A DNA stretch of 64,000 bases from Candidatus Poribacteria bacterium (GCA_965200395.1 CBDAUH010000002.1:244091-308090), one strand, 5' to 3'; counted from the first letter of the stretch, positions 1 through 64,000 are shown. Numbers and translations: made by a program. Notes: generated from the letters alone by a model not told the origin.

Positions 1-605
1 TTTCGGGCACAGGTCTCAGCAAAGAACCGAGTCGGAGTGCAACATTGTATGCAATAGAACAAGCGAAATCTATGGAGCGAAACGTGTTCCTGGATTTGGA
101 TTTTCGGGCTGACCAATGGCATGACCCACGCGCCTATGGCATCAACATTAGGGCCGCATTACATAACGTTGATATCGCAATCGGAACAGAGGAGGAGATT
201 ATGGCTGCATCACTTACTGATGTTTCACAGGTGTCAGTTGAAGATTCTCAAATCTCAAATCCGAATATTGAAGGAGATTTGAACGCTGCAATAGCAAACG
301 TTTTGAATGCTAGTCCAAACGCATTAGCAGTGAAACGTGGCAGCGATGGTGCAGACATTTATTTGAAGGATGGAAAAGTTTTACACGCGCCACCTTTTCC
401 TGTTGAAATCTATAACACGCTTGGGGCAGGAGATGCGTTTGCAAGTGGGTTTATCTATGGTCTCTTAAACGGGTGGGATTGGCAAAAATCGGCACGGCTC
501 GGTAATGCAACCGGTGCCATCGTTGTCACACGACATGGTTGTGCAAACTTTATGCCTACAATGCCAGAAGTAGACGCTTTTGTAGAACAAAGAGGTGGTT
601 TATAA
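1..605 (+). CDS. PfkB-family sugar kinase, C-terminal part (IolC / 5-dehydro-2-deoxygluconokinase-like); 5' end lies outside the window
   Basis: Translation ends ...LGAGDAFASGFIYGLLNGWDW...VVTRHGCA, matching the PfkB C-terminal GAGD anion-hole motif. It lies directly upstream of iolD. Confidence 0.6.
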   Translation, partial: SGTGLSKEPSRSATLYAIEQAKSMERNVFLDLDFRADQWHDPRAYGINIRAALHNVDIAIGTEEEIMAASLTDVSQVSVEDSQISNPNIEGDLNAAIANVLNASPNALAVKRGSDGADIYLKDGKVLHAPPFPVEIYNTLGAGDAFASGFIYGLLNGWDWQKSARLGNATGAIVVTRHGCANFMPTMPEVDAFVEQRGGL

Positions 606-661
606 TGCTTAATATGTATAAGTAGATCGGGATTTTTTTTAGAGGAAATCGAAGATAACGA

Positions 662-1372
662 ATGAATTCAAATAAGTCAAGATATGATTCTTTTGTCAAG
701 ACTATATCCGGCCATCCTTATTACCGCATCTTCGCGTTACCGAAAGAATCTGATCGGAACATTGTATCTACCGAAAATCAACGCCTACGCGATATTTTGT
801 ATAATCCTCCGAATAAGCGTTTTGCTGGTTTTGGTGTTACAGGACTATGGAAAGAGAAGATGTATCAATTGGAAGATGGTATAAAGGGTAGTAATATAGC
901 TGGTGGTGAAATTACCTTGCTAAACGATGGATATTTTGAAGTCAATTGTCCTATTAATATCCAGTTTCAAAGAGGATGGGGATCCCCACAATTTGCAATT
1001 CCAAAATCTGTAAAATGGTTGTATCCGTATGTAGTAATTGAGTTCCCTGTCTCATTCCTACGGTTAGTCAAGGATATTTATGATGCATCTGGCATTGATT
1101 CTGACGTATTTATTCAACAGAACTACCATAATATCACTGGGTATGCGTTACCAGAAGGACCACCTACCTATCCTACGTTTGGTGCTTTTTTGGATGAAAG
1201 AGGTGTGTACGAAGAGGTGTCCCCCATTCATTCTGAACAACGGACTGGCCACAATTTTAACCCTGACTATATTGCTTACGGTTTAGTCAGAGACGTATAT
1301 GCCAAATTTGGCATAATAGATCCTCGAGCGATTCCTGCATTTGATGAAAAAGGAAATTTTATTTTAGAATAA
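662..1372 (+). CDS. hypothetical protein (236 aa) between the iolC-like gene and iolD
   Basis: Long ORF with coding-like composition. No recognisable motif. Confidence 0.4.
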   Translation: MNSNKSRYDSFVKTISGHPYYRIFALPKESDRNIVSTENQRLRDILYNPPNKRFAGFGVTGLWKEKMYQLEDGIKGSNIAGGEITLLNDGYFEVNCPINIQFQRGWGSPQFAIPKSVKWLYPYVVIEFPVSFLRLVKDIYDASGIDSDVFIQQNYHNITGYALPEGPPTYPTFGAFLDERGVYEEVSPIHSEQRTGHNFNPDYIAYGLVRDVYAKFGIIDPRAIPAFDEKGNFILE

Positions 1373-1483
1373 CCTAAAAATGTGCATGGATGCCATCTTT
1401 GGTAGAAAAAACTTTAGGTTACATAGTCATATAGGCAAAATGTAAAGTTGGATTTCAATATATACAAGATAGGAGATATTAAA

Positions 1484-3352
1484 ATGAACACCCGCAAACT
1501 AACAATGGGACAAGCGGTAGTCCAATTTCTTACGAAGCAATATGTTGAACGAGATGGAATTGAGAGGGCGTTTTTCGCAGGCATGTTTGGTATATTCGGA
1601 CACGGAAACGTAGCGGGGATCGGTCAAGCATTACATCAATATTCGGATATGTTTCGTTTTTATCAAACCCGTAACGAACAGTCTATGGTGCATACTGCCG
1701 CTGCTTATGCCAAAATGAGTAATCGTCTCAGTACATTTGCATGCACATCATCTATCGGTCCGGGGGCAACGAATATGCTTACCGGGGCTGCGGGCGCAAC
1801 AATAAACCGACTGCCTGTTTTATTATTACCGGGTGATATTTTCTCAACGCGTTTAGTTGCTCCTGTTTTGCAGCAGTTAGAATCTCCGAATTCACAAGAC
1901 TTCTCTGTGAACGATTGTTTCAAACCCGTTTCTCGCTATTGGGATCGCATCAATCGGCCTGAACAGATTATCACTGCGCTACCGGAAGCAATGCGTGTTC
2001 TCACATCACAAGCGGAAACAGGCACTGTCACTTTAGCCCTACCGCAAGATGTTCAAGCGGAAGCGTTCGACTACCCTGAACAATTATTTGAAAAACGGGT
2101 TTATGCTATTCCGAGACCGCGTGCAGATGAGGGGCTACTCAAACAAGCAGTTACATGGATTTCAAATAGTGAAAAACCTTTGATTATTGCTGGTGGTGGT
2201 GTCATTTATAGTGAGGCAACTGAGCAATTGGCGAAATTTGTGGAACAAACCGGCATGCCAGTCGGGGAAACATTTGCTGGAAAAGGTTCGCTTCGGTATG
2301 ACCATCCACAAAATTTGGGTGCAATTGGTGCAACTGGCACGCCTGGTGCAAATATCGCTGCGCGTGATGCAGATTTAGTCATCGCTATTGGAACACGGCT
2401 CAGTGATTTCACTACCGCATCTAAAACTGCCTTTCAAAATCCGAATGTTCGATTTATCAATATTAACATTGCAGAATTTGATGCTGCAAAACATGCGTCA
2501 CTCCCTTTAGTCGCAGACGCTCGTATTACGCTCACTGAATTATCAAATGCCGTTAGTGCTTATCGTATAAATAGTGACTATGCGACACAGATAGAAAATT
2601 ACCGAGATTCTTGGCATGAAGAAGTAGAAAGATTGTTCCATCTGGATAACCTTCCCTTACCAAGCCAGAGTGAAGTTATCGGCGTTGTTAACGAATTTTC
2701 GCGACCAGAAGATGTTGTTGTCTGTGCAGCTGGAAGTCTACCCGGAGATCTCCACAAACTATGGCGGGCGCGCAATCCAAAGCAGTTCCATCTGGAGTAC
2801 GGTTACTCTTGCATGGGGTACGAAATTGCTGGTGGTTTAGGTATCAAAATGGCTGATCCTACGCGTGATGTCTATGTCCTTGTCGGGGATGGTTCGTATC
2901 TGATGTTGGCACAAGAGATTATCACCTCAATTCAGGAAAACTATAAATTAATTATCGTGTTGATAAATAACGATGGCCACAGCAGTATCGGAGGTTTGTC
3001 GGAGGCTACAGGAGCACAAGGGTTTGCCACTCGATTTCGATTTCGTGATGAGAACACTGGAGAACTCAGGGGAGATATATTACCTGTTGACCTCGCTGCG
3101 AATGCAGAAAGCCTCGGTGCTCATGTCATTGAGGTGACATCCCCGCAAGCGTTAAAGATCGCTTTGCAAGACGCTCGTGATGCTGATCGGACAACCGTTG
3201 TCAAAATAGATGTTGATTATGATACAAGGGTGCCGCAGTATGAATCATGGTGGGATGTTCCTGTCGCTGAGGTTTCAGAAATAGACAGTGCTAAACAGGC
3301 ATTTCGAGAGTATCAAACAGCGAAACAGAAAGAGCGATATTTCCTTGGGTAA
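1484..3352 (+). CDS. iolD: 3D-(3,5/4)-trihydroxycyclohexane-1,2-dione hydrolase (ThDP-dependent, IolD)
   Basis: ATG at 1484 preceded by AGGAGAT (1471-1477). N-terminus MNTRKLTMGQAVVQFL...GIFGHGNVAGIGQAL is IolD-like. Middle of the protein carries a ThDP-binding-like fold (GDGSYLM...NNDG). Confidence 0.8.
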   Translation: MNTRKLTMGQAVVQFLTKQYVERDGIERAFFAGMFGIFGHGNVAGIGQALHQYSDMFRFYQTRNEQSMVHTAAAYAKMSNRLSTFACTSSIGPGATNMLTGAAGATINRLPVLLLPGDIFSTRLVAPVLQQLESPNSQDFSVNDCFKPVSRYWDRINRPEQIITALPEAMRVLTSQAETGTVTLALPQDVQAEAFDYPEQLFEKRVYAIPRPRADEGLLKQAVTWISNSEKPLIIAGGGVIYSEATEQLAKFVEQTGMPVGETFAGKGSLRYDHPQNLGAIGATGTPGANIAARDADLVIAIGTRLSDFTTASKTAFQNPNVRFININIAEFDAAKHASLPLVADARITLTELSNAVSAYRINSDYATQIENYRDSWHEEVERLFHLDNLPLPSQSEVIGVVNEFSRPEDVVVCAAGSLPGDLHKLWRARNPKQFHLEYGYSCMGYEIAGGLGIKMADPTRDVYVLVGDGSYLMLAQEIITSIQENYKLIIVLINNDGHSSIGGLSEATGAQGFATRFRFRDENTGELRGDILPVDLAANAESLGAHVIEVTSPQALKIALQDARDADRTTVVKIDVDYDTRVPQYESWWDVPVAEVSEIDSAKQAFREYQTAKQKERYFLG

Positions 3353-3423
3353 GGTGGTGTACAGTTTTTAAGATAAAACTTATTTATCTAATGAACTCGA
3401 CTTTGCAAGGAGAAACTAAAATT

Positions 3424-3663
3424 ATGAAAACATCAGAACTATTAGAAAAACTAAAAGCAGGTGAAGCTATTCCGTGCAGTAACTGTGAAGGCGGAATTCT
3501 AGCAGATGAGATGATGAATTTCGCTTTTAAATTAGGAAAACTTGCCCCGCGCATGGAAAATACAAATGTCGGAAATATTACCTGTGTTCAGTGTCAAATA
3601 GACGATCCTGATATAAAAATTACACCGCGCGGGCCCGATGTCAAATTCGTCCGTGGAGATTAG
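3424..3663 (+). CDS. small zinc-ribbon protein (two CxxC pairs)
   Basis: AAGGAG RBS 11 nt upstream of ATG 3424. CSNCEGG...CVQCQ cysteine pairs. Confidence 0.4.
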   Translation: MKTSELLEKLKAGEAIPCSNCEGGILADEMMNFAFKLGKLAPRMENTNVGNITCVQCQIDDPDIKITPRGPDVKFVRGD

Positions 3664-3673
3664 TTTTCCAGAT

Positions 3674-4423
3674 ATGGAAATCATTATGTCGGATATGATT
3701 GTCGGTAGAAATCCGGTTATAGAGGCACTCCGAAGCGGTGCAAGGCAGATAGAAACAATACTAATTGTTAAAGACAATACACATCCGCGTCTTCGCCAGA
3801 TAATTGATGCTGCTGACCGGAGCGGTATCCCGTATCAACGATGCCCAAGGCATCATCTTGATAAACTTCACCCAAACCACCAAGGCGTTATCGCTTATAT
3901 CAGTGAGTTTCGATACGCAGATTTTTCAGTTTTACTTAAGAGAGTCCAGAACAAAGAAAATATGCCTGCAGTCTTAATCATGTTAGACCAGATACATGAT
4001 CCGAGGAATTTAGGCGCAATTATTCGAACTGCTAATGCAACCGATGCAGATGGCGTGCTGATCCCTAAAAACAACGCCGTTGATGTTACTGCAGCAGTTC
4101 ACAAAGCAGCAGTAGGTAGCACCGAATATACCCCAATTTCAAAAGTGACAAATCTTGCACAAACCATTGAGAAACTAAAGTCATTCGATATATGGGTTGT
4201 TGGTGCAGATGAGAACGCCGAGATGTCCTATACTGATGCCGACTTCACAGTGCCGTTATGTATCGTTTTAGGCAATGAAGGTGAGGGGATACGACGACTT
4301 GTAAAACAAAAATGTGACTACCTCGTACATCTCCCGATTTTGGGCAAAATACAATCATTGAACGTGTCTGTTGCAACGGGAGTTCTGTTATATGAAGTTC
4401 TCAGGCAACGTTCTGCTAAATAA
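3674..4423 (+). CDS. rlmB: 23S rRNA (guanosine-2'-O)-methyltransferase, SpoU/TrmH family (RlmB-like)
   Basis: GRNPVIEALRSG...LDQIHDPRNLGAIIRTANA...IVLGNEGEGI are SpoU motifs. Start could equally be 3686. Confidence 0.75.
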   Translation: MEIIMSDMIVGRNPVIEALRSGARQIETILIVKDNTHPRLRQIIDAADRSGIPYQRCPRHHLDKLHPNHQGVIAYISEFRYADFSVLLKRVQNKENMPAVLIMLDQIHDPRNLGAIIRTANATDADGVLIPKNNAVDVTAAVHKAAVGSTEYTPISKVTNLAQTIEKLKSFDIWVVGADENAEMSYTDADFTVPLCIVLGNEGEGIRRLVKQKCDYLVHLPILGKIQSLNVSVATGVLLYEVLRQRSAK

Positions 4424-5165
4424 CACCCTCCTCTTTCAAACTGTAAAATATACCATCACCGATAATAATGTGATCTAACACTTTGATGCCAACATAGTTA
4501 CCAGCTTCGATCAGCTGTTTCGTAGCACGGATGTCCTCTTGACTCGGTTGCGGGTCGCCAGAGGGGTGGTTATGTGCCAAAACTATGGAGTTTGCAGATT
4601 CCTCAATTGCAAATCGGAAAATCTCTCTGGGATGAAATACACTTGAGTTTAAAGTTCCCTCAAATACATTTTCCTCAGAGACCAGTTTTTTGCCCCACTG
4701 AATTTCGTTATCTGCGTCACCTGCAATACCCTGTGTGGTGACACCGCCTTTGGTGTCGAGGCACATCACACAGACGACTTCCTGACGGAGATCGCGCATC
4801 AGTGGCATCAATAGGTCGGCAACATCGCTTGGAGAGGAAATCTTTACCCGTTCAGCATGATAACGTGCTAACCGTCTTCCCAATTCAAAAGCAGCAACAA
4901 GTTGTGCTGCTTTAGCAGCCCCAACCCCTTTTATAGATTCAAATTGTTTAGGACGATTTTCTGCCATCCTTTTTAGATCGCTATCATACTCCTTAAGTAT
5001 CAGTTCACCGAGTTCAACAGCAGTAGTGCCTTTGTAGCCACTTTTGAGAAGGAGTGCGATCAGTTCTGAAGTCTTTAGATGTGAGGGACCGTGTTTATAA
5101 AGTCGTTCTCTGGGACGTTCATCTTTAGGTAAATCTTTTATTCTTAATTTATCAACATCGTACAT
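4416..5165 (-). CDS. radC: RadC-like JAB-domain protein (UPF0758)
   Basis: MYDVDKLRIKDLPKDERPRERL...HNHPSGDPQPSQEDIRATKQL is the RadC HhH N-terminus plus the JAMM-like HNHPSG motif. The ORF-track start at 5402 is an upstream over-extension. Confidence 0.75.
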   Translation of the reverse strand: MYDVDKLRIKDLPKDERPRERLYKHGPSHLKTSELIALLLKSGYKGTTAVELGELILKEYDSDLKRMAENRPKQFESIKGVGAAKAAQLVAAFELGRRLARYHAERVKISSPSDVADLLMPLMRDLRQEVVCVMCLDTKGGVTTQGIAGDADNEIQWGKKLVSEENVFEGTLNSSVFHPREIFRFAIEESANSIVLAHNHPSGDPQPSQEDIRATKQLIEAGNYVGIKVLDHIIIGDGIFYSLKEEGVI

Positions 5166-5545
5166 CTCGTTCCCTTTAGTAAAAAATAGTGTTGTACGTT
5201 GGGTTAAAGTATAGTCAATTTTAGCAATAAAGGCAAGTGAAATTCGAAGTAAACTGCATTTCAATGGACATGATTCGGATCGATTGTAAATAGCAGTGCG
5301 TAATGTTAATTTCTTTTGACAATTTTGATGATTAGGAATACAATTTACGATAGGATGTGCATGGAAACTTGTGCATCTGAACGCCACGATTGCGTGGCAC
5401 AAGGAGAAAAAGAATGAAATTCAAGCAGATAAGGACTCCCGTAAAGCGTTTGAACAAATGTTGATTAACATAGCAAATAAATAGGAGAAAAGATGGAAAA
5501 TACAATGGATAATAAGGAACCCACAATCTCTGCCAGAGGAAGCAC

Positions 5546-6388
5546 ATGAATAAAAAAAGGTTATTCTATACGACCCTTGCGGCTGTAATTATAATTGGTA
5601 TTGGCGTTTTTTATGTTCATACCCAACGTCAAAAGAACTTTGCAAAAACGCGTGAAGTATTTGCCCCCATATATGCCTATTCAGGAAAACTCACACCAGA
5701 ACAACAGAAAAAATATTCAGAACTTACTAATTCACTTATGAACGTCTCACCTGATGCCGCGCAAAAATACAGACTACCGCAACGTGAACACCTAATGTTA
5801 GAAGCACACACAATGACTTTATATCGTGACAATCCTGAACTGTTACTAATGGGGCATAGGGCATTTCCTGCTGATACAGATATCGGACCCTATCAGCGAC
5901 ACTTCGGTATCCTTGCCCTGATTGCGAAAACTAAGTTGGCAGATTTACCAGCAGATAGTAGGAAAGTGATGGTCATGCAGCTTGAATCACTCAATATAAG
6001 ACTGGTTAAAAACAGCGTTGGTGCATATATTGATAAAATCAGAGAAACTTCTTCCAATTCATCTAAACCACGTCCTAATATTACCTTTGGAGTCGTTGCC
6101 TATTCAAGAAGGGGCGAGACACAACCGATCTTTCAAGAAGACGGTTCTATGAAAATGCCAGAAGAACGAAAACGTGGTGTTGCTCACATTACTGATATTT
6201 ATGGAAAAGAGTATACGGTCGACCTTGATTCCCTCGCAGCTACTGCTGTGACAGAAGATACAAGCGAATTGTACGCTAAAATTGATCGTCTCTTTGAAGA
6301 ACTCACCGATCAGGAATTCCAGAGGCTTTCAACGCTCAGTAAAACTGAGAGAACCGAAGCTATAGAGACGTTGTTTTCATCTCTATAG
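5546..6388 (+). CDS. hypothetical membrane-anchored protein (N-terminal TM helix)
   Basis: N-terminus LFYTTLAAVIIIGIGVFYV is hydrophobic. No known motif. Confidence 0.4.
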   Translation: MNKKRLFYTTLAAVIIIGIGVFYVHTQRQKNFAKTREVFAPIYAYSGKLTPEQQKKYSELTNSLMNVSPDAAQKYRLPQREHLMLEAHTMTLYRDNPELLLMGHRAFPADTDIGPYQRHFGILALIAKTKLADLPADSRKVMVMQLESLNIRLVKNSVGAYIDKIRETSSNSSKPRPNITFGVVAYSRRGETQPIFQEDGSMKMPEERKRGVAHITDIYGKEYTVDLDSLAATAVTEDTSELYAKIDRLFEELTDQEFQRLSTLSKTERTEAIETLFSSL

Positions 6389-6454
6389 ATGTTATGTTCA
6401 TGATTGTTCTTTCTTTGTTCAATTAGAAAATCGTATCTGTACTTCACCCTCATT

Positions 6455-8479
6455 ATGGGAATACACCAACCAGACGGTACACATCTCATAAAACTTGATC
6501 CGTTTCTAAAACCTTACGCCCCCCAATTGCGTCAACGGTTCGAACACTATCAACATTTTAAATCAGTTATTGAGAAAACCGGTGGCATCTTAGGTGAGAT
6601 GAGTCGAGGACACCTTTATTTCGGTTTCAATAGGGGTGAGTCTGGTGTTTGGTACCGAGAATGGGCACCTGCCGCACATTCCCTCTCCCTCATAGGTGAT
6701 TTCAACGATTGGAATCGTGATGCAAACCCTATGTCCATTGATGACTGGGGAATATGGCATCTTTTCTTGCCTGATGAAGATTATTCTGACCGATTGACAC
6801 ACGGTAGCCGAATCAAAGTGCATGTCAAATCTGCGCTTGGTGAACATGATAGAATTCCCGCCTATATCCAACGTGTTATTCAAGAAAGTAAAACAGCGTT
6901 CACAGGACAATATTGGTTTCCACCGAAGGCATATCAATGGCAACATGAATCTCCACAACTTGATACTACGACAGAAGGTTTGAGGATTCACGAAGCACAC
7001 GTTGGCATGGCACAAGAGGAAGAAAAGGTCGGCACTTTTACTGAGTTCACGCAGAACGTACTGCCGAGAATTGCCAATTTAGGATACAACACAATCCAAC
7101 TCATGGCGATCATGGAACATCCGTATTATGCAAGTTTTGGATATCACGTTAGCAATTTCTTCGCTGTCTCAAGTCGCTTCGGAACACCTGAAGATTTGAA
7201 AGCACTCATTGATACTGCACACGGAATGGGTTTGTTGGTCATCATGGATTTGGTGCATAGTCATGCTGTAAAGAATATCAACGAGGGTTTGAACCGTTTT
7301 GATGGCACGGATCATCACTATTTTCATGCAGGAACAAGAGGTGAACATATCGCTTGGGACTCGCTCTGTTTCGATTATAGCAAATACGAAGTACAACGAT
7401 TTCTGTTGAGCAACATCCGCTATTGGTTGGAAACTTTTCGCTTTGACGGTTTCAGATTTGATGGTGTCACAAGCATGCTTTACAATGATCACGGACTTGG
7501 ACAGGAATTCACAGGTTATTCTGATTACTTCAATACTAACGTTGCGTTAGACGCAATCGCCTATCTGATGTTGGCAAACGAGGTAGTCCATGTTGTCAAT
7601 CCTAACGCAATTTCCATCGCTGAAGATATGAGCGGAATGCCAGGCCTTGCACGCCCTATTGACGAAGGTGGGCTCGATTTCGATTATCGCTTAGCGATGG
7701 GAATTCCTGATTATTGGATTCGGTTATTGAAGGAGAAAGAAGACGAGGCTTGGCATATCGGTGAGATTTACGGTATGTTACGCAACCGCCGCACAGGTGA
7801 AAAGCATATCGCTTACGTAGAAAGCCATGACCAAAGTATTGTTGGAGACAAGACGCTTGCAATGCAGTTGATGGACGGTGAACTCTATACAAAGATGAGT
7901 ATTTTCACGCCGAGTCTTCGGATTGCACGTGGTGTTGCATTGCACAAATTGATCCGCCTTCTCACATTTAGTTTAGGTGGTGAAGGATATCTCAACTTTA
8001 TGGGAAATGAGTTTGGACATCCAGAATGGATTGATTTCCCGCGAGCAGGAAACAACAATTCCTATTGGTATGCACGCAGGCAGTGGCATCTTGTTGACGA
8101 TGATACCCTATATTACAAGCATCTCAACGGTTTTTATATTGCAATGCAGCAGCTTGATGTGAATTATCACCTATTCTCATCTGAGGAAATTCAGGTGTTA
8201 TCCATTCATGAGGACGCGAAACAGATTGTATATACGCGCGGTGGACTTGTGTTTGTGTTCAACTTGCATCCGACTGTGTCTGCCACGGATTTGCGTATTC
8301 CTGTCCCTGAAAAGACAGATTATTGCATTATCCTCAACTCTGATGATACTGATTTCGGTGGTTACGGTGCAGTTGAAAGCATCCATTATCCCTGGCAAGA
8401 TGTCGAAATGGAAGGATATAGGCAATCTATTCAACTTTATCTCCCTGCCCGAAGCGCGCAGGTGTTAGTATCAGAATAA
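6455..8479 (+). CDS. glgB: 1,4-alpha-glucan branching enzyme, GH13 (eukaryote/plant-like GH13_8 type)
   Basis: GH13 catalytic regions: FRFDGVTSMLY, GMLVIMDLVHSH, ESHDQSIVGDKT, and a CBM48-like N-terminus (WYREWAPAAHSLSLIGDFNDWN). Confidence 0.85.
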   Translation: MGIHQPDGTHLIKLDPFLKPYAPQLRQRFEHYQHFKSVIEKTGGILGEMSRGHLYFGFNRGESGVWYREWAPAAHSLSLIGDFNDWNRDANPMSIDDWGIWHLFLPDEDYSDRLTHGSRIKVHVKSALGEHDRIPAYIQRVIQESKTAFTGQYWFPPKAYQWQHESPQLDTTTEGLRIHEAHVGMAQEEEKVGTFTEFTQNVLPRIANLGYNTIQLMAIMEHPYYASFGYHVSNFFAVSSRFGTPEDLKALIDTAHGMGLLVIMDLVHSHAVKNINEGLNRFDGTDHHYFHAGTRGEHIAWDSLCFDYSKYEVQRFLLSNIRYWLETFRFDGFRFDGVTSMLYNDHGLGQEFTGYSDYFNTNVALDAIAYLMLANEVVHVVNPNAISIAEDMSGMPGLARPIDEGGLDFDYRLAMGIPDYWIRLLKEKEDEAWHIGEIYGMLRNRRTGEKHIAYVESHDQSIVGDKTLAMQLMDGELYTKMSIFTPSLRIARGVALHKLIRLLTFSLGGEGYLNFMGNEFGHPEWIDFPRAGNNNSYWYARRQWHLVDDDTLYYKHLNGFYIAMQQLDVNYHLFSSEEIQVLSIHEDAKQIVYTRGGLVFVFNLHPTVSATDLRIPVPEKTDYCIILNSDDTDFGGYGAVESIHYPWQDVEMEGYRQSIQLYLPARSAQVLVSE

Positions 8480-8505
8480 AACCCTAATTGTGATAATATC
8501 TTGTT

Positions 8506-8534
8506 TTGACAATCTGATATTTGTATGATATAAT
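8506..8534 (+). promoter_or_regulatory. sigma70-type promoter TTGACA-N17-TATAAT upstream of the 75-aa ORF
   Basis: Perfect consensus hexamers with a 17-nt spacer at 8506-8511 and 8529-8534. Confidence 0.5.
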
Positions 8535-8592
8535 AACAACCTACTTTACCTGATTAACAACACCTCTTGATTGCTTAGAAGGAAATAAATAA

Positions 8593-8820
8593 ATGAAGAA
8601 GGAAGTTGATCTGCTCAATCCAGAAACTAGTGAAGTTATCAAGGAAGTTCGCGAAATAAGGTATAGAATATCAGAAAAATATGATCATGATCTTTATAAA
8701 TTACTTGCTCATTACCAAGAAATAGGCGAAAGATTGCGGAAAACCGGTAAGTACAAGTTCGTTGATCCTGAACCATCTAATCAGAATCCTGCTTTCTCGA
8801 AATCATCAACAAGTGACTGA
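8593..8820 (+). CDS. hypothetical small protein (75 aa)
   Basis: GGAA-rich RBS followed by ATG. Sits downstream of the consensus promoter. Confidence 0.4.
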   Translation: MKKEVDLLNPETSEVIKEVREIRYRISEKYDHDLYKLLAHYQEIGERLRKTGKYKFVDPEPSNQNPAFSKSSTSD

Positions 8821-8957
8821 GAAACTCCGTAGAAATTGTTAACGCAATTGCCACAACCGAGGGCAGATCTGTTCGATGCACAACCTGGAAAGGTTATGCT
8901 ACAAAGAGACACAACCTAGAAAGGTTGTGCTACAAAATATACTTCATAGAACTCACG

Positions 8958-11708
8958 TTACTTTCGTATCAACATTTTACGTGTAGCATTGAAATCGCCT
9001 GCGGTGAGTGCATAAAAATAGATGCCAGTTGCGATGTGTTCACCCTGCGCGTTTTTGCCATCCCAATAGGCAGCACGATGCCGAGCTTCATAAATCCCCG
9101 CAGGTTGCTCTCCTAACGCTAAAGTTCGGACCAACCTGCCATCCACCGCATAGATGTGTATCGTTACTTCTGTAGACTGCGCTAAGCGATAGGGTATCCA
9201 TGTCTCAGGATTAGATGGGTTCGGATAGTTTGCCAGAAGTGCCGTCTTTTTGGGCAACAGAGTAGCAAGCAGTTGTTCAAGCATCGCAATACCTCGCTGG
9301 AAGATTGCGGTTTTGTTTTCCAATTGCTTTGCTTCGTCAATCCAGCGTTGTAGATTTGCTGCTGTCAAAATAACTGTGGGAGCTGTGGGTTCCGTTGCTA
9401 AGGCTGCCATGACCAATGCTAAATCCTCAGCATTGACGATGCCATCACCGTTTATATCTGTATTTGGTATTGCGTCATCTGGTGGGGTTGTGCCGATAGT
9501 CGCAGCGACTAAGACAAGGTCTTCGACATCGACAACACCATCTCTGTTCACATCTTCCGCTATTTGTGTTCCATGCTCTATACCGATAGCAGAAAAAACC
9601 GCCCAGGATTCGATGCCTTTTCCGGTAGCACGGACGGTATTCCTTCCGGGTGTCCATCCTAGTATTAAGTGAGCTTGTGCTCTACCCTGAGCGTTAGTTG
9701 TGGCGGTTGAAGAGGTGAGTTGTCCGCTACCGGTTTCCACAGTAAAGGTGATCAGTACGTTTTTCATGGGCTCACCACTGGCATCTTGTGCCGTCACAAC
9801 GAAGGGAGCTGGAAGGACTGATCCTACAAAGTCTTCCTGGTTATTTCCAGAGACTGTGTAGAGTGCTGGATGGGCTGCATCATTATACTCTATTTTAATT
9901 CCTTTCGCCAGCATAGCAGGGATATGGGTGTTAATAGAAACGTAGCTCAGCGGATTATTCCAAAGCCTCAGCCCGCTACGCCACATTGTTCCTATAAGGT
10001 TTAACGCTAACAGAGGCGATACATCTGAAATGTTGTTGCTGTTAAGCTCCAGCTGAGTTAGGTTCGTCAATGCTGATAGCACAGATATATCTGATATGTT
10101 ATTGTCATCAAGATCCAACCAAGTCAGGTTTTTCAACTCTGGTAGCATAGATATATCTGATATGTTATTGTCGCCAAGCCCTAGCGAGATTAGGTTTGTT
10201 AATCCTGACAGCATAGATATGTCTGATATGTTATTGCTGCTGAGATACAGCTGAGTCAGGTTTGTCAATCCCGATAGCACGGATATATCTGATATGTTAT
10301 CACCCTCAAGATATAGGTAAGTCAGGTTTGTCAATCCTGATAGCACGGATATATCTGATATGTTATTACCGCCAAGATATAGGTAAGTCAGGTTTGTCAA
10401 TCCTGATAGCACGGATATATTTGATATGTCATTGCCATAAAGCTGCAGCCGAATCAATTGTGTCAACTCTGATAGCGCGGACACATCTGAAATGTTGTTG
10501 TCGGAAAGAGATAGGATTTCCAGTTGTTTCAACGTGGACAATGCGGACACATCTGAAATGTTGTTGCTGTCCAGAGTTAACCAAGCTAGGTTGGGAGCAT
10601 GTTCAAGACCGGTGAGGTTCGTTATTCTGCTCTTGGAAGCATTTAGGACATACAAGTTCAGCATAGTGTGCGTTGTGATACTTCCAATCTGTTCTTGCAC
10701 TGCTGCTGCTAAATTTATATCTGGAATTGAAATAGCCTCGGCAGGCGGTAGTAGATCAGTGACATCAATAGGAAAGCTCTGTACTGTCCCCTGTCCATGC
10801 ACGTCAAAAACGACAAGATATACAGTCTCAGTTTTTGTTGTTAAGGCATTTGTGACAAATTCGACGGTGGCACTTGTACGCCCGTTTAATGCTTTACAAC
10901 CGGTCAAAGCTCCTCTACGGAATCTATTAATATTCGAAGTGGGTATGAAAAGCTGTACCTGATGGAATCCGTCTGGATCGGTTATTCTAAAGCGAAGACG
11001 GATAGTGTTTGGTGGGGAGACGAGGCTTGGCGGCAGCATCTCGATAGTTGACGGTTCTGATCGTTCGTTGACGTGGTTTACGTTAGCATTGAAGTAGCGA
11101 TGAACATCTAAAAATTCAGCGGCACATGCAGACAGCTGTGATTGACCAGGTCCGTAAGACATGATATAGCGACCATGTCGGAAATCGTGCCTCAATCCGA
11201 AGGTATGTCCGAGTTCATGGGCAATGAGCTGCCAGTACCATTGGTAAATATATGCGCGACCACTGAATCTATTTCCTGTACCTTGCCCACCCGCATCGAA
11301 TGGAAGTTTCTCCTGTCCATGGGTATCTATCATATAGACAATGATACGTCGTTTGGGAAAGTCAATCTGTTCAGCAGTCTCTTCCTCCCAGTCAAAGTTG
11401 TCTAGGTAACGTGTGTATGGGGATTTTCCAACGACATGATGGACGATGGTGTTTCCGTGTGCGTCGGTTTCAATTTGGAAGGTTTTTCTGCCGTATCCTT
11501 GTCGTTCCATTTCATCGGCGAAGAAGAGTTGTGCTTTTTTGACGAGTGCCTCGATTTCTGCGTCTACGCCGGCGCGGGGTTCCGTATCACTTGCGCGAAA
11601 GTAGACGAGATGAACCATCGGTCGCGCATCTTGTGCCTGTGCGACATGTGTTATGAAAAGCAGTGGAATGAAACATGCAAGTCCAATTGAAAATAGTTTT
11701 CTATTCAT
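8958..11708 (-). CDS. secreted multidomain protein: signal peptide, metzincin zinc-protease (HExxHxxGxxHD), leucine-rich repeats, Ig-like domain, two dockerin-like Ca-binding repeats, T9SS C-terminal sorting domain
   Basis: Signal peptide MNRKLFSIGLACFIPLLFITHVAQA. Metzincin motif HELGHTFGLRHD. About 9 LRRs of the NNISDISxLSGLTNLTxLxL type. Dockerin repeats DVNRDGVVDVEDL and DINGDGIVNAED. C-terminus NYPNPSNPETWIPYRL...GIYFYALTAGDFNATRKMLIRK is a typical Por secretion tail. Confidence 0.8.
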   Translation of the reverse strand: MNRKLFSIGLACFIPLLFITHVAQAQDARPMVHLVYFRASDTEPRAGVDAEIEALVKKAQLFFADEMERQGYGRKTFQIETDAHGNTIVHHVVGKSPYTRYLDNFDWEEETAEQIDFPKRRIIVYMIDTHGQEKLPFDAGGQGTGNRFSGRAYIYQWYWQLIAHELGHTFGLRHDFRHGRYIMSYGPGQSQLSACAAEFLDVHRYFNANVNHVNERSEPSTIEMLPPSLVSPPNTIRLRFRITDPDGFHQVQLFIPTSNINRFRRGALTGCKALNGRTSATVEFVTNALTTKTETVYLVVFDVHGQGTVQSFPIDVTDLLPPAEAISIPDINLAAAVQEQIGSITTHTMLNLYVLNASKSRITNLTGLEHAPNLAWLTLDSNNISDVSALSTLKQLEILSLSDNNISDVSALSELTQLIRLQLYGNDISNISVLSGLTNLTYLYLGGNNISDISVLSGLTNLTYLYLEGDNISDISVLSGLTNLTQLYLSSNNISDISMLSGLTNLISLGLGDNNISDISMLPELKNLTWLDLDDNNISDISVLSALTNLTQLELNSNNISDVSPLLALNLIGTMWRSGLRLWNNPLSYVSINTHIPAMLAKGIKIEYNDAAHPALYTVSGNNQEDFVGSVLPAPFVVTAQDASGEPMKNVLITFTVETGSGQLTSSTATTNAQGRAQAHLILGWTPGRNTVRATGKGIESWAVFSAIGIEHGTQIAEDVNRDGVVDVEDLVLVAATIGTTPPDDAIPNTDINGDGIVNAEDLALVMAALATEPTAPTVILTAANLQRWIDEAKQLENKTAIFQRGIAMLEQLLATLLPKKTALLANYPNPSNPETWIPYRLAQSTEVTIHIYAVDGRLVRTLALGEQPAGIYEARHRAAYWDGKNAQGEHIATGIYFYALTAGDFNATRKMLIRK
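10000..10620. repeat. intragenic near-perfect tandem DNA repeats of about 66 bp encoding the LRR units
   Basis: The unit GTCAGGTTTGTCAATCCTGATAGCACGGATATATCTGATATGTTATT... recurs about 9 times with few substitutions. Confidence 0.8.
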
Positions 11709-11739
11709 AAATACTTCTCCACATTTCCAGGTTGCGTCC

Positions 11740-12365
11740 CCGATGCACAACCTAGAAAGGTTGGTTGTCAGAATCGCGGATTTTCTCGGATTACGCGGAT
11801 TTTCGCGGATTTCCTCTGCCGTAGTCTGTTTTATTTTGTATACCGTTTACTTATTATTCGTGTCCCATGATGCACAACCTAGAAAGGTTGTGCTACAAAG
11901 AACGTTGTCCCCGCTGCAAAACCTGGAAAGGTTATGCTACAAAGAAGCAAAAATAAAAAGGAGACGCTTACAAAATCAAAAAAACTATAGCACAAAACAA
12001 TCCGCGTCAATCCGTGTAATCCGCGAAAATCCGTGATTCTGACATTTGTAGACGTTTACTTCTTGTTTGTGTCCCTTGATGCCCAACCTGGATGAAGATT
12101 AACTTACTAATTGGGTAATTTCTTGGAGAAGCCGGTACGGTTAGGAAGCTGTACCTACAGGGCCTGGAGAATATCGAATTGCCCAAATATTTTCTTAAAC
12201 TTCATAAAGGTTGTGCTACGAATATCCTTTGTATTTCGGATGCCGGACTCACGTAATTGTACGTCTTTGCTTCGTTATTCTAAGGCGGATTTCATAAGAT
12301 ACAAAATTCATAGATGTTTATGGAACTCACATTATGGTATAATTCATCCTTTTCATTGGGAAGCG
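11740..12365. repeat. non-coding repeat cluster: MITE family M2 with embedded palindromic R1 hairpins (GCACAACC-N6-GGTTGTGC), plus R2 fragments
   Basis: Repeated units gatgcacaacctagaaaggttgtgctacaaag, and aatccgcg motifs. Segment 12190-12340 matches 21548-21720 in reverse orientation. Confidence 0.7.
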
Positions 12366-12371
12366 ATTCTT

Positions 12372-13712
12372 TTAAAACGGCAATAATGGCAATAATAACG
12401 AACATAATTCGCGCAATATAGGAGCAATCTCGTTATCCGGTTCTAGTTCCATCGCTTTGTCAAAGTCATTAGTAGCACTACTGTATTTTTTTATAGCGAC
12501 CTGTGCAATTCCACGATAGATGTAAGCAAAAGTATGATCCGGATTGAGTTCTATCGCTTTATCGAAGTCAGCAATTCCATCATGAAAATCATATATTTCC
12601 CGGCAGCGGATTTTAGCCCTTCCACGATAGTAATAAGTATCAGGTAAATAAGAGTTAATCTCAAGTTCTATCGCTTTGTCAAAGTCAGTAACCGCATCAC
12701 CATATTTTCCCCATTCGACCTTCGTTTTTCCACGATAGTAGTAGGTAAGAGCATCAAGAGAAATCTCTATTGCTTTATCAAAGTCGGCAACTGCTGCCTC
12801 GTATTGACCGAGGCTATATTTTATAGCCCCACGACTGCGGTAAAGGCGTGCAGAAGGGCTGAATTCTATTGCTTTATCATAGTCGGCAACTGCTGCCTCG
12901 TATTGACCGAGGCTATATTTTGCAAACCCACGATTGTTGTAAAGGTTTGCAGAAGGGTTGAATTCTATTGCTTTATCATAGTCGGCAATTGCTGCCTCGT
13001 ATTGACCGAGGCTATATTTTGCAAACCCACGATCGTCGTAAAGGTCTGCAGAAGGGCTGAATTCTATTGCTTTATCATAGTCGGCAACTGCTGCCTCATA
13101 TTGAGACAATCCTCGTTTTGCATCTGCTCGTGAGATGTAAGCAGATGTATACTCCACGTTTATGCTAATTGCATAAGTGTAGTGGGTAATTGCATCCTCA
13201 TATTGCGACTTCCTACTATGATTCTGTCCTGCTTCAAAGAGGGCTTCCGCAATATTTTCTCCAGATATATTTTGTAGACAATTCCAAAATTGATCCCATG
13301 TAATTTTGTTAAACTTGTTTTTTCCCAAATTCTCATAAAATGCCCAATTATCAACGTTTGTGCTATCAGCATAAATTCCTAAAGGCGTATCAGTTGCACA
13401 AAGATATGACTTTAACTGGTTGATACCGTCCTCAACATATTCTAAACCTTCGCGTTTGCATTCGACAATGAAATCCAGTGAATCTACGCCGAGAACAATA
13501 TCAGATCTGCGTTTGTCTGATCCCATCTGAATTTCATATTCTGTTTCTATAAAAAAGTTGCGTAATATCGGTGAGAAGTAATTGATGACATTTTCTACTA
13601 CTTTTGCTTCATGTGGAGCATCTTGATGGCATTCAGGACACAATTTAAAGTCAGGTTCACGTGGCTGAGAATGTGCATGTTGGTGACAAAATACTTCGTT
13701 CAAGTTTTTCAT
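12372..13712 (-). CDS. fusion protein: N-terminal Zn-ribbon, HsdR-N-like PD-(D/E)XK nuclease domain, and about 7 C-terminal TPR repeats
   Basis: CHQHAH...CPECH. DIVLGVDSLDFIVECKREG...QLKSYL...LGIYADSTNVDNWAFY follows the HSDR_N pattern (D...ExK...Q..Y...G...W.FY). Repeated GQYEAAVADYDKAIEFSPSA TPR units. Confidence 0.6.
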   Translation of the reverse strand: MKNLNEVFCHQHAHSQPREPDFKLCPECHQDAPHEAKVVENVINYFSPILRNFFIETEYEIQMGSDKRRSDIVLGVDSLDFIVECKREGLEYVEDGINQLKSYLCATDTPLGIYADSTNVDNWAFYENLGKNKFNKITWDQFWNCLQNISGENIAEALFEAGQNHSRKSQYEDAITHYTYAISINVEYTSAYISRADAKRGLSQYEAAVADYDKAIEFSPSADLYDDRGFAKYSLGQYEAAIADYDKAIEFNPSANLYNNRGFAKYSLGQYEAAVADYDKAIEFSPSARLYRSRGAIKYSLGQYEAAVADFDKAIEISLDALTYYYRGKTKVEWGKYGDAVTDFDKAIELEINSYLPDTYYYRGRAKIRCREIYDFHDGIADFDKAIELNPDHTFAYIYRGIAQVAIKKYSSATNDFDKAMELEPDNEIAPILRELCSLLLPLLPF

Positions 13713-14250
13713 ATATGTTAGAGTCTACAATGATATTTTCTTGTTCAGGAGGTTTTGATTTATATTTTACAGAGTCTGCCATGACGAGGCAAAAAATGCA
13801 AGTGCAATACAGAGCTATTCAATTGTCGCGGACTTAGCGTCCTCCACAATTCTGACAAAGATAATCCGGGGAATGCCTAAGTGGCATTCATACCTTTGAT
13901 TTAGCGTAATCCGCGATTCAGAAAAGATCACGCAAGAAGACACAGAACTCTTAAAATCCGCGTAATCCGCGATTCAGACGAGTTCTTTGTAGCATAACCT
14001 TTCTATGTTGTGCCTCTTTGTAGCATAACCTTTCTATGTTGTGCTTTTCCAATCCTGAAAAAAATCAGCCACCCCTATCCTACGAAAAAACACCTCAAAA
14101 CAAAAAACTCTTAAAATCCGCGTAATCCGCGTAATCCGCGTAATCCGCGATTCTGACAAACAAAAATCCGCGTCCAAAATAGACTTTCGAATGCCTCTAT
14201 TGCTTACCTCACTTAGGTTGACAGGGAAGAAAGCTTTGCAGTTAGGTTTC
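13713..14250. repeat. composite repeat region: R2 element (aatccgcgt 9-bp tandem sub-repeats, palindrome GGAATGCCTAAGTGGCATTC) plus 2 R1 hairpins. The first ~290 bp recur as a direct repeat at 14793-15140
   Basis: 13716-13905 is near-identical to 14795-14985; 14101-14200 is near-identical to 15045-15140. Confidence 0.75.
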
Positions 14251-14264
14251 AACTTTAAAGATGA

Positions 14265-14594
14265 CTACCATTTTCGTATATTGAACTTTGTCCATTCATT
14301 TTCCCAATTTGGAGTATTTACAACAGACGCCAGAAAAAAATGGATCCCAGTAGATTCTTTTAATTTTGTGCAAATATTACCAATGTCTGCAAAGTCTCGG
14401 TTTGCATTTACATCTACTACTTTTACGTGCAGTACATCATGACATTGTTCAGATAGTACTTCAGCAGGTGGTGTAGATAATCGTTTAGATTCTTCCTCAT
14501 CATATTTCAAATAGGGATAGTCCTCTTTTAGAATATCCTTAAGTGCTTCTACAACTTCCTCATTTTGCCACAGTTTCATAAGTATCTCCTTCAT
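14265..14594 (-). CDS. hypothetical protein (109 aa) bracketed by the direct repeats
   Basis: ORF only; no motif. Confidence 0.3.
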   Translation of the reverse strand: MKEILMKLWQNEEVVEALKDILKEDYPYLKYDEEESKRLSTPPAEVLSEQCHDVLHVKVVDVNANRDFADIGNICTKLKESTGIHFFLASVVNTPNWENEWTKFNIRKW

Positions 14595-14792
14595 ATATCA
14601 TCTACTCAGAACTTTCAAAAAACCACTGTTCACAGTTATTATAAATACCGCTTCGCTATCCGCTGGATCGGGAGAAAAAGGCAATTTTAGACTTCACTAT
14701 AAAATCGATCTTTAATGTGCGACTCAATTTTCACTGACTTTCTGTTTTTTCTTTATTATTTGTAGATTTTCAGAATGCTAAGAATTTCATCT

Positions 14793-15140
14793 ATGTTAGA
14801 GTCTACAATGATATTTTCTTGTTCAGGAGGTTTTGATTTGTATTTTACAGAGTCTACCATGACGAGGCAAAAAATGCAAGTGCAATACAGAGCCATTCAA
14901 TTGTCGCGGACTTAGCGCCCTCCGCAATTCTGACAAAGATAATCCGGGGAATGCCTAAGTGGCATTCATACCTTTGATTTAGCGTAATCCGAGATTCAGA
15001 AACCACCCGGTCATCCCAATCCTACGAAAAGCACCTTGAAGCACCAACCCCCTAATCCGCGTAAATCCGCGTAATCCGTGTAATCCGCGATTCTGACAAA
15101 CAAAAATCCGCGTCCAAAAACGACTTTTGAATGCCTCTGG
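14793..15140. repeat. second copy of the R2-containing direct repeat (includes a degenerate copy of the TPR-gene 5' region)
   Basis: See 13713-14250. Confidence 0.7.
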
Positions 15141-15245
15141 GAGGATATAGGTGTGAATGATTGGTAGAGATGGTGTGAGTGATTGGTGAAGATGTTTGGT
15201 GCGGTCAGGAAACCGCACCGAGTATGATTGAATGGATATATGCTG

Positions 15246-16085
15246 TTACGTAGTATTATTCTCCAATGAATACGCACGATTTCCACCAGGACCACCGCCA
15301 ATCGCCCATGTCCCACGGAATAGGGATTGGCGTTTGGGGGGCATCGTCTCAATAACCTCATGGCTCAAGTTCAACCGATGCCACTGTGCCCAAATTGAGT
15401 TATAGCAATTGAAAACGGCACATCGCGGATTGTCAGGATTCGTCCAATCATTCGCAGCATGCACAAGACTCTCTGTGAAGATAACCACAGATCCGGGTGG
15501 GCAGCTATATTCATCCATCATCTCACGCATGCTGTCCTCCCAAGGGGATTCGCTGATATTCGGACGATATGGGTCAGGGCCACCGTAGTTGAAATGTGCC
15601 TTATGTGATCCGCTGAGAAAAGAGGTGCCGCCTTGTCCTTTTTTCACTTCCTCCAATTCCCACACAACGCGTGTTAACCCAGCAAAAATCTTTTCGCCAG
15701 CAACCTGGTACCGCATTGCGTTTGCCTGTTGCGGAGGTCGCACTACGTGAGGCAAACCATTATCACCTCGTGATGCCTTGCTCCAGCCAGGTTCTCGGAC
15801 AGTCGTAAAGGACCCTTCACACCGAAATCCGTAACAATCATCATGGACAAAAGGATTTTCGGACAGGATTTCGTTGAGAATCCCCACAATTGCAGGATGG
15901 TCAAGCAGGTTCTGAAGTGCTCCGTGATAACTTTGCCTTGCCCCTGCATACACTTCTGCTTTCATCTCTTCAATTTCCGTATCCGATAATATTGATGGCA
16001 ATAAAATCCAACCACGAAGATCAAAGAAAAACTTTTGTTCTGATGTCATCAGGACTGGTTCATCATTTAACGTTTCTTTTGACAT
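15246..16085 (-). CDS. phytanoyl-CoA dioxygenase (PhyH) family Fe(II)/2OG oxygenase, paralog 1
   Basis: About 75% identical to the adjacent paralog. Conserved ...HVVRPPQQANA...GGTSFLSGSHKAHF... Confidence 0.6.
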   Translation of the reverse strand: MSKETLNDEPVLMTSEQKFFFDLRGWILLPSILSDTEIEEMKAEVYAGARQSYHGALQNLLDHPAIVGILNEILSENPFVHDDCYGFRCEGSFTTVREPGWSKASRGDNGLPHVVRPPQQANAMRYQVAGEKIFAGLTRVVWELEEVKKGQGGTSFLSGSHKAHFNYGGPDPYRPNISESPWEDSMREMMDEYSCPPGSVVIFTESLVHAANDWTNPDNPRCAVFNCYNSIWAQWHRLNLSHEVIETMPPKRQSLFRGTWAIGGGPGGNRAYSLENNTT

Positions 16086-16099
16086 TTATATCTCCTTAA

Positions 16100-16960
16100 T
16101 TATCTGGTGTTATTATCCAATGAATACTGACGGTTTCCTCCGGGACCACCACCTATTGCCCAAGTTCCTCGGAATAAGGATTGGCGTTTTGGAGGCATCT
16201 TTTCTATTATTTCATGACTTAGATTCAACCGATACCATTGAGCCCATATTGAGTTGTAACAATTAAACACAGCACAACGCGGATTGTCAGGATTTGTCCA
16301 ATTATTGGTAGCATGAATTAGACTCTCAGTGAAAATTAATGCTGACCCAGGCGGACAACTATAGTCCTCCATCGTATCCTTTATCTTATCCTCCCAAGGT
16401 GATTCATGAATATTTGGACGGTTTGGATCCGGTCCACCATAGTTGAAATGTGCCTTATGTGAACCGGTGAGAAAAGTGGTGCCTCCTTGTCCTTTTTTCA
16501 CCTCTTCGAGTTCCCAAACGACGCGGGTAAGCCCAGCAAAAATTTTTCCGCCAGCAACCTGATACCGCACTGCATTTGCTTGTTGCGGGGGACGCACGAC
16601 ATGTGGAACAGCAGTGCCCCTGTCAGAATAAGTGCGCCAGCCGGGCTGCCTAACCGTAGTAAACGAGTTCTCACATCGAAAGCCGTAGCAATCATCAAAA
16701 ATAAAACGTTCATCCGCAACAATTTCGTTTAGAATTCCAACAACTGCAGGATGATCAAGTAAATTCTGAAGTGTTCCTTGATAACTATGTTTTGCACCTG
16801 CATACACTTCCGCTTTCATCTCTTCAATTTCTGAGTCCGATAGTACCGATGGTAATAAGATCCAACCGCGAAGATCGAAGAAGAACTTTTGTTCAGGAGT
16901 CATCAACTTCTCGCCTGGAGCCAATGGCATTGGATCGTTAGAATCACGTACTTCTCGCAT
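16100..16960 (-). CDS. phytanoyl-CoA dioxygenase (PhyH) family Fe(II)/2OG oxygenase, paralog 2
   Basis: Tandem duplicate of 15246-16085. Confidence 0.6.
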   Translation of the reverse strand: MREVRDSNDPMPLAPGEKLMTPEQKFFFDLRGWILLPSVLSDSEIEEMKAEVYAGAKHSYQGTLQNLLDHPAVVGILNEIVADERFIFDDCYGFRCENSFTTVRQPGWRTYSDRGTAVPHVVRPPQQANAVRYQVAGGKIFAGLTRVVWELEEVKKGQGGTTFLTGSHKAHFNYGGPDPNRPNIHESPWEDKIKDTMEDYSCPPGSALIFTESLIHATNNWTNPDNPRCAVFNCYNSIWAQWYRLNLSHEIIEKMPPKRQSLFRGTWAIGGGPGGNRQYSLDNNTR

Positions 16961-16995
16961 ACTTTTAAATCCTCAATAGTCAACGTAACCAAAAA

Positions 16996-18744
16996 TCACA
17001 TTGCCTGTTTCAATCCAGGCAAGAAATAATCTTTAACAACAACTTCCCAACTCATACGCGATGCAATTTCATAACCTTCCTTTATCATATCCTCAACATC
17101 GCGCGGTTTTCGTGGTAGTCGACCCAGCAGTTTCGCTGCAATGTCTCGACTGTTCTCAACTTCAATCTGTGTTCTTTCAGTTAATCCAATGTTCATCACA
17201 TCTTCTAATGACCTAGGAGTAGCGTTAAGATGTGTATAATCCGCAATAACTACGTTCTGCACTTCGCGATTTTCTGTAGCACGTTGAATGAAACCGCAAC
17301 AACCACACACATTACTTACAACACAGATAGCACCGAAACTCAACGGCTCCACTTGTGCAATACCAAAAGGTTCATAGATTGACTGCCCAAATTCAGCATC
17401 ACTCCCTTTGCGAATGTCCATAAATTCCATATCTATCGGCATACGAGTTCCACAAGCAGTCTGACTCCACCCAAACTGATTAACGAAAACAACCTTTATT
17501 GCTTTTGATTGAAGATTGAAGGCAGAAACACCGTTGTTCAATTCAATCTCCGCACCGACCAAATCGGGATAACCGATTTTGTGGTGGACAGGCCAACCGT
17601 ATTCGCGCTCCATCTCGTGTATATCTTCGTGTGGTCGTCCGGTGGCAATTTCAGTTGAGAGAATAAATAGGACAGCAGTTTTATCATTAGAAGCAAGTAA
17701 CGGATCTAAATGGGTGAGAACCTGCAAATCCCGCCACAGTCCTTTGCTTTTGACAAGACGAGTTACATGCGTAAAGACATAATCTGGACGGTAATCGAGC
17801 AGTGTCCTTGCGTACTTTTGGAGACGCGCTTTTGATTCTAATTTATCTTCTAAACTCATTTCAAAAGCAGGTATTCCGTTATACACGAGGTTAATTGGGA
17901 AGGATTCAAATGGCCGTGCTAAAAAGCGGAGTTCATCAACGACAAGGTCACCGACAGCGAAGATAGTATCACAGAGATGTGCTTTGTCAATCAATGCGTG
18001 TTTGAAATACCAGAACGGATCGCCGAATGTATCACGGACTAGCATGCCCTGTTCTTTTGATTGCTGTAATGCGTTATAGAAACGGACATCGTGTCCGGGA
18101 TGTCCTTCAACTATAGGTCGTATCGTTGCCACTTCGTGTGCGTAGAAAATGGTACGCATATTCGCTGAACCGTTCCCATTTTTCCGTTCAATCTGCGTTT
18201 TGAGTGCAAGCGGCATACCCATAAATTCATGTGAGATGATATAAACAGGAGTATCTGTTTTTTCACCGATAAGCACTTGCAGTACTTGATAGGCAGGTTC
18301 GGCAAGACGCACATATTCCTCATACTCCCATTCACTTTCATAACGCGTTGAGTCTATACCGAAGTGTTCATAGAGCTGCCACTTGAACTGTCCAGTCAGG
18401 TCTTCATTGCTGTCAGAAACATTGATCAAAACCACATCTGTCAACGTAGTAACGTTTTGGTCTTTATTCTCAAATCGTCGCTGACCATAGATAAGTTCGA
18501 CGTGGTAAGTTTTTTCAATATCACTAAGTGCTGCAGCGTGTGGTGTTGATTTTATACCTTCGGCTGCGTGATACATCACCGCTTCGAATGCCCCTAAATC
18601 TGTATTAGTAAAAAGTGGACCGACAAGAAAGGTGCGTTCAATTGATTCATTGTAGCCGCGGGTTGTCAGCAATCCATCCAGAACTGCACCGATTCCCCCC
18701 ATCTTTTGGATCGCTTCGTGCGTGACGTGGACAACAATACTCAA
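16996..18744 (-). CDS. GT3-family (eukaryote-type) glycogen/alpha-glucan synthase
   Basis: N-terminus VVHVTHEAIQKMGGIGAVLDGL resembles the GT3 glycogen synthase N-terminal motif (EVAWEVANKVGGIYTV). Length 582 aa. Glycogen-gene context (glgB, glgC). Confidence 0.6.
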   Translation of the reverse strand: MSIVVHVTHEAIQKMGGIGAVLDGLLTTRGYNESIERTFLVGPLFTNTDLGAFEAVMYHAAEGIKSTPHAAALSDIEKTYHVELIYGQRRFENKDQNVTTLTDVVLINVSDSNEDLTGQFKWQLYEHFGIDSTRYESEWEYEEYVRLAEPAYQVLQVLIGEKTDTPVYIISHEFMGMPLALKTQIERKNGNGSANMRTIFYAHEVATIRPIVEGHPGHDVRFYNALQQSKEQGMLVRDTFGDPFWYFKHALIDKAHLCDTIFAVGDLVVDELRFLARPFESFPINLVYNGIPAFEMSLEDKLESKARLQKYARTLLDYRPDYVFTHVTRLVKSKGLWRDLQVLTHLDPLLASNDKTAVLFILSTEIATGRPHEDIHEMEREYGWPVHHKIGYPDLVGAEIELNNGVSAFNLQSKAIKVVFVNQFGWSQTACGTRMPIDMEFMDIRKGSDAEFGQSIYEPFGIAQVEPLSFGAICVVSNVCGCCGFIQRATENREVQNVVIADYTHLNATPRSLEDVMNIGLTERTQIEVENSRDIAAKLLGRLPRKPRDVEDMIKEGYEIASRMSWEVVVKDYFLPGLKQAM

Positions 18745-18800
18745 GATTTCACCTCACAAAATATAGAAACAGGACTTGCGCATTCCCCCGCTTGCGGGCT

Positions 18801-20135
18801 CACTTACCCCCATTTTTGTATGCGGTATGTGTAGGCGTGTGTGTGTATAGAAATAAGTTGGAAAGTCTGATGGGTTATGGTAGAATACCTCCATATAAAC
18901 CAATGTCGGTGAAAAACCGGCAGGGAGGTATTCTTATGAAATATACCCTTAGTTGGGTACACCCCAGAAAGATTATAACAGGTTTTCGTAAAGTTTTCAA
19001 CGGGGTTTGTATCAAAAAACCGACGCTCCGCAACTTTTATTTGATGCTACAGGCTGTGTGTGTAGCCCCAAGTTTTCGTATTCAATCGATTGCCTCACAT
19101 CTACCTATCCGTGTGAAACACGACAAGTCTAAGCAAAAGCGTGTGTTGCGGTTTATTGACACCTATTTTCCGGTTGCAGCGGTGAAGGGTGCTTGGTTGT
19201 CACATATAGTTGTCAGTGTGTGTCGTTCTGTGGGGATGCAGCATCTGCTTGTGCTGATAGACGAGACAGATTTACCGGGCGGATGGAAGGCGATTGTTGC
19301 AGCCCTTCCGTTTCGCAATCGTGCGATCCCGCTCTATTGGGTTCTGTATAAAAATGAGATGCTCAAAGATGGCACCTATCAAGGACATAACGATTTAGTT
19401 CAGCAGTTCTGTTGTGATGTCCATAGTCGCGTTGTTAAAGTGTTAGGGGATAGTCGGGAGCCTGTGTTGGTCTTTGACAGAGGGTTCGCCCGAGCGAGAG
19501 CGATCCTCAAGTTTTTTGAGGGGCAAGGCATCTGCTACTTGATGCGTGTGCCACGCAATGTTGGTGTGCGTATAGCAGGCAACAAGCAGTGCCTTGAAGA
19601 AGTGGCAAATGGTTTTTACCCACAAGTGCTTTATCACTACACGGAGCAGGTGCCTGTGGCACTCTATGTTGGGGGACAGCACACCAAGAAAGACCCGTTA
19701 TATCTTATCTCCAATCGGCTTCAGGGGAACCCCCTGCGAACTTGCTACAAGCGGCGGACACAGATTGAACACGGGTTCAGAGACTTGAAAACGAACTTCG
19801 GTTTCAAAGCACTCGTTTTGAGAAAGAACGAACAGCCCCGGATGGAAGTTCTGTTTTTGCTGGCAGTCGTGGCTTATGGTTTGGCGTTCCTGTGTTATGA
19901 AAAAGCTGCGGACAGATGGGCAAAAACTTTACACCCTACGCGGAAAGTTTACTCCGTGATCAGTGTCATCAACCGTATGATCCGCGAGGTGTGGACGCAG
20001 GAGGCGTTGCTCTTGTTCACCGAGAGGACTTGTTTGAGAGATATAAACTTTCTCACCGCAGAAGAACTGACATGACAACATTGGAAACCTATGAACACAA
20101 CTACACACGCATTCAAAAAAAAATGGGGGTAAGTG
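18801..20135 (+). mobile_element. IS4-family insertion sequence, copy A (1335 bp), first of a tandem pair
   Basis: Terminal inverted repeats (C)ACTTACCCCCATTTTT at both ends. Identical to copies B, C and D. Confidence 0.85.
18936..20075 (+). CDS. IS4-family DDE transposase (copy A)
   Basis: GGAGG RBS then ATG MKYTLSW. C-terminal YKRRTQIEHGFRDLKTNFGF (Y-R-E-K signature). Confidence 0.8.
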   Translation: MKYTLSWVHPRKIITGFRKVFNGVCIKKPTLRNFYLMLQAVCVAPSFRIQSIASHLPIRVKHDKSKQKRVLRFIDTYFPVAAVKGAWLSHIVVSVCRSVGMQHLLVLIDETDLPGGWKAIVAALPFRNRAIPLYWVLYKNEMLKDGTYQGHNDLVQQFCCDVHSRVVKVLGDSREPVLVFDRGFARARAILKFFEGQGICYLMRVPRNVGVRIAGNKQCLEEVANGFYPQVLYHYTEQVPVALYVGGQHTKKDPLYLISNRLQGNPLRTCYKRRTQIEHGFRDLKTNFGFKALVLRKNEQPRMEVLFLLAVVAYGLAFLCYEKAADRWAKTLHPTRKVYSVISVINRMIREVWTQEALLLFTERTCLRDINFLTAEELT

Positions 20136-20158
20136 CGGCTTGCGGGGGGATAAAGGCT

Positions 20159-21493
20159 CACTTACCCCCATTTTTGTATGCGGTATGTGTAGGCGTGTGT
20201 GTGTATAGAAATAAGTTGGAAAGTCTGATGGGTTATGGTAGAATACCTCCATATAAAATAATGTCGGTGAAAAACCGGCAGGGAGGTATTCTTATGAAAT
20301 ATACCCTTAGCTGGGTACATCCCAGAAAGATTATAACAGGTTTTCGTAAAGTTTTCAACGGGGTTTGTATCAAAAAACCGACGCTCCGCAACTTTTATTT
20401 GATGCTACAGGCTGTGTGTGTAGCCCCAAGTTTTCGTATTCAATCGATTGCCTCACATCTACCTATCCGTGTGAAACACGACAAGTCTAAGCAAAAGCGT
20501 GTGTTGCGGTTTATTGACACCTATTTTCCGGTTGCAGCGGTGAAGGGTGCTTGGTTGTCACATATAGTTGTCAGTGTGTGTCGTTCTGTGGGGATGCAGC
20601 ATCTGCTTGTGCTGATAGACGAGACAGATTTACCGGGCGGATGGAAGGCGATTGTTGCAGCCCTTCCGTTTCGCAATCGTGCGATCCCGCTCTATTGGGT
20701 TCTGTATAAAAATGAGATGCTCAAAGATGGCACCTATCAAGGACATAACGATTTAGTTCAGCAGTTCTGTTGTGATGTCCATAGTCGCGTTGTTAAAGTG
20801 TTAGGGGATAGTCGGGAGCCTGTGTTGGTTTTTGACAGAGGGTTCGCCCGAGCGAGAGCGATCCTCAAGTTTTTTGAGGGGCAAGGCATCTGCTACTTGA
20901 TGCGTGTGCCACGCAATGTTGGTGTGCGTATAGCAGGCAACAAGCAGTGCCTTGAAGAAGTGGCAAATGGTTTTTACCCACAAGTGCTTTATCACTACAC
21001 GGAGCAGGTGCCTGTGGCACTCTATGTTGGGGGACAGCACACCAAGAAAGACCCGTTATATCTTATCTCCAATCGGCTTCAGGGGAACCCCCTGCGAACT
21101 TGCTACAAGCGGCGGACACAGATTGAACACGGGTTCAGAGACTTGAAAACGAACTTCGGTTTCAAAGCACTCGTTTTGAGAAAGAACGAACAGCCCCGGA
21201 TGGAAGTTCTGTTTTTGTTGGCAGTCGTGGCTTATGGTTTGGCGTTCCTGTGTTATGAAAAAGCTGCGGACAGATGGGCAAAAACTTTACACCCTACGCG
21301 GAAAGTTTACTCCGTGATCAGTGTCATCAACCGTATGATCCGCGAGGTGTGGACGCAGGAGGCGTTGCTCTTGTTCACCGAGAGGACTTGTTTGAGAGAT
21401 ATAAACTTTCTCACCGCAGAAGAACTGACATGACAACATTGGAGACCTATGAACACAACTACACACGCATTCAAAAAAAAATGGGGGTAAGTG
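20159..21493 (+). mobile_element. IS4-family insertion sequence, copy B (tandem to A; 23-bp spacer CTTGCGGGGGGATAAAGG... recapitulating the target)
   Basis: Identical to copy A. Confidence 0.85.
20294..21433 (+). CDS. IS4-family DDE transposase (copy B)
   Basis: Identical protein to copy A. Confidence 0.8.
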   Translation: MKYTLSWVHPRKIITGFRKVFNGVCIKKPTLRNFYLMLQAVCVAPSFRIQSIASHLPIRVKHDKSKQKRVLRFIDTYFPVAAVKGAWLSHIVVSVCRSVGMQHLLVLIDETDLPGGWKAIVAALPFRNRAIPLYWVLYKNEMLKDGTYQGHNDLVQQFCCDVHSRVVKVLGDSREPVLVFDRGFARARAILKFFEGQGICYLMRVPRNVGVRIAGNKQCLEEVANGFYPQVLYHYTEQVPVALYVGGQHTKKDPLYLISNRLQGNPLRTCYKRRTQIEHGFRDLKTNFGFKALVLRKNEQPRMEVLFLLAVVAYGLAFLCYEKAADRWAKTLHPTRKVYSVISVINRMIREVWTQEALLLFTERTCLRDINFLTAEELT

Positions 21494-21790
21494 CGGGATA
21501 AAGGGGGGTAAGACCTCGAAAGTAACGAAAAATACAGGATAAAATACATAAAAAACGTGAGTTCCATAAACATTTATGAATTTTGTATCTTATGAAATTC
21601 GCCTTAGCATAGCGAAGCAAAGACGGACAATTCCGTGAGTTCGGTGTCCGAAATACGAAGGATATTTGTAGCACAACCTGTCTAGGTTGTGCATCCTACA
21701 AAAAATGGTTTATTTCCAAACTCACGTTAAAAAACAAAATTCTAAACAAGAACACACAAATTTGCGTCCGTCCTACAGAAATTAGGATGT
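21494..21790. repeat. right half of the MITE M1 into which IS copies A/B inserted. It itself carries a nested M2 MITE (TIR AACGTGAGTTCCATAAACAT ... ATTTCCAAACTCACGTT with an internal R1 hairpin)
   Basis: Sequence matches M1 at 21987-22116 except for a ~170-bp insert bounded by inverted repeats. Confidence 0.6.
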
Positions 21791-21986
21791 TTTAAAATAC
21801 CATGCAAAATAGGAAAGTGTCAAGTTGTTTTGGCATATCCGAATAATGGTAGATTTTAGAATTAATCGGACATTCAGACAGTTCTTAGGTCGGGTAGAGT
21901 TTGCGAAACCCGACTATCATTGAGTTAAGTCGCAATTCGAAGATCGCTCCTATGGATGCAGTGTCTATTTATTTTCATATTTAACC

Positions 21987-22116
21987 CAGGACTTATGCAT
22001 TCCCCCCGCTTGCGGGGGATAAAGGGGGGTAAGTCCTCGAAAATAGCAAAAAATACGGGATAAAATACATAAAAAACAAAATTTTAAACAAGAACACACA
22101 AAATTGCGTAAGTCCT
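21987..22116. repeat. intact 130-bp MITE M1 (TIRs CAGGACTTATGCA ... TGCGTAAGTCCTG), the unoccupied IS4 target
   Basis: Internal site CCCCGCTTGCGGGGGATAAAGGGGGGTAAG is exactly where copies A/B and D are inserted. Confidence 0.75.
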
Positions 22117-22140
22117 GTTTAACCATAATTCGATTTTCCG

Positions 22141-22169
22141 TTGCTTATACCAAGTTTTAAACGTATAAT
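22141..22169 (+). promoter_or_regulatory. sigma70-type promoter TTGCTT-N17-TATAAT for hisB
   Basis: Hexamers at 22141-22146 and 22164-22169, about 50 nt upstream of the hisB ATG. Confidence 0.45.
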
Positions 22170-22219
22170 TGAATAAGCACAACGTAAGACTGATTCAATC
22201 ATATATAAAGCACAACATA

Positions 22220-22807
22220 ATGGAAAGAAAAACAGAAATTACACGCGAAACCAATGAAACCCAAATCCGCCTTTGTCTCAACCTTGATGGAGATGGTACA
22301 CATAATATAAACACTGGCGTTGGATTTTTGGATCACATGTTAGAACTCTTTGCAAAACATGGGTTCTTCGATCTGGAGATTGAAGCGAAGGGTGATTTGC
22401 ATGTTGACGCACATCACACCACGGAAGATGTCGGTATCTGTTTGGGACAAGCGATAAAGGAAGCCGTTGGAGATAAAGCTGGCATGCGGCGTTTCGGCAG
22501 TTTCACTGTTCCAATGTATGAATCCCTCGCAAAAGTTGATATGGATATCTGTGGACGACCTTATCTCCATTATGAAACCCCACTTGATTTCGGTAAAATC
22601 GGAGAGTTTGATATAGAGTTAGCGGAAGAATTTTTCCATGGATTTGTCAACAACAGTGGTACAACGCTACATATCAATGTTCCGTATGGTACAAATCAAC
22701 ATCATATTATTGAAGCGATTTTTAAGGCAGTGGCAAAAGCATTAGATATCGCAACTCAGATAGATAATCGTATCAGAGGCGTACATTCTACTAAGGGAAG
22801 TTTGTAG
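22220..22807 (+). CDS. hisB: imidazoleglycerol-phosphate dehydratase
   Basis: [16 protein letters not shown]...[16 protein letters not shown]...[11 protein letters not shown]...[15 protein letters not shown] are IGPD motifs. Confidence 0.9.
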
Positions 22808-22824
22808 GAAACATAGGAAATCTT

Positions 22825-24116
22825 ATGAGAAATGGGAATGTTATTGCTGTAATACTTGGCGGCGGTCGCGGCACACGTTTATTTCCACTGACACGCGACC
22901 GCGCAAAACCGAGTGTCCCAATTGCAGGCAAATTTAGACTGGTCGATATTCCGATTAGTAACTGCCTCTATTCGGGCTTAGAACGGATATATGTCTTGAC
23001 ACAGTTTAATTCTGTATCTCTAAATAGGCACATTGCACAGGCATACCGGTTTGATAGTTATCGGCGCGGGTTCGTACAAATTTTAGCTGCACAACAGACC
23101 CTAATGGGAGATGAATGGTATCAGGGAACAGCGGATGCAATTAAGCATAACCAACCTTACATTCTCAATCCACGTTTTGCAAACGAACATGTGCTGATCC
23201 TTGCAGGTGATCATCTCTATCGAATGGATTATCGGAAGATGTTGGCAGTTCACAATGAAACAAACGCAGACATCACAGTTTCTGTCATTCCTGTGAACAA
23301 AGAGGTTACAAGCGCGCTCGGTATCCTCCAAGCTGATGCAAGTGGACGTATTACTGATTTTGTTGAAAAACCCCAAACACATGAAGAACTGCAGCAATTG
23401 CGGGTTGAACCGAATGTCTTTACTTCACGTGGTATTGAACCGAAAGGTAGAGAGTATATTGCCTCAATGGGTATTTACATCTTTAATCGAAATGTACTAC
23501 AAGAGGTATTACAGGATGATTCAAATGTGGATTTTGGTAGGGACATAATACCAAAAAGCATAAAGACACATACAGTTTCTGCTTATTTTTTTGATGGGTA
23601 TTGGGAGGATATCGGGACTATCCGAGCCTTTTATGCCGCAAATATCGCACTAACGGATGCTTCCCTGAATTCAATTTTTACGATGAACAAGCACCTATCT
23701 ATACTAACAGAAGGCATCTACCAAGCACAAAAGTAAACAGTAGTAGTATTCGCTCATCTGTTCTTGCAGAGGGTTCTATCATTGATGATTCAGAATTGGA
23801 CAGAACAATCGTTGGAATACGAAGTATCATCTCAAGTGGCAGCCGGGTATATCAGTCGGTCCTGATGGGGGCTGATTTCTATGAGTCGAATGCACTTCGG
23901 TCAGAAAATGAACAGGCAGGGATCCCACATGTTGGGATTGGCAAAAAATGTCTAATACAAAATGCAATTATTGACAAAAATGCACGAATTGGCGATAATG
24001 CAGTAATCGCAAATACAAAAAATGTTGACAATTTTGATGCAGATAACTATTATATACGCGACGGGATAGTAATTGTACCTAAAGATGCTACGATTCTACC
24101 TGATACAGTAATATAA
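22825..24116 (+). pseudogene. glgC: glucose-1-phosphate adenylyltransferase with an apparent -1 frameshift near 23662 (CCC run)
   Basis: Frame 1 carries the N-terminal NTP-transferase domain (VIAVILGGGRGTRLFPLT...QGTADAI). Frame 3 carries the C-terminal LbH domain (PEFNFYDEQAPIYT...GIGKKCLIQNAIIDKNARIG). The junction LTDAS|PEFNFY needs one extra C. Confidence 0.75.
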
Positions 24117-24165
24117 AGCTTGCTTTTCGAGCAGGTAGAGATATTTCTCATCTGCAATTACGTCT

Positions 24166-24954
24166 TTGGACAAAGGAACAATACAGATGAATAAACTTTT
24201 ATTTTTCTTAATTTTCGGTTTATTAATTATTTCTCCACAACTGATGGCACTTGATACAGATGGCTTAGTTGGGGCATGGTTGATGGACGATAAAGGAGAC
24301 ACAGTTTCTGATTCTTCTGAAAATGGTTTGGATGGAAATATAGCAAGAGGAAACCCAAAATGGGTCGCTGGTAAATTTGGGGGGGCAATGGAATTTGGCG
24401 GGGCAGACATGGTTACAGTTGGTGACAATGCTGCACTTGACCTCAAATCCTTTACACTCTCCGCCTGGATTAATATACCGAAAGTCTCTGGAGCCTGGCA
24501 AATTATAGCATCCAAAGAACACCGGAACCCGACAGGACGCAACTATGGTTTATTCGGCCATATTAACACAGGGGTAGTTCACTACTCCTTTACAACTGGT
24601 GGTTGGAAGTCTTTTGATGGTAAAACTGTTGTAACTGATGGCAAGTGGCATCATGTTGCTGCAACTTACGAAAAACCAGATTTCAAACTCTATATTGATG
24701 GAGAGGTAGACGCACAAGTTGCCCCGAATACTGATCCCGATAACCATGATAACTTTCTCTTTATTGGCGGATGCGACATAGGCAACTATTGGATGACAGG
24801 TTCTATTGACGAGGTGGTCCTATATAACAAAGCCCTTGATGCAGCTGATATAAAGGCACTCATGAATAGCAGTTTCGTCGACGCTCTTGACGTTCAACCG
24901 GGTGGCAAATTAGTTACAACATGGAGCAAGATTAAAAACAGGGTAACAAAGTAA
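24166..24954 (+). CDS. secreted LamG/concanavalin-A-like lectin domain protein
   Basis: Signal peptide, then DGLVGAWLMDDKGDTVSDSSENGLDG...LSAWINI...WHHVAATYE...LYIDGE is a Laminin_G_3 pattern. Confidence 0.6.
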   Translation: MDKGTIQMNKLLFFLIFGLLIISPQLMALDTDGLVGAWLMDDKGDTVSDSSENGLDGNIARGNPKWVAGKFGGAMEFGGADMVTVGDNAALDLKSFTLSAWINIPKVSGAWQIIASKEHRNPTGRNYGLFGHINTGVVHYSFTTGGWKSFDGKTVVTDGKWHHVAATYEKPDFKLYIDGEVDAQVAPNTDPDNHDNFLFIGGCDIGNYWMTGSIDEVVLYNKALDAADIKALMNSSFVDALDVQPGGKLVTTWSKIKNRVTK

Positions 24955-25100
24955 ACTCTACTGTTTTATCTACGATATTCACTCGTGATACATATAAACA
25001 GTTTGCGTATTCACTATTCTACATGATACTTCGATAATTCTCGTACAGCATAAGCTAACATAAAATTTTTGTTAGTATTAAAGGAAAGCGTGCATAAGAT

Positions 25101-25376
25101 ATGGCTGAAATAAGACAGCAGCTTCTTGTCTTACATTTACACACACCCGACCTAAACAGCCACGTCGTTGCCTGGGCAATGTATGATGGCACAGGTCAAA
25201 AACGTTACACCACTGGTGATAGTGAGACTCCCCCCTACAACTCAGTTGTTGAAGCAATGCAGGACGGTTGGCGGGTTATTCAGTTTCCACAACAATTTCC
25301 CGCATATCCTGGGATGGAGTATAACACTTCGTATCTAAGATTTGAATATATTTTAGAGAAGTTGGAGGAAATTTAA
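25101..25376 (+). CDS. hypothetical protein (91 aa), stop/start overlap (TAATG) with the downstream phyH
   Basis: ORF plus translational coupling. Confidence 0.35.
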   Translation: MAEIRQQLLVLHLHTPDLNSHVVAWAMYDGTGQKRYTTGDSETPPYNSVVEAMQDGWRVIQFPQQFPAYPGMEYNTSYLRFEYILEKLEEI

Positions 25377-25772
25377 TGGTTGATAAACAGCATCTCCTAA
25401 CCACAGAACAGATGGCGAATTTCGTAGCTGATGGTTACCTTCGCTTTGATGATTTTATTCCGGATGAATTAAATAAAGCTGCCCATGAAGAGATGGCATC
25501 AGGTATGGCAGTTCGAGGGGGCGGCGGCACCGTCCTAGATAATGTCTGGCATGATGATTCTGCTGTTGGCAAAGTCTTCCGTTTGCCCAAAGTGCAAGGT
25601 ATAATCCAAAGTCTTGTCGGTGAAAGTCCGTTGTATGATCATCATGCAGTGCATATTGTGCGTCCACAAAGTCAACATGGGCAAATTTGGCATGCAGATG
25701 CGATCATTGACATACGGATGCATTTTGACATCCAGTTCTTCTATTTTTCACACGACACCCCCCGAGAAATCG

Positions 25773-27107
25773 CACTTACCCCCATTTTTTTTTGAATGCG
25801 TGTGTAGTTGTGTTCATAGGTTTCCAATGTTGTCATGTCAGTCCTTCTGCGGTGAGAAAGTTTATATCTCTCAAACAAGTCCTCTCGGTGAACAAGAGCA
25901 ACGCCTCCTGCGTCCACACCTCGCGGATCATACGGTTGATGACACTGATCACGGAGTAAACTTTCCGCGTAGGGTGTAAAGTTTTTGCCCATCTGTCCGC
26001 AGCTTTTTCATAACACAGGAACGCCAAACCATAAGCCACGACTGCCAGCAAAAACAGAACTTCCATCCGGGGCTGTTCGTTCTTTCTCAAAACGAGTGCT
26101 TTGAAACCGAAGTTCGTTTTCAAGTCTCTGAACCCGTGTTCAATCTGTGTCCGCCGCTTGTAGCAAGTTCGCAGGGGGTTCCCCTGAAGCCGATTGGAGA
26201 TAAGATATAACGGGTCTTTCTTGGTGTGCTGTCCCCCAACATAGAGTGCCACAGGCACCTGCTCCGTGTAGTGATAAAGCACTTGTGGGTAAAAACCATT
26301 TGCCACTTCTTCAAGGCACTGCTTGTTGCCTGCTATACGCACACCAACATTGCGTGGCACACGCATCAAGTAGCAGATGCCTTGCCCCTCAAAAAACTTG
26401 AGGATCGCTCTCGCTCGGGCGAACCCTCTGTCAAAGACCAACACAGGCTCCCGACTATCCCCTAACACTTTAACAACGCGACTATGGACATCACAACAGA
26501 ACTGCTGAACTAAATCGTTATGTCCTTGATAGGTGCCATCTTTGAGCATCTCATTTTTATACAGAACCCAATAGAGCGGGATCGCACGATTGCGAAACGG
26601 AAGGGCTGCAACAATCGCCTTCCATCCGCCCGGTAAATCTGTCTCGTCTATCAGCACAAGCAGATGCTGCATCCCCACAGAACGACACACACTGACAACT
26701 ATATGTGACAACCAAGCACCCTTCACCGCTGCAACCGGAAAATAGGTGTCAATAAACCGCAACACACGCTTTTGCTTAGACTTGTCGTGTTTCACACGGA
26801 TAGGTAGATGTGAGGCAATCGATTGAATACGAAAACTTGGGGCTACACACACAGCCTGTAGCATCAAATAAAAGTTGCGGAGCGTCGGTTTTTTGATACA
26901 AACCCCGTTGAAAACTTTACGAAAACCTGTTATAATCTTTCTGGGGTGTACCCAACTAAGGGTATATTTCATAAGAATACCTCCCTGCCGGTTTTTCACC
27001 GACATTATTTTATATGGAGGTATTCTACCATAACCCATCAGACTTTCCAACTTATTTCTATACACACACACGCCTACACATACCGCATACAAAAATGGGG
27101 GTAAGTG
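25773..27107 (-). mobile_element. IS4-family insertion sequence, copy C, flanked by 9-bp target-site duplication CCGAGAAAT
   Basis: Identical 1335-bp element. CCGAGAAAT appears at 25764-25772 and 27110-27118. Confidence 0.85.
25833..26972 (-). CDS. IS4-family DDE transposase (copy C)
   Basis: Identical to copy A. Confidence 0.8.
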   Translation of the reverse strand: MKYTLSWVHPRKIITGFRKVFNGVCIKKPTLRNFYLMLQAVCVAPSFRIQSIASHLPIRVKHDKSKQKRVLRFIDTYFPVAAVKGAWLSHIVVSVCRSVGMQHLLVLIDETDLPGGWKAIVAALPFRNRAIPLYWVLYKNEMLKDGTYQGHNDLVQQFCCDVHSRVVKVLGDSREPVLVFDRGFARARAILKFFEGQGICYLMRVPRNVGVRIAGNKQCLEEVANGFYPQVLYHYTEQVPVALYVGGQHTKKDPLYLISNRLQGNPLRTCYKRRTQIEHGFRDLKTNFGFKALVLRKNEQPRMEVLFLLAVVAYGLAFLCYEKAADRWAKTLHPTRKVYSVISVINRMIREVWTQEALLLFTERTCLRDINFLTAEGLT

Positions 27108-27566
27108 AGCCGAGAAATGGGGGGCACAATGATCCTACCTGGAAGCCATTTCAGACGTGTCTGTGAAACCGATGTAGCGCGTTATCAAAACTTCCTTGGA
27201 CAACACCCGATAGTTTGTAACGCAGGTACACTTGTCGTCGTACATCATGGTATTTGGCACTGTGCACAACCCAACTTGACTGACGAAACACGGTATATGT
27301 TCAAGTTACGCCTCAATCCGACTGTACGTCAACTCAAATTATGGAATACAGATGACATCGATACGGCAGGAATTCGTGGTATTCTGGGCCGGAACCATAG
27401 ATGGTATGGCAATGATGTACGTCTTGAAATTGTCAATCGAATTAAGTTTTGGCGTTTCCTGACTGGAAATGAATCCTACGATGTCGGTTATTGGCTATCT
27501 CGTCTTGAAAATATGCCAGAGAATGTGCCGAACGTAGCGTAGTTTCTAAACTCTTAAACACAAAAC

Positions 27567-27602
27567 CCCTAATGACTCTTCGATCATTAGGGGTTTTGTG
27601 TA
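27567..27602. terminator. bidirectional rho-independent terminator hairpin between convergent genes
   Basis: AAAACCCCTAATGA-ctcttcg-ATCATTAGGGGTTTT: a 14-bp perfect stem flanked by A/T runs on both sides. Confidence 0.7.
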
Positions 27603-27633
27603 ATCGCTAATAATAAGATTTATCAAAATTGGA

Positions 27634-28449
27634 CTAACGATCTCCGCCACGACGTCCTCTGAAACCGCCGCGTTCACGGAATGCCCGCATCATCCGCTCT
27701 CTTTGCTCGCGTGAAGCACTTTCAAATTTCCTACGCATTTCCATTGCCATTTTTTCCCTCTCCGCTTTCATTTTTGCCTCAGCTTTTGCTCTCGCTTCAG
27801 CTTCTCTATCACGCGATGAATTATTATTATTATTCTCGTTCCGGTCATCAGACGATCTTGACGCGCTACGACTTGATCCACCTGCTCTGAGAAACTGCAT
27901 ATTTCCACGTCGAAGTGTGATGGTTTCACCATCTTTGTCCAGAATAATTTCTTTCTCCTTGATTTCCTTCACGACCGCATCACCGACTTTATCTCCGATC
28001 GTAGCGATATAAAATTTATTTGAACGGCGTTCCTGCACGTACGCTTCTGACTTTCTACCATTTTTCTCAACAGAGGTTCCAACGAAAGCATATTCAGGTT
28101 CTTTGTTAGGCGGTCTCCAACCCAACGGTCGGAAGATATTGTTGTCAATAATTGTTCGATAGAAATCTGGGTTCTCTTTAGATTCTTCCTTATTTGAACG
28201 GTTTTGAGGACCCCAATTAGAGCCTTGTTGTCTATTACCGAATTGTGCCCTTCGAGATGATCTGTCTGCTTTCATCTCACCCATATTTGCCATGATAGCA
28301 TCTCTGTTAGGGCGATTCTGTGCTTGCAGCTTCATCCCAAATGCAAGCAGCAAACCAGCAGCACAACCTATTCCTATAATAATGAGGATTTTTGAAAACT
28401 TCACTTTCTTCTCCTTGTTCCATCGCGCAAGAGATACACTATTTTTCAA
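27634..28449 (-). CDS. hypothetical secreted/membrane-anchored protein with a charged, RGG-rich low-complexity C-terminus
   Basis: N-terminal hydrophobic segment ILIIIGIGCAAGLLLAF. C-terminus ...REQRERMMRAFRERGGFRGRRGGDR. Confidence 0.4.
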   Translation of the reverse strand: MKNSVSLARWNKEKKVKFSKILIIIGIGCAAGLLLAFGMKLQAQNRPNRDAIMANMGEMKADRSSRRAQFGNRQQGSNWGPQNRSNKEESKENPDFYRTIIDNNIFRPLGWRPPNKEPEYAFVGTSVEKNGRKSEAYVQERRSNKFYIATIGDKVGDAVVKEIKEKEIILDKDGETITLRRGNMQFLRAGGSSRSASRSSDDRNENNNNNSSRDREAEARAKAEAKMKAEREKMAMEMRRKFESASREQRERMMRAFRERGGFRGRRGGDR

Positions 28450-28614
28450 GTTAAGACTATTATATATAACTATTTGACTGATTAAGTTAAAAAAGGTTCA
28501 ATATTTTATGTATTCTACTGATGTAATTCTAACATGCTTTTTGTTCAATGTCAAGTTGAGTCATTTTTTCTCAAGCGGTGCGGTCATATAAATCAGCGAT
28601 TTAGCATCCGGTCA

Positions 28615-29541
28615 TCACCGCATCTTACCGTCCTTGAATCTTGCAATAGCACCACGTTCAGCAAGCTCTGCCTTCGCATAATGTGCAGGCATTTGAGAAG
28701 ATTTCCACCGCCCCGCCACCTGCATATCAACAACAGTCGCCCCCGCAGCAGCAAGCGACATCGCTGAGCCCACACGCAGCGAATGCCCAGAAATAAAACC
28801 ATCCACTCCCGCATCTGATGCACGTTTTTGAATAATACGTCGCGCAGAATGATCGTGCAGCCTATTTAACTGAATATGTCCACCGCGAGGTATCTGTCGA
28901 AACAACGCGCCGTCATCAATACCACTCCCCTCAAGATATTTTGACATGATGCTGCGTGTCCTATCACATACGTAAAGACTATCGCCGCGTCCCTCTTGGT
29001 CAGATTTGGAACCTTGCACCGTAAACGTCGTCCCTTTAAAGTCTTCCACATTCGCAGCCACCACTTCACTGATACGCAACAGACAATCACTCATTAGTCG
29101 AATCATTGCAGCATCACGTAAACCCGCGAGGGTACCATCGGTTTCAGCCTGAATGCAGACACGTTCCACATCTTGCCAAATCAGTCCATCCACCTGTCCA
29201 CGCCCTCTCTGTTTTCCATTTCTACGGATTCCTGCCAACGTTGCGTGCGTAATCGGCATGGCAAAATCCGCACCGTCCTGATGTTTCAACTGCCATTTCA
29301 CAGCAGCGACCACCTGTGAAATCGTTGATGGTGATTTCCCATTTTCATGGAGCTCTGTCAAGTACGTAGCGAGCATGCCATCCGACAACGTCTCACCTGG
29401 AGGTTTCCAATCTTCAAACCTTTGCAGCGCATGTTGGTATGCCTTCTTCGTATTCTCTGATATGCTGGAATGAATTAGGTTTTTGATTTTCGGGCGAAGT
29501 TTATCTAGTGACGATTCCCGTTTCTCAAGAGCGTTTTGCAT
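28615..29541 (-). CDS. tyrosine-type site-specific recombinase/integrase (phage integrase family)
   Basis: C-terminal HSLRVGSAMSLAAAG...AGRWKSSQMPAHYAK carries the catalytic R..H-x-x-R...Y. Start MQNALEK at 29541; the longer ORF-track version runs through the tRNA. Confidence 0.75.
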   Translation of the reverse strand: MQNALEKRESSLDKLRPKIKNLIHSSISENTKKAYQHALQRFEDWKPPGETLSDGMLATYLTELHENGKSPSTISQVVAAVKWQLKHQDGADFAMPITHATLAGIRRNGKQRGRGQVDGLIWQDVERVCIQAETDGTLAGLRDAAMIRLMSDCLLRISEVVAANVEDFKGTTFTVQGSKSDQEGRGDSLYVCDRTRSIMSKYLEGSGIDDGALFRQIPRGGHIQLNRLHDHSARRIIQKRASDAGVDGFISGHSLRVGSAMSLAAAGATVVDMQVAGRWKSSQMPAHYAKAELAERGAIARFKDGKMR

Positions 29542-29659
29542 ATTAATCCTCAAATGACATTTAGGTGTTTTGGATAACAGTTGCAGAATTGTGAAAACAC
29601 AAGCTGACAGAACAGCACCAGAAAAGAGGGTGATGTTCCTACTCCGAACAGCAATAAAA

Positions 29660-29736
<77 letters not shown>

Positions 29737-29940
29737 ACCTGACTTATCTATAAATGATAACACATAACCACTTTAAAAGCAAGTATTTTTTTAGTTCGCG
29801 CTTCTATTTCATCTTGACTTTTTCAATCTGCAAATATATAATTCCACTATGACACAAGAATATCAGTATAGTCAATTTACTAGGAATATCAAGAAAGACT
29901 CGCCTGTACACAACGAATTCATCACATAGGCATTTAAAAG

Positions 29941-31341
29941 ATGTTAACCAAAGCCGATATTGAACGTGAAAAATTAAGACACAATACATCGTTCTTCAGG
30001 GCAATCCTTGCACCGACAAATGAGGAGCGACAACTGCTTTTTACGCTAAAAAACATCGGCAAGTTACCGGATGATTTTGATGGCGATTTGTTTATCCCAT
30101 TACTTAATCACGCCAATGCAAAGATTCGATGTCTTGCCATAAAAAATGTTGGAAAGTTAAAAGACGAACGTTTTTTAACGAACCTCATTAAATTTGCGGA
30201 AACAGAGAAAAATACACTTGCACGGCGCGAAGCTGTTTCGGCAATCGGTAGACTCAAAACCGAAAACGCTATTCCGATTTTAACACGGTTTACTACCGAT
30301 ACTGATCCGAAGGTTGTATTGCAGGCGGTACGGGGTTTGCTTTATTTTAAAAGACATCGAGAAACGCAAATAGTATTAACATCGCTTGCTGAACATCCGA
30401 ATGAATTGATACAGGAACAGATAGCAAGAGAACTACAACAACATGACTACACAGATTCTTCTAAAACACTAAACCATCCAGCTAGTCCAGACACGCTTAA
30501 AAATGTAATGGTATATGCCGATGTTCAAGATGTGTTAAAAGTTATTCCGGATGAATCTATTCATTTGACTTTTACTTCACCACCTTATTACAATGCCCGT
30601 GATTATACCATTTTCCCGAGTTATGAGGCGTATCTTGATTTTCTAACATCAGTTTTCAAAGAGACGCATCGTATTACAAAAGAGGGTAGATTCTTTGTAC
30701 TAAACACGTCACCTGTTATTGTGCCACGTATTAGTCGCGCCCATTCCAGCAAACGATATGCAATTCCATACGATATTCATCCACGGCTAACAGAAATTGG
30801 TTGGGAATTTATTGATGACATTATATGGATGAAACCTGAATACGCTGCAAAGAATCGAAACGGTGGTTTTTTCCAACATCGTAAACCGCTTGGATACAAA
30901 GCAAACTCTATCACTGAAAGTGTGATGGTGTATCGTAAGAAAACAGACAAACTCATTGATTGGAATCTCCGTCAGTATGAAGAGGATATTATTAACACGA
31001 GCAAAGTGATGGGTGAATATGAAAAAACTAATGTTTGGCAAATAAATCCGGCAACAGATAAAGTTCATCCCGCAATTTTTCCACATGAATTAGCTTCCCG
31101 TATCATTCAGTATTACTCATTTAAAGGTGATCTCGTCTTTGACCCATTTGGTGGAAGCGGTACTGTCGGACATGTCGCTCTGCTACATGAAAGATATTTT
31201 TTTCTCTGTGAAAAGATGGAAGAATACGTTGAGCGTGCCAAACAAGCACTTGATACAGCACTATTTTCTGGTATAAACCCTCGTATATTTTCACTTACTG
31301 AATTAAGTTCACGCATAGCAGAGGAGTCACAAAAACCATGA
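29941..31341 (+). CDS. DNA methyltransferase (beta-class N4/N6, PF01555-like; SPPY then FDPFGGSGT) with an N-terminal HEAT/PBS-lyase-like repeat domain
   Basis: HLTFTSPPYYNARDY (motif IV) precedes DLVFDPFGGSGTVGHVA (motif I). The first ~170 aa carry repeated ...IRCLAIKNVGKL.../...RREAVSAIGRL.../...VVLQAVRGL... helices. Confidence 0.7.
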   Translation: MLTKADIEREKLRHNTSFFRAILAPTNEERQLLFTLKNIGKLPDDFDGDLFIPLLNHANAKIRCLAIKNVGKLKDERFLTNLIKFAETEKNTLARREAVSAIGRLKTENAIPILTRFTTDTDPKVVLQAVRGLLYFKRHRETQIVLTSLAEHPNELIQEQIARELQQHDYTDSSKTLNHPASPDTLKNVMVYADVQDVLKVIPDESIHLTFTSPPYYNARDYTIFPSYEAYLDFLTSVFKETHRITKEGRFFVLNTSPVIVPRISRAHSSKRYAIPYDIHPRLTEIGWEFIDDIIWMKPEYAAKNRNGGFFQHRKPLGYKANSITESVMVYRKKTDKLIDWNLRQYEEDIINTSKVMGEYEKTNVWQINPATDKVHPAIFPHELASRIIQYYSFKGDLVFDPFGGSGTVGHVALLHERYFFLCEKMEEYVERAKQALDTALFSGINPRIFSLTELSSRIAEESQKP

Positions 31342-32321
31342 CTGTTACTGGCGGAGTAATTAAGAACATTATCCGAAAACTTTTTGCTGGAGCGGATTAT
31401 CGTTCCGAAGTGCTGGCATTGATTAACGCTGAATTCTTGCAATATGCTGTCGATTTTTTCAAACGTGTAGCTTGTGCAAAGCTGGATAATCAATCTGTAA
31501 CAGTTGACTGGTACAAAAAGGAATTCCTCAATTCAGATTCATATCGACCCGAAGAAATTGCTATTCACTCAGGACTGAACAAGAAAACAATTACAAATGC
31601 ATATAGTTCTGCCCGGAAACAAATAGTGTTGGAAGTATCCCTTGAACATTATAATTCACTTTATAACGCTATTAACAGTTTGACCGAACAAGATGAGCTT
31701 GATATTGCCCTAACATTAAAATTTAGAGATGTTAGTGTTGATTTAAATATTAATGAAAGTTTGATTGTCATCAATACTCTCGCCGTCAAACGCTCTGCAC
31801 TCCGTGGAGCATTATGGAGTACATCAGGAAAACAGGTAGAAAAACCTTTGATGATAACACTTTGTGCCCTTTTTCAAGTCCCAATAAAATATTTTGATCA
31901 GAGGAACCTACCAGAATCTGAACGCGAATCCGATTTTTATCTTTTTGACGAAACAGGGAAAGATTATCCTTGTGAAGTAAAATTAATGGGAAAAGGGAAT
32001 CCCGAAAGTGCTGACGCAGTATTCGCTCGCGGGGGTCGCGTCCTTGTTGCTAACAAACTTTCTGAGACTAATAAACAACAGATGGACAAAGATGGTATCC
32101 TTTGGGTTGAACTTCAAACTGTAGACGGTTATAAGAGATTTGAACATGTGCTAAAGGCATTGTCAATCCCTTGTAAACCTTTTGCCGGTGATCTCGAAAC
32201 TGCGTTAGACAAAATTTTATCCATTATTCTTTCTGATGATGTACAGAATTCTGTAACTCCTGAGATAGTTTTACAAGAGACCTTACTTAAAGACTCAGAA
32301 TTATTGATTGAATTTGAATGA
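31338..32321 (+). CDS. putative Type II restriction endonuclease partner (candidate PD-(D/E)XK: FD-x9-EVK)
   Basis: ATGA overlap with the MTase stop. Motif FYLFDETGKDYPCEVKLMGKG. No other recognisable family. Confidence 0.4.
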   Translation: MTVTGGVIKNIIRKLFAGADYRSEVLALINAEFLQYAVDFFKRVACAKLDNQSVTVDWYKKEFLNSDSYRPEEIAIHSGLNKKTITNAYSSARKQIVLEVSLEHYNSLYNAINSLTEQDELDIALTLKFRDVSVDLNINESLIVINTLAVKRSALRGALWSTSGKQVEKPLMITLCALFQVPIKYFDQRNLPESERESDFYLFDETGKDYPCEVKLMGKGNPESADAVFARGGRVLVANKLSETNKQQMDKDGILWVELQTVDGYKRFEHVLKALSIPCKPFAGDLETALDKILSIILSDDVQNSVTPEIVLQETLLKDSELLIEFE

Positions 32322-32998
32322 AAATTTTAGGTCTTGACACCTCAACCCCTATCGGCAGTGTTGCCCTTATAAATGAGGAAAACATAGTTGCCGAACATAC
32401 CCTTAATATCGTCCAAGCACACTCCTCAAGACTGATGCCAGCAATTGATACTGTTCTGAAATGGGGTGAAATCATGCCAGGTGCCTTAGATGGATGTGCT
32501 ATAGGTATCGGACCTGGATCGTTTACTGGTGTCCGTATCGGTGTTGCAACAGCGAAATCGCTCTGTTATGCAGTTGACAAACCGATCGTCGGTGTCTCAA
32601 CATTAGAGACGATTGCATATAATCTCCGATGGACAAATGGCGTTATTTGTCCGATTCTTGATGCACGACGTAGTGAAATTTATGGAAGTATTTTTCAAGG
32701 TGGCGAAAAATGGCAACGTCTCGCTGACGATCTCTGCTTATCTATTGATGCGTTTTTAGATGAACTTGACAGTCATATCTCATCAGATGCAATTCCTATT
32801 TTTGTTGGAGATGGACTTGCTACTTATGGTGATGTAATTCAAGAGAGGCTTGGTAGGACGGTACCGTTTGCAGATCAGATATTTAATGTGCCACGTGGGT
32901 CAACTATTGCAAAACTTGGCGCGCAACGACTAAAACAAGGTGATAGTGATAGTTATTGGACTTTAGTGCCAAACTATGTTAGGATTGGATTGTATTGA
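32318..32998 (+). CDS. tsaB: tRNA threonylcarbamoyladenosine biosynthesis protein TsaB (YeaZ)
   Basis: MKILGLDTSTPIGSVAL...GIGPGSFTGVRIGVATAKSL. ATGA overlap with the upstream gene. Confidence 0.85.
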   Translation: MKILGLDTSTPIGSVALINEENIVAEHTLNIVQAHSSRLMPAIDTVLKWGEIMPGALDGCAIGIGPGSFTGVRIGVATAKSLCYAVDKPIVGVSTLETIAYNLRWTNGVICPILDARRSEIYGSIFQGGEKWQRLADDLCLSIDAFLDELDSHISSDAIPIFVGDGLATYGDVIQERLGRTVPFADQIFNVPRGSTIAKLGAQRLKQGDSDSYWTLVPNYVRIGLY

Positions 32999-33070
32999 AA
33001 TCTGAAACCTAAGCTTATCCTCAATAAGACCTTACATTACACATCTATTAGCTCATTTTCCCTCTATCAA

Positions 33071-34492
33071 ATGAACCATATTGTAAAAAATACATCTGCC
33101 CTATTCGGTGCACACATTTTCGGTCGCCTTGGATCGCTCATATTAACACTCTGGCTGATGCCTCGGTTTTTTACGGAGAGCGATTTAGGCGGCTATTTCG
33201 TTGCAATCGCCCTAACCAATCTGATTGCAAGTCTAACAGAACTCGGTATACAAAGTCCATTGATTCGGGAAATGACGTTAAGTCTATCCGAAACACGTCA
33301 TTATCTCGGCAATGCACTTCTTGTTCGTCTAATCTTGTCTGTTATAGCATACACGGTCATGATTGTCAGTGGTATAATTTTGTGGTCTACCTCAACAATT
33401 TTGACAATGATAGTTTATTTAGGGTTGGCAGAGATTGTCAATTCCATTGCACAGCTTTATAGATGCGTCTTCCGAGCACATGAGGAGATGAAATTTGAAG
33501 CGTTGACAGTGCTGGCAGAACGTGGAACACTTTTTATTATAGGTGGTGCGGCAATCCTACTCGGATACAATATTGTAAATGTATGTCAAGTTTGGTTGTT
33601 AGCAGGATGTTTTAATCTTGTTCTGAGTATCGGATTTGTGCGATTTCGCTTCACACCGCTCAGTTTTGAACTGAGCTGGCAGGTAATAGTTGTACTAATG
33701 CGACAAGCACTCCCTTTTGCAGTTGGTAATCTGTTCAACTTAATCTATTTTCGTATTGACGCAATTATGCTGTCAAAACTTAGCCCTGATCGTATGGATG
33801 CTAACACGTGGTACGGATTGGCGTATACGTTAGTCAATGCTATTACAATCTTACCTGGGGCATTTCTGATGGGTGCAATGTTTCCTCTGCTTTCCCGCCT
33901 ATATGAAAATGATCGCGATAGATTATCGCAGGCATATACATTCGGTGTACGGTGGATGGTAATATGTGGCATACCGATAGCAGTTGGACTTGCAGTGCTC
34001 TCACACGAAATTTCGAATCTGTTATTTTATCGGTACACACCAGGGACCATAGAAAAAATTTCGACGGCCATGCAGTGGCTAAGTGCAACATGTGGCACAG
34101 TTTTCTTGTCAACCGTGGTCATTACTGTGCTTCGCGCTGCAGATAAACGCCTTGTGTTTTCAATACTTATGGGGACAACAGCACTATTGAACATCATATT
34201 GAACTTTATATTGATACCACGACTCAACCACGTGGGCGCAGCAATTGCAATGGTAATTAGTGAGGCATATCTACTAACCATTGGGTTTAGCTATATTACC
34301 AAACGGATTGTAAATCTAACTGAAATTAGATTTATTTTTAAGGTTATCCTCATTTCTGCTGTGATGGGAATAGGTTTGGTGTTGTTAAAGGGAATACTAT
34401 CTATTTGGATTCTGATTCCATTGGCGATAGTTGCTTATTTTATTGGGATTGCGTTATGGGGTGAATTTCGGATTAGGTTTGAGTTTGATTAA
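33071..34492 (+). CDS. polysaccharide biosynthesis / oligosaccharide flippase (Wzx/MOP superfamily) membrane protein
   Basis: About 12 predicted TM helices. N-terminus KNTSALFGAHIFGRLGSLILTLWL is typical of the Polysacc_synt family. Confidence 0.6.
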   Translation: MNHIVKNTSALFGAHIFGRLGSLILTLWLMPRFFTESDLGGYFVAIALTNLIASLTELGIQSPLIREMTLSLSETRHYLGNALLVRLILSVIAYTVMIVSGIILWSTSTILTMIVYLGLAEIVNSIAQLYRCVFRAHEEMKFEALTVLAERGTLFIIGGAAILLGYNIVNVCQVWLLAGCFNLVLSIGFVRFRFTPLSFELSWQVIVVLMRQALPFAVGNLFNLIYFRIDAIMLSKLSPDRMDANTWYGLAYTLVNAITILPGAFLMGAMFPLLSRLYENDRDRLSQAYTFGVRWMVICGIPIAVGLAVLSHEISNLLFYRYTPGTIEKISTAMQWLSATCGTVFLSTVVITVLRAADKRLVFSILMGTTALLNIILNFILIPRLNHVGAAIAMVISEAYLLTIGFSYITKRIVNLTEIRFIFKVILISAVMGIGLVLLKGILSIWILIPLAIVAYFIGIALWGEFRIRFEFD

Positions 34493-34542
34493 AACTCAAG
34501 AGGAGTCTTGCGCTCAAGTTTCAAAACATATACAATAGCAGT

Positions 34543-37500
34543 ATGAATTTTCAAAGACACTGTGACCAATATCTACAGACAATAAACGAAACACGATCCG
34601 ACCCGAATGCAACCCCTGAACTCTCTTTGCTGCCACATTTACAAGCATTCCTGCAAAAGGTTCCCGTTGAACATTTTGCCTGTCCCAACAACAGCCCCAA
34701 AATAAGATTCACACTGGAACCCAGAACAATCAACCAGATCGGACGACCGGACATCATCGCAACAGATGGATTGTTACCTATCGGCTATATTGAAGCGGAG
34801 GAATACGGCACAGACCTAAACAACCTAACAGGACACGCCGCACAACAGAACAAACGTTTTAAGGAAAACCTTGATAACTTTATCCTTACCAATTTTATTG
34901 ATTTTCAGCTGTGGGTAGATGGGAAATGTAACACAACAGCGCGAATTACAGACAACACCGATGATTTAGCGATATTATTAGAACGATTCCTGAACGCATC
35001 TATCCAAATCGGCACACCGGAAGCACTCGCAAAATACCTTGCAAGACGGACACGAGAACTCCAAACACAGATTACCGCAACGCTTAACGACCAAAACAGC
35101 GAAACCTATCAGTTGTATAAGGCATTCAGAGAAACACATCTCTTTACACTAACACCCAGAGATTTTGCTGACATGTACGCACAAACGCTCTCTTACGGAC
35201 TATTCGCCGCACGCTGCACCTTACCGAATGAAACCTATTTCCTACGACAAACCGCTGCTGAGACACTACCAGAATCCAATCCATTCCTAAAAGACCTTTT
35301 TTATCAGATTGCATCTCCAAAACTCACGAAAAACATTAAATTTATTCTGGATGACATCGCAAGACTATTACGTAACGTTCCAACAGAAATGCTCCAAACG
35401 TCATTAGCACCTACAGATGACTTTGAAGACCATGTTATCCATTTCTATGAACCATTCCTAAAAGAATATAATTCAAAACTCAAGATCGATCGCGGCGTAT
35501 TCTACACACCGCGCCAGGTAATCTCTTACATCGTACGTTCTGTGGACGCACTGCTCAAATCGGAACTCAACAGACCCGACGGACTCGCAGATGACAACAC
35601 CCTCATCCTTGACCCCGCAACAGGCACAGGTGGATTCCTGCTGTCCGTGCTTGACCACATCCGAGAATACGTTACCGACAATTATGGAACAGGAGAGTGG
35701 CAGCAATATGTCAACGAGCAATTAGTCAAACGCATTTTCGGATTTGAACTACTTGTCGCTCCCTATACAATTGTACATCTCAAGTTGAGTCAATTCTTAC
35801 AAGAGCATGGATGGCACGACAATGAACGTCTCCGTATCTATCTCACTAATACATTAGAACAACCCGCAGAGACAGTGGAGACACAACCCTTTGCACCGTT
35901 TCTCTCTGACGAAGCAAACGAAGCACTCTCTGTGAAACGGGACGACCCTATCCTCGTCATCCTCGGCAATCCACCCTATCCAGAGGATTCTGCCAACCCA
36001 AGTCGTGATAGTAATAGAGAGTTAACTTTCATTGGAAAACTTATTGAAGATTACAAACAGTTAGATGGAGAATCGCTTGATGATAGGAATTTAAAAATGC
36101 TTCAGTCAGATTATGTAAAATTCACTCGGTGGGCACAGTGGCGTATTGATAGAAACGGTGAAGGTGTTATTGGCTATATTGTTAACAATAGTTTTCTTGA
36201 CGGTCGAGCCTTTCGCGGGATGCGGCAGAGTCTAATGAAAAGTTTCAACACTGTTTACATACTCAATTTACACGGTAGCATCAGAAGACACGAAGCAGTA
36301 CCAGAAGGTCAGAGAGATGAAAATGTTTTTGACATTTCACAAGGGGTTTGCATCTTGTTGTGTGTCAAAAAACGCGACAATCGTGCCTTGTCAAAGGTGT
36401 ATCATGCGGATATATGGGGATCGCGGCAGGAAAGATATAATTTGCTTTTGCAGACCGATGTTCAAACCACACAATGGTGTGAACTACAACCGGCATTACC
36501 ACTTTGTCTTTTTGTGCCGCAAACTGCAGAATATAGCACTGAATACGAAGCAGGTTGGAGTATTAACGACATCTTTCATACAGGTTCGGTTGGAATGGCT
36601 ACTGGTCGGGATAGATTGACGATTCATTGGACTGCTGGAGGTATCCGTGAAACTGTGAACGACTTTATTTCACTTTCTCCAGACGAAGCACGGGAACAGT
36701 ATAATTTGGGAAGGGATACTCATCATTGGCAGATTCCCCGCGCTCAGGCAGATCTTCGTAATAACCCAAATGTTGAACAACACGTAACGACAATTCGCTA
36801 CCGTCCGTTTGACACACGCTGGACCTATTACACAGGACAGACAGGTTTCCACTCACGCCCAAACTATGATATTATACGACATTTACACGGTGTTGAAAAT
36901 ATTGCTCTCTGTGTCTGTCGTATTGTGACAAGTTCTGTTTGGAATCATGTTTTGATAACTGACAAAGTAACTGAAAAGAGTTATATTTCAAACAGAGGAA
37001 GTGAATCCACCCACGTATTCCCACTTTACCTATATACTGATTCAGAGGGATTATTAGGTGCAACAGAACGCGAACTGAATTTCAAACATGCTTTTCTCAC
37101 CGCACTCGCTGAGTCATTGGAATTACCACAGACTCCCCCGTTTGGCCTTCCCGAAGGCATCACACCAGAGCAGATTCTCGCTTATATTTATGCGGTGTTG
37201 AATAGTGCCAAATATCGTGAACGATACTATGAATTTCTGAAATACGATTTCCCGCGTATCCCTTTACTGCAGGATATTGACGAATTCTGCGTACTTGCAG
37301 AGTATGGACAAGAATTAATTGATTTACATCTCTTGAAGGACAGGAACATACCGCATCGTCATTTATTTGAGGGTGAAGGAGATGGTATCGTCTCAAAACT
37401 TCGTTATGAAGATGGCAATGTCTGGATCAACAGCACACAGCATTTTACGAATGTACCCCAGAAGTGTGGGAATATGAGATCGGAGCATATCAGGTGTGTG

Positions 37501-37626
37501 AGAAATGGTTGAAGGATAGGAAGGGCAAAGAACTAAGTCGTGATGATCTCAGACAGTATCGTTCTATTTTGGTTGCTGTTGCAGAGACGCTGCGAGTGAT
37601 GGCGGAGATTGATTGGGTGCTGTAGT
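34543..37626 (+). CDS. MmeI-like Type IIG restriction-modification enzyme (N-terminal nuclease-like domain, gamma-class N6-adenine MTase, C-terminal specificity domain); apparent -1 frameshift near 37460 (CCCC run)
   Basis: Motif I LILDPATGTGGFL and motif IV ILGNPPY. After the in-frame stop at 37510-37512 the +1 frame continues as EVWEYEIGAYQVCEKWLKDRKGKELSRDDLRQYRSILVAVAETLRVMAEIDWVL, the conserved Type IIG/ISP C-terminal module. Confidence 0.7.
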
Positions 37627-37672
37627 AGATTAGCAAATGGAAATCATTGGTACATACAAACATTATACGTTT

Positions 37673-38302
37673 TCATGTGCCTTTCCAGTTCATATCAGCT
37701 ACAGATTTGAACACAGAATCAACTGCTCCGAAAAGCGTTGATAAATTCGCTAATGTAAAGTCTGTTCTGTTTTGCGTAAAGGTATTTCCGATAAGTCGTC
37801 CGAACTGCCATAATGTTCCATCGGTGACAATGCCGTAAACAGGTAAGACCGTGCTGCCATTTAGATTTTTTGCATTTATTTTTTGGGCAGCGACTAATTC
37901 TGCCAGACATTGTCCCCATCCCTGCTCAAAGTCGTTTTTCTTCGCCTCAACGAGTAGAATCAGCGGGGTTCCCACAACGGTTTTGCCTAATTCGGACCTG
38001 GTAGAAACAAAATAATCTGGTGTTCCGTTCAAAACATCGTCATAGGTGATGGATTGTTTTATCCAGAGCGCGTACTGATCGGCGTACGCTTTATAGTTCT
38101 CCTTCAGAACAGGAAATATTATCGTCTCACATCGTGATGCTTCAGATGAAAATACATTGAGGTACTCACGAGTAAATTCAAAGTCCCGCAAGAATTCTGA
38201 GGAAGGGGATAACGGTTCAACTTCAACGAAGTCCTCTTCAGTGTATGTGACTCTGAACCTTTCTTGTACTTCTGAGATTTTTTGAAAATCGCTGAATGCC
38301 AT
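37673..38302 (-). CDS. standalone HsdR-N-like PD-(D/E)XK nuclease-fold protein (209 aa)
   Basis: PDYFV ... LILLVEAKK ... GQCLAELVAAQ ... VYGIVTDGTLWQF follows the HSDR_N pattern (PD...ExK...Q...Y...G.xTDG..W.F). Confidence 0.55.
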   Translation of the reverse strand: MAFSDFQKISEVQERFRVTYTEEDFVEVEPLSPSSEFLRDFEFTREYLNVFSSEASRCETIIFPVLKENYKAYADQYALWIKQSITYDDVLNGTPDYFVSTRSELGKTVVGTPLILLVEAKKNDFEQGWGQCLAELVAAQKINAKNLNGSTVLPVYGIVTDGTLWQFGRLIGNTFTQNRTDFTLANLSTLFGAVDSVFKSVADMNWKGT

Positions 38303-38359
38303 GATATTACTTCTCTGTTAAAAGCAGGAACGGTTTCATAAACAAGAGCGCAGCAGGCG

Positions 38360-38902
38360 TTACGCTTCCTTATCAGGTTCAGACGGTTCTTCGGTGTCAA
38401 CGACATTGAGCTCCCGTAAGGCTGTCTCTACACCATTCCTGAGGATTGGATTATCCCCTACCCTCTTTCTCATATTATTAGCTATCTTGGCTCGCTCTTC
38501 TGGTGTTTTTCGGGACATTCGCTTTGTCATCCATTTTCTGATAGCTTCACTTAGGGGTAGTACCTGTTCACGGAAGTCTGATATTTCTTCCTCCGAAACG
38601 TGCTCCTCTTTCATGACTTTTAGGCTTGTTTTCAGTAACCCCGGGTTGTCCGCTACGAGGCTAAAGTCTACCTCTATTTCTTTTCCAACTGCTTTCACTC
38701 TTTCTGGGTCTTCCTCGGCTGCGTTGATGAACTGGTTAATGTCTTCGTAGTGCTTTTGCATGGCTTGTGCCTCAGCTTCGGCTTGTGCCTCAGCTTCAGC
38801 TCGTCTCTCTGATGCATCTGCAGTTTCTTCAGGGGTAATAAGGATGTCTTTGGGATCCATTTTGTCACTCCTTCTATATTTATATGTAGGGGAGCAACCC
38901 AC
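38360..38902 (-). CDS. hypothetical acidic protein with an AEAEAQ repeat (180 aa), co-oriented upstream of the HsdR-N-like gene
   Basis: ORF. RRAEAEAQAEAEAQAMQK low-complexity helix. Start may be 38858 (MDPKD). Confidence 0.35.
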   Translation of the reverse strand: MGCSPTYKYRRSDKMDPKDILITPEETADASERRAEAEAQAEAEAQAMQKHYEDINQFINAAEEDPERVKAVGKEIEVDFSLVADNPGLLKTSLKVMKEEHVSEEEISDFREQVLPLSEAIRKWMTKRMSRKTPEERAKIANNMRKRVGDNPILRNGVETALRELNVVDTEEPSEPDKEA

Positions 38903-39099
38903 ACCGATGTAGGTCGGTCGCTCCAGATGCTTCTATCCGGTACTAACGTGAGTTCCGTAAATATTTTTATCAGTTTTGTATCCTCTGGAAGCCGCTATGA
39001 ATTTCTTCATATCTATAGAGAACTCCTTTATGCTTATGAGAATAGACTATTTCATTATAACAAAAAAGTTCTCTTTATGCTACATTATTATAGAATTCA

Positions 39100-39676
39100 C
39101 CCAGAGTCATTCAATTGTTGCGGACTTAGCGTCCTCCGCAATTCTGAAAAAGATGATCCGGAGAATGCCTAAAGGGCGTTCATACCTTTGATTTAGCGTA
39201 ATCTGCGATTCAGACGAGTTCTTTGTAGCATACCCTTTCTGGGTTGTGCCTTTCTAATCCTGACAAAAAACCAGCCAACCCTATTCCATGAAAAACACCT
39301 CAAAACACAGACTCTTAAAATCCGCGTCAATCTGTGTAATCCGCGTAATCCGTGATTCTGACAAACAAAATCCGCGTCAATCTGCGTAATCCGCTATTCA
39401 GAAAAAGAGCATGCAAGAAGACACAGACTCTTAAAATCCGCGTCAATCTGCGTAATCCGCGTAATCCGCGATTCTGACAAACAAAATCCGCGTCAATCTG
39501 CGTAATCCGGTGAATGCCTCAATGGCGTTCATACCGTTGATTTGGCGTCAATCCGCGATTCAGAAAAAAGCACGCAAGAGGACACAGACTCTTAAAATCC
39601 GCGTCAATCTGCGTAATCCGCGTAATCCGCGATTCTGACAAACAAAATCCGCGTCAATCTGCGTAATCCGGTGAAT
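39100..39676. repeat. tandem array (about 3 units of ~180 bp) of R2 repeat modules (aatccgcgt sub-repeats, attctgacaaacaaaatccgcgtcaatctgcgtaatccgg, gaatgcc...ggcgttc palindrome)
   Basis: Units begin at about 39280, 39425 and 39585. Confidence 0.75.
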
Positions 39677-40993
39677 AGGGTTATTTAGTTTTATAGATAT
39701 TCATTTTATCAAGTTAACTGTGAGTAAAGGTTTTGATGCATATTCCTTTATTTTATCAGCGATCCGTGTTATGCCTTGAAAACGGAATACGGATAATGCG
39801 GTATTTCGTAAAGCGGCCATGACTTGTGGAATAGCCCCGCATCTGACAGGTGATGCGTCCTCGCCGAGTAGCACATCGCGCATCCAATGCGACTTGTTCT
39901 CTATTGCCCAATGGCCTCTCCGTAAAGCAAGTAAGCGTTCTGCGGATGCCTCACTCGGTTTCAGGCTCGTAATCCCATAGGTAGTGCGGGTTGTCTCTTC
40001 TCCTGTCTTCATATTTTTGGAAGTATAGCAATATTGGATCACTTGTGCTACGCCCGGCCAATCCAGATATGCGTTGAGACTTGTGCTTGCCTTGATACAT
40101 CGCGTCTCAAGTCTGCCATGCGACTTTTCAATCGTCTCATGCATGTATATCGGTTTCCCTAAAGTAGGGTGTGTTGTGTCTTCAGAAACCGCGTCAGGCA
40201 CGCCTTGAAAAAGTTTTTCAATCGCTTCTAACAGGTCCGGTTGATTGCCTTTAACAGGCAGCATATAGTCGCCCCCGCTGTTTATGATTCCGTGGCAGAA
40301 AGAGCGTTGTGTCAAAAGGGCATCCGTTGTGATAACTTTGCCTGCTACATCAAACGCTTTGAGGATTTCCGTTGATACCGGTATTTCATTGGTTTTGTCG
40401 CTGACACCTCGCTGCGTGAGGGTGATCCCTAACTCATGAGAGACGACGGAGAGTAAATGGCTGATCATCGCACCACTTTTTTTAGACGCACGCAGGGTTT
40501 TGCCATCTATAGCGACTGCGTCGGAACACCCCCGCAAATCAGGGCACTCTGCTAATGCGGCGTTTACCCATTTTGACAGGATGTTTTCTAATGCCTCAAC
40601 GTCCAACTTTTTCAACAGATTATGGATAGTTGCGGCACAAGGCGTTTTGTGATGTGTGAACCCGAGTGCTTTTGTGAGTGCGGGCTGTGAGCGTGCCCAG
40701 GTAGCGATGGATGTATACCCTTTATGCCCGCACATCAATCCAACGACTAAAAGTGCGAGGATTGCTTTCAACGGGTGTCGTTTCCCTTTTTCCTTGCGTG
40801 GGTCTGTAAGTTCTGCTAACATATCCATTAAGTGGCAGGACTTTTTTCTTGTCATTCTTCACCTCAAAAGATCGTAAGTTTTTAAGGTGAAGTATAGCAG
40901 ATATACCATGAAAAATCACGGTATATCTGCACATCCTAAAATATTAACGATTGTGATAAAAAACAACTAAAATACATAAAACTAAATAACCCT
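39677..40993 (-). mobile_element. ISAs1-family insertion sequence inside an R2 repeat; IRs GGGTTATTTAGTTTTAT; 11-bp TSD ATCCGGTGAAT
   Basis: Inverted repeats at 39678-39694 and 40976-40992. ATCCGGTGAAT at 39666-39676 and 40994-41004. The flanks rejoin to a normal R2 sequence. Confidence 0.8.
39701..40855 (-). CDS. ISAs1-family transposase (H-repeat-associated protein type)
   Basis: ...LALRRGHWAIENKSHWMRDVLLGED... is the ISAs1 signature. N-terminal DDE_Tnp_1_assoc-like region. Confidence 0.8.
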   Translation of the reverse strand: MTRKKSCHLMDMLAELTDPRKEKGKRHPLKAILALLVVGLMCGHKGYTSIATWARSQPALTKALGFTHHKTPCAATIHNLLKKLDVEALENILSKWVNAALAECPDLRGCSDAVAIDGKTLRASKKSGAMISHLLSVVSHELGITLTQRGVSDKTNEIPVSTEILKAFDVAGKVITTDALLTQRSFCHGIINSGGDYMLPVKGNQPDLLEAIEKLFQGVPDAVSEDTTHPTLGKPIYMHETIEKSHGRLETRCIKASTSLNAYLDWPGVAQVIQYCYTSKNMKTGEETTRTTYGITSLKPSEASAERLLALRRGHWAIENKSHWMRDVLLGEDASPVRCGAIPQVMAALRNTALSVFRFQGITRIADKIKEYASKPLLTVNLIK

Positions 40994-41247
40994 ATCCGGT
41001 GAATGCCTAAACGACATTCATACCGTTGATTTGGTGTAATCCAAAATTCTGACAAACAAAAATCCGCGTCCAAAATCGACTTTTAAATGCCTCTGATGTT
41101 GAGAGAGTGTTGATAGATAGCGGTTTCTGAGTACTTTGAAGAAATCCTAGTAAATTAAAAATACCATCAAAACACAGAAATGTCAACTATTGTTAATTTA
41201 ACTCAAAAATATAGACGTGAACTTGTACCTACATAGAGAGAAAGCGA

Positions 41248-42519
41248 TCATGCATAAAGTTCTTGCAACACCTCAAAATAATTTGGAAACGTTTTGCTAA
41301 CACACTCTGGATCGTTAATCTGTATTCCAGACACTTTCAACCCAATCAGAGAGAATGCCATCGCTACTCGATGGTCACTATAGGTATCAACTGCAGCAGG
41401 TGTAATTGGGGAAGGAGAGATTTCAAGACCATCTTGATGTTCAACCACATCCACCCCTAATTTTCGCAGCTCCATCACCATCGCGTGAATTCTGTCAGTC
41501 TCCTGCCAACGCGTATGTTCAATGTTTCGAATAGAGACTTTGCTATCGGCAAACGGGGCTATCGCAGCAAGGGTTAGTGCGGTATCAGAAATATCCTTCA
41601 TATCCACATCAATCCCCTTTAACTGGTGGGGCCCTTGGACAGTTATACCTACATCCGATACAGAAACTTGACATCCCATCTGTTCTAAGACGTGCACAAA
41701 TTGGATATCACCTTGTGAAGAATTTGTGGACAAATGCTGGACAGTGACACATCCTCCCGTGAGTGCTGCAGCGGCGAAAAAGTAGGACGCACTAGAGGCA
41801 TCCGGTTCAATGTGGTATGCACGCGGTTGATACTGCTGCCTACCTACAATGTGGAACTGTCTATAATCTTTGTGACTGACATGTGCACCGAACGTCTCCA
41901 TTACTGCCAACGTGATGTCGATATAAGGGGTCTTGAGATCACCAATTACCTCTATCTCCATTCCCACTTTAGTGTAGGGTGCAATGAGCAGCAACGATGT
42001 TAGAAACTGGCTACTTTTGCTTGCATCAATTGTAGTTTTTCCGCCTTTTAGTCCCGCTGCTTGAACGATGATTGGCAGATGACCGTTCTCATATTGCGAA
42101 CGCGCGGAAACACCGAGCTGCGTCAAGGCATCAAGTAAATCCGACATAGGCCGGCTGCGCCGCATCGGTTCATCCCCATCAAGCACAAATTTTCCGCGTC
42201 CGAGAGAGACATAGCTCACAAGTGATCGTGTCGTTGTACCTGAGTTGCCTACATAGAGCTCTGCTCCGTGGATAGGTATATTACCACCGTTTCCTGTGAC
42301 AGAAAAGGTAGATTGTTCCCTATTCTCCGATATTTGAATACCGAGTTTACGAAGTGCGTTGCACATATAGTGTGTATCATCACTGAAAAGTGCACCTGTC
42401 AACGTGGAGTCTCCGTCTGCAAGTGCAGCAACTAACAACGCACGGTTGGTATAGCTTTTGGATCCGGGAACCTCTATTGTAACGTTGGGTGGGGTATGAA
42501 GTGGTTGTATTTCTATCAT
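41248..42519 (-). CDS. aroA: 3-phosphoshikimate 1-carboxyvinyltransferase (EPSP synthase)
   Basis: VTIEVPGSKSYTNRALLVAALADG...; 423 aa. Confidence 0.9.
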   Translation of the reverse strand: MIEIQPLHTPPNVTIEVPGSKSYTNRALLVAALADGDSTLTGALFSDDTHYMCNALRKLGIQISENREQSTFSVTGNGGNIPIHGAELYVGNSGTTTRSLVSYVSLGRGKFVLDGDEPMRRSRPMSDLLDALTQLGVSARSQYENGHLPIIVQAAGLKGGKTTIDASKSSQFLTSLLLIAPYTKVGMEIEVIGDLKTPYIDITLAVMETFGAHVSHKDYRQFHIVGRQQYQPRAYHIEPDASSASYFFAAAALTGGCVTVQHLSTNSSQGDIQFVHVLEQMGCQVSVSDVGITVQGPHQLKGIDVDMKDISDTALTLAAIAPFADSKVSIRNIEHTRWQETDRIHAMVMELRKLGVDVVEHQDGLEISPSPITPAAVDTYSDHRVAMAFSLIGLKVSGIQINDPECVSKTFPNYFEVLQELYA

Positions 42520-42531
42520 TTTGGTCTATGT

Positions 42532-43431
42532 CTATGACAATAACCTTAATTCAGTAAGCAATTCCCGCAGTTCGGCTTTCTCAGTATCAGTAAGAGGCAG
42601 CAAAGGACTCGTGGTATATGCGTTGCAAACACCTAAAATCTCCAAACAGGCTTTCATTCCACTTACACCTTGTCCGTAGGAATATAGTTTGCTAAGTTTG
42701 ATCATCCATTGTTGTAGTCGGTCAACTTCATCAATATTGCGTGTTTTTGCGGCATTATAGAGTGCGACCGATTCTTTCGGCGCGACGTTTGAAATGGAGA
42801 TGACACCGCCGTCTGCACCGAATAGCATCGCTGCCCCGATGATATAATGCGATCCAATAAAAATTGCAAAATCGTCCCGTTCACCAAGTAGGGAGAGCAG
42901 GTTGAGACAGTTTATCCAATCACCTGAGCTATCCTTCATTCCAACAATATTTTCACAATCATCTGCAAGTTGCACAATAATCTGTGGTTTGATGGCAGTT
43001 TTAGTGGTAGATGGAATGTTATAAATTAACACTGGGAGGTCAGTACTTGCAGCAATAGCCCGATAGAATTTTATGATGTCTGCGTCATCAGTAGATGGAT
43101 AATAATAACCGGGTGTGGCTGCAACAGCATCTACTTTATATTGCTGTGCAATTTCAATGTTTTGGATTACCCGTTGTGTGCTTGTATCCATAACGCAACA
43201 GATAATAGGCACGCGGCCTGCAATAGTTTTGGTCGCAATGTCCAATGCACGTTCGCGCTCCGAATTTGTCAATGTCGTGAACTCTCCTGAGGAACCCAAT
43301 AGATAAATTCCGTGAACCTCGTTGTCAATAAGGCGGTTAAGTTGCTTGACGAATCCGAGTTCATCAATCCGCTCTTTTTCATCAAGTGGTGTTACCGTAG
43401 GTGTGAAAATACCTTCATATCGTATATTCAT
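42532..43431 (-). CDS. dapA: 4-hydroxy-tetrahydrodipicolinate synthase / DHDPS-family aldolase
   Basis: GIFTPTVTPLDE...GIYLLGSSGEFTTL...; 299 aa. Confidence 0.75.
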   Translation of the reverse strand: MNIRYEGIFTPTVTPLDEKERIDELGFVKQLNRLIDNEVHGIYLLGSSGEFTTLTNSERERALDIATKTIAGRVPIICCVMDTSTQRVIQNIEIAQQYKVDAVAATPGYYYPSTDDADIIKFYRAIAASTDLPVLIYNIPSTTKTAIKPQIIVQLADDCENIVGMKDSSGDWINCLNLLSLLGERDDFAIFIGSHYIIGAAMLFGADGGVISISNVAPKESVALYNAAKTRNIDEVDRLQQWMIKLSKLYSYGQGVSGMKACLEILGVCNAYTTSPLLPLTDTEKAELRELLTELRLLS

Positions 43432-43558
43432 AGACCCTCTCTTATGTATTGCTGGATTATACTTGATTGCAGTTTAACAAAGCCGAAAATAAATGTCAAT
43501 AACTTCTATAAATATGCTATCATTATATTGGACTTCAGATAGAACTACGGAACGGACT

Positions 43559-45340
43559 ATGAATATCCGAACACAACTCATACTTAGTTACATTGGTATC
43601 GTACTGCTTGTGCTTTTCGCAATGTATTTTTACCTCGGTAATGCACTTCAAGGTGTATTGAGCGATCGCATTACAAATGAATTGGAAGTTCAGGCGGCTT
43701 TGACGAGAGAATTTCTTATTGAAGAACTTCCTGAAATAAATAGTTTTTCTCATACGGAAATTGACGGCCTTGTTGATAGACTTGGGGAGACAAGGAAGAT
43801 GCGATTAACATTCATCGGTGCAGATGGCACTGTTTGGGGGGATACTGAGCGAGATGGACAATCTCTAATTGATATGGACAATCACCTGTCTCGACCAGAA
43901 GTGCAGGATGCGATTAAGAACGGAAGTGGCATCCGAAACCGCTTCAGTGATACAACTAAGACTAAATTCCGATACTTTGCAATACCGATTAAACAAAATG
44001 AAGGCTTGATAGGTTTTTGTCGTGTTGCTATGCCGATGGAAACCATTAACACCGCACTCGGGGACCTACAGCGGATGTTGTTGTTTGCTACTATCGCAGG
44101 ATCTGTTCTTGCAATTTTGTTTGGGATTTTGAGTTCTGGTGCTATTGTCAAACCGATCAAAAGGCTGACACAGATCACACAATCTATTGCCGCCGGAGAT
44201 ACTACTTCGCGCGTTGAGGTTAAATCAAACAATGAATTAGGACAACTGCTACAGAACTTCAACTTGATGACTGATAAAGTGCAGCAACAGATTGAACAGA
44301 TTTCAGTTGAAAATCAACGTTTGGAAACTATCTTGAACAATATGCGTGAAGGTGTGTTACTCGTCGACGGCGCATCTGAAATTACTTATGCCAATCCAGC
44401 ATCTATAGTGATGCTAAACCTACCTGCGATGTATGTTGGCAGAGCGTTAATTGAAATCAATCGTATTCCTGAACTGCAAGCATTACTTTCGGAGGCTGAA
44501 CAAACGAGCTCTATTGCCTTTGCAGAAATACGACTCGCTAATCTGCAGGAGTCAGAAGCAGAGGTTACTATTGTCCCTGTCGCTGCAAAAGGTGAGTATG
44601 TGATCGTTATCCATGATGTTAGTCATGTTCGTCAATTGGAACGTATCCGTGCTGATTTCGTAGCAAATGTATCACATGAATTGCGAACCCCGCTGACAAC
44701 AATACACGGATATGCTGAAACTTTACTCAACAATAAACCGACCAAAAACAAAAAACGCACTGAATTTATAGTTAAAATACTAAATCACTCCGCTCGGTTA
44801 TCGCGTTTGGTTTCCGATCTGCTGGAGTTGGCACGGCTTGAATCGGGCGATGCAGAACTTACCATGACACCATGTCAGCTGAGCACTTTCTACGAACAGA
44901 TTATGGATATCTTTGAACCTGTATTAGAAGAATCAGAATTGGTTTTGAAATGGAATATTCCGGATAAGCTGCCCCAGGTAAATGTGGACCATCAGTTGTT
45001 CATGCAGGTGTTTGTTAATCTGATAGACAATGCCATCAAATATACACCGGATGGTGGTGAGATTGAAATTTCAGCGGAAATTAACACGACAAACACTGAG
45101 ACTGCAGATGAATTAGTCGTCCATATAAAAGACCCAGGTATCGGTATTCCATTAGAATCGCAATCTCGTGTTTTTGAACGTTTTTATCGCGTTGATAAAG
45201 GACGCGCACGAAAGATGGGTGGCACAGGATTAGGTTTGGCAATTACCAAACATATTCTTCTATGCCACAACGGACAGATATGGTTGGAAAGCGAGTTAGG
45301 GCAAGGCACTGTGTTCCATTTTGCATTGCCTCTCACGTAA
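43559..45340 (+). CDS. sensor histidine kinase (TM, HAMP, PAS, HisKA, HATPase_c)
   Basis: H-box VSHELRTPLTTIHGY. N-box LIDNAIKYT. G-boxes IKDPGIGI and GGTGLGLAITKHI. Confidence 0.85.
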   Translation: MNIRTQLILSYIGIVLLVLFAMYFYLGNALQGVLSDRITNELEVQAALTREFLIEELPEINSFSHTEIDGLVDRLGETRKMRLTFIGADGTVWGDTERDGQSLIDMDNHLSRPEVQDAIKNGSGIRNRFSDTTKTKFRYFAIPIKQNEGLIGFCRVAMPMETINTALGDLQRMLLFATIAGSVLAILFGILSSGAIVKPIKRLTQITQSIAAGDTTSRVEVKSNNELGQLLQNFNLMTDKVQQQIEQISVENQRLETILNNMREGVLLVDGASEITYANPASIVMLNLPAMYVGRALIEINRIPELQALLSEAEQTSSIAFAEIRLANLQESEAEVTIVPVAAKGEYVIVIHDVSHVRQLERIRADFVANVSHELRTPLTTIHGYAETLLNNKPTKNKKRTEFIVKILNHSARLSRLVSDLLELARLESGDAELTMTPCQLSTFYEQIMDIFEPVLEESELVLKWNIPDKLPQVNVDHQLFMQVFVNLIDNAIKYTPDGGEIEISAEINTTNTETADELVVHIKDPGIGIPLESQSRVFERFYRVDKGRARKMGGTGLGLAITKHILLCHNGQIWLESELGQGTVFHFALPLT

Positions 45341-45376
45341 ACAGATCAGGACTTACGCATTCCCCCCGCTTGCGCT

Positions 45377-46711
45377 CACTTACCCCCATTTTTGTATGCG
45401 GTATGTGTAGGCGTGTGTGTGTATAGAAATAAGTTGGAAAGTCTGATGGGTTATGGTAGAATACCTCCATATAAACCAATGTCGGTGAAAAACCGGCAGG
45501 GAGGTATTCTTATGAAATATACCCTTAGCTGGGTACATCCCAGAAAGATTATAACAGGTTTTCGTAAAGTTTTCAACGGGATTTGTATCAAAAAACCGAC
45601 GCTCCGCAACTTTTATTTGATGCTACAGGCTGTGTGTGTAGCCCCGAGTTTTCGTATTCAATCGATTGCCTCACATCTACCTATCCGTGTGAAACACGAC
45701 AAGTCTAAGCAAAAGCGTGTGTTGCGGTTTATTGATACCTATTTTCCGGTTGCAGCGGTGAAGGGTGCTTGGTTGTCACATATAGTTGTCAGTGTGTGTC
45801 GTTCTGTGGGGATGCAGCATCTGCTTGTGCTGATAGACGAGACAGATTTACCGGGCGGATGGAAGGCGATTGTTGCAGCCCTTCCGTTTCGCAATCGTGC
45901 GATCCCGCTCTATTGGGTTCTGTATAAAAATGAGATGCTCAAAGATGGCACCTATCAAGGACATAACGATTTAGTTCAGCAGTTCTGTTGTGATGTCCAT
46001 AGTCGCGTTGTTAAAGTGTTAGGGGATAGTCGGGAGCCTGTGTTGGTTTTTGACAGAGGGTTCGCCCGAGCGAGAGCGATCCTCAAGTTTTTTGAGGGGC
46101 AAGGCATCTGCTACTTGATGCGTGTGCCACGCAATGTTGGTGTGCGTATAGCAGGCAACAAGCAGTGCCTTGAAGAAGTGGCAAATGGTTTTTACCCACA
46201 AGTGCTTTATCACTACACGGAGCAGGTGCCTGTGGCACTCTATGTTGGGGGACAGCACACCAAGAAAGACCCGTTATATCTTATCTCCAATCGGCTTCAG
46301 GGGAACCCCCTGCGAACTTGCTACAAGCGGCGGACACAGATTGAACACGGGTTCAGAGACTTGAAAACGAACTTCGGTTTCAAAGCACTCGTTTTGAGAA
46401 AGAACGAACAGCCCCGGATGGAAGTTCTGTTTTTGTTGGCAGTCGTGGCTTATGGTTTGGCGTTCCTGTGTTATGAAAAAGCTGCGGACAGATGGGCAAA
46501 AACTTTACACCCTACGCGGAAAGTTTACTCCGTGATCAGTGTCATCAACCGTATGATCCGCGAGGTGTGGACGCAGGAGGCGTTGCTCTTGTTCACCGAG
46601 AGGACTTGTTTGAGAGATATAAACTTTCTCACCGCAGAAGAACTGACATGACAACATTGGAAACCTATGAACACAACTACACACGCATTCAAAAAAAAAT
46701 GGGGGTAAGTG
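45377..46711 (+). mobile_element. IS4-family insertion sequence, copy D (1335 bp)
   Basis: Identical to copies A-C. Confidence 0.85.
45512..46651 (+). CDS. IS4-family DDE transposase (copy D)
   Basis: Identical to copy A except one substitution (GVCIKK to GICIKK). Confidence 0.8.
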   Translation: MKYTLSWVHPRKIITGFRKVFNGICIKKPTLRNFYLMLQAVCVAPSFRIQSIASHLPIRVKHDKSKQKRVLRFIDTYFPVAAVKGAWLSHIVVSVCRSVGMQHLLVLIDETDLPGGWKAIVAALPFRNRAIPLYWVLYKNEMLKDGTYQGHNDLVQQFCCDVHSRVVKVLGDSREPVLVFDRGFARARAILKFFEGQGICYLMRVPRNVGVRIAGNKQCLEEVANGFYPQVLYHYTEQVPVALYVGGQHTKKDPLYLISNRLQGNPLRTCYKRRTQIEHGFRDLKTNFGFKALVLRKNEQPRMEVLFLLAVVAYGLAFLCYEKAADRWAKTLHPTRKVYSVISVINRMIREVWTQEALLLFTERTCLRDINFLTAEELT

Positions 46712-46819
46712 CGGGATAAAGGGGGGTAAGTCCTCGAAAATAGCAAAAAATATGGGATAAAATACATAAAAAAACAAAATTTTAAACAAGAACGCACAAA
46801 ATTGCGTAAGTCCTGCAGA

Positions 46820-47497
46820 TTAAATCTGCCACTCTTGTTCTGTCCATGCCATCTCCCAAAATAGATATTCATAACGACTACTGAGTAAAAAATGGTGTTG
46901 TAATCTCTGTTTTTCAAGTGTGCTACTTTCAGATGTAATTTCGTTCAATAGGTTTCGCAGCCATTCACCTAATGCAAGGAATTCAGGGGAAGCGTACATA
47001 TCAATCCATTCTTGGTATAGCGGTTCGGGAGAACCTCCTTGTTCAGCGAGGTTTGTGCCGATTTCTGCGTATCCCCATTGACATGGAAGTACACCTGCGA
47101 TCACATCTGCTAATGTACCGATTTGTGCGACGTTTAGTATGTGCCGCGTATAGGCGTGAGTTGTGGGTGCCATCGGTGCTGCTTCCATCTCAGCAGGTGT
47201 AATTCCGAATTTCTTGCAATATCCGCGATGCAAATCCATTTCAGTGTTCAAGGTTTCGTTTAACAATTGAGCAAAGAGTGCCATTGTCTTTTCATCGGGT
47301 GCTTTGATAACGCCATGTGCAAATACGCGGCTGTAGTCCAATAGGAATAAGTAATCTTGGATAAGGTAGAACTTGAATTTTTCAGTTGGTAGGCTTCCAT
47401 CTGCAATACCACGGACGAAGGGGTGCTTAAGGTCGGCTTCCCAAATCGGGGCAGCGTATTGACGTAGTTCATCGGTGAATTTGGAATTATTTGTCAT
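46820..47497 (-). CDS. tenA: TenA-family thiaminase II / aminopyrimidine aminohydrolase
   Basis: KFKFYLIQDYLFLLDYSRVFA... is the TenA signature; 225 aa. Confidence 0.8.
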   Translation of the reverse strand: MTNNSKFTDELRQYAAPIWEADLKHPFVRGIADGSLPTEKFKFYLIQDYLFLLDYSRVFAHGVIKAPDEKTMALFAQLLNETLNTEMDLHRGYCKKFGITPAEMEAAPMAPTTHAYTRHILNVAQIGTLADVIAGVLPCQWGYAEIGTNLAEQGGSPEPLYQEWIDMYASPEFLALGEWLRNLLNEITSESSTLEKQRLQHHFLLSSRYEYLFWEMAWTEQEWQI

Positions 47498-47563
47498 ACG
47501 GTCTCCTTAGTTACTATAACGGATTTCTTCTATATCATACCTTAATATTGTGAGGATGTCAAA

Positions 47564-48472
47564 ATGTTTGAAAGACTTGGAATAGTTACCAATATCTGGG
47601 CAAAAGAGATAGAAAGTGGTGCACGTTTTGATGATTTGATGGTTGCGTTCGGAGAAAACGGATTTCAAGATATGGAGGTGCGTGAAGGGGATTATCTGCG
47701 CAACTCCGAATTCGGAGCTCTTATCACTGAGCTTGAAGAAACAATGCCTAAATACTCCGATAATGAATTTAAATCTATCTGTGAAACGGTTTGGGACGGT
47801 GCTACTACAGATGGTTTTAATCCGAACGATATGAAATACCCGAAACTTTTTAAGAAGATTGCGGATTTTGTGCAGAAAGCATCAGGATTGACATTCAGCT
47901 ATGCTATGTCCTACCCTTGGCTTTCAGCACCGCAAGATATAGAGACAGATAATCAAAAGATTGTCACCGCGAAGAAATTGGCATATCTATTATGTCCAGC
48001 GCGGGCAAGGTTACGCCTCGTCGATTTGGAAACCGATAGCGAAATTGACGACAACATTGCGATTGACAATCTCAATCGTTACAACACACTGCTTCCGGAA
48101 TATCCCATGATTTTCGCTGTGGAGAACGCACGGCAATCGGCAACATTGACATTGAAATTGGCTGTTGCGGGTGGTGCTAAACTCACTTATGACGAAACAA
48201 ACACATATCTTGCCGATGGAACAACCATCAATTCGCCAGCGGAATTCTGGGGAGAAGTAAAAGTGAACGACCTGACATCAGTGCATTTCAAACAGAAGAC
48301 AGAGGCTGGCGTATTATCCGAAGTAGGAAACGGATTCGTAGATTTTAAGGCTATTGCCCAACATCTACAATCGAAAAACTATGTAGGTGATCTTTTGCTT
48401 GAAAATGCACCGACTACACAAGCGTTAGCTGATGCCTTAAATAGTCGGGAATATCTTCTCGGATGTTTATGA
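47564..48472 (+). CDS. hypothetical protein, possibly a xylose-isomerase-like TIM-barrel (sugar phosphate isomerase/epimerase)
   Basis: Weak IFAVENA / LLLENA glutamate motifs only. Confidence 0.3.
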   Translation: MFERLGIVTNIWAKEIESGARFDDLMVAFGENGFQDMEVREGDYLRNSEFGALITELEETMPKYSDNEFKSICETVWDGATTDGFNPNDMKYPKLFKKIADFVQKASGLTFSYAMSYPWLSAPQDIETDNQKIVTAKKLAYLLCPARARLRLVDLETDSEIDDNIAIDNLNRYNTLLPEYPMIFAVENARQSATLTLKLAVAGGAKLTYDETNTYLADGTTINSPAEFWGEVKVNDLTSVHFKQKTEAGVLSEVGNGFVDFKAIAQHLQSKNYVGDLLLENAPTTQALADALNSREYLLGCL

Positions 48473-48623
48473 TGGCACGGCAATGATAGGCGTGTTTTGC
48501 AGAGCATACCAAGATATCAATTTAGCACAACCGCAGTCGTCTATGCACATGATTCAGCGCGCTTGCAAAGCACCGAATTAGCGGGACGATGCTGTATAAC
48601 ACTTCCCGCTTGCCGTTTGTGGA

Positions 48624-49463
48624 TTAAAATGGTGGTGGTTTAGAATCTTTAGGTTCTGCATCTGTGGTATACTCGGTTTCCGGATCTTCTGATTCTTCGA
48701 CCGTAGGTACTTCACTTTCCTGATTCGCAGTGGTTAATTGCTTAATGCGGTTGCAAAGTTCTTCAAACATTTTGGGTGTTGTTTCAGCGGCTTTGAGTTC
48801 AGCGGAAAGTTGTGTCCACTGTTGTTCAGACATGTCGTTTCGGGATTCTACGCTGTATTTTCGTTTGATGTAATTCCAGAGATCTCCTTTACTTATGTCC
48901 TTTTCTTGGAGTGGTTCAGATAATTGGTTTGCAATAGCGAATGCTGCCTTCTGTGCATTTGAGATATTGTCACCGGTGGACTGCGGTATCTGCTGTTGTT
49001 TAGGGTTGTTGCCATCTACTTTACGTTTCAGATAGAAATTTAACACATCACGAATAACCGGGACAGGAAGTAACTGTTTAATTGCGTTTCGTTGTGCTTT
49101 ATGTATTGCTTTTGTGAATGCATAGGGATCAGGGCGATTTCCGTTCATCTTCGGCTGCTCGTATGCCCCCCATCGTGAATTGCCTGTAATTGTATCTACT
49201 GCTTTGACAGTGGCGATCCAAGAATTCTCACGTTCTTCATATTCCATCTCTTCTACTTGAATACCGCCTCTTCGGTTCGCAGCTTCGTTGATACCCGCCA
49301 ACGTCAATCCTTCGATAACTCGGCCTCCGACTTTGAAAGAGTATACGTAATCCTGTATTGTCTGTCCAGTCATCAGTTCAACTATTGCTTGATCGTCAAC
49401 TTGATCAACGACTTCATATTCAGCGGCTACAGGTACTATTTCACTGTTTTTTTCTTCAGACAT
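48624..49463 (-). CDS. hypothetical protein with an acidic C-terminal tail
   Basis: ORF; probable start MSEEKNSE. Confidence 0.35.
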   Translation of the reverse strand: MSEEKNSEIVPVAAEYEVVDQVDDQAIVELMTGQTIQDYVYSFKVGGRVIEGLTLAGINEAANRRGGIQVEEMEYEERENSWIATVKAVDTITGNSRWGAYEQPKMNGNRPDPYAFTKAIHKAQRNAIKQLLPVPVIRDVLNFYLKRKVDGNNPKQQQIPQSTGDNISNAQKAAFAIANQLSEPLQEKDISKGDLWNYIKRKYSVESRNDMSEQQWTQLSAELKAAETTPKMFEELCNRIKQLTTANQESEVPTVEESEDPETEYTTDAEPKDSKPPPF

Positions 49464-49501
49464 TGTTCTCTCCGTATATATATATTTGATACTATAGGAT
49501 A

Positions 49502-51065
49502 CTATAGTTTGGACATTTTTGGTCTTGTTATAGATTATGAATAGTTGGCAGCATTTCCCCGTTAGCACTTCTGAACAGGTGTTAGAACTGCTGCTAACGC
49601 CCCTTTTTTGTCTAAATTCTGTTAGAAATCACTGTTTTTTAGCCATCATTTTTCCAATAATCGTGAAAATAGTTGCTGCTGAACCATTTTCACATAGTAT
49701 CTTCGGGATTTTCAGTTTTTTCTGTGCGTTTTTCCCCGGGTCGTAACTCGTATAAAAATAGTTTTGTTGTAAACGTCGCTGCAAGTAAGCGGTCATCAAG
49801 CCGCGTGTGAGATGTTTCGGTTTATACCAGTGTATATTGAGTGTGGATAGCACGTCTTCTAAATCAAGAGAAACCTTGTCTGTGTCTGTGTCTGCGGGTG
49901 TCTTAGGCAATGGCGACGGACTGAAAGCGAGTTGTGTCAGCGTTGCTGCGGTGAAACTGAGTTGAGCGAACCGATCCAAACTTTTCCTGTCTCGGAGTTG
50001 ATAGGTGTCAAATCCGAAGTTTTCTTTAGCGTCCCGAAAGGCAGTTTCAATCTGCCACCGGTTTCTATAGTGTCGGATAACTGTTTCTACGGGCAGTCGT
50101 AAATCTGAAGTAAATACACAAAAATACCGATAGGGTTTAGACTTTTTCAAGCGTTTGCGTATCACAACGATGCGGACATCCACAGGACACATCTTTGTTC
50201 GCACGACTTTATCAGCGACAGAAAGTGTCTGATCCTCAACAACGATGTCTGTATACTTCAGGTGTGGAATAGACACACGGCTACCATACCGACGGGGTCT
50301 GCCTCTCTTGAGACGCTTAGGGCGTTTCGGTATATCAAAAAACGCTGCGTTTGACTTCGCACGACAAAGTAAATGATGTCCTTGTGAGAGTATCTCCGTG
50401 AACACTTTGCGTCTATTGAAGCCTCTATCAAAAACGATAAGACCCGGTGGCACAAGATTACATAAATGCTTCAGCACAGCGAGGCTATTTGCGTCCTCGC
50501 TTTTCGGTTCCATCATCCGTGTGGCTAATGGAAACAGGCGCGTGCCTTCGGGCGTTTCTGCCAGCCACCCAATCGCACCGAACTCGTGTCCGTGATGAAA
50601 CTTGGATTGGTTCTTGTTACGTGGCTGATACGCAGGGTTCCTGCGGAAATGCAAACCCGCTTGTTTTGAACCGCTACTTAGGGCATGTGTTTCATCATAG
50701 ACGTATACGCCCGTGGGGTAAGCGGATAGCACTTGATGGCTTAGCGTAGTGGCGACTTGATCCACACACCAGACACCACGTGAAAGAAACTTTGGCAGAG
50801 ACCAATACCGACCTGCTTGGGCTGTCGCAAGATAGATTTGTGTCATTGTGCCTCGGTAGGGCGTATTTATCAGACCTTTCACGAAAGTTTGAAAGTGATT
50901 GAAGTTGTTGTGCTTGAATAACGATCTGAATTGTGATAACATGTTGTCCAGGTAGGAAAGTGGGGTCATTAGACATACCCTTTCAAAAAGGTTTATATTT
51001 TCTAAAAGGATACCCGCTTTCCTGCTTTATGTCTATAAAAAAAACAAAAAATGTCCAAACTATAG
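49502..51065 (-). mobile_element. IS701/IS4-like insertion sequence, copy 1 (IRs CTATAGTTTGGACA)
   Basis: Terminal inverted repeats at 49502-49515 and 51052-51065. Confidence 0.8.
49629..50969 (-). CDS. IS701/IS4-like DDE transposase (446 aa)
   Basis: ...HYRNRWQIETAFRDAKENFGFD... W-x-IE-x-FR-x-K signature. Confidence 0.75.
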   Translation of the reverse strand: MTPLSYLDNMLSQFRSLFKHNNFNHFQTFVKGLINTPYRGTMTQIYLATAQAGRYWSLPKFLSRGVWCVDQVATTLSHQVLSAYPTGVYVYDETHALSSGSKQAGLHFRRNPAYQPRNKNQSKFHHGHEFGAIGWLAETPEGTRLFPLATRMMEPKSEDANSLAVLKHLCNLVPPGLIVFDRGFNRRKVFTEILSQGHHLLCRAKSNAAFFDIPKRPKRLKRGRPRRYGSRVSIPHLKYTDIVVEDQTLSVADKVVRTKMCPVDVRIVVIRKRLKKSKPYRYFCVFTSDLRLPVETVIRHYRNRWQIETAFRDAKENFGFDTYQLRDRKSLDRFAQLSFTAATLTQLAFSPSPLPKTPADTDTDKVSLDLEDVLSTLNIHWYKPKHLTRGLMTAYLQRRLQQNYFYTSYDPGKNAQKKLKIPKILCENGSAATIFTIIGKMMAKKQ

Positions 51066-51070
51066 TCTAC

Positions 51071-52469
51071 TATAGTTTGGACATTTTGGGACATTCAGGC
51101 TGCGTTGTCCGCAGGCAATGCTGTCTCTTTGTGAAAATCGGTGTGTATTTTCTGTGAGTTTGTTTTTTCAGAGTAAATCGCAGAAAATACCGCTCTGTAG
51201 AGCTGCCAGCGGAGATAAACTACACGCAACCCTTGTGTGAGACGCTTCGGATGATACCAATGGATGCCCAACTGATCACAAACTACCTGAGCACTTATCT
51301 CCTCCGCCGTCCCATCCCGTGGGGTGAATAGCAACTTCGTCAGACTTGCTGCAACGAAACTCAATTGCACAAACCGATTGATGCTTTTGCGGGATTTCAG
51401 GCGATAGTCATCAAAACCGAAGTGTTGCTTCGCATCCCGAAAAGCCGTCTCTATGTGCCATCTCTTGCGATAATATATAGCGATCTGTGGTATCCCAATC
51501 GTCAAATCTGTTGTCCATACACAGAAATACCGATAAGGTTTCGAGGTTTTCGGGCGACTTCGGATAACAACGAGGCGAATATCAGCATCGCACATCTTCG
51601 TTCTCACGACTTTGGAGGCGATTGAATACTTTTGGCCTTCTATATCCATAAGCGTATACCGCATCCTGCGAATATCCAAGCGGTCTCCATATTTTCGCGG
51701 ACGGCCACGCTGGCGATGTTTCGGCTGTTCCGGTAAACGATAGAAGACGGCATTAGACTTCGCACGACACAAGATATGATGTCCATAACTTTGAACCAGC
51801 GTAAACACTTTTCGCCTTGAGAACCCACGATCAAAAATAATAAGACCCGGAGCGATCTGGGAACAGATGCGTTTCAACACCGCATCGCTTTTATCACGGC
51901 ACGTCTGCGGCACCATCAGTCTCGCCCATACGGGGAATAGCTGCCAACCTGTAGATGTTTGGCAAAGTAAACCTAAGGCACCAAACTCGTGTCCATAATG
52001 GAACTTGGATCGGTTCACGCGACCCTTTTGATAACTGAAGTTGCGGAAAAAATGCAACCCCCACTGGCGTTCACCTGTTTTTATGGCTTTGGTCTCATCA
52101 TACACATAAACCCAGTTAGGAAATGCTTGCTGAACCTTTTTTGTCAGGTGTCCTGCGACTTTATCCGCATCCCATTTACCACGCGATAGAAACTTTGGAA
52201 AAGACCAGTATCGCGTCTGTGAAAAACCTGATTGATAAAGTTCCGTTAGCGTGCCACTATTTCCATCTGCGATAAATCCGAAAATAAACGCTTGGAAAAG
52301 AGCATAGTTTTGTGTGTTGAACAGATACTGAAAATCTGATAGAATGTCGTCTAAGCAGAAAAGGAGGTTCATTTTTTATTCTCCTTTCAAAAAATATATT
52401 TGTTTATGAAAGGATACCTGCTTTTCTGTTTTTTCGCACTAAAAATTTCTAAAATTGTCCAAACTATAG
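51071..52469 (-). mobile_element. paralogous IS701/IS4-like element (same IRs) in tandem, 5 bp after copy 1
   Basis: IRs CTATAGTTTGGACA at 51071 and 52456-52469. Transposase about 50% identical to copy 1. Confidence 0.75.
51095..52372 (-). CDS. IS701/IS4-like DDE transposase paralog (425 aa)
   Basis: ...YYRKRWHIETAFRDAKQHFGFD... Confidence 0.75.
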   Translation of the reverse strand: MNLLFCLDDILSDFQYLFNTQNYALFQAFIFGFIADGNSGTLTELYQSGFSQTRYWSFPKFLSRGKWDADKVAGHLTKKVQQAFPNWVYVYDETKAIKTGERQWGLHFFRNFSYQKGRVNRSKFHYGHEFGALGLLCQTSTGWQLFPVWARLMVPQTCRDKSDAVLKRICSQIAPGLIIFDRGFSRRKVFTLVQSYGHHILCRAKSNAVFYRLPEQPKHRQRGRPRKYGDRLDIRRMRYTLMDIEGQKYSIASKVVRTKMCDADIRLVVIRSRPKTSKPYRYFCVWTTDLTIGIPQIAIYYRKRWHIETAFRDAKQHFGFDDYRLKSRKSINRFVQLSFVAASLTKLLFTPRDGTAEEISAQVVCDQLGIHWYHPKRLTQGLRVVYLRWQLYRAVFSAIYSEKTNSQKIHTDFHKETALPADNAA

Positions 52470-52694
52470 TATAGTATAGGATAACATATTTTACATTATA
52501 CGTCAAGAAATATATACATTCGTTACAGAGCCGTTCAATTGTCGCGAACTTAGTGTCCTCCGCAATGCTGAAAAAGATAATCCAGGGAATGCCTAAATCG
52601 CATTCATACCTTTGATGTGGTGCTAATCCAAGATGCTGACAACCGAACGATGGCAGCTTTACCGAAGCACAGATTCTATGTCTAGCGAAAATCT

Positions 52695-53537
52695 TCAGAA
52701 CTGTATTTCTGCTGAAATAAAATCAGACACTGTGGATCCTTCGTATATACGTCCATAATTTACAATTACATCAATGATTCGCAGACCAACACCGGCTGTT
52801 ATATTTCCATCAGAACTTCCAACGCGCATGGAAAATAATGATGATGGCATCCATTCAATACCAAAGTATAATTCATGTTTTGCCCCCTCAGTTGAGATTG
52901 TGATGTCTACAGAAAACAGGTATCTATCATGTCGGTAGGCGGAACCGAGTGTGATCCACTGAATCCTATGTCTATTAAGATTTTGTAACAAGATTCCGAA
53001 TTTGAGTTCTGGACGCGGTTTAAACAGCAAACCCACGTCATAAGATGTGTGATAACCAAAGAATTGATAATAATCGGAAGGATGCCGGCGTTTGAATTTT
53101 AGGCTAAGTCCCGTAGCAAAATACGGACCGAGTTGCCGAGCAAAGCTGTAATAATTAAAATCTGGAACCCCACTTGATACATCAAGGGCAATTTTGTTTC
53201 CCCAATACAAACTGTTGCCACGCCAACTGAATCCAACACCTTTAGGATCGAACCGGTAATAGTGTTGATCATGGAACTTAGTTAGACCGAATAGTTTAAC
53301 GCCTTGCCACTGAATTAATCCTGCTGGATTCCAAAAACCTGCGGTAGCATCGTCAGCAACTGCAGTAAAGGCATTCCCCATTGATAATGCGCGCGCTCCA
53401 ACATAAAGTGGTCGTGCAATTTCAAACGGATATTCTGTTCGCCCAAAAGAAGATGCTGCCACCAAAATAAAACAGGTTACAGCTACACATACATGCAGTA
53501 TCTTAAAAAAACGCCCTGAAAATCCCGTTCCAATCAT
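52695..53537 (-). CDS. outer-membrane beta-barrel protein, tentatively PorP/SprF/PorQ-like (T9SS-associated)
   Basis: Signal peptide. ...ALSMGNAFTAVADDATAGFWNPAGL... Alternating amphipathic strands. C-terminal Phe. Confidence 0.35.
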   Translation of the reverse strand: MIGTGFSGRFFKILHVCVAVTCFILVAASSFGRTEYPFEIARPLYVGARALSMGNAFTAVADDATAGFWNPAGLIQWQGVKLFGLTKFHDQHYYRFDPKGVGFSWRGNSLYWGNKIALDVSSGVPDFNYYSFARQLGPYFATGLSLKFKRRHPSDYYQFFGYHTSYDVGLLFKPRPELKFGILLQNLNRHRIQWITLGSAYRHDRYLFSVDITISTEGAKHELYFGIEWMPSSLFSMRVGSSDGNITAGVGLRIIDVIVNYGRIYEGSTVSDFISAEIQF

Positions 53538-53772
53538 TATTTCCCCATAGATTTTCGTTAGTATTTTGCATAATATCTTTTGCTGATTGTATAAATCAGG
53601 ACTTTCTAAAGTATATTATAGTCAGGTGTTGATGTCAAGATGATCTGAATCTCTGAATCTACACCACTTGCATAAATATGCATCATTTGTTAAAATAACA
53701 CATTCATAGAAACAAAAACCGCAATTGATATTATTGCATCAATTAATAGGACATCCAATCTACCACAGTAAA

Positions 53773-54453
53773 ATGAACAAATTTGAATCTGGCACCCTTT
53801 ACCTCGTTAGCACGCCAATAGGTAATTTGGAGGATATTACCCTACGTGCCCTTCGTATCCTCAAAGAGGTAGATCTCATCGCTGCAGAGGACACCCGAAA
53901 AACACGCGGCCTCCTATCACACTACGAAATTAATACACCTATGACAAGTTATTTTGAAGGCAACCAGCATGCAAAAGCGGAAAAACTCGTCGAACGGTTA
54001 AAGTCAGGAGAATCCATCGCACTCGTATCAGACGCGGGTACACCTATTATTTCAGATCCTGGCTACCCGCTTCTGCAGGAATGTATCGCTGAATCAATCC
54101 CAATCGTACCGATACCTGGTGCTTCAGCAATTCTTGCAGCGGCCGCTGCCTCCGGCTTACCGCTTCACAACTTCACTTTTCATGGCTTTCTCTCACCGAA
54201 ATCCGGCAAACGAAAACGTCAATTAGCACTGCTTGCAAATGAAGAACGCACACTTATCCTGTTTGAGTCACCACATAGACTGTGCCGTTTCCTTGAGGAT
54301 GCAATTGATGTGATGGGAACACGTGACATAGTAATTGCGCGTGAACTTACGAAACGATTTGAAGAAATATTCAGAGGTAATATTAGCGAAGCTCTTGAAA
54401 AATTCCGAGACACTGAACCCCGCGGGGAATTTACTATTGTAATTGGAGCATGA
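53773..54453 (+). CDS. rsmI: 16S rRNA (cytidine1402-2'-O)-methyltransferase
   Basis: GTLYLVSTPIGNLEDITLRALRIL...LIAAEDTRKT... Confidence 0.85.
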   Translation: MNKFESGTLYLVSTPIGNLEDITLRALRILKEVDLIAAEDTRKTRGLLSHYEINTPMTSYFEGNQHAKAEKLVERLKSGESIALVSDAGTPIISDPGYPLLQECIAESIPIVPIPGASAILAAAAASGLPLHNFTFHGFLSPKSGKRKRQLALLANEERTLILFESPHRLCRFLEDAIDVMGTRDIVIARELTKRFEEIFRGNISEALEKFRDTEPRGEFTIVIGA

Positions 54454-55406
54454 AATTGTCTGATAAAATAAAAAATGATATTAACAACATTGCAGTCATC
54501 GGTGCAGGGTTGATGGGACACGGTATCGCACAAGAGTTCGCTTGTGCTGGCTATTATGTCTACCTCCACGACATTAACGAAGAACATCTTTACAATGCCC
54601 GCGAACAGATTGGTAAAAACCTAAAACTGCTTGCAGAGCACAGTATCATTGAACAAATGAGTATACCTGAGACACAGCAACGTATTCAAACCACAACTGA
54701 AATTTCTGCTGCCGTTGAAACAGCAGATTTTGTTGTAGAAGCAGTTACTGAGAATCTTCCGTTAAAACAGCACATTTTTCAACAATTAGACAACGTGTGC
54801 CAACCACATACTATTTTAGCGAGCAACACAACAGCACTGATGCCGAGTCAGATAGGTATTAACACTAAACGCACGGATAAGATACTTAACACGCACTACT
54901 TTAATCCGCCATACTTGATTCCACTTGTGGAGTTAATTCGTAGTCCCAATACTTCTGATGAGACGGTATCAATCACTTATGACCTATTAACTAATATTGG
55001 AAAAGTGCCTGCTATTATTGAGAAAGAAGCACTCGGATTTGTAGGGCCGAGGCTGCAAGCAGCACTCATCAGAGAAGCGTTTGCTATTGTTGAGCAAGGG
55101 ATTGCCAGTGCTGAGACTGTGGATCTCGTCGTGCGCAACAGTTTCGGGAGGAGACTCAGCGTTGCGGGCCCATTTGAAGTCTTTGAACTCGCTGGATGGG
55201 ATTTAGTACTTGCCGCATTTGAAGAACTATATAAAGACCTAAACAGTTCCGCCCACATCAACCCGCTTCTACAAGATATGGTGAAATCGGGAAAACTCGG
55301 CGTGAAGTCTGGAATAGGATTTTATCAATGGACTCAAGAACGTCAACAAACTCTCCATGACAAAATGAGTCAGGCATTGATTCATGCTATGAAGCAGGAA
55401 GAATGA
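54450..55406 (+). CDS. 3-hydroxyacyl-CoA (3-hydroxybutyryl-CoA) dehydrogenase
   Basis: NIAVIGAGLMGHGIAQEFA Rossmann motif plus 3HCDH N- and C-terminal domains. ATGA overlap with rsmI. Confidence 0.8.
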   Translation: MKLSDKIKNDINNIAVIGAGLMGHGIAQEFACAGYYVYLHDINEEHLYNAREQIGKNLKLLAEHSIIEQMSIPETQQRIQTTTEISAAVETADFVVEAVTENLPLKQHIFQQLDNVCQPHTILASNTTALMPSQIGINTKRTDKILNTHYFNPPYLIPLVELIRSPNTSDETVSITYDLLTNIGKVPAIIEKEALGFVGPRLQAALIREAFAIVEQGIASAETVDLVVRNSFGRRLSVAGPFEVFELAGWDLVLAAFEELYKDLNSSAHINPLLQDMVKSGKLGVKSGIGFYQWTQERQQTLHDKMSQALIHAMKQEE

Positions 55407-55555
55407 TTGTGTAGCATCAATCATGAGATTAAATTCTGCTTATCAGTTCTTGCAATAAATTGGTATATAAACAACCAAACCAATTGACACTATATATGCT
55501 TTAAGGTAAATTCTTTTCGAAACAACCTCATAACTATAATAAAAGGAATAAACTC

Positions 55556-56530
55556 ATGATTCGAATAGGTGTTATCGGAGTAGGTGGCATGGGTAATGGC
55601 CATTGCAACTCACTCCCAAATGTAGAAAATTGTGAATTTGTAGGTGTCGCTGACTTGCGACTTGATGCAGCTCAAGCAGTTGCAGAACGACACAACATCA
55701 AGGCATTTCAAAACTATCAAGAACTCTTTCCACTTGTTGATGGCGTTGTTATTGCTACACCGCCTATTGCACATACTAAAGTCGTGGTTGATGCTGCTGA
55801 AGCAGGCGTACATGCCTTCTGCGAAAAACCCCTATCTCTAACACTTGATGAAGCGGACGAAATGATCGCTGCACATGATAAAGCAAGTACACATCTGATG
55901 GTTGGGCAAGTTCTGCGTTTCTATCCTGTCCATGAACTCGGTAGAAAGATGGTGGATGATGGTGAGATTGGAGATATTGTCTATATTGATACAGATTATA
56001 CAGGACCTTACAATGCACCGCGCAGCCGGCCCGAAAGTTGGTATGGTACTGTCGGCGGATTGTTAGAAAATGGTATCCATAAATCTGATTTAATCAACTG
56101 GTTTGGCGGAGTACCGCTGACCGTCGCTGCAGAGGTTGGTAGCTTCTCTGGACATGATGATTGGGAGGACTATACTGTCTCTCTCATCCGTTACGATACG
56201 GATGTCGTCGGTATTCTCAGGTGGGGTGGTTTCCTTGGTGCCCGTGGCACAAATGAAACTATTATCGATGGTTCAGAAGGATCACTTCGCCTTGACATGG
56301 GAGCGGATGTTGCTTATATCAAAAAGCGTACAGGAGGGGACTGGGAAGAAGTGATACCTGATCGTTCCGGACCGAGTCACGTCGTCGGTGAACTCACACA
56401 TTTTGTTGAATGTATACGAGATAATAAAACACCAATGATTGACGGTAGAGGAGGCAAAGATGCCGTTGCAGTTGTCTTAGCCACATATCAATCGGCAAAA
56501 GAGAAAACGAAGATATCTCTTAATTTGTAG
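55556..56530 (+). CDS. Gfo/Idh/MocA-family NAD(P)-dependent oxidoreductase
   Basis: MIRIGVIGVGGMGNGH...VVIATPPIAHTKVVVDAAEAGVHAFCEKP. Confidence 0.8.
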   Translation: MIRIGVIGVGGMGNGHCNSLPNVENCEFVGVADLRLDAAQAVAERHNIKAFQNYQELFPLVDGVVIATPPIAHTKVVVDAAEAGVHAFCEKPLSLTLDEADEMIAAHDKASTHLMVGQVLRFYPVHELGRKMVDDGEIGDIVYIDTDYTGPYNAPRSRPESWYGTVGGLLENGIHKSDLINWFGGVPLTVAAEVGSFSGHDDWEDYTVSLIRYDTDVVGILRWGGFLGARGTNETIIDGSEGSLRLDMGADVAYIKKRTGGDWEEVIPDRSGPSHVVGELTHFVECIRDNKTPMIDGRGGKDAVAVVLATYQSAKEKTKISLNL

Positions 56531-56641
56531 CATAACCTTTCCAGGTTGTGCCTCGTATACGCAGCTTGTAGCACAAAAATGTAATACTACAGTCATTAGA
56601 TATGACGAAGGGTAGGCATAATGCCTACCCTTTAGAAAGGA

Positions 56642-56757
56642 TCCCGGCAGCGACCTACTTTCCCACGGGGTCACCCCCGAAGTATCATCAGCGCTGAAGG
56701 GCTTAACTACCGTGTTCGGAATGGGAACGGGTGTGTCCCCTTCGCTGTAACCACCGG
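56642..56757 (-). rRNA. rrf: 5S ribosomal RNA
   Basis: Reverse complement TCCGGTGGTTACAGCGAAGGGGACACACCCGTTCCCATTCCGAACACGGTAGTTAAGCCC...CGCTGCCGGGA matches 5S helices. Confidence 0.8.
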
Positions 56758-56824
56758 AAAGATATACATAATTATTTGACAACTGAATAGCGTGTGAGGA
56801 ATCGGTAGAGAAAAATAAGTTATC

Positions 56825-59858
<3,034 letters not shown>

Positions 59859-59949
59859 ATATTTTTATTCTACCGATTTACCCTCTACTATTCAGTTGTC
59901 AAAGAACGCCGCCTATATTCCCAGAAATGCAAGCATTTCATTTAGGCGA

Positions 59950-60022
59950 TGGAGATGAGCGGAGTTGAACCGCTGACCTACTGCGTGCAAAGCAGTTGCT
60001 CTCCCAGCTGAGCTACACCCCC
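59950..60022 (-). tRNA. tRNA-Ala (anticodon TGC), no encoded CCA, upstream of 23S in the operon
   Basis: Reverse complement GGGGGTGTAGCTCAGCTGGGAGAGCAACTGCTTTGCACGCAGTAGGTCAGCGGTTCAACTCCGCTCATCTCCA. G3:U70. Anticodon loop TTTGCAC. Confidence 0.85.
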
Positions 60023-60184
60023 TCGCGCAATGTGGTATTAAGTCAACCACTAAATCTGACGCAAGTCAAACTCTTTTCGTAAGCTATATTAGTATACTCT
60101 AAAGTCTACACATAAGTCAAATTTATTTTCAAAGAACCGGCTGAAATTTAACTTCCAACCTCAATCAGATTTTAAGTATACCAC

Positions 60185-60213
60185 ATAATATAGTGTATGT
60201 CAAATAAATTTTG
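60185..60213 (-). promoter_or_regulatory. candidate rRNA operon promoter on the minus strand (TTGACA-N17-TATACT), with a second TTGACA about 25 bp upstream and direct repeats aattttgtgtaaaatttca x2
   Basis: Minus-strand -35 at 60213-60208 and -10 at 60190-60185, about 160 nt upstream of tRNA-Ala. Confidence 0.4.
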
Positions 60214-60352
60214 CAAAAAATACCATAAATTTGTCAAATTTTGTGTAAAATTTCAAATTTTGTGTAAAATTTCATAAAAACGCATGTAATTAGCAATTTA
60301 TTTCAATGGAGTTATGTTGTTGATATGTTTCCATTTAGATTTTGTGATAAGG

Positions 60353-60637
60353 TTAGTGGCTAATTACTCTTCTCTGGTATTTAAGAATCATATTGACAGT
60401 AATGCGGTACACCCACGTTTCAAAAGACACTCGAAAGCGGAATTGGTGTAATGCGTTAAGCACTTGCTCTTTTATTTGACTCGTCAACATTTCTACATTT
60501 TCATCAGATCTCTGAATTCCACTTTTTTCAAATTCAGACAAAGCTATCGCTTTTATCCGATCTTTTAATATTTCTATCCCTTCAGTATCGCCTTCAATTG
60601 CTGCTCTTATCAATTTTTCGTCTAAAATTTTTGACAT
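60353..60637 (-). CDS. small protein with a sigma-70 region-2-like segment only (95 aa)
   Basis: ...FRVSFETWVYRITVNMIL... resembles sigma70 region 2.2. No region 4 is present. Confidence 0.3.
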   Translation of the reverse strand: MSKILDEKLIRAAIEGDTEGIEILKDRIKAIALSEFEKSGIQRSDENVEMLTSQIKEQVLNALHQFRFRVSFETWVYRITVNMILKYQRRVISH

Positions 60638-60668
60638 GTTCATTACCTCCATTTCTAAAATTTATCCT

Positions 60669-61409
60669 TCATTTCAGGTCCAAGAATTGATAAGGGTCAA
60701 TTCCTGCCTCTGCCATGTTAACAACCGTAATATCCGATGGGATATCACTTTCAGTAAGTTCACCTTTACCTTTACGTCGTTCGATGTCTATGAGAATTCT
60801 TCCCTTGTGCGGATCCCCGCGCATACCGGACATTGTCTTTTTCACAGTCCCATCTGACAGTGTAAGGTGTTCCCATTCAATATACACCACTCCAGGTAAT
60901 GTAGGATAAACCAATCCATCACTCATAATCCCACCAAGAGTACGTTTTCCTTGTTTCCAAAGTTTGATTTGCACGCGGAGCAATAGTTCCGATTCCGCAG
61001 TGATAGGACCAGTATAATCCCAAACATCTTGTCTCGGATAATCAGGTGGAACAACAGGATAGGGACCAAATCCATGAGGTGAAACGCGGACCACGGTTTC
61101 GCCTGTTTCCTCTATCTGTTCTATCGGGTTTGGATTGGGCTCACTGGGTACAGTGTCTTCCACCACACCTTCAGTTGCTCCGGCTATTGATTTCTCTGCG
61201 GTTGGAGTTGTGTGTTCTATAGACGATATTTCTGCTGGTGGCTGTGGTTTTGCCTTTTTATCAGCTTCCCACTGTTCCAGCAACTGATCAGCTTTCTCGG
61301 CTTCTTGTTTATATTCCGCCGTCGTGTGTTGGTAATACCAATAACACATAGCAGCAAATATCAACAAGAAGAACGCTGCACCGATGGTGATTAAGATGTC
61401 GCGAATCAT
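60669..61409 (-). CDS. hypothetical membrane-anchored protein; C-terminal 140 aa paralogous to 63418-64000
   Basis: N-terminal TM (ILITIGAAFFLLIFAAMCYWYY). Shared motifs FGPYPxVPxDY...KLWQQG...DPYQFL. Confidence 0.4.
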   Translation of the reverse strand: MIRDILITIGAAFFLLIFAAMCYWYYQHTTAEYKQEAEKADQLLEQWEADKKAKPQPPAEISSIEHTTPTAEKSIAGATEGVVEDTVPSEPNPNPIEQIEETGETVVRVSPHGFGPYPVVPPDYPRQDVWDYTGPITAESELLLRVQIKLWKQGKRTLGGIMSDGLVYPTLPGVVYIEWEHLTLSDGTVKKTMSGMRGDPHKGRILIDIERRKGKGELTESDIPSDITVVNMAEAGIDPYQFLDLK

Positions 61410-61694
61410 CTTATACCTCCTATGATTATGTTACACGTATACGTCGTGTAGCGTTTCCAATATTATCGGATATCCCTTTAAAGCATTCAGGGCACTCCAA
61501 AATTCTGACAAACAAAAATCCGCGTCCAAAAACGACTTTTGAATGCCTCTGATCTCAGGGTAAATTTCATTCACATTCATAAGATTTAAATCCTTTCATT
61601 GCAGTAAGCACTAGCAAATATACTCTGATTCTCACCAACATAGTGCCCACCCAAACTATACATTGAAATTGCAACAGTCATTAACATACATATT

Positions 61695-63255
61695 ACTATA
61701 GTTTGGACAGTTTTGGTCTTGTTATAGATTATGAATAGTTGGCAGCATTTCCCCGTTAGCACTTCTGAACAGGTGTTAGAACCGCTGCTAACGCCCCTTT
61801 TCTGTCTAAATTCTGTTAGAAATCACTGTTTTTTAGCCATCATTTTTCCAATAATCGTGAAAATAGTTGCTGTTGAACTAGTTCATGTAGTATCTTCGGG
61901 GATTTTTAGTTTTTTCTGTGCGTTTTTCCTCGGGTCGTAACCCGTATAAAAATAGTTTTGTTGTAAACATCGCTGCAAGTAAGCGGTCATCAAGCCGCGT
62001 GTGAGATGTTTCGGTTTATACCAGTGTATATTGAGCGTGGATAGCACGTCTTCTAAATCAAGAGAAACCTTGTCTGTGTCTGTGTCTGCGGGTGTCTTAG
62101 GCAATGGCGACGGACTGAAAGCGAGTTGTGTCAGCGTTGCTGCGGTGAAACTGAGTTGAACGAACCGATCCAAACTTTTCCTGTCTCGGAGTTGATAGGT
62201 GTCAAATCCGAAGTTTTCTTTAGCGTCCCGAAAGGCAGTTTCAATCTGCCACCGGTTTCTATAGTGTCGGATAACTGTTTCTACGGGCAGTCGTAAATCT
62301 GAAGTAAATACACAAAAATACCGATAGGGTTTAGACTTTTTCAAGCGTTTGCGTATCACAACGATGCGGACATCTACAGGACACATCTTTGTTCGCACGA
62401 CTTTATCAGCGACAGAAAGTGTCTGATCCTCAACAACGATGTCTGTATACTTCAGGTGTGGAATAGACACACGGCTACCATACCGACGGGGTCTGCCTCT
62501 CTTGAGACGCTTAGGGCGTTTCGGTATATGAAAAAACGCTGCGTTTGACTTCGCACGACAAAGTAAATGATGTCCTTGTGAGAGTATCTCCGTGAACACT
62601 TTGCGTCTATTGAAACCTCTATCAAAAATGATAAGACCCGGTGGCACAAGATCGCATAAATGCTTCAGCACGGCGAGGCTATTCGCGTCCTCGCTTTTCG
62701 GTTCCATCATCCGTGTGGCTAATGGAAATAGGCGCGTGCCTTCAGGCGTTTCTGCCAGCCACCCAATCGCACCGAACTCGTGTCCGTGATGAAACTTGGA
62801 TTGGTTCTTGTTACGTGCTTGATACGCAGGGTTCCTGTGGAAATGCAAACCCGCTTGTTTTGAACCGCTACTTATGGCATGTGTTTCATCATAGACGTAT
62901 ACGCCTGTGGGGTAAGCAGATAGCACTTGATGGCTTAGCGTAGTGGCGACTTGATCCACACACCAGATGCCACGCGAGAGAAACTTTGGCAGAGACCAAT
63001 ACCGACCTGCTTGGGCTGTCGCAAGATAGATTTGTGTCATTGTGCCTCGGTAGGGCGTATTTATCAGACCTTTTACGAAAGTCTGAAAGTGGTGAAAGTT
63101 ATTATACTTGAACACAGGTCAAAAATCTGATAACATGTTGTCCAAGTAGGAAAGTGGGGTCATTTGAAATATCCTTTCAAATTTGTGTTTCCTAAAAGGA
63201 TACCCGCTTTCCTGCTTTATGTCCATAAAAAAAACAAAAACTGTCCAAACTATAG
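61695..63255 (-). mobile_element. IS701/IS4-like insertion sequence, copy 2, flanked by 9-bp TSD TACATATTA; transposase N-terminus disrupted
   Basis: IRs CTATAGTTTGGACA. TACATATTA at 61686-61694 and 63256-63264. In-frame TGA after codon 5 (MLSDF*) relative to copy 1. Confidence 0.75.
61883..63115 (-). CDS. IS701/IS4-like transposase (copy 2, N-terminally truncated or disrupted; 410 aa from an internal Met)
   Basis: About 97% identical to 49629-50969 downstream of residue 37. Confidence 0.6.
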   Translation of the reverse strand: MFKYNNFHHFQTFVKGLINTPYRGTMTQIYLATAQAGRYWSLPKFLSRGIWCVDQVATTLSHQVLSAYPTGVYVYDETHAISSGSKQAGLHFHRNPAYQARNKNQSKFHHGHEFGAIGWLAETPEGTRLFPLATRMMEPKSEDANSLAVLKHLCDLVPPGLIIFDRGFNRRKVFTEILSQGHHLLCRAKSNAAFFHIPKRPKRLKRGRPRRYGSRVSIPHLKYTDIVVEDQTLSVADKVVRTKMCPVDVRIVVIRKRLKKSKPYRYFCVFTSDLRLPVETVIRHYRNRWQIETAFRDAKENFGFDTYQLRDRKSLDRFVQLSFTAATLTQLAFSPSPLPKTPADTDTDKVSLDLEDVLSTLNIHWYKPKHLTRGLMTAYLQRCLQQNYFYTGYDPRKNAQKKLKIPEDTT

Positions 63256-63284
63256 TACATATTATGAACATAACATGTGAAAAT

Positions 63285-63415
63285 CTAATGTAACGTGAGT
63301 TCCATAAACATTGTAGCATAACCTTTCTAGGTTGTGCCTCTTCGTAGCATAACCTTTCTAGGTTGTGCCTCCTACAAAAAATGTCTTATTTCCAAACTCA
63401 CGTTAATGTATTCTC
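63285..63415. repeat. MITE family M2 copy (TIRs AACGTGAGTTCCATAAACAT / ATTTCCAAACTCACGTT) containing two R1 palindromes
   Basis: Direct inspection. Same architecture as 21548-21720. Confidence 0.7.
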
Positions 63416-63417
63416 CT

Positions 63418-64000
63418 TTAATCCTCTGACTGTTTAAGGTTTAGAAACTTATACGGGTCAAAGCCAGCATTATCCAAGTCAACGACTTTAGAACCTGCAG
63501 GAATATTTCCAGACTCAATATCCTCATCGGTAATTTCATGGTCACCCCCTTTTAACCTTGAGATGTAACGATGTACATTTCCATCTGGGAGTGGAATTTC
63601 TGTCCATCGTACATAGAAAACATTGTCATAGTGGGGATAAACTTTTCCGTTATACGTACTTCCTCCAACAATTTCTCGATCACCTTGTTGCCATAATTTA
63701 ATAAGAACTCTATCTATGAGTTCAATATTTCTTGATGCCTCATCTGGAAATTCTGAGAAAAGGTCAGGATTCCGTGCCCATATAGGATCCCCGAAATAAT
63801 CTTCTGGCACTTCTGGAAAAGGGCCGAAACCGAAGGGTGAGGCAGGCACGCCCTCTGTAGGTTCTTCTGTTGAAGCAGAATCGTAGTCTTCAGCCTTATT
63901 TGGTACATCATTTGTCGTTTGTGTATTTTTTTCTACAAGTGCATCTGGAGTTGATCTAATTTGACTATCTGTTTCGGGTACCTTCTGGGTTTGTGATTGT
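63418..64000 (-). CDS. hypothetical protein, paralog of 60669-61409 (5' end outside the window)
   Basis: The reading frame stays open to the window edge. C-terminal similarity to the paralog. Confidence 0.4.
   Translation of the reverse strand, partial: QSQTQKVPETDSQIRSTPDALVEKNTQTTNDVPNKAEDYDSASTEEPTEGVPASPFGFGPFPEVPEDYFGDPIWARNPDLFSEFPDEASRNIELIDRVLIKLWQQGDREIVGGSTYNGKVYPHYDNVFYVRWTEIPLPDGNVHRYISRLKGGDHEITDEDIESGNIPAGSKVVDLDNAGFDPYKFLNLKQSED

Follow-up and report, generated by a model that had tools for sequence, protein, structure and literature searches.

A frameshifted Type IIG restriction-modification gene, a predicted stand-alone PD-(D/E)xK nuclease gene and an unrelated acidic ORF at the probable edge of a Poribacteria defence island

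The 64-kb window analysed here, which is the whole stretch of chromosomal DNA taken from a Candidatus Poribacteria sponge symbiont, carries three real genes between positions 34543 and 38902: a single-chain Type IIG restriction-modification gene (c2), a gene coding for a 209-aa nuclease-like protein (c0) and an acidic ORF. Taking the three genes jointly, we lean towards a reading that places the region at the edge of a defence island, with c2 a DrdV-like enzyme broken in this strain, c0 a protein that would act as a nuclease of its own and the acidic ORF a recent arrival; a three-gene nuclease module is rejected. The genes and motifs described by the initial annotation are indeed present, but the c2 length and, most likely, the acidic-ORF start that it gave need correction, its operon is doubtful and its MmeI label is imprecise.

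The product of c2 (34543-37625, + strand) was compared with PADLOC, Pfam and PDB sequences. It matches PADLOC REase_MTase_IIG over its full length (5.6e-224, aa 8-975) and the Pfam families Type_ISP_C (2.8e-67) and N6_Mtase (3e-13), and its PDB sequence matches are LlaBIII (1e-46), LlaGI (1.5e-41) and DrdV (2.9e-40). [quoted passage not shown] The fold of the N-terminal domain was assigned by fold comparison, the profile search of this region against PDB and Pfam having given nothing significant, with faint HSDR_N and MmeI_N traces. "MmeI-like Type IIG", as the enzyme had been called, is right as to Type IIG but imprecise as to MmeI: the nearest solved enzymes are LlaBIII/LlaGI and DrdV, none of the MmeI-specific Pfam domains (MmeI_N, MmeI_hel, MmeI_Mtase, MmeI_TRD, MmeI_C) matched c2 significantly (best MmeI_Mtase, E = 0.11), and MmeI_N matched one of 18 c2 orthologues at a non-significant E = 0.12. 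The product of c2 is a Type IIG/IIL restriction-modification enzyme of the DrdV/BpuSI kind.

The nuclease motif of c2 (GRPDII...GYIEAEE, aa 67-87, nt 34744-34803) reads D70...E84-A-E86, and Glu86 stands at the canonical Lys position. The suspicion that E-A-E occupies the place of the expected D...ExK lysine was thus borne out, as alignment with homologues revealed no intact D/ExK triad. E-A-E is invariant in 18/18 Poribacteria c2 orthologues, as are E26, D70, E84, E86, H98, Q102 and N103 within the same domain. Furthermore, it is found in ~14 other metagenome c2-relative loci against E-A-K or E-T-K in ~66, the distant homologues showing GYIEAK where the c2 subfamily shows GYIEAE. Since the motif is both invariant in the Poribacteria orthologues and common to related enzymes from other samples, it is a trait of the family and not decay. 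An orphan methylase, at which the initial annotation had hinted, is not the best reading of a motif that is subfamily-wide; what looks decayed in this strain is instead the frameshifted C-terminal TRD.

Indeed, a run of four C at 37456-37459 is one base short of the full-length frame (expected ...NVPPEVWEY...). As it stands the c2 ORF ends at 37512 (34543-37512, + strand) and codes for 989 aa; with one C added it codes for the ~1027 aa announced previously (1027 aa, ending ...AEIDWVL and a stop at 37625), a length that is correct for the repaired frame but not for the actual ORF. The last 56 c2 codons (PEVWEYEIG...DWVL and stop) lie in another frame, up to 37625. The frameshift is real and not a one-off assembly error, because three independent Logan read assemblies (L006-L008), in which c2 is called as two pieces, show the same 4-C allele. 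In L009 (OZ242381.1), the closest genome, the orthologue is intact through the TRD (1020 aa). Compared with it, c2 is 88-100% identical over aa 1-450 and its C-terminal half is a mosaic of 56-82% identity. Proteins retrieved by the homology search with the c2 N-terminus reach ~520 aa only and were left out of the estimates of gene-break frequency. Owing to the frameshift, the C-terminal TRD looks decayed in this strain; the 989-aa product could in principle be partly functional.

The convergent gene c0 (37673-38302, - strand) carries the PDYF, VEAKK, Q and TDG.W.F motifs reported before, in the form of TPDYF (94-98), LLVEAKK (116-122), GWGQC (128-132) and VTDGTLWQF (159-167), and the predicted catalytic set E59, D96, E119, K121 and Q131 is intact. 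Its structure model (pLDDT 95.4) displays the core fold of a restriction endonuclease, D...(D/E)-x-K lying in the canonical strands, and structure comparison places it nearest to the nuclease domains of Type IIG enzymes and HsdR; from this model, c0 can be assigned with confidence to the PD-(D/E)xK fold. The designation HsdR-N-type nuclease holds for the fold, HsdR being among the structural neighbours, but not for the Pfam family: searches of c0 and 62 relatives against Pfam (HSDR_N, that is PF04313/PF13588, Uma2 and any PDDEXK family) and NCBIfam gave nothing significant. By sequence against PDB, c0 gave coronavirus spike matches only (E ≥ 0.12), which were discarded as chance. The PADLOC profile PD_DExK (PDLC01472) matches c0 at E = 4.1e-45 (c0 aa 53-201, profile positions 2-143 of 146). 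Hence the statement that stand-alone HsdR-N domains beside a restriction-modification enzyme are not a catalogued defence architecture needs qualifying, the c0 family being already catalogued as this Cas-associated profile; the literature on the Cas accessory 'PD-DExK' yielded a table entry, "possible nuclease", only. Clustered at 50% identity, the family falls into about 1,170 groups, and the predicted catalytic residues are kept in 89-91 of 91 c0 copies, whether c2 is nearby or not.

Upstream of c0, the acidic ORF (38360-38860, - strand) codes for 166 aa with 39 D+E and 25 K+R and contains the AEAEAQ repeats noticed earlier, which are encoded by an 18-bp tandem repeat of 2.2 copies (38762-38801). 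The length of 180 aa first proposed would require the upstream GTG at 38902; the most likely start is the ATG at 38860, which is provided with an AAGGAG ribosome-binding site and gives the 166 aa also called in Logan contigs. This protein and c0 had been taken for a minus-strand operon, with a toxin-antitoxin or nuclease effector-regulator pair among the possible readings. Their genes are neighbours on one strand, 57 bp apart, and inhibition of a nuclease by an acidic DNA mimic is conceivable in principle. However, a terminator-like hairpin separates them, and the homology between the window and L009 breaks off 12 bp upstream of the c0 start codon, which makes the operon doubtful. L009 has a 99%-identical c0 without the acidic gene; its c0 upstream gene is a DUF433 gene, lying in ~1.2 kb that is replaced here by a strain-specific segment (38315-41261, missing from L009 in a blastn of the window). 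Besides the acidic ORF, this segment contains repeats of the AATCCGCGT type (39319-39676) and a transposase gene of the ISAs1 family (39701-40855, - strand, NCBIfam transpos_ISAs1 4e-69). Among 5.8 billion proteins the acidic protein has 2 homologues, as compared with 2591 for c0. Neither adjoins c0, both being encoded between a GNDGG-repeat protein and, after them, an STT3-like membrane protein, and the acidic gene is present in 0/80 c0 loci. Given that its homologues sit in another operon and that the strain-specific insertion ends 12 bp upstream of c0, the acidic ORF is an unrelated recent arrival and the two genes are not a module. The pair is not conserved elsewhere, which refutes the toxin-antitoxin or effector-regulator reading, and we give that reading practically no credence. 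The acidic ORF would have arrived with the IS-associated insertion and would normally belong to another operon.

The c0 family is multi-copy in Poribacteria, where a genome can carry 5 or more copies, and in cyanobacteria as well. Of 39 Poribacteria orthologue loci, 26 show c0 converging with c2, against none of 42 paralogue loci, the c2-linked copies form one clade, and the linkage spans at least three left-flank chromosomal contexts and several right-flank ones. Within Poribacteria, this linkage is non-random. The smallest gaps between the two genes measure -52 to 47 bp, whereas elsewhere unrelated defence genes part them by as much as 8.5 kb, and this variable hotspot holds Zorya II, toxin-antitoxin systems and ATPases; the cargo in sister genomes includes Zorya II, a PD-T4-4/AriA-like ATPase, PDC-S31 and a PIN-domain (toxin-type) gene. 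c0 is also intact where c2 is split and in 13 orthologue loci without c2 within the examined stretch. Outside Poribacteria, a c0-like gene was found near c2 relatives in 0 of 82 loci (80 c2-seeded metagenome loci plus L095 and L096; flanks up to 10 kb), which include ~14 E-A-E enzymes, L095 and L096 being contigs with E-A-E relatives. Functional coupling of c0 and c2 is unproven, since c0 persists without c2 and E-A-E enzymes elsewhere do without c0. Linkage over at least three chromosomal contexts, which we treat as mere island synteny, nevertheless hints at a functional tie.

Such a tie could take the form of a split restriction enzyme, the E-x-E nuclease domain of c2 being dead and serving as a docking or dimerisation platform, so that c0 is recruited in trans to DNA-bound c2 and cuts. 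Besides the one-clade convergent linkage, this is consistent with the structural neighbours shared by c0 and the c2 N-terminal domain (DrdV, BpuSI, mS30/mL37, 3ijm and HsdR) and with an hhalign alignment, of weak probability (4.6%), that pairs E59/E26, PD96/PD70 and VEAK/IEAE. In DrdV, moreover, mutation of K81, the equivalent of c2 E86, abolishes catalysis, and the nuclease domains act in trans and need to pair to cut both strands. Yet c0 remains intact and strongly conserved in loci with a missing or broken c2, paralogues 65-70% identical to it have no c2 nearby, the 82 loci above lack it, and unrelated defence genes can part the two. The strong constraint on the invariant residues of the c2 domain speaks against a dead domain as well. 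BamHI is active with a Glu in place of the Lys: its E113 is catalytic, and the D94N/E113K mutant is cleavage-deficient. We therefore regard a split enzyme as unlikely. A broader version, a two-gene 'split Type IIL' in which the Poribacteria K-to-E DrdV-like enzymes gave cleavage to c0, both genes bracket a defence-system integration hotspot and the c0 module is reused elsewhere, is an improbable reading too. If true, the same free nuclease would be reused in type III CRISPR operons and at the C-terminus of a sacsin-ATPase/sigma-like defence protein.

c0 could also be a housekeeping repair, recombination or structure-specific nuclease lying beside the hotspot by chance, its Cas and defence associations being incidental. 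It is highly conserved (~80% identity across species), and many paralogues occupy tightly packed, conserved metabolic arrays, with for instance a sulfatase between two copies, and have no immunity or methylase partner; for these paralogues, repair or housekeeping is no worse an explanation than defence. Among distant homologues, one lies within a kdp operon of Pseudanabaena and another next to HinfI/NmeDI_C remnants; they share no partner, and no c0 homologue was found in phage genomes. Copies are lost by simple deletion without signs of mobility: presence or absence of c0 reflects deletion, because the final ~30 nt of the gene are still present at one "empty" site, that of L057. The multi-copy state of c0 and its presence or absence between tightly packed genes had prompted the idea of mobility; a mobile or homing-type cassette was rejected, as neither terminal repeats nor target duplications appear in alignments of the junctions. 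Against a housekeeping role, five or more paralogues are rare for repair nucleases, and the orthologue borders a Zorya/toxin-antitoxin/restriction-modification hotspot. Furthermore, a fusion of sacsin-ATPase, sigma70_r2 and a C-terminal c0 domain (L038, L041 and L044) joins the domain to a TmtA/MzaA-like defence-type protein, cyanobacterial copies are plasmid-borne, and the Allocoleopsis plasmid pMIC7113.03 has two tandem homologues (44-45% identity) within a type III CRISPR-Cas effector operon. At the present locus, the genes neighbouring c0 are not cas, and a search of the window detected no CRISPR-like array. We judge a housekeeping nuclease to be an unlikely account of these observations.

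Returning to the defence-island reading, the 1-base deletion that truncates the TRD would leave c2 probably inactive in this strain. Methylation and cleavage would be lost together, and harmlessly, because they share one polypeptide; sister genomes retain an intact c2 with diversifying TRDs. c0 would be an autonomous Mg2+-dependent PD-(D/E)xK DNA endonuclease, D96, E119 and K121 presumably providing metal binding and the general base with the assistance of E59 and Q131, and it is most likely dimeric by analogy with its structural relatives. It may act as a defence-type effector nuclease on non-self DNA, independently of c2 and of the acidic protein. The proposal of a nuclease and an acidic regulator beside an orphan methylase fails as written, and most of its appeal goes with it. 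What is left is a nuclease family that has no Pfam model, is catalogued only as a Cas accessory and has the fold of a free Type IIG nuclease domain, together with a DrdV-like subfamily bearing Glu at the position of a Lys essential in DrdV. c0 and c2 also mark a recognisable Poribacteria defence-island hotspot, useful for mining sponge-symbiont immunity.

Compared with known systems, c0 matches the profile of the CRISPR-Cas accessory 'PD-DExK' (PADLOC PDLC01472, a CasFinder-type profile) from end to end, but is a solo gene, one of several paralogues per genome, with neither cas genes nor an array detected nearby. It differs from the stand-alone restriction-endonuclease-fold proteins HSDR_N and Uma2/DUF820 by ~55 additional aa at the N-terminus and a helix at the C-terminus. 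The mitoribosomal mL37/mL65 (mS30) pseudo-dimer, described as 'repurposed endonucleases', is a structural neighbour of c0 but is eukaryotic and non-catalytic, at a sequence identity of only 9-13%. As for c2, the Type ISP enzymes LlaBIII and LlaGI have an MTase-TRD module like its own and a helicase that c2 lacks, whereas the DrdV/BpuSI/MmeI-type enzymes are set apart by K81 in DrdV, replaced by Glu throughout the c2 subfamily, and by the conserved TGH insertion that follows E86 in that subfamily.

The nearest public genome to that of the window is the Candidatus Poribacteria MAG OZ242381.1 (locus L009). On the basis of Pfam, PADLOC and PDB sequence matches, c2, which starts at 34543 on the forward strand, is a single-chain restriction-modification enzyme. 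Indeed, it matches Type_ISP_C (2.8e-67) and N6_Mtase (3.2e-13) in Pfam and the PADLOC profile REase_MTase_IIG over aa 8-975 (5.6e-224), and displays a motif I, DPATGTGGF, at aa 357-365 and an NPPY motif at aa 475-479. Among proteins of solved structure, LlaBIII, LlaGI and DrdV come nearest to it in sequence (1e-46 to 3e-40), and the label "MmeI-like" used in the initial annotation is in need of correction. The 1027-aa length reported there is found only when a frameshift is bridged: the enzyme is present, but the ORF as it stands stops at 37512 after 989 aa, and the conserved C-terminal end PEVWEYEIGAYQVCEKWLKDRKG...DWVL (stop) lies in another frame, up to 37625. Since one C has to be added to the CCCC run at 37456-37459 to regain 1027 aa, the frameshift had been read through. 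The same 4-C allele is present in three independent read assemblies, where gene calling splits c2 in two; hence the frameshift is a real lesion. Compared to L009, the TRD half of c2 is a mosaic with 56-82% identity while aa 1-450 are 88-100% identical, a pattern typical of specificity swapping in active restriction-modification families.

The replacement of the expected lysine by E-A-E in the N-terminal nuclease domain of c2 was correctly described. According to the DrdV structure paper, the active site is made up of E25, D64, E79 and K81, and mutation of K81 abolishes catalysis; the c2 residues facing it are E26, D70, E84 and E86, the latter opposite K81. RPD-x13-IEAE is invariant in 18 Poribacteria c2 orthologues, whose first 300 aa are 63-97% identical, while homologues at 35-38% identity show the canonical GAPD...GYIEAK. 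Among 80 metagenome loci and two others, E-A-E occurs in ~ 14 and E-A-K or E-T-K in ~ 66. The earlier reading of E-A-E as the sign of an inactivated endonuclease, leaving an orphan methylase, is thus not upheld, given that a motif invariant in 18 orthologues is not decaying, and the K-to-E substitution is, from this conservation, a constrained subfamily trait. Moreover, because a glutamate at the corresponding position is catalytic in BamHI (E113), inactivity of c2 could not be concluded from E-A-E. The TRD frameshift is better evidence than E-A-E for loss of c2 function in the window strain.

Convergent with c2, and 47 bp past its restored stop, lies c0, the 209-aa nuclease gene (37673-38302, minus strand). 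No Pfam or NCBIfam model matched c0 or 62 of its relatives, while the Cas-associated "PD_DExK" profile of PADLOC did match c0 (4.1e-45). The AlphaFold model is very confident (pLDDT 95.4), and E59, PD96, V-E119-A-K121, GWGQ131C and W165 are conserved in an alignment of its relatives. Hence, the HsdR-N-like PD-(D/E)XK core previously proposed holds at the level of the fold but not as membership of Pfam HSDR_N. The family is large, with 2591 matches and 1174 clusters at 50% identity, cyanobacterial "hypothetical proteins" among them, and nearly all members are stand-alone proteins of ~ 200 aa.

A c0-seeded search with one genome per species gave 80 Poribacteria loci, for which all neighbouring ORFs were clustered. 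Genomes carry up to five or more copies, and those nearest to that of the window (at least ~ 75% identity) form one clade. In 26 of the 39 loci of this clade a c2 orthologue is found downstream of c0 on the opposite strand, with a gap of -52 bp to 8.5 kb, compared to none of 42 paralogue loci. The left flanks of this bracket are of at least three kinds (aroA/dapA, MlrC, ADH/PhyH), the right flanks of several, and the variable defence cargo between c0 and c2 includes Zorya type II (ZorA2/B2/E2), a PD-T4-4/AriA-like ATPase and PDC-S31, together with a PIN-domain (toxin-type) gene and DUF433. Three Poribacteria genomes encode, in the island position otherwise taken by solo c0, a ~ 1000-aa protein that ends in a c0 domain (L038, C-terminal part ~ 10001-10603; L044, 722-3700; L041), with a sacsin-like ATPase (PADLOC TmtA, 7e-42) at its N-terminus and a sigma-70 region 2 (MzaA-like). 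Furthermore, the Allocoleopsis franciscana PCC 7113 plasmid pMIC7113.03 (L178, NC_019740.1) encodes at 6353-7621 two tandem 206-aa homologues (44-45% identity, 'PE' replacing 'PD') between csx7 and a RAMP gene, within a type III CRISPR-Cas effector operon. The hotspot cargo, the sacsin-ATPase fusion, the type III operon and the linkage to c2 therefore place the c0 family among defence-type effector nucleases.

A separate Type II restriction-modification pair is present at 29941-32321 (+), immediately adjoining a tRNA (29664-29736, minus strand). Its first gene encodes a 466-aa N4/N6 methyltransferase whose N-terminal region carries HEAT repeats (PADLOC MTase_II, 1e-82), and its second a 327-aa REase (REase_II, 3e-95). 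L009 lacks the pair, which looks like a strain-specific island insertion.

Linkage to c2 raises the question, an attractive one, of whether c0 cuts DNA in trans for an enzyme whose own nuclease domain would be dead. Both share a common fold, hhalign lines up their motifs, although weakly, and DrdV nuclease domains work in trans and in pairs. However, a c0-like gene was found in none of 82 other loci with c2 relatives, E-A-E enzymes included (flanks up to 10 kb), c0 retains all its catalytic residues where c2 is absent or broken, and its paralogues at 65-70% identity reside in metabolic gene arrays, for example around a sulfatase. We therefore regard this split arrangement as unlikely. Since the tests run argue against an obligatory c0-c2 coupling, the explanation ranked first, and which we consider fairly probable, is a defence-island edge where c0 is an autonomous nuclease, independent of c2 and of the acidic protein.

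In many Poribacteria, the sulfatase gene lies between two same-strand c0 paralogues in a tightly packed metabolic array (~ 7800-10620 in L045-L047, L051, L053, L066, L068 and L080). Either copy is absent in some species, and L057 retains a ~ 30-nt remnant of a lost one; mobility of these paralogues was rejected, their presence or absence reflecting deletion.

The acidic ORF upstream of c0 (minus strand) likely starts at ATG 38860, preceded by an AAGGAG site; from there it is 166 aa long, not the 180 aa first annotated. Only two homologues were found among 5.8 billion proteins, and in both cases the gene is flanked on one side by that of a secreted protein with GNDGG repeats and on the other by that of a membrane protein (798 aa with weak STT3-like similarity in L004; running off the contig end in L005), and no c0 gene was found near either. 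By blastn, the window is homologous to L009 over 34490-38314 and again from 41262. The intervening segment, 38315-41261, is specific to the strain; besides the acidic ORF it contains an ISAs1 transposase gene and repeats of the AATCCGCGT type, and in its place L009 has ~ 1.2 kb with a DUF433 gene. The segment breaks off 12 bp short of the c0 start codon, on its upstream side, and a hairpin resembling a terminator lies between the acidic ORF and c0. The 180/209-aa pair is not conserved together elsewhere, an outcome that the initial annotation had itself named as refuting its proposal, and c0 thus has no conserved partner in the acidic protein.

Immediately upstream of c0 there is a small gene of the DUF433 (antitoxin) type in L009, L010, L011, L013, L019 and L001 (gap of 36 bp in L001), and the window has the IS/acidic-ORF insertion in its stead. 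Short intergenic tandem repeats of the AATCCGCGT type are located at 11774-12035, 13955-14149, 15053-15089 and 39319-39676, a 17-mer matching 15 times in the window with none expected by chance. At 39384-39676, adjoining the transposase gene, a 161-bp unit is repeated 1.8 times, and these repeats may represent an element of the REP or MITE kind. A 31-bp element, GTAGCATAACCTTTCTAGGTTGTGCC..., is a further dispersed repeat family, with perfect tandem pairs at 13984-14044 and 63313-63371 and a related copy at ~ 39225-39255, inside the strain-specific segment. Elsewhere, a 66-nt periodic repeat (10018-10500; 7.3 copies, 77% matches) within a 930-aa ORF (8958-11750, minus strand) probably encodes a repeat protein of 22-aa units, and the GC-rich stretch without long ORFs at 56642-60022 (minus strand) is due to 23S rRNA (56819-59853), 5S rRNA (56642-56758) and a tRNA (59950-60022).

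Taken together, what the initial annotation had observed is largely real, once the frameshift, the acidic ORF start and the "MmeI-like" label are corrected. What remains of its interpretation is the fold of the nuclease, the K-to-E substitution and a linkage to the Type IIG gene, but the core of that interpretation is refuted, namely that a nuclease and an acidic partner form a module next to an orphan methylase. Two leads of moderate interest are left, the unstudied solo nuclease family of c0 and the E-x-E Type IIG subfamily of c2; the components of the locus belong to known kinds.
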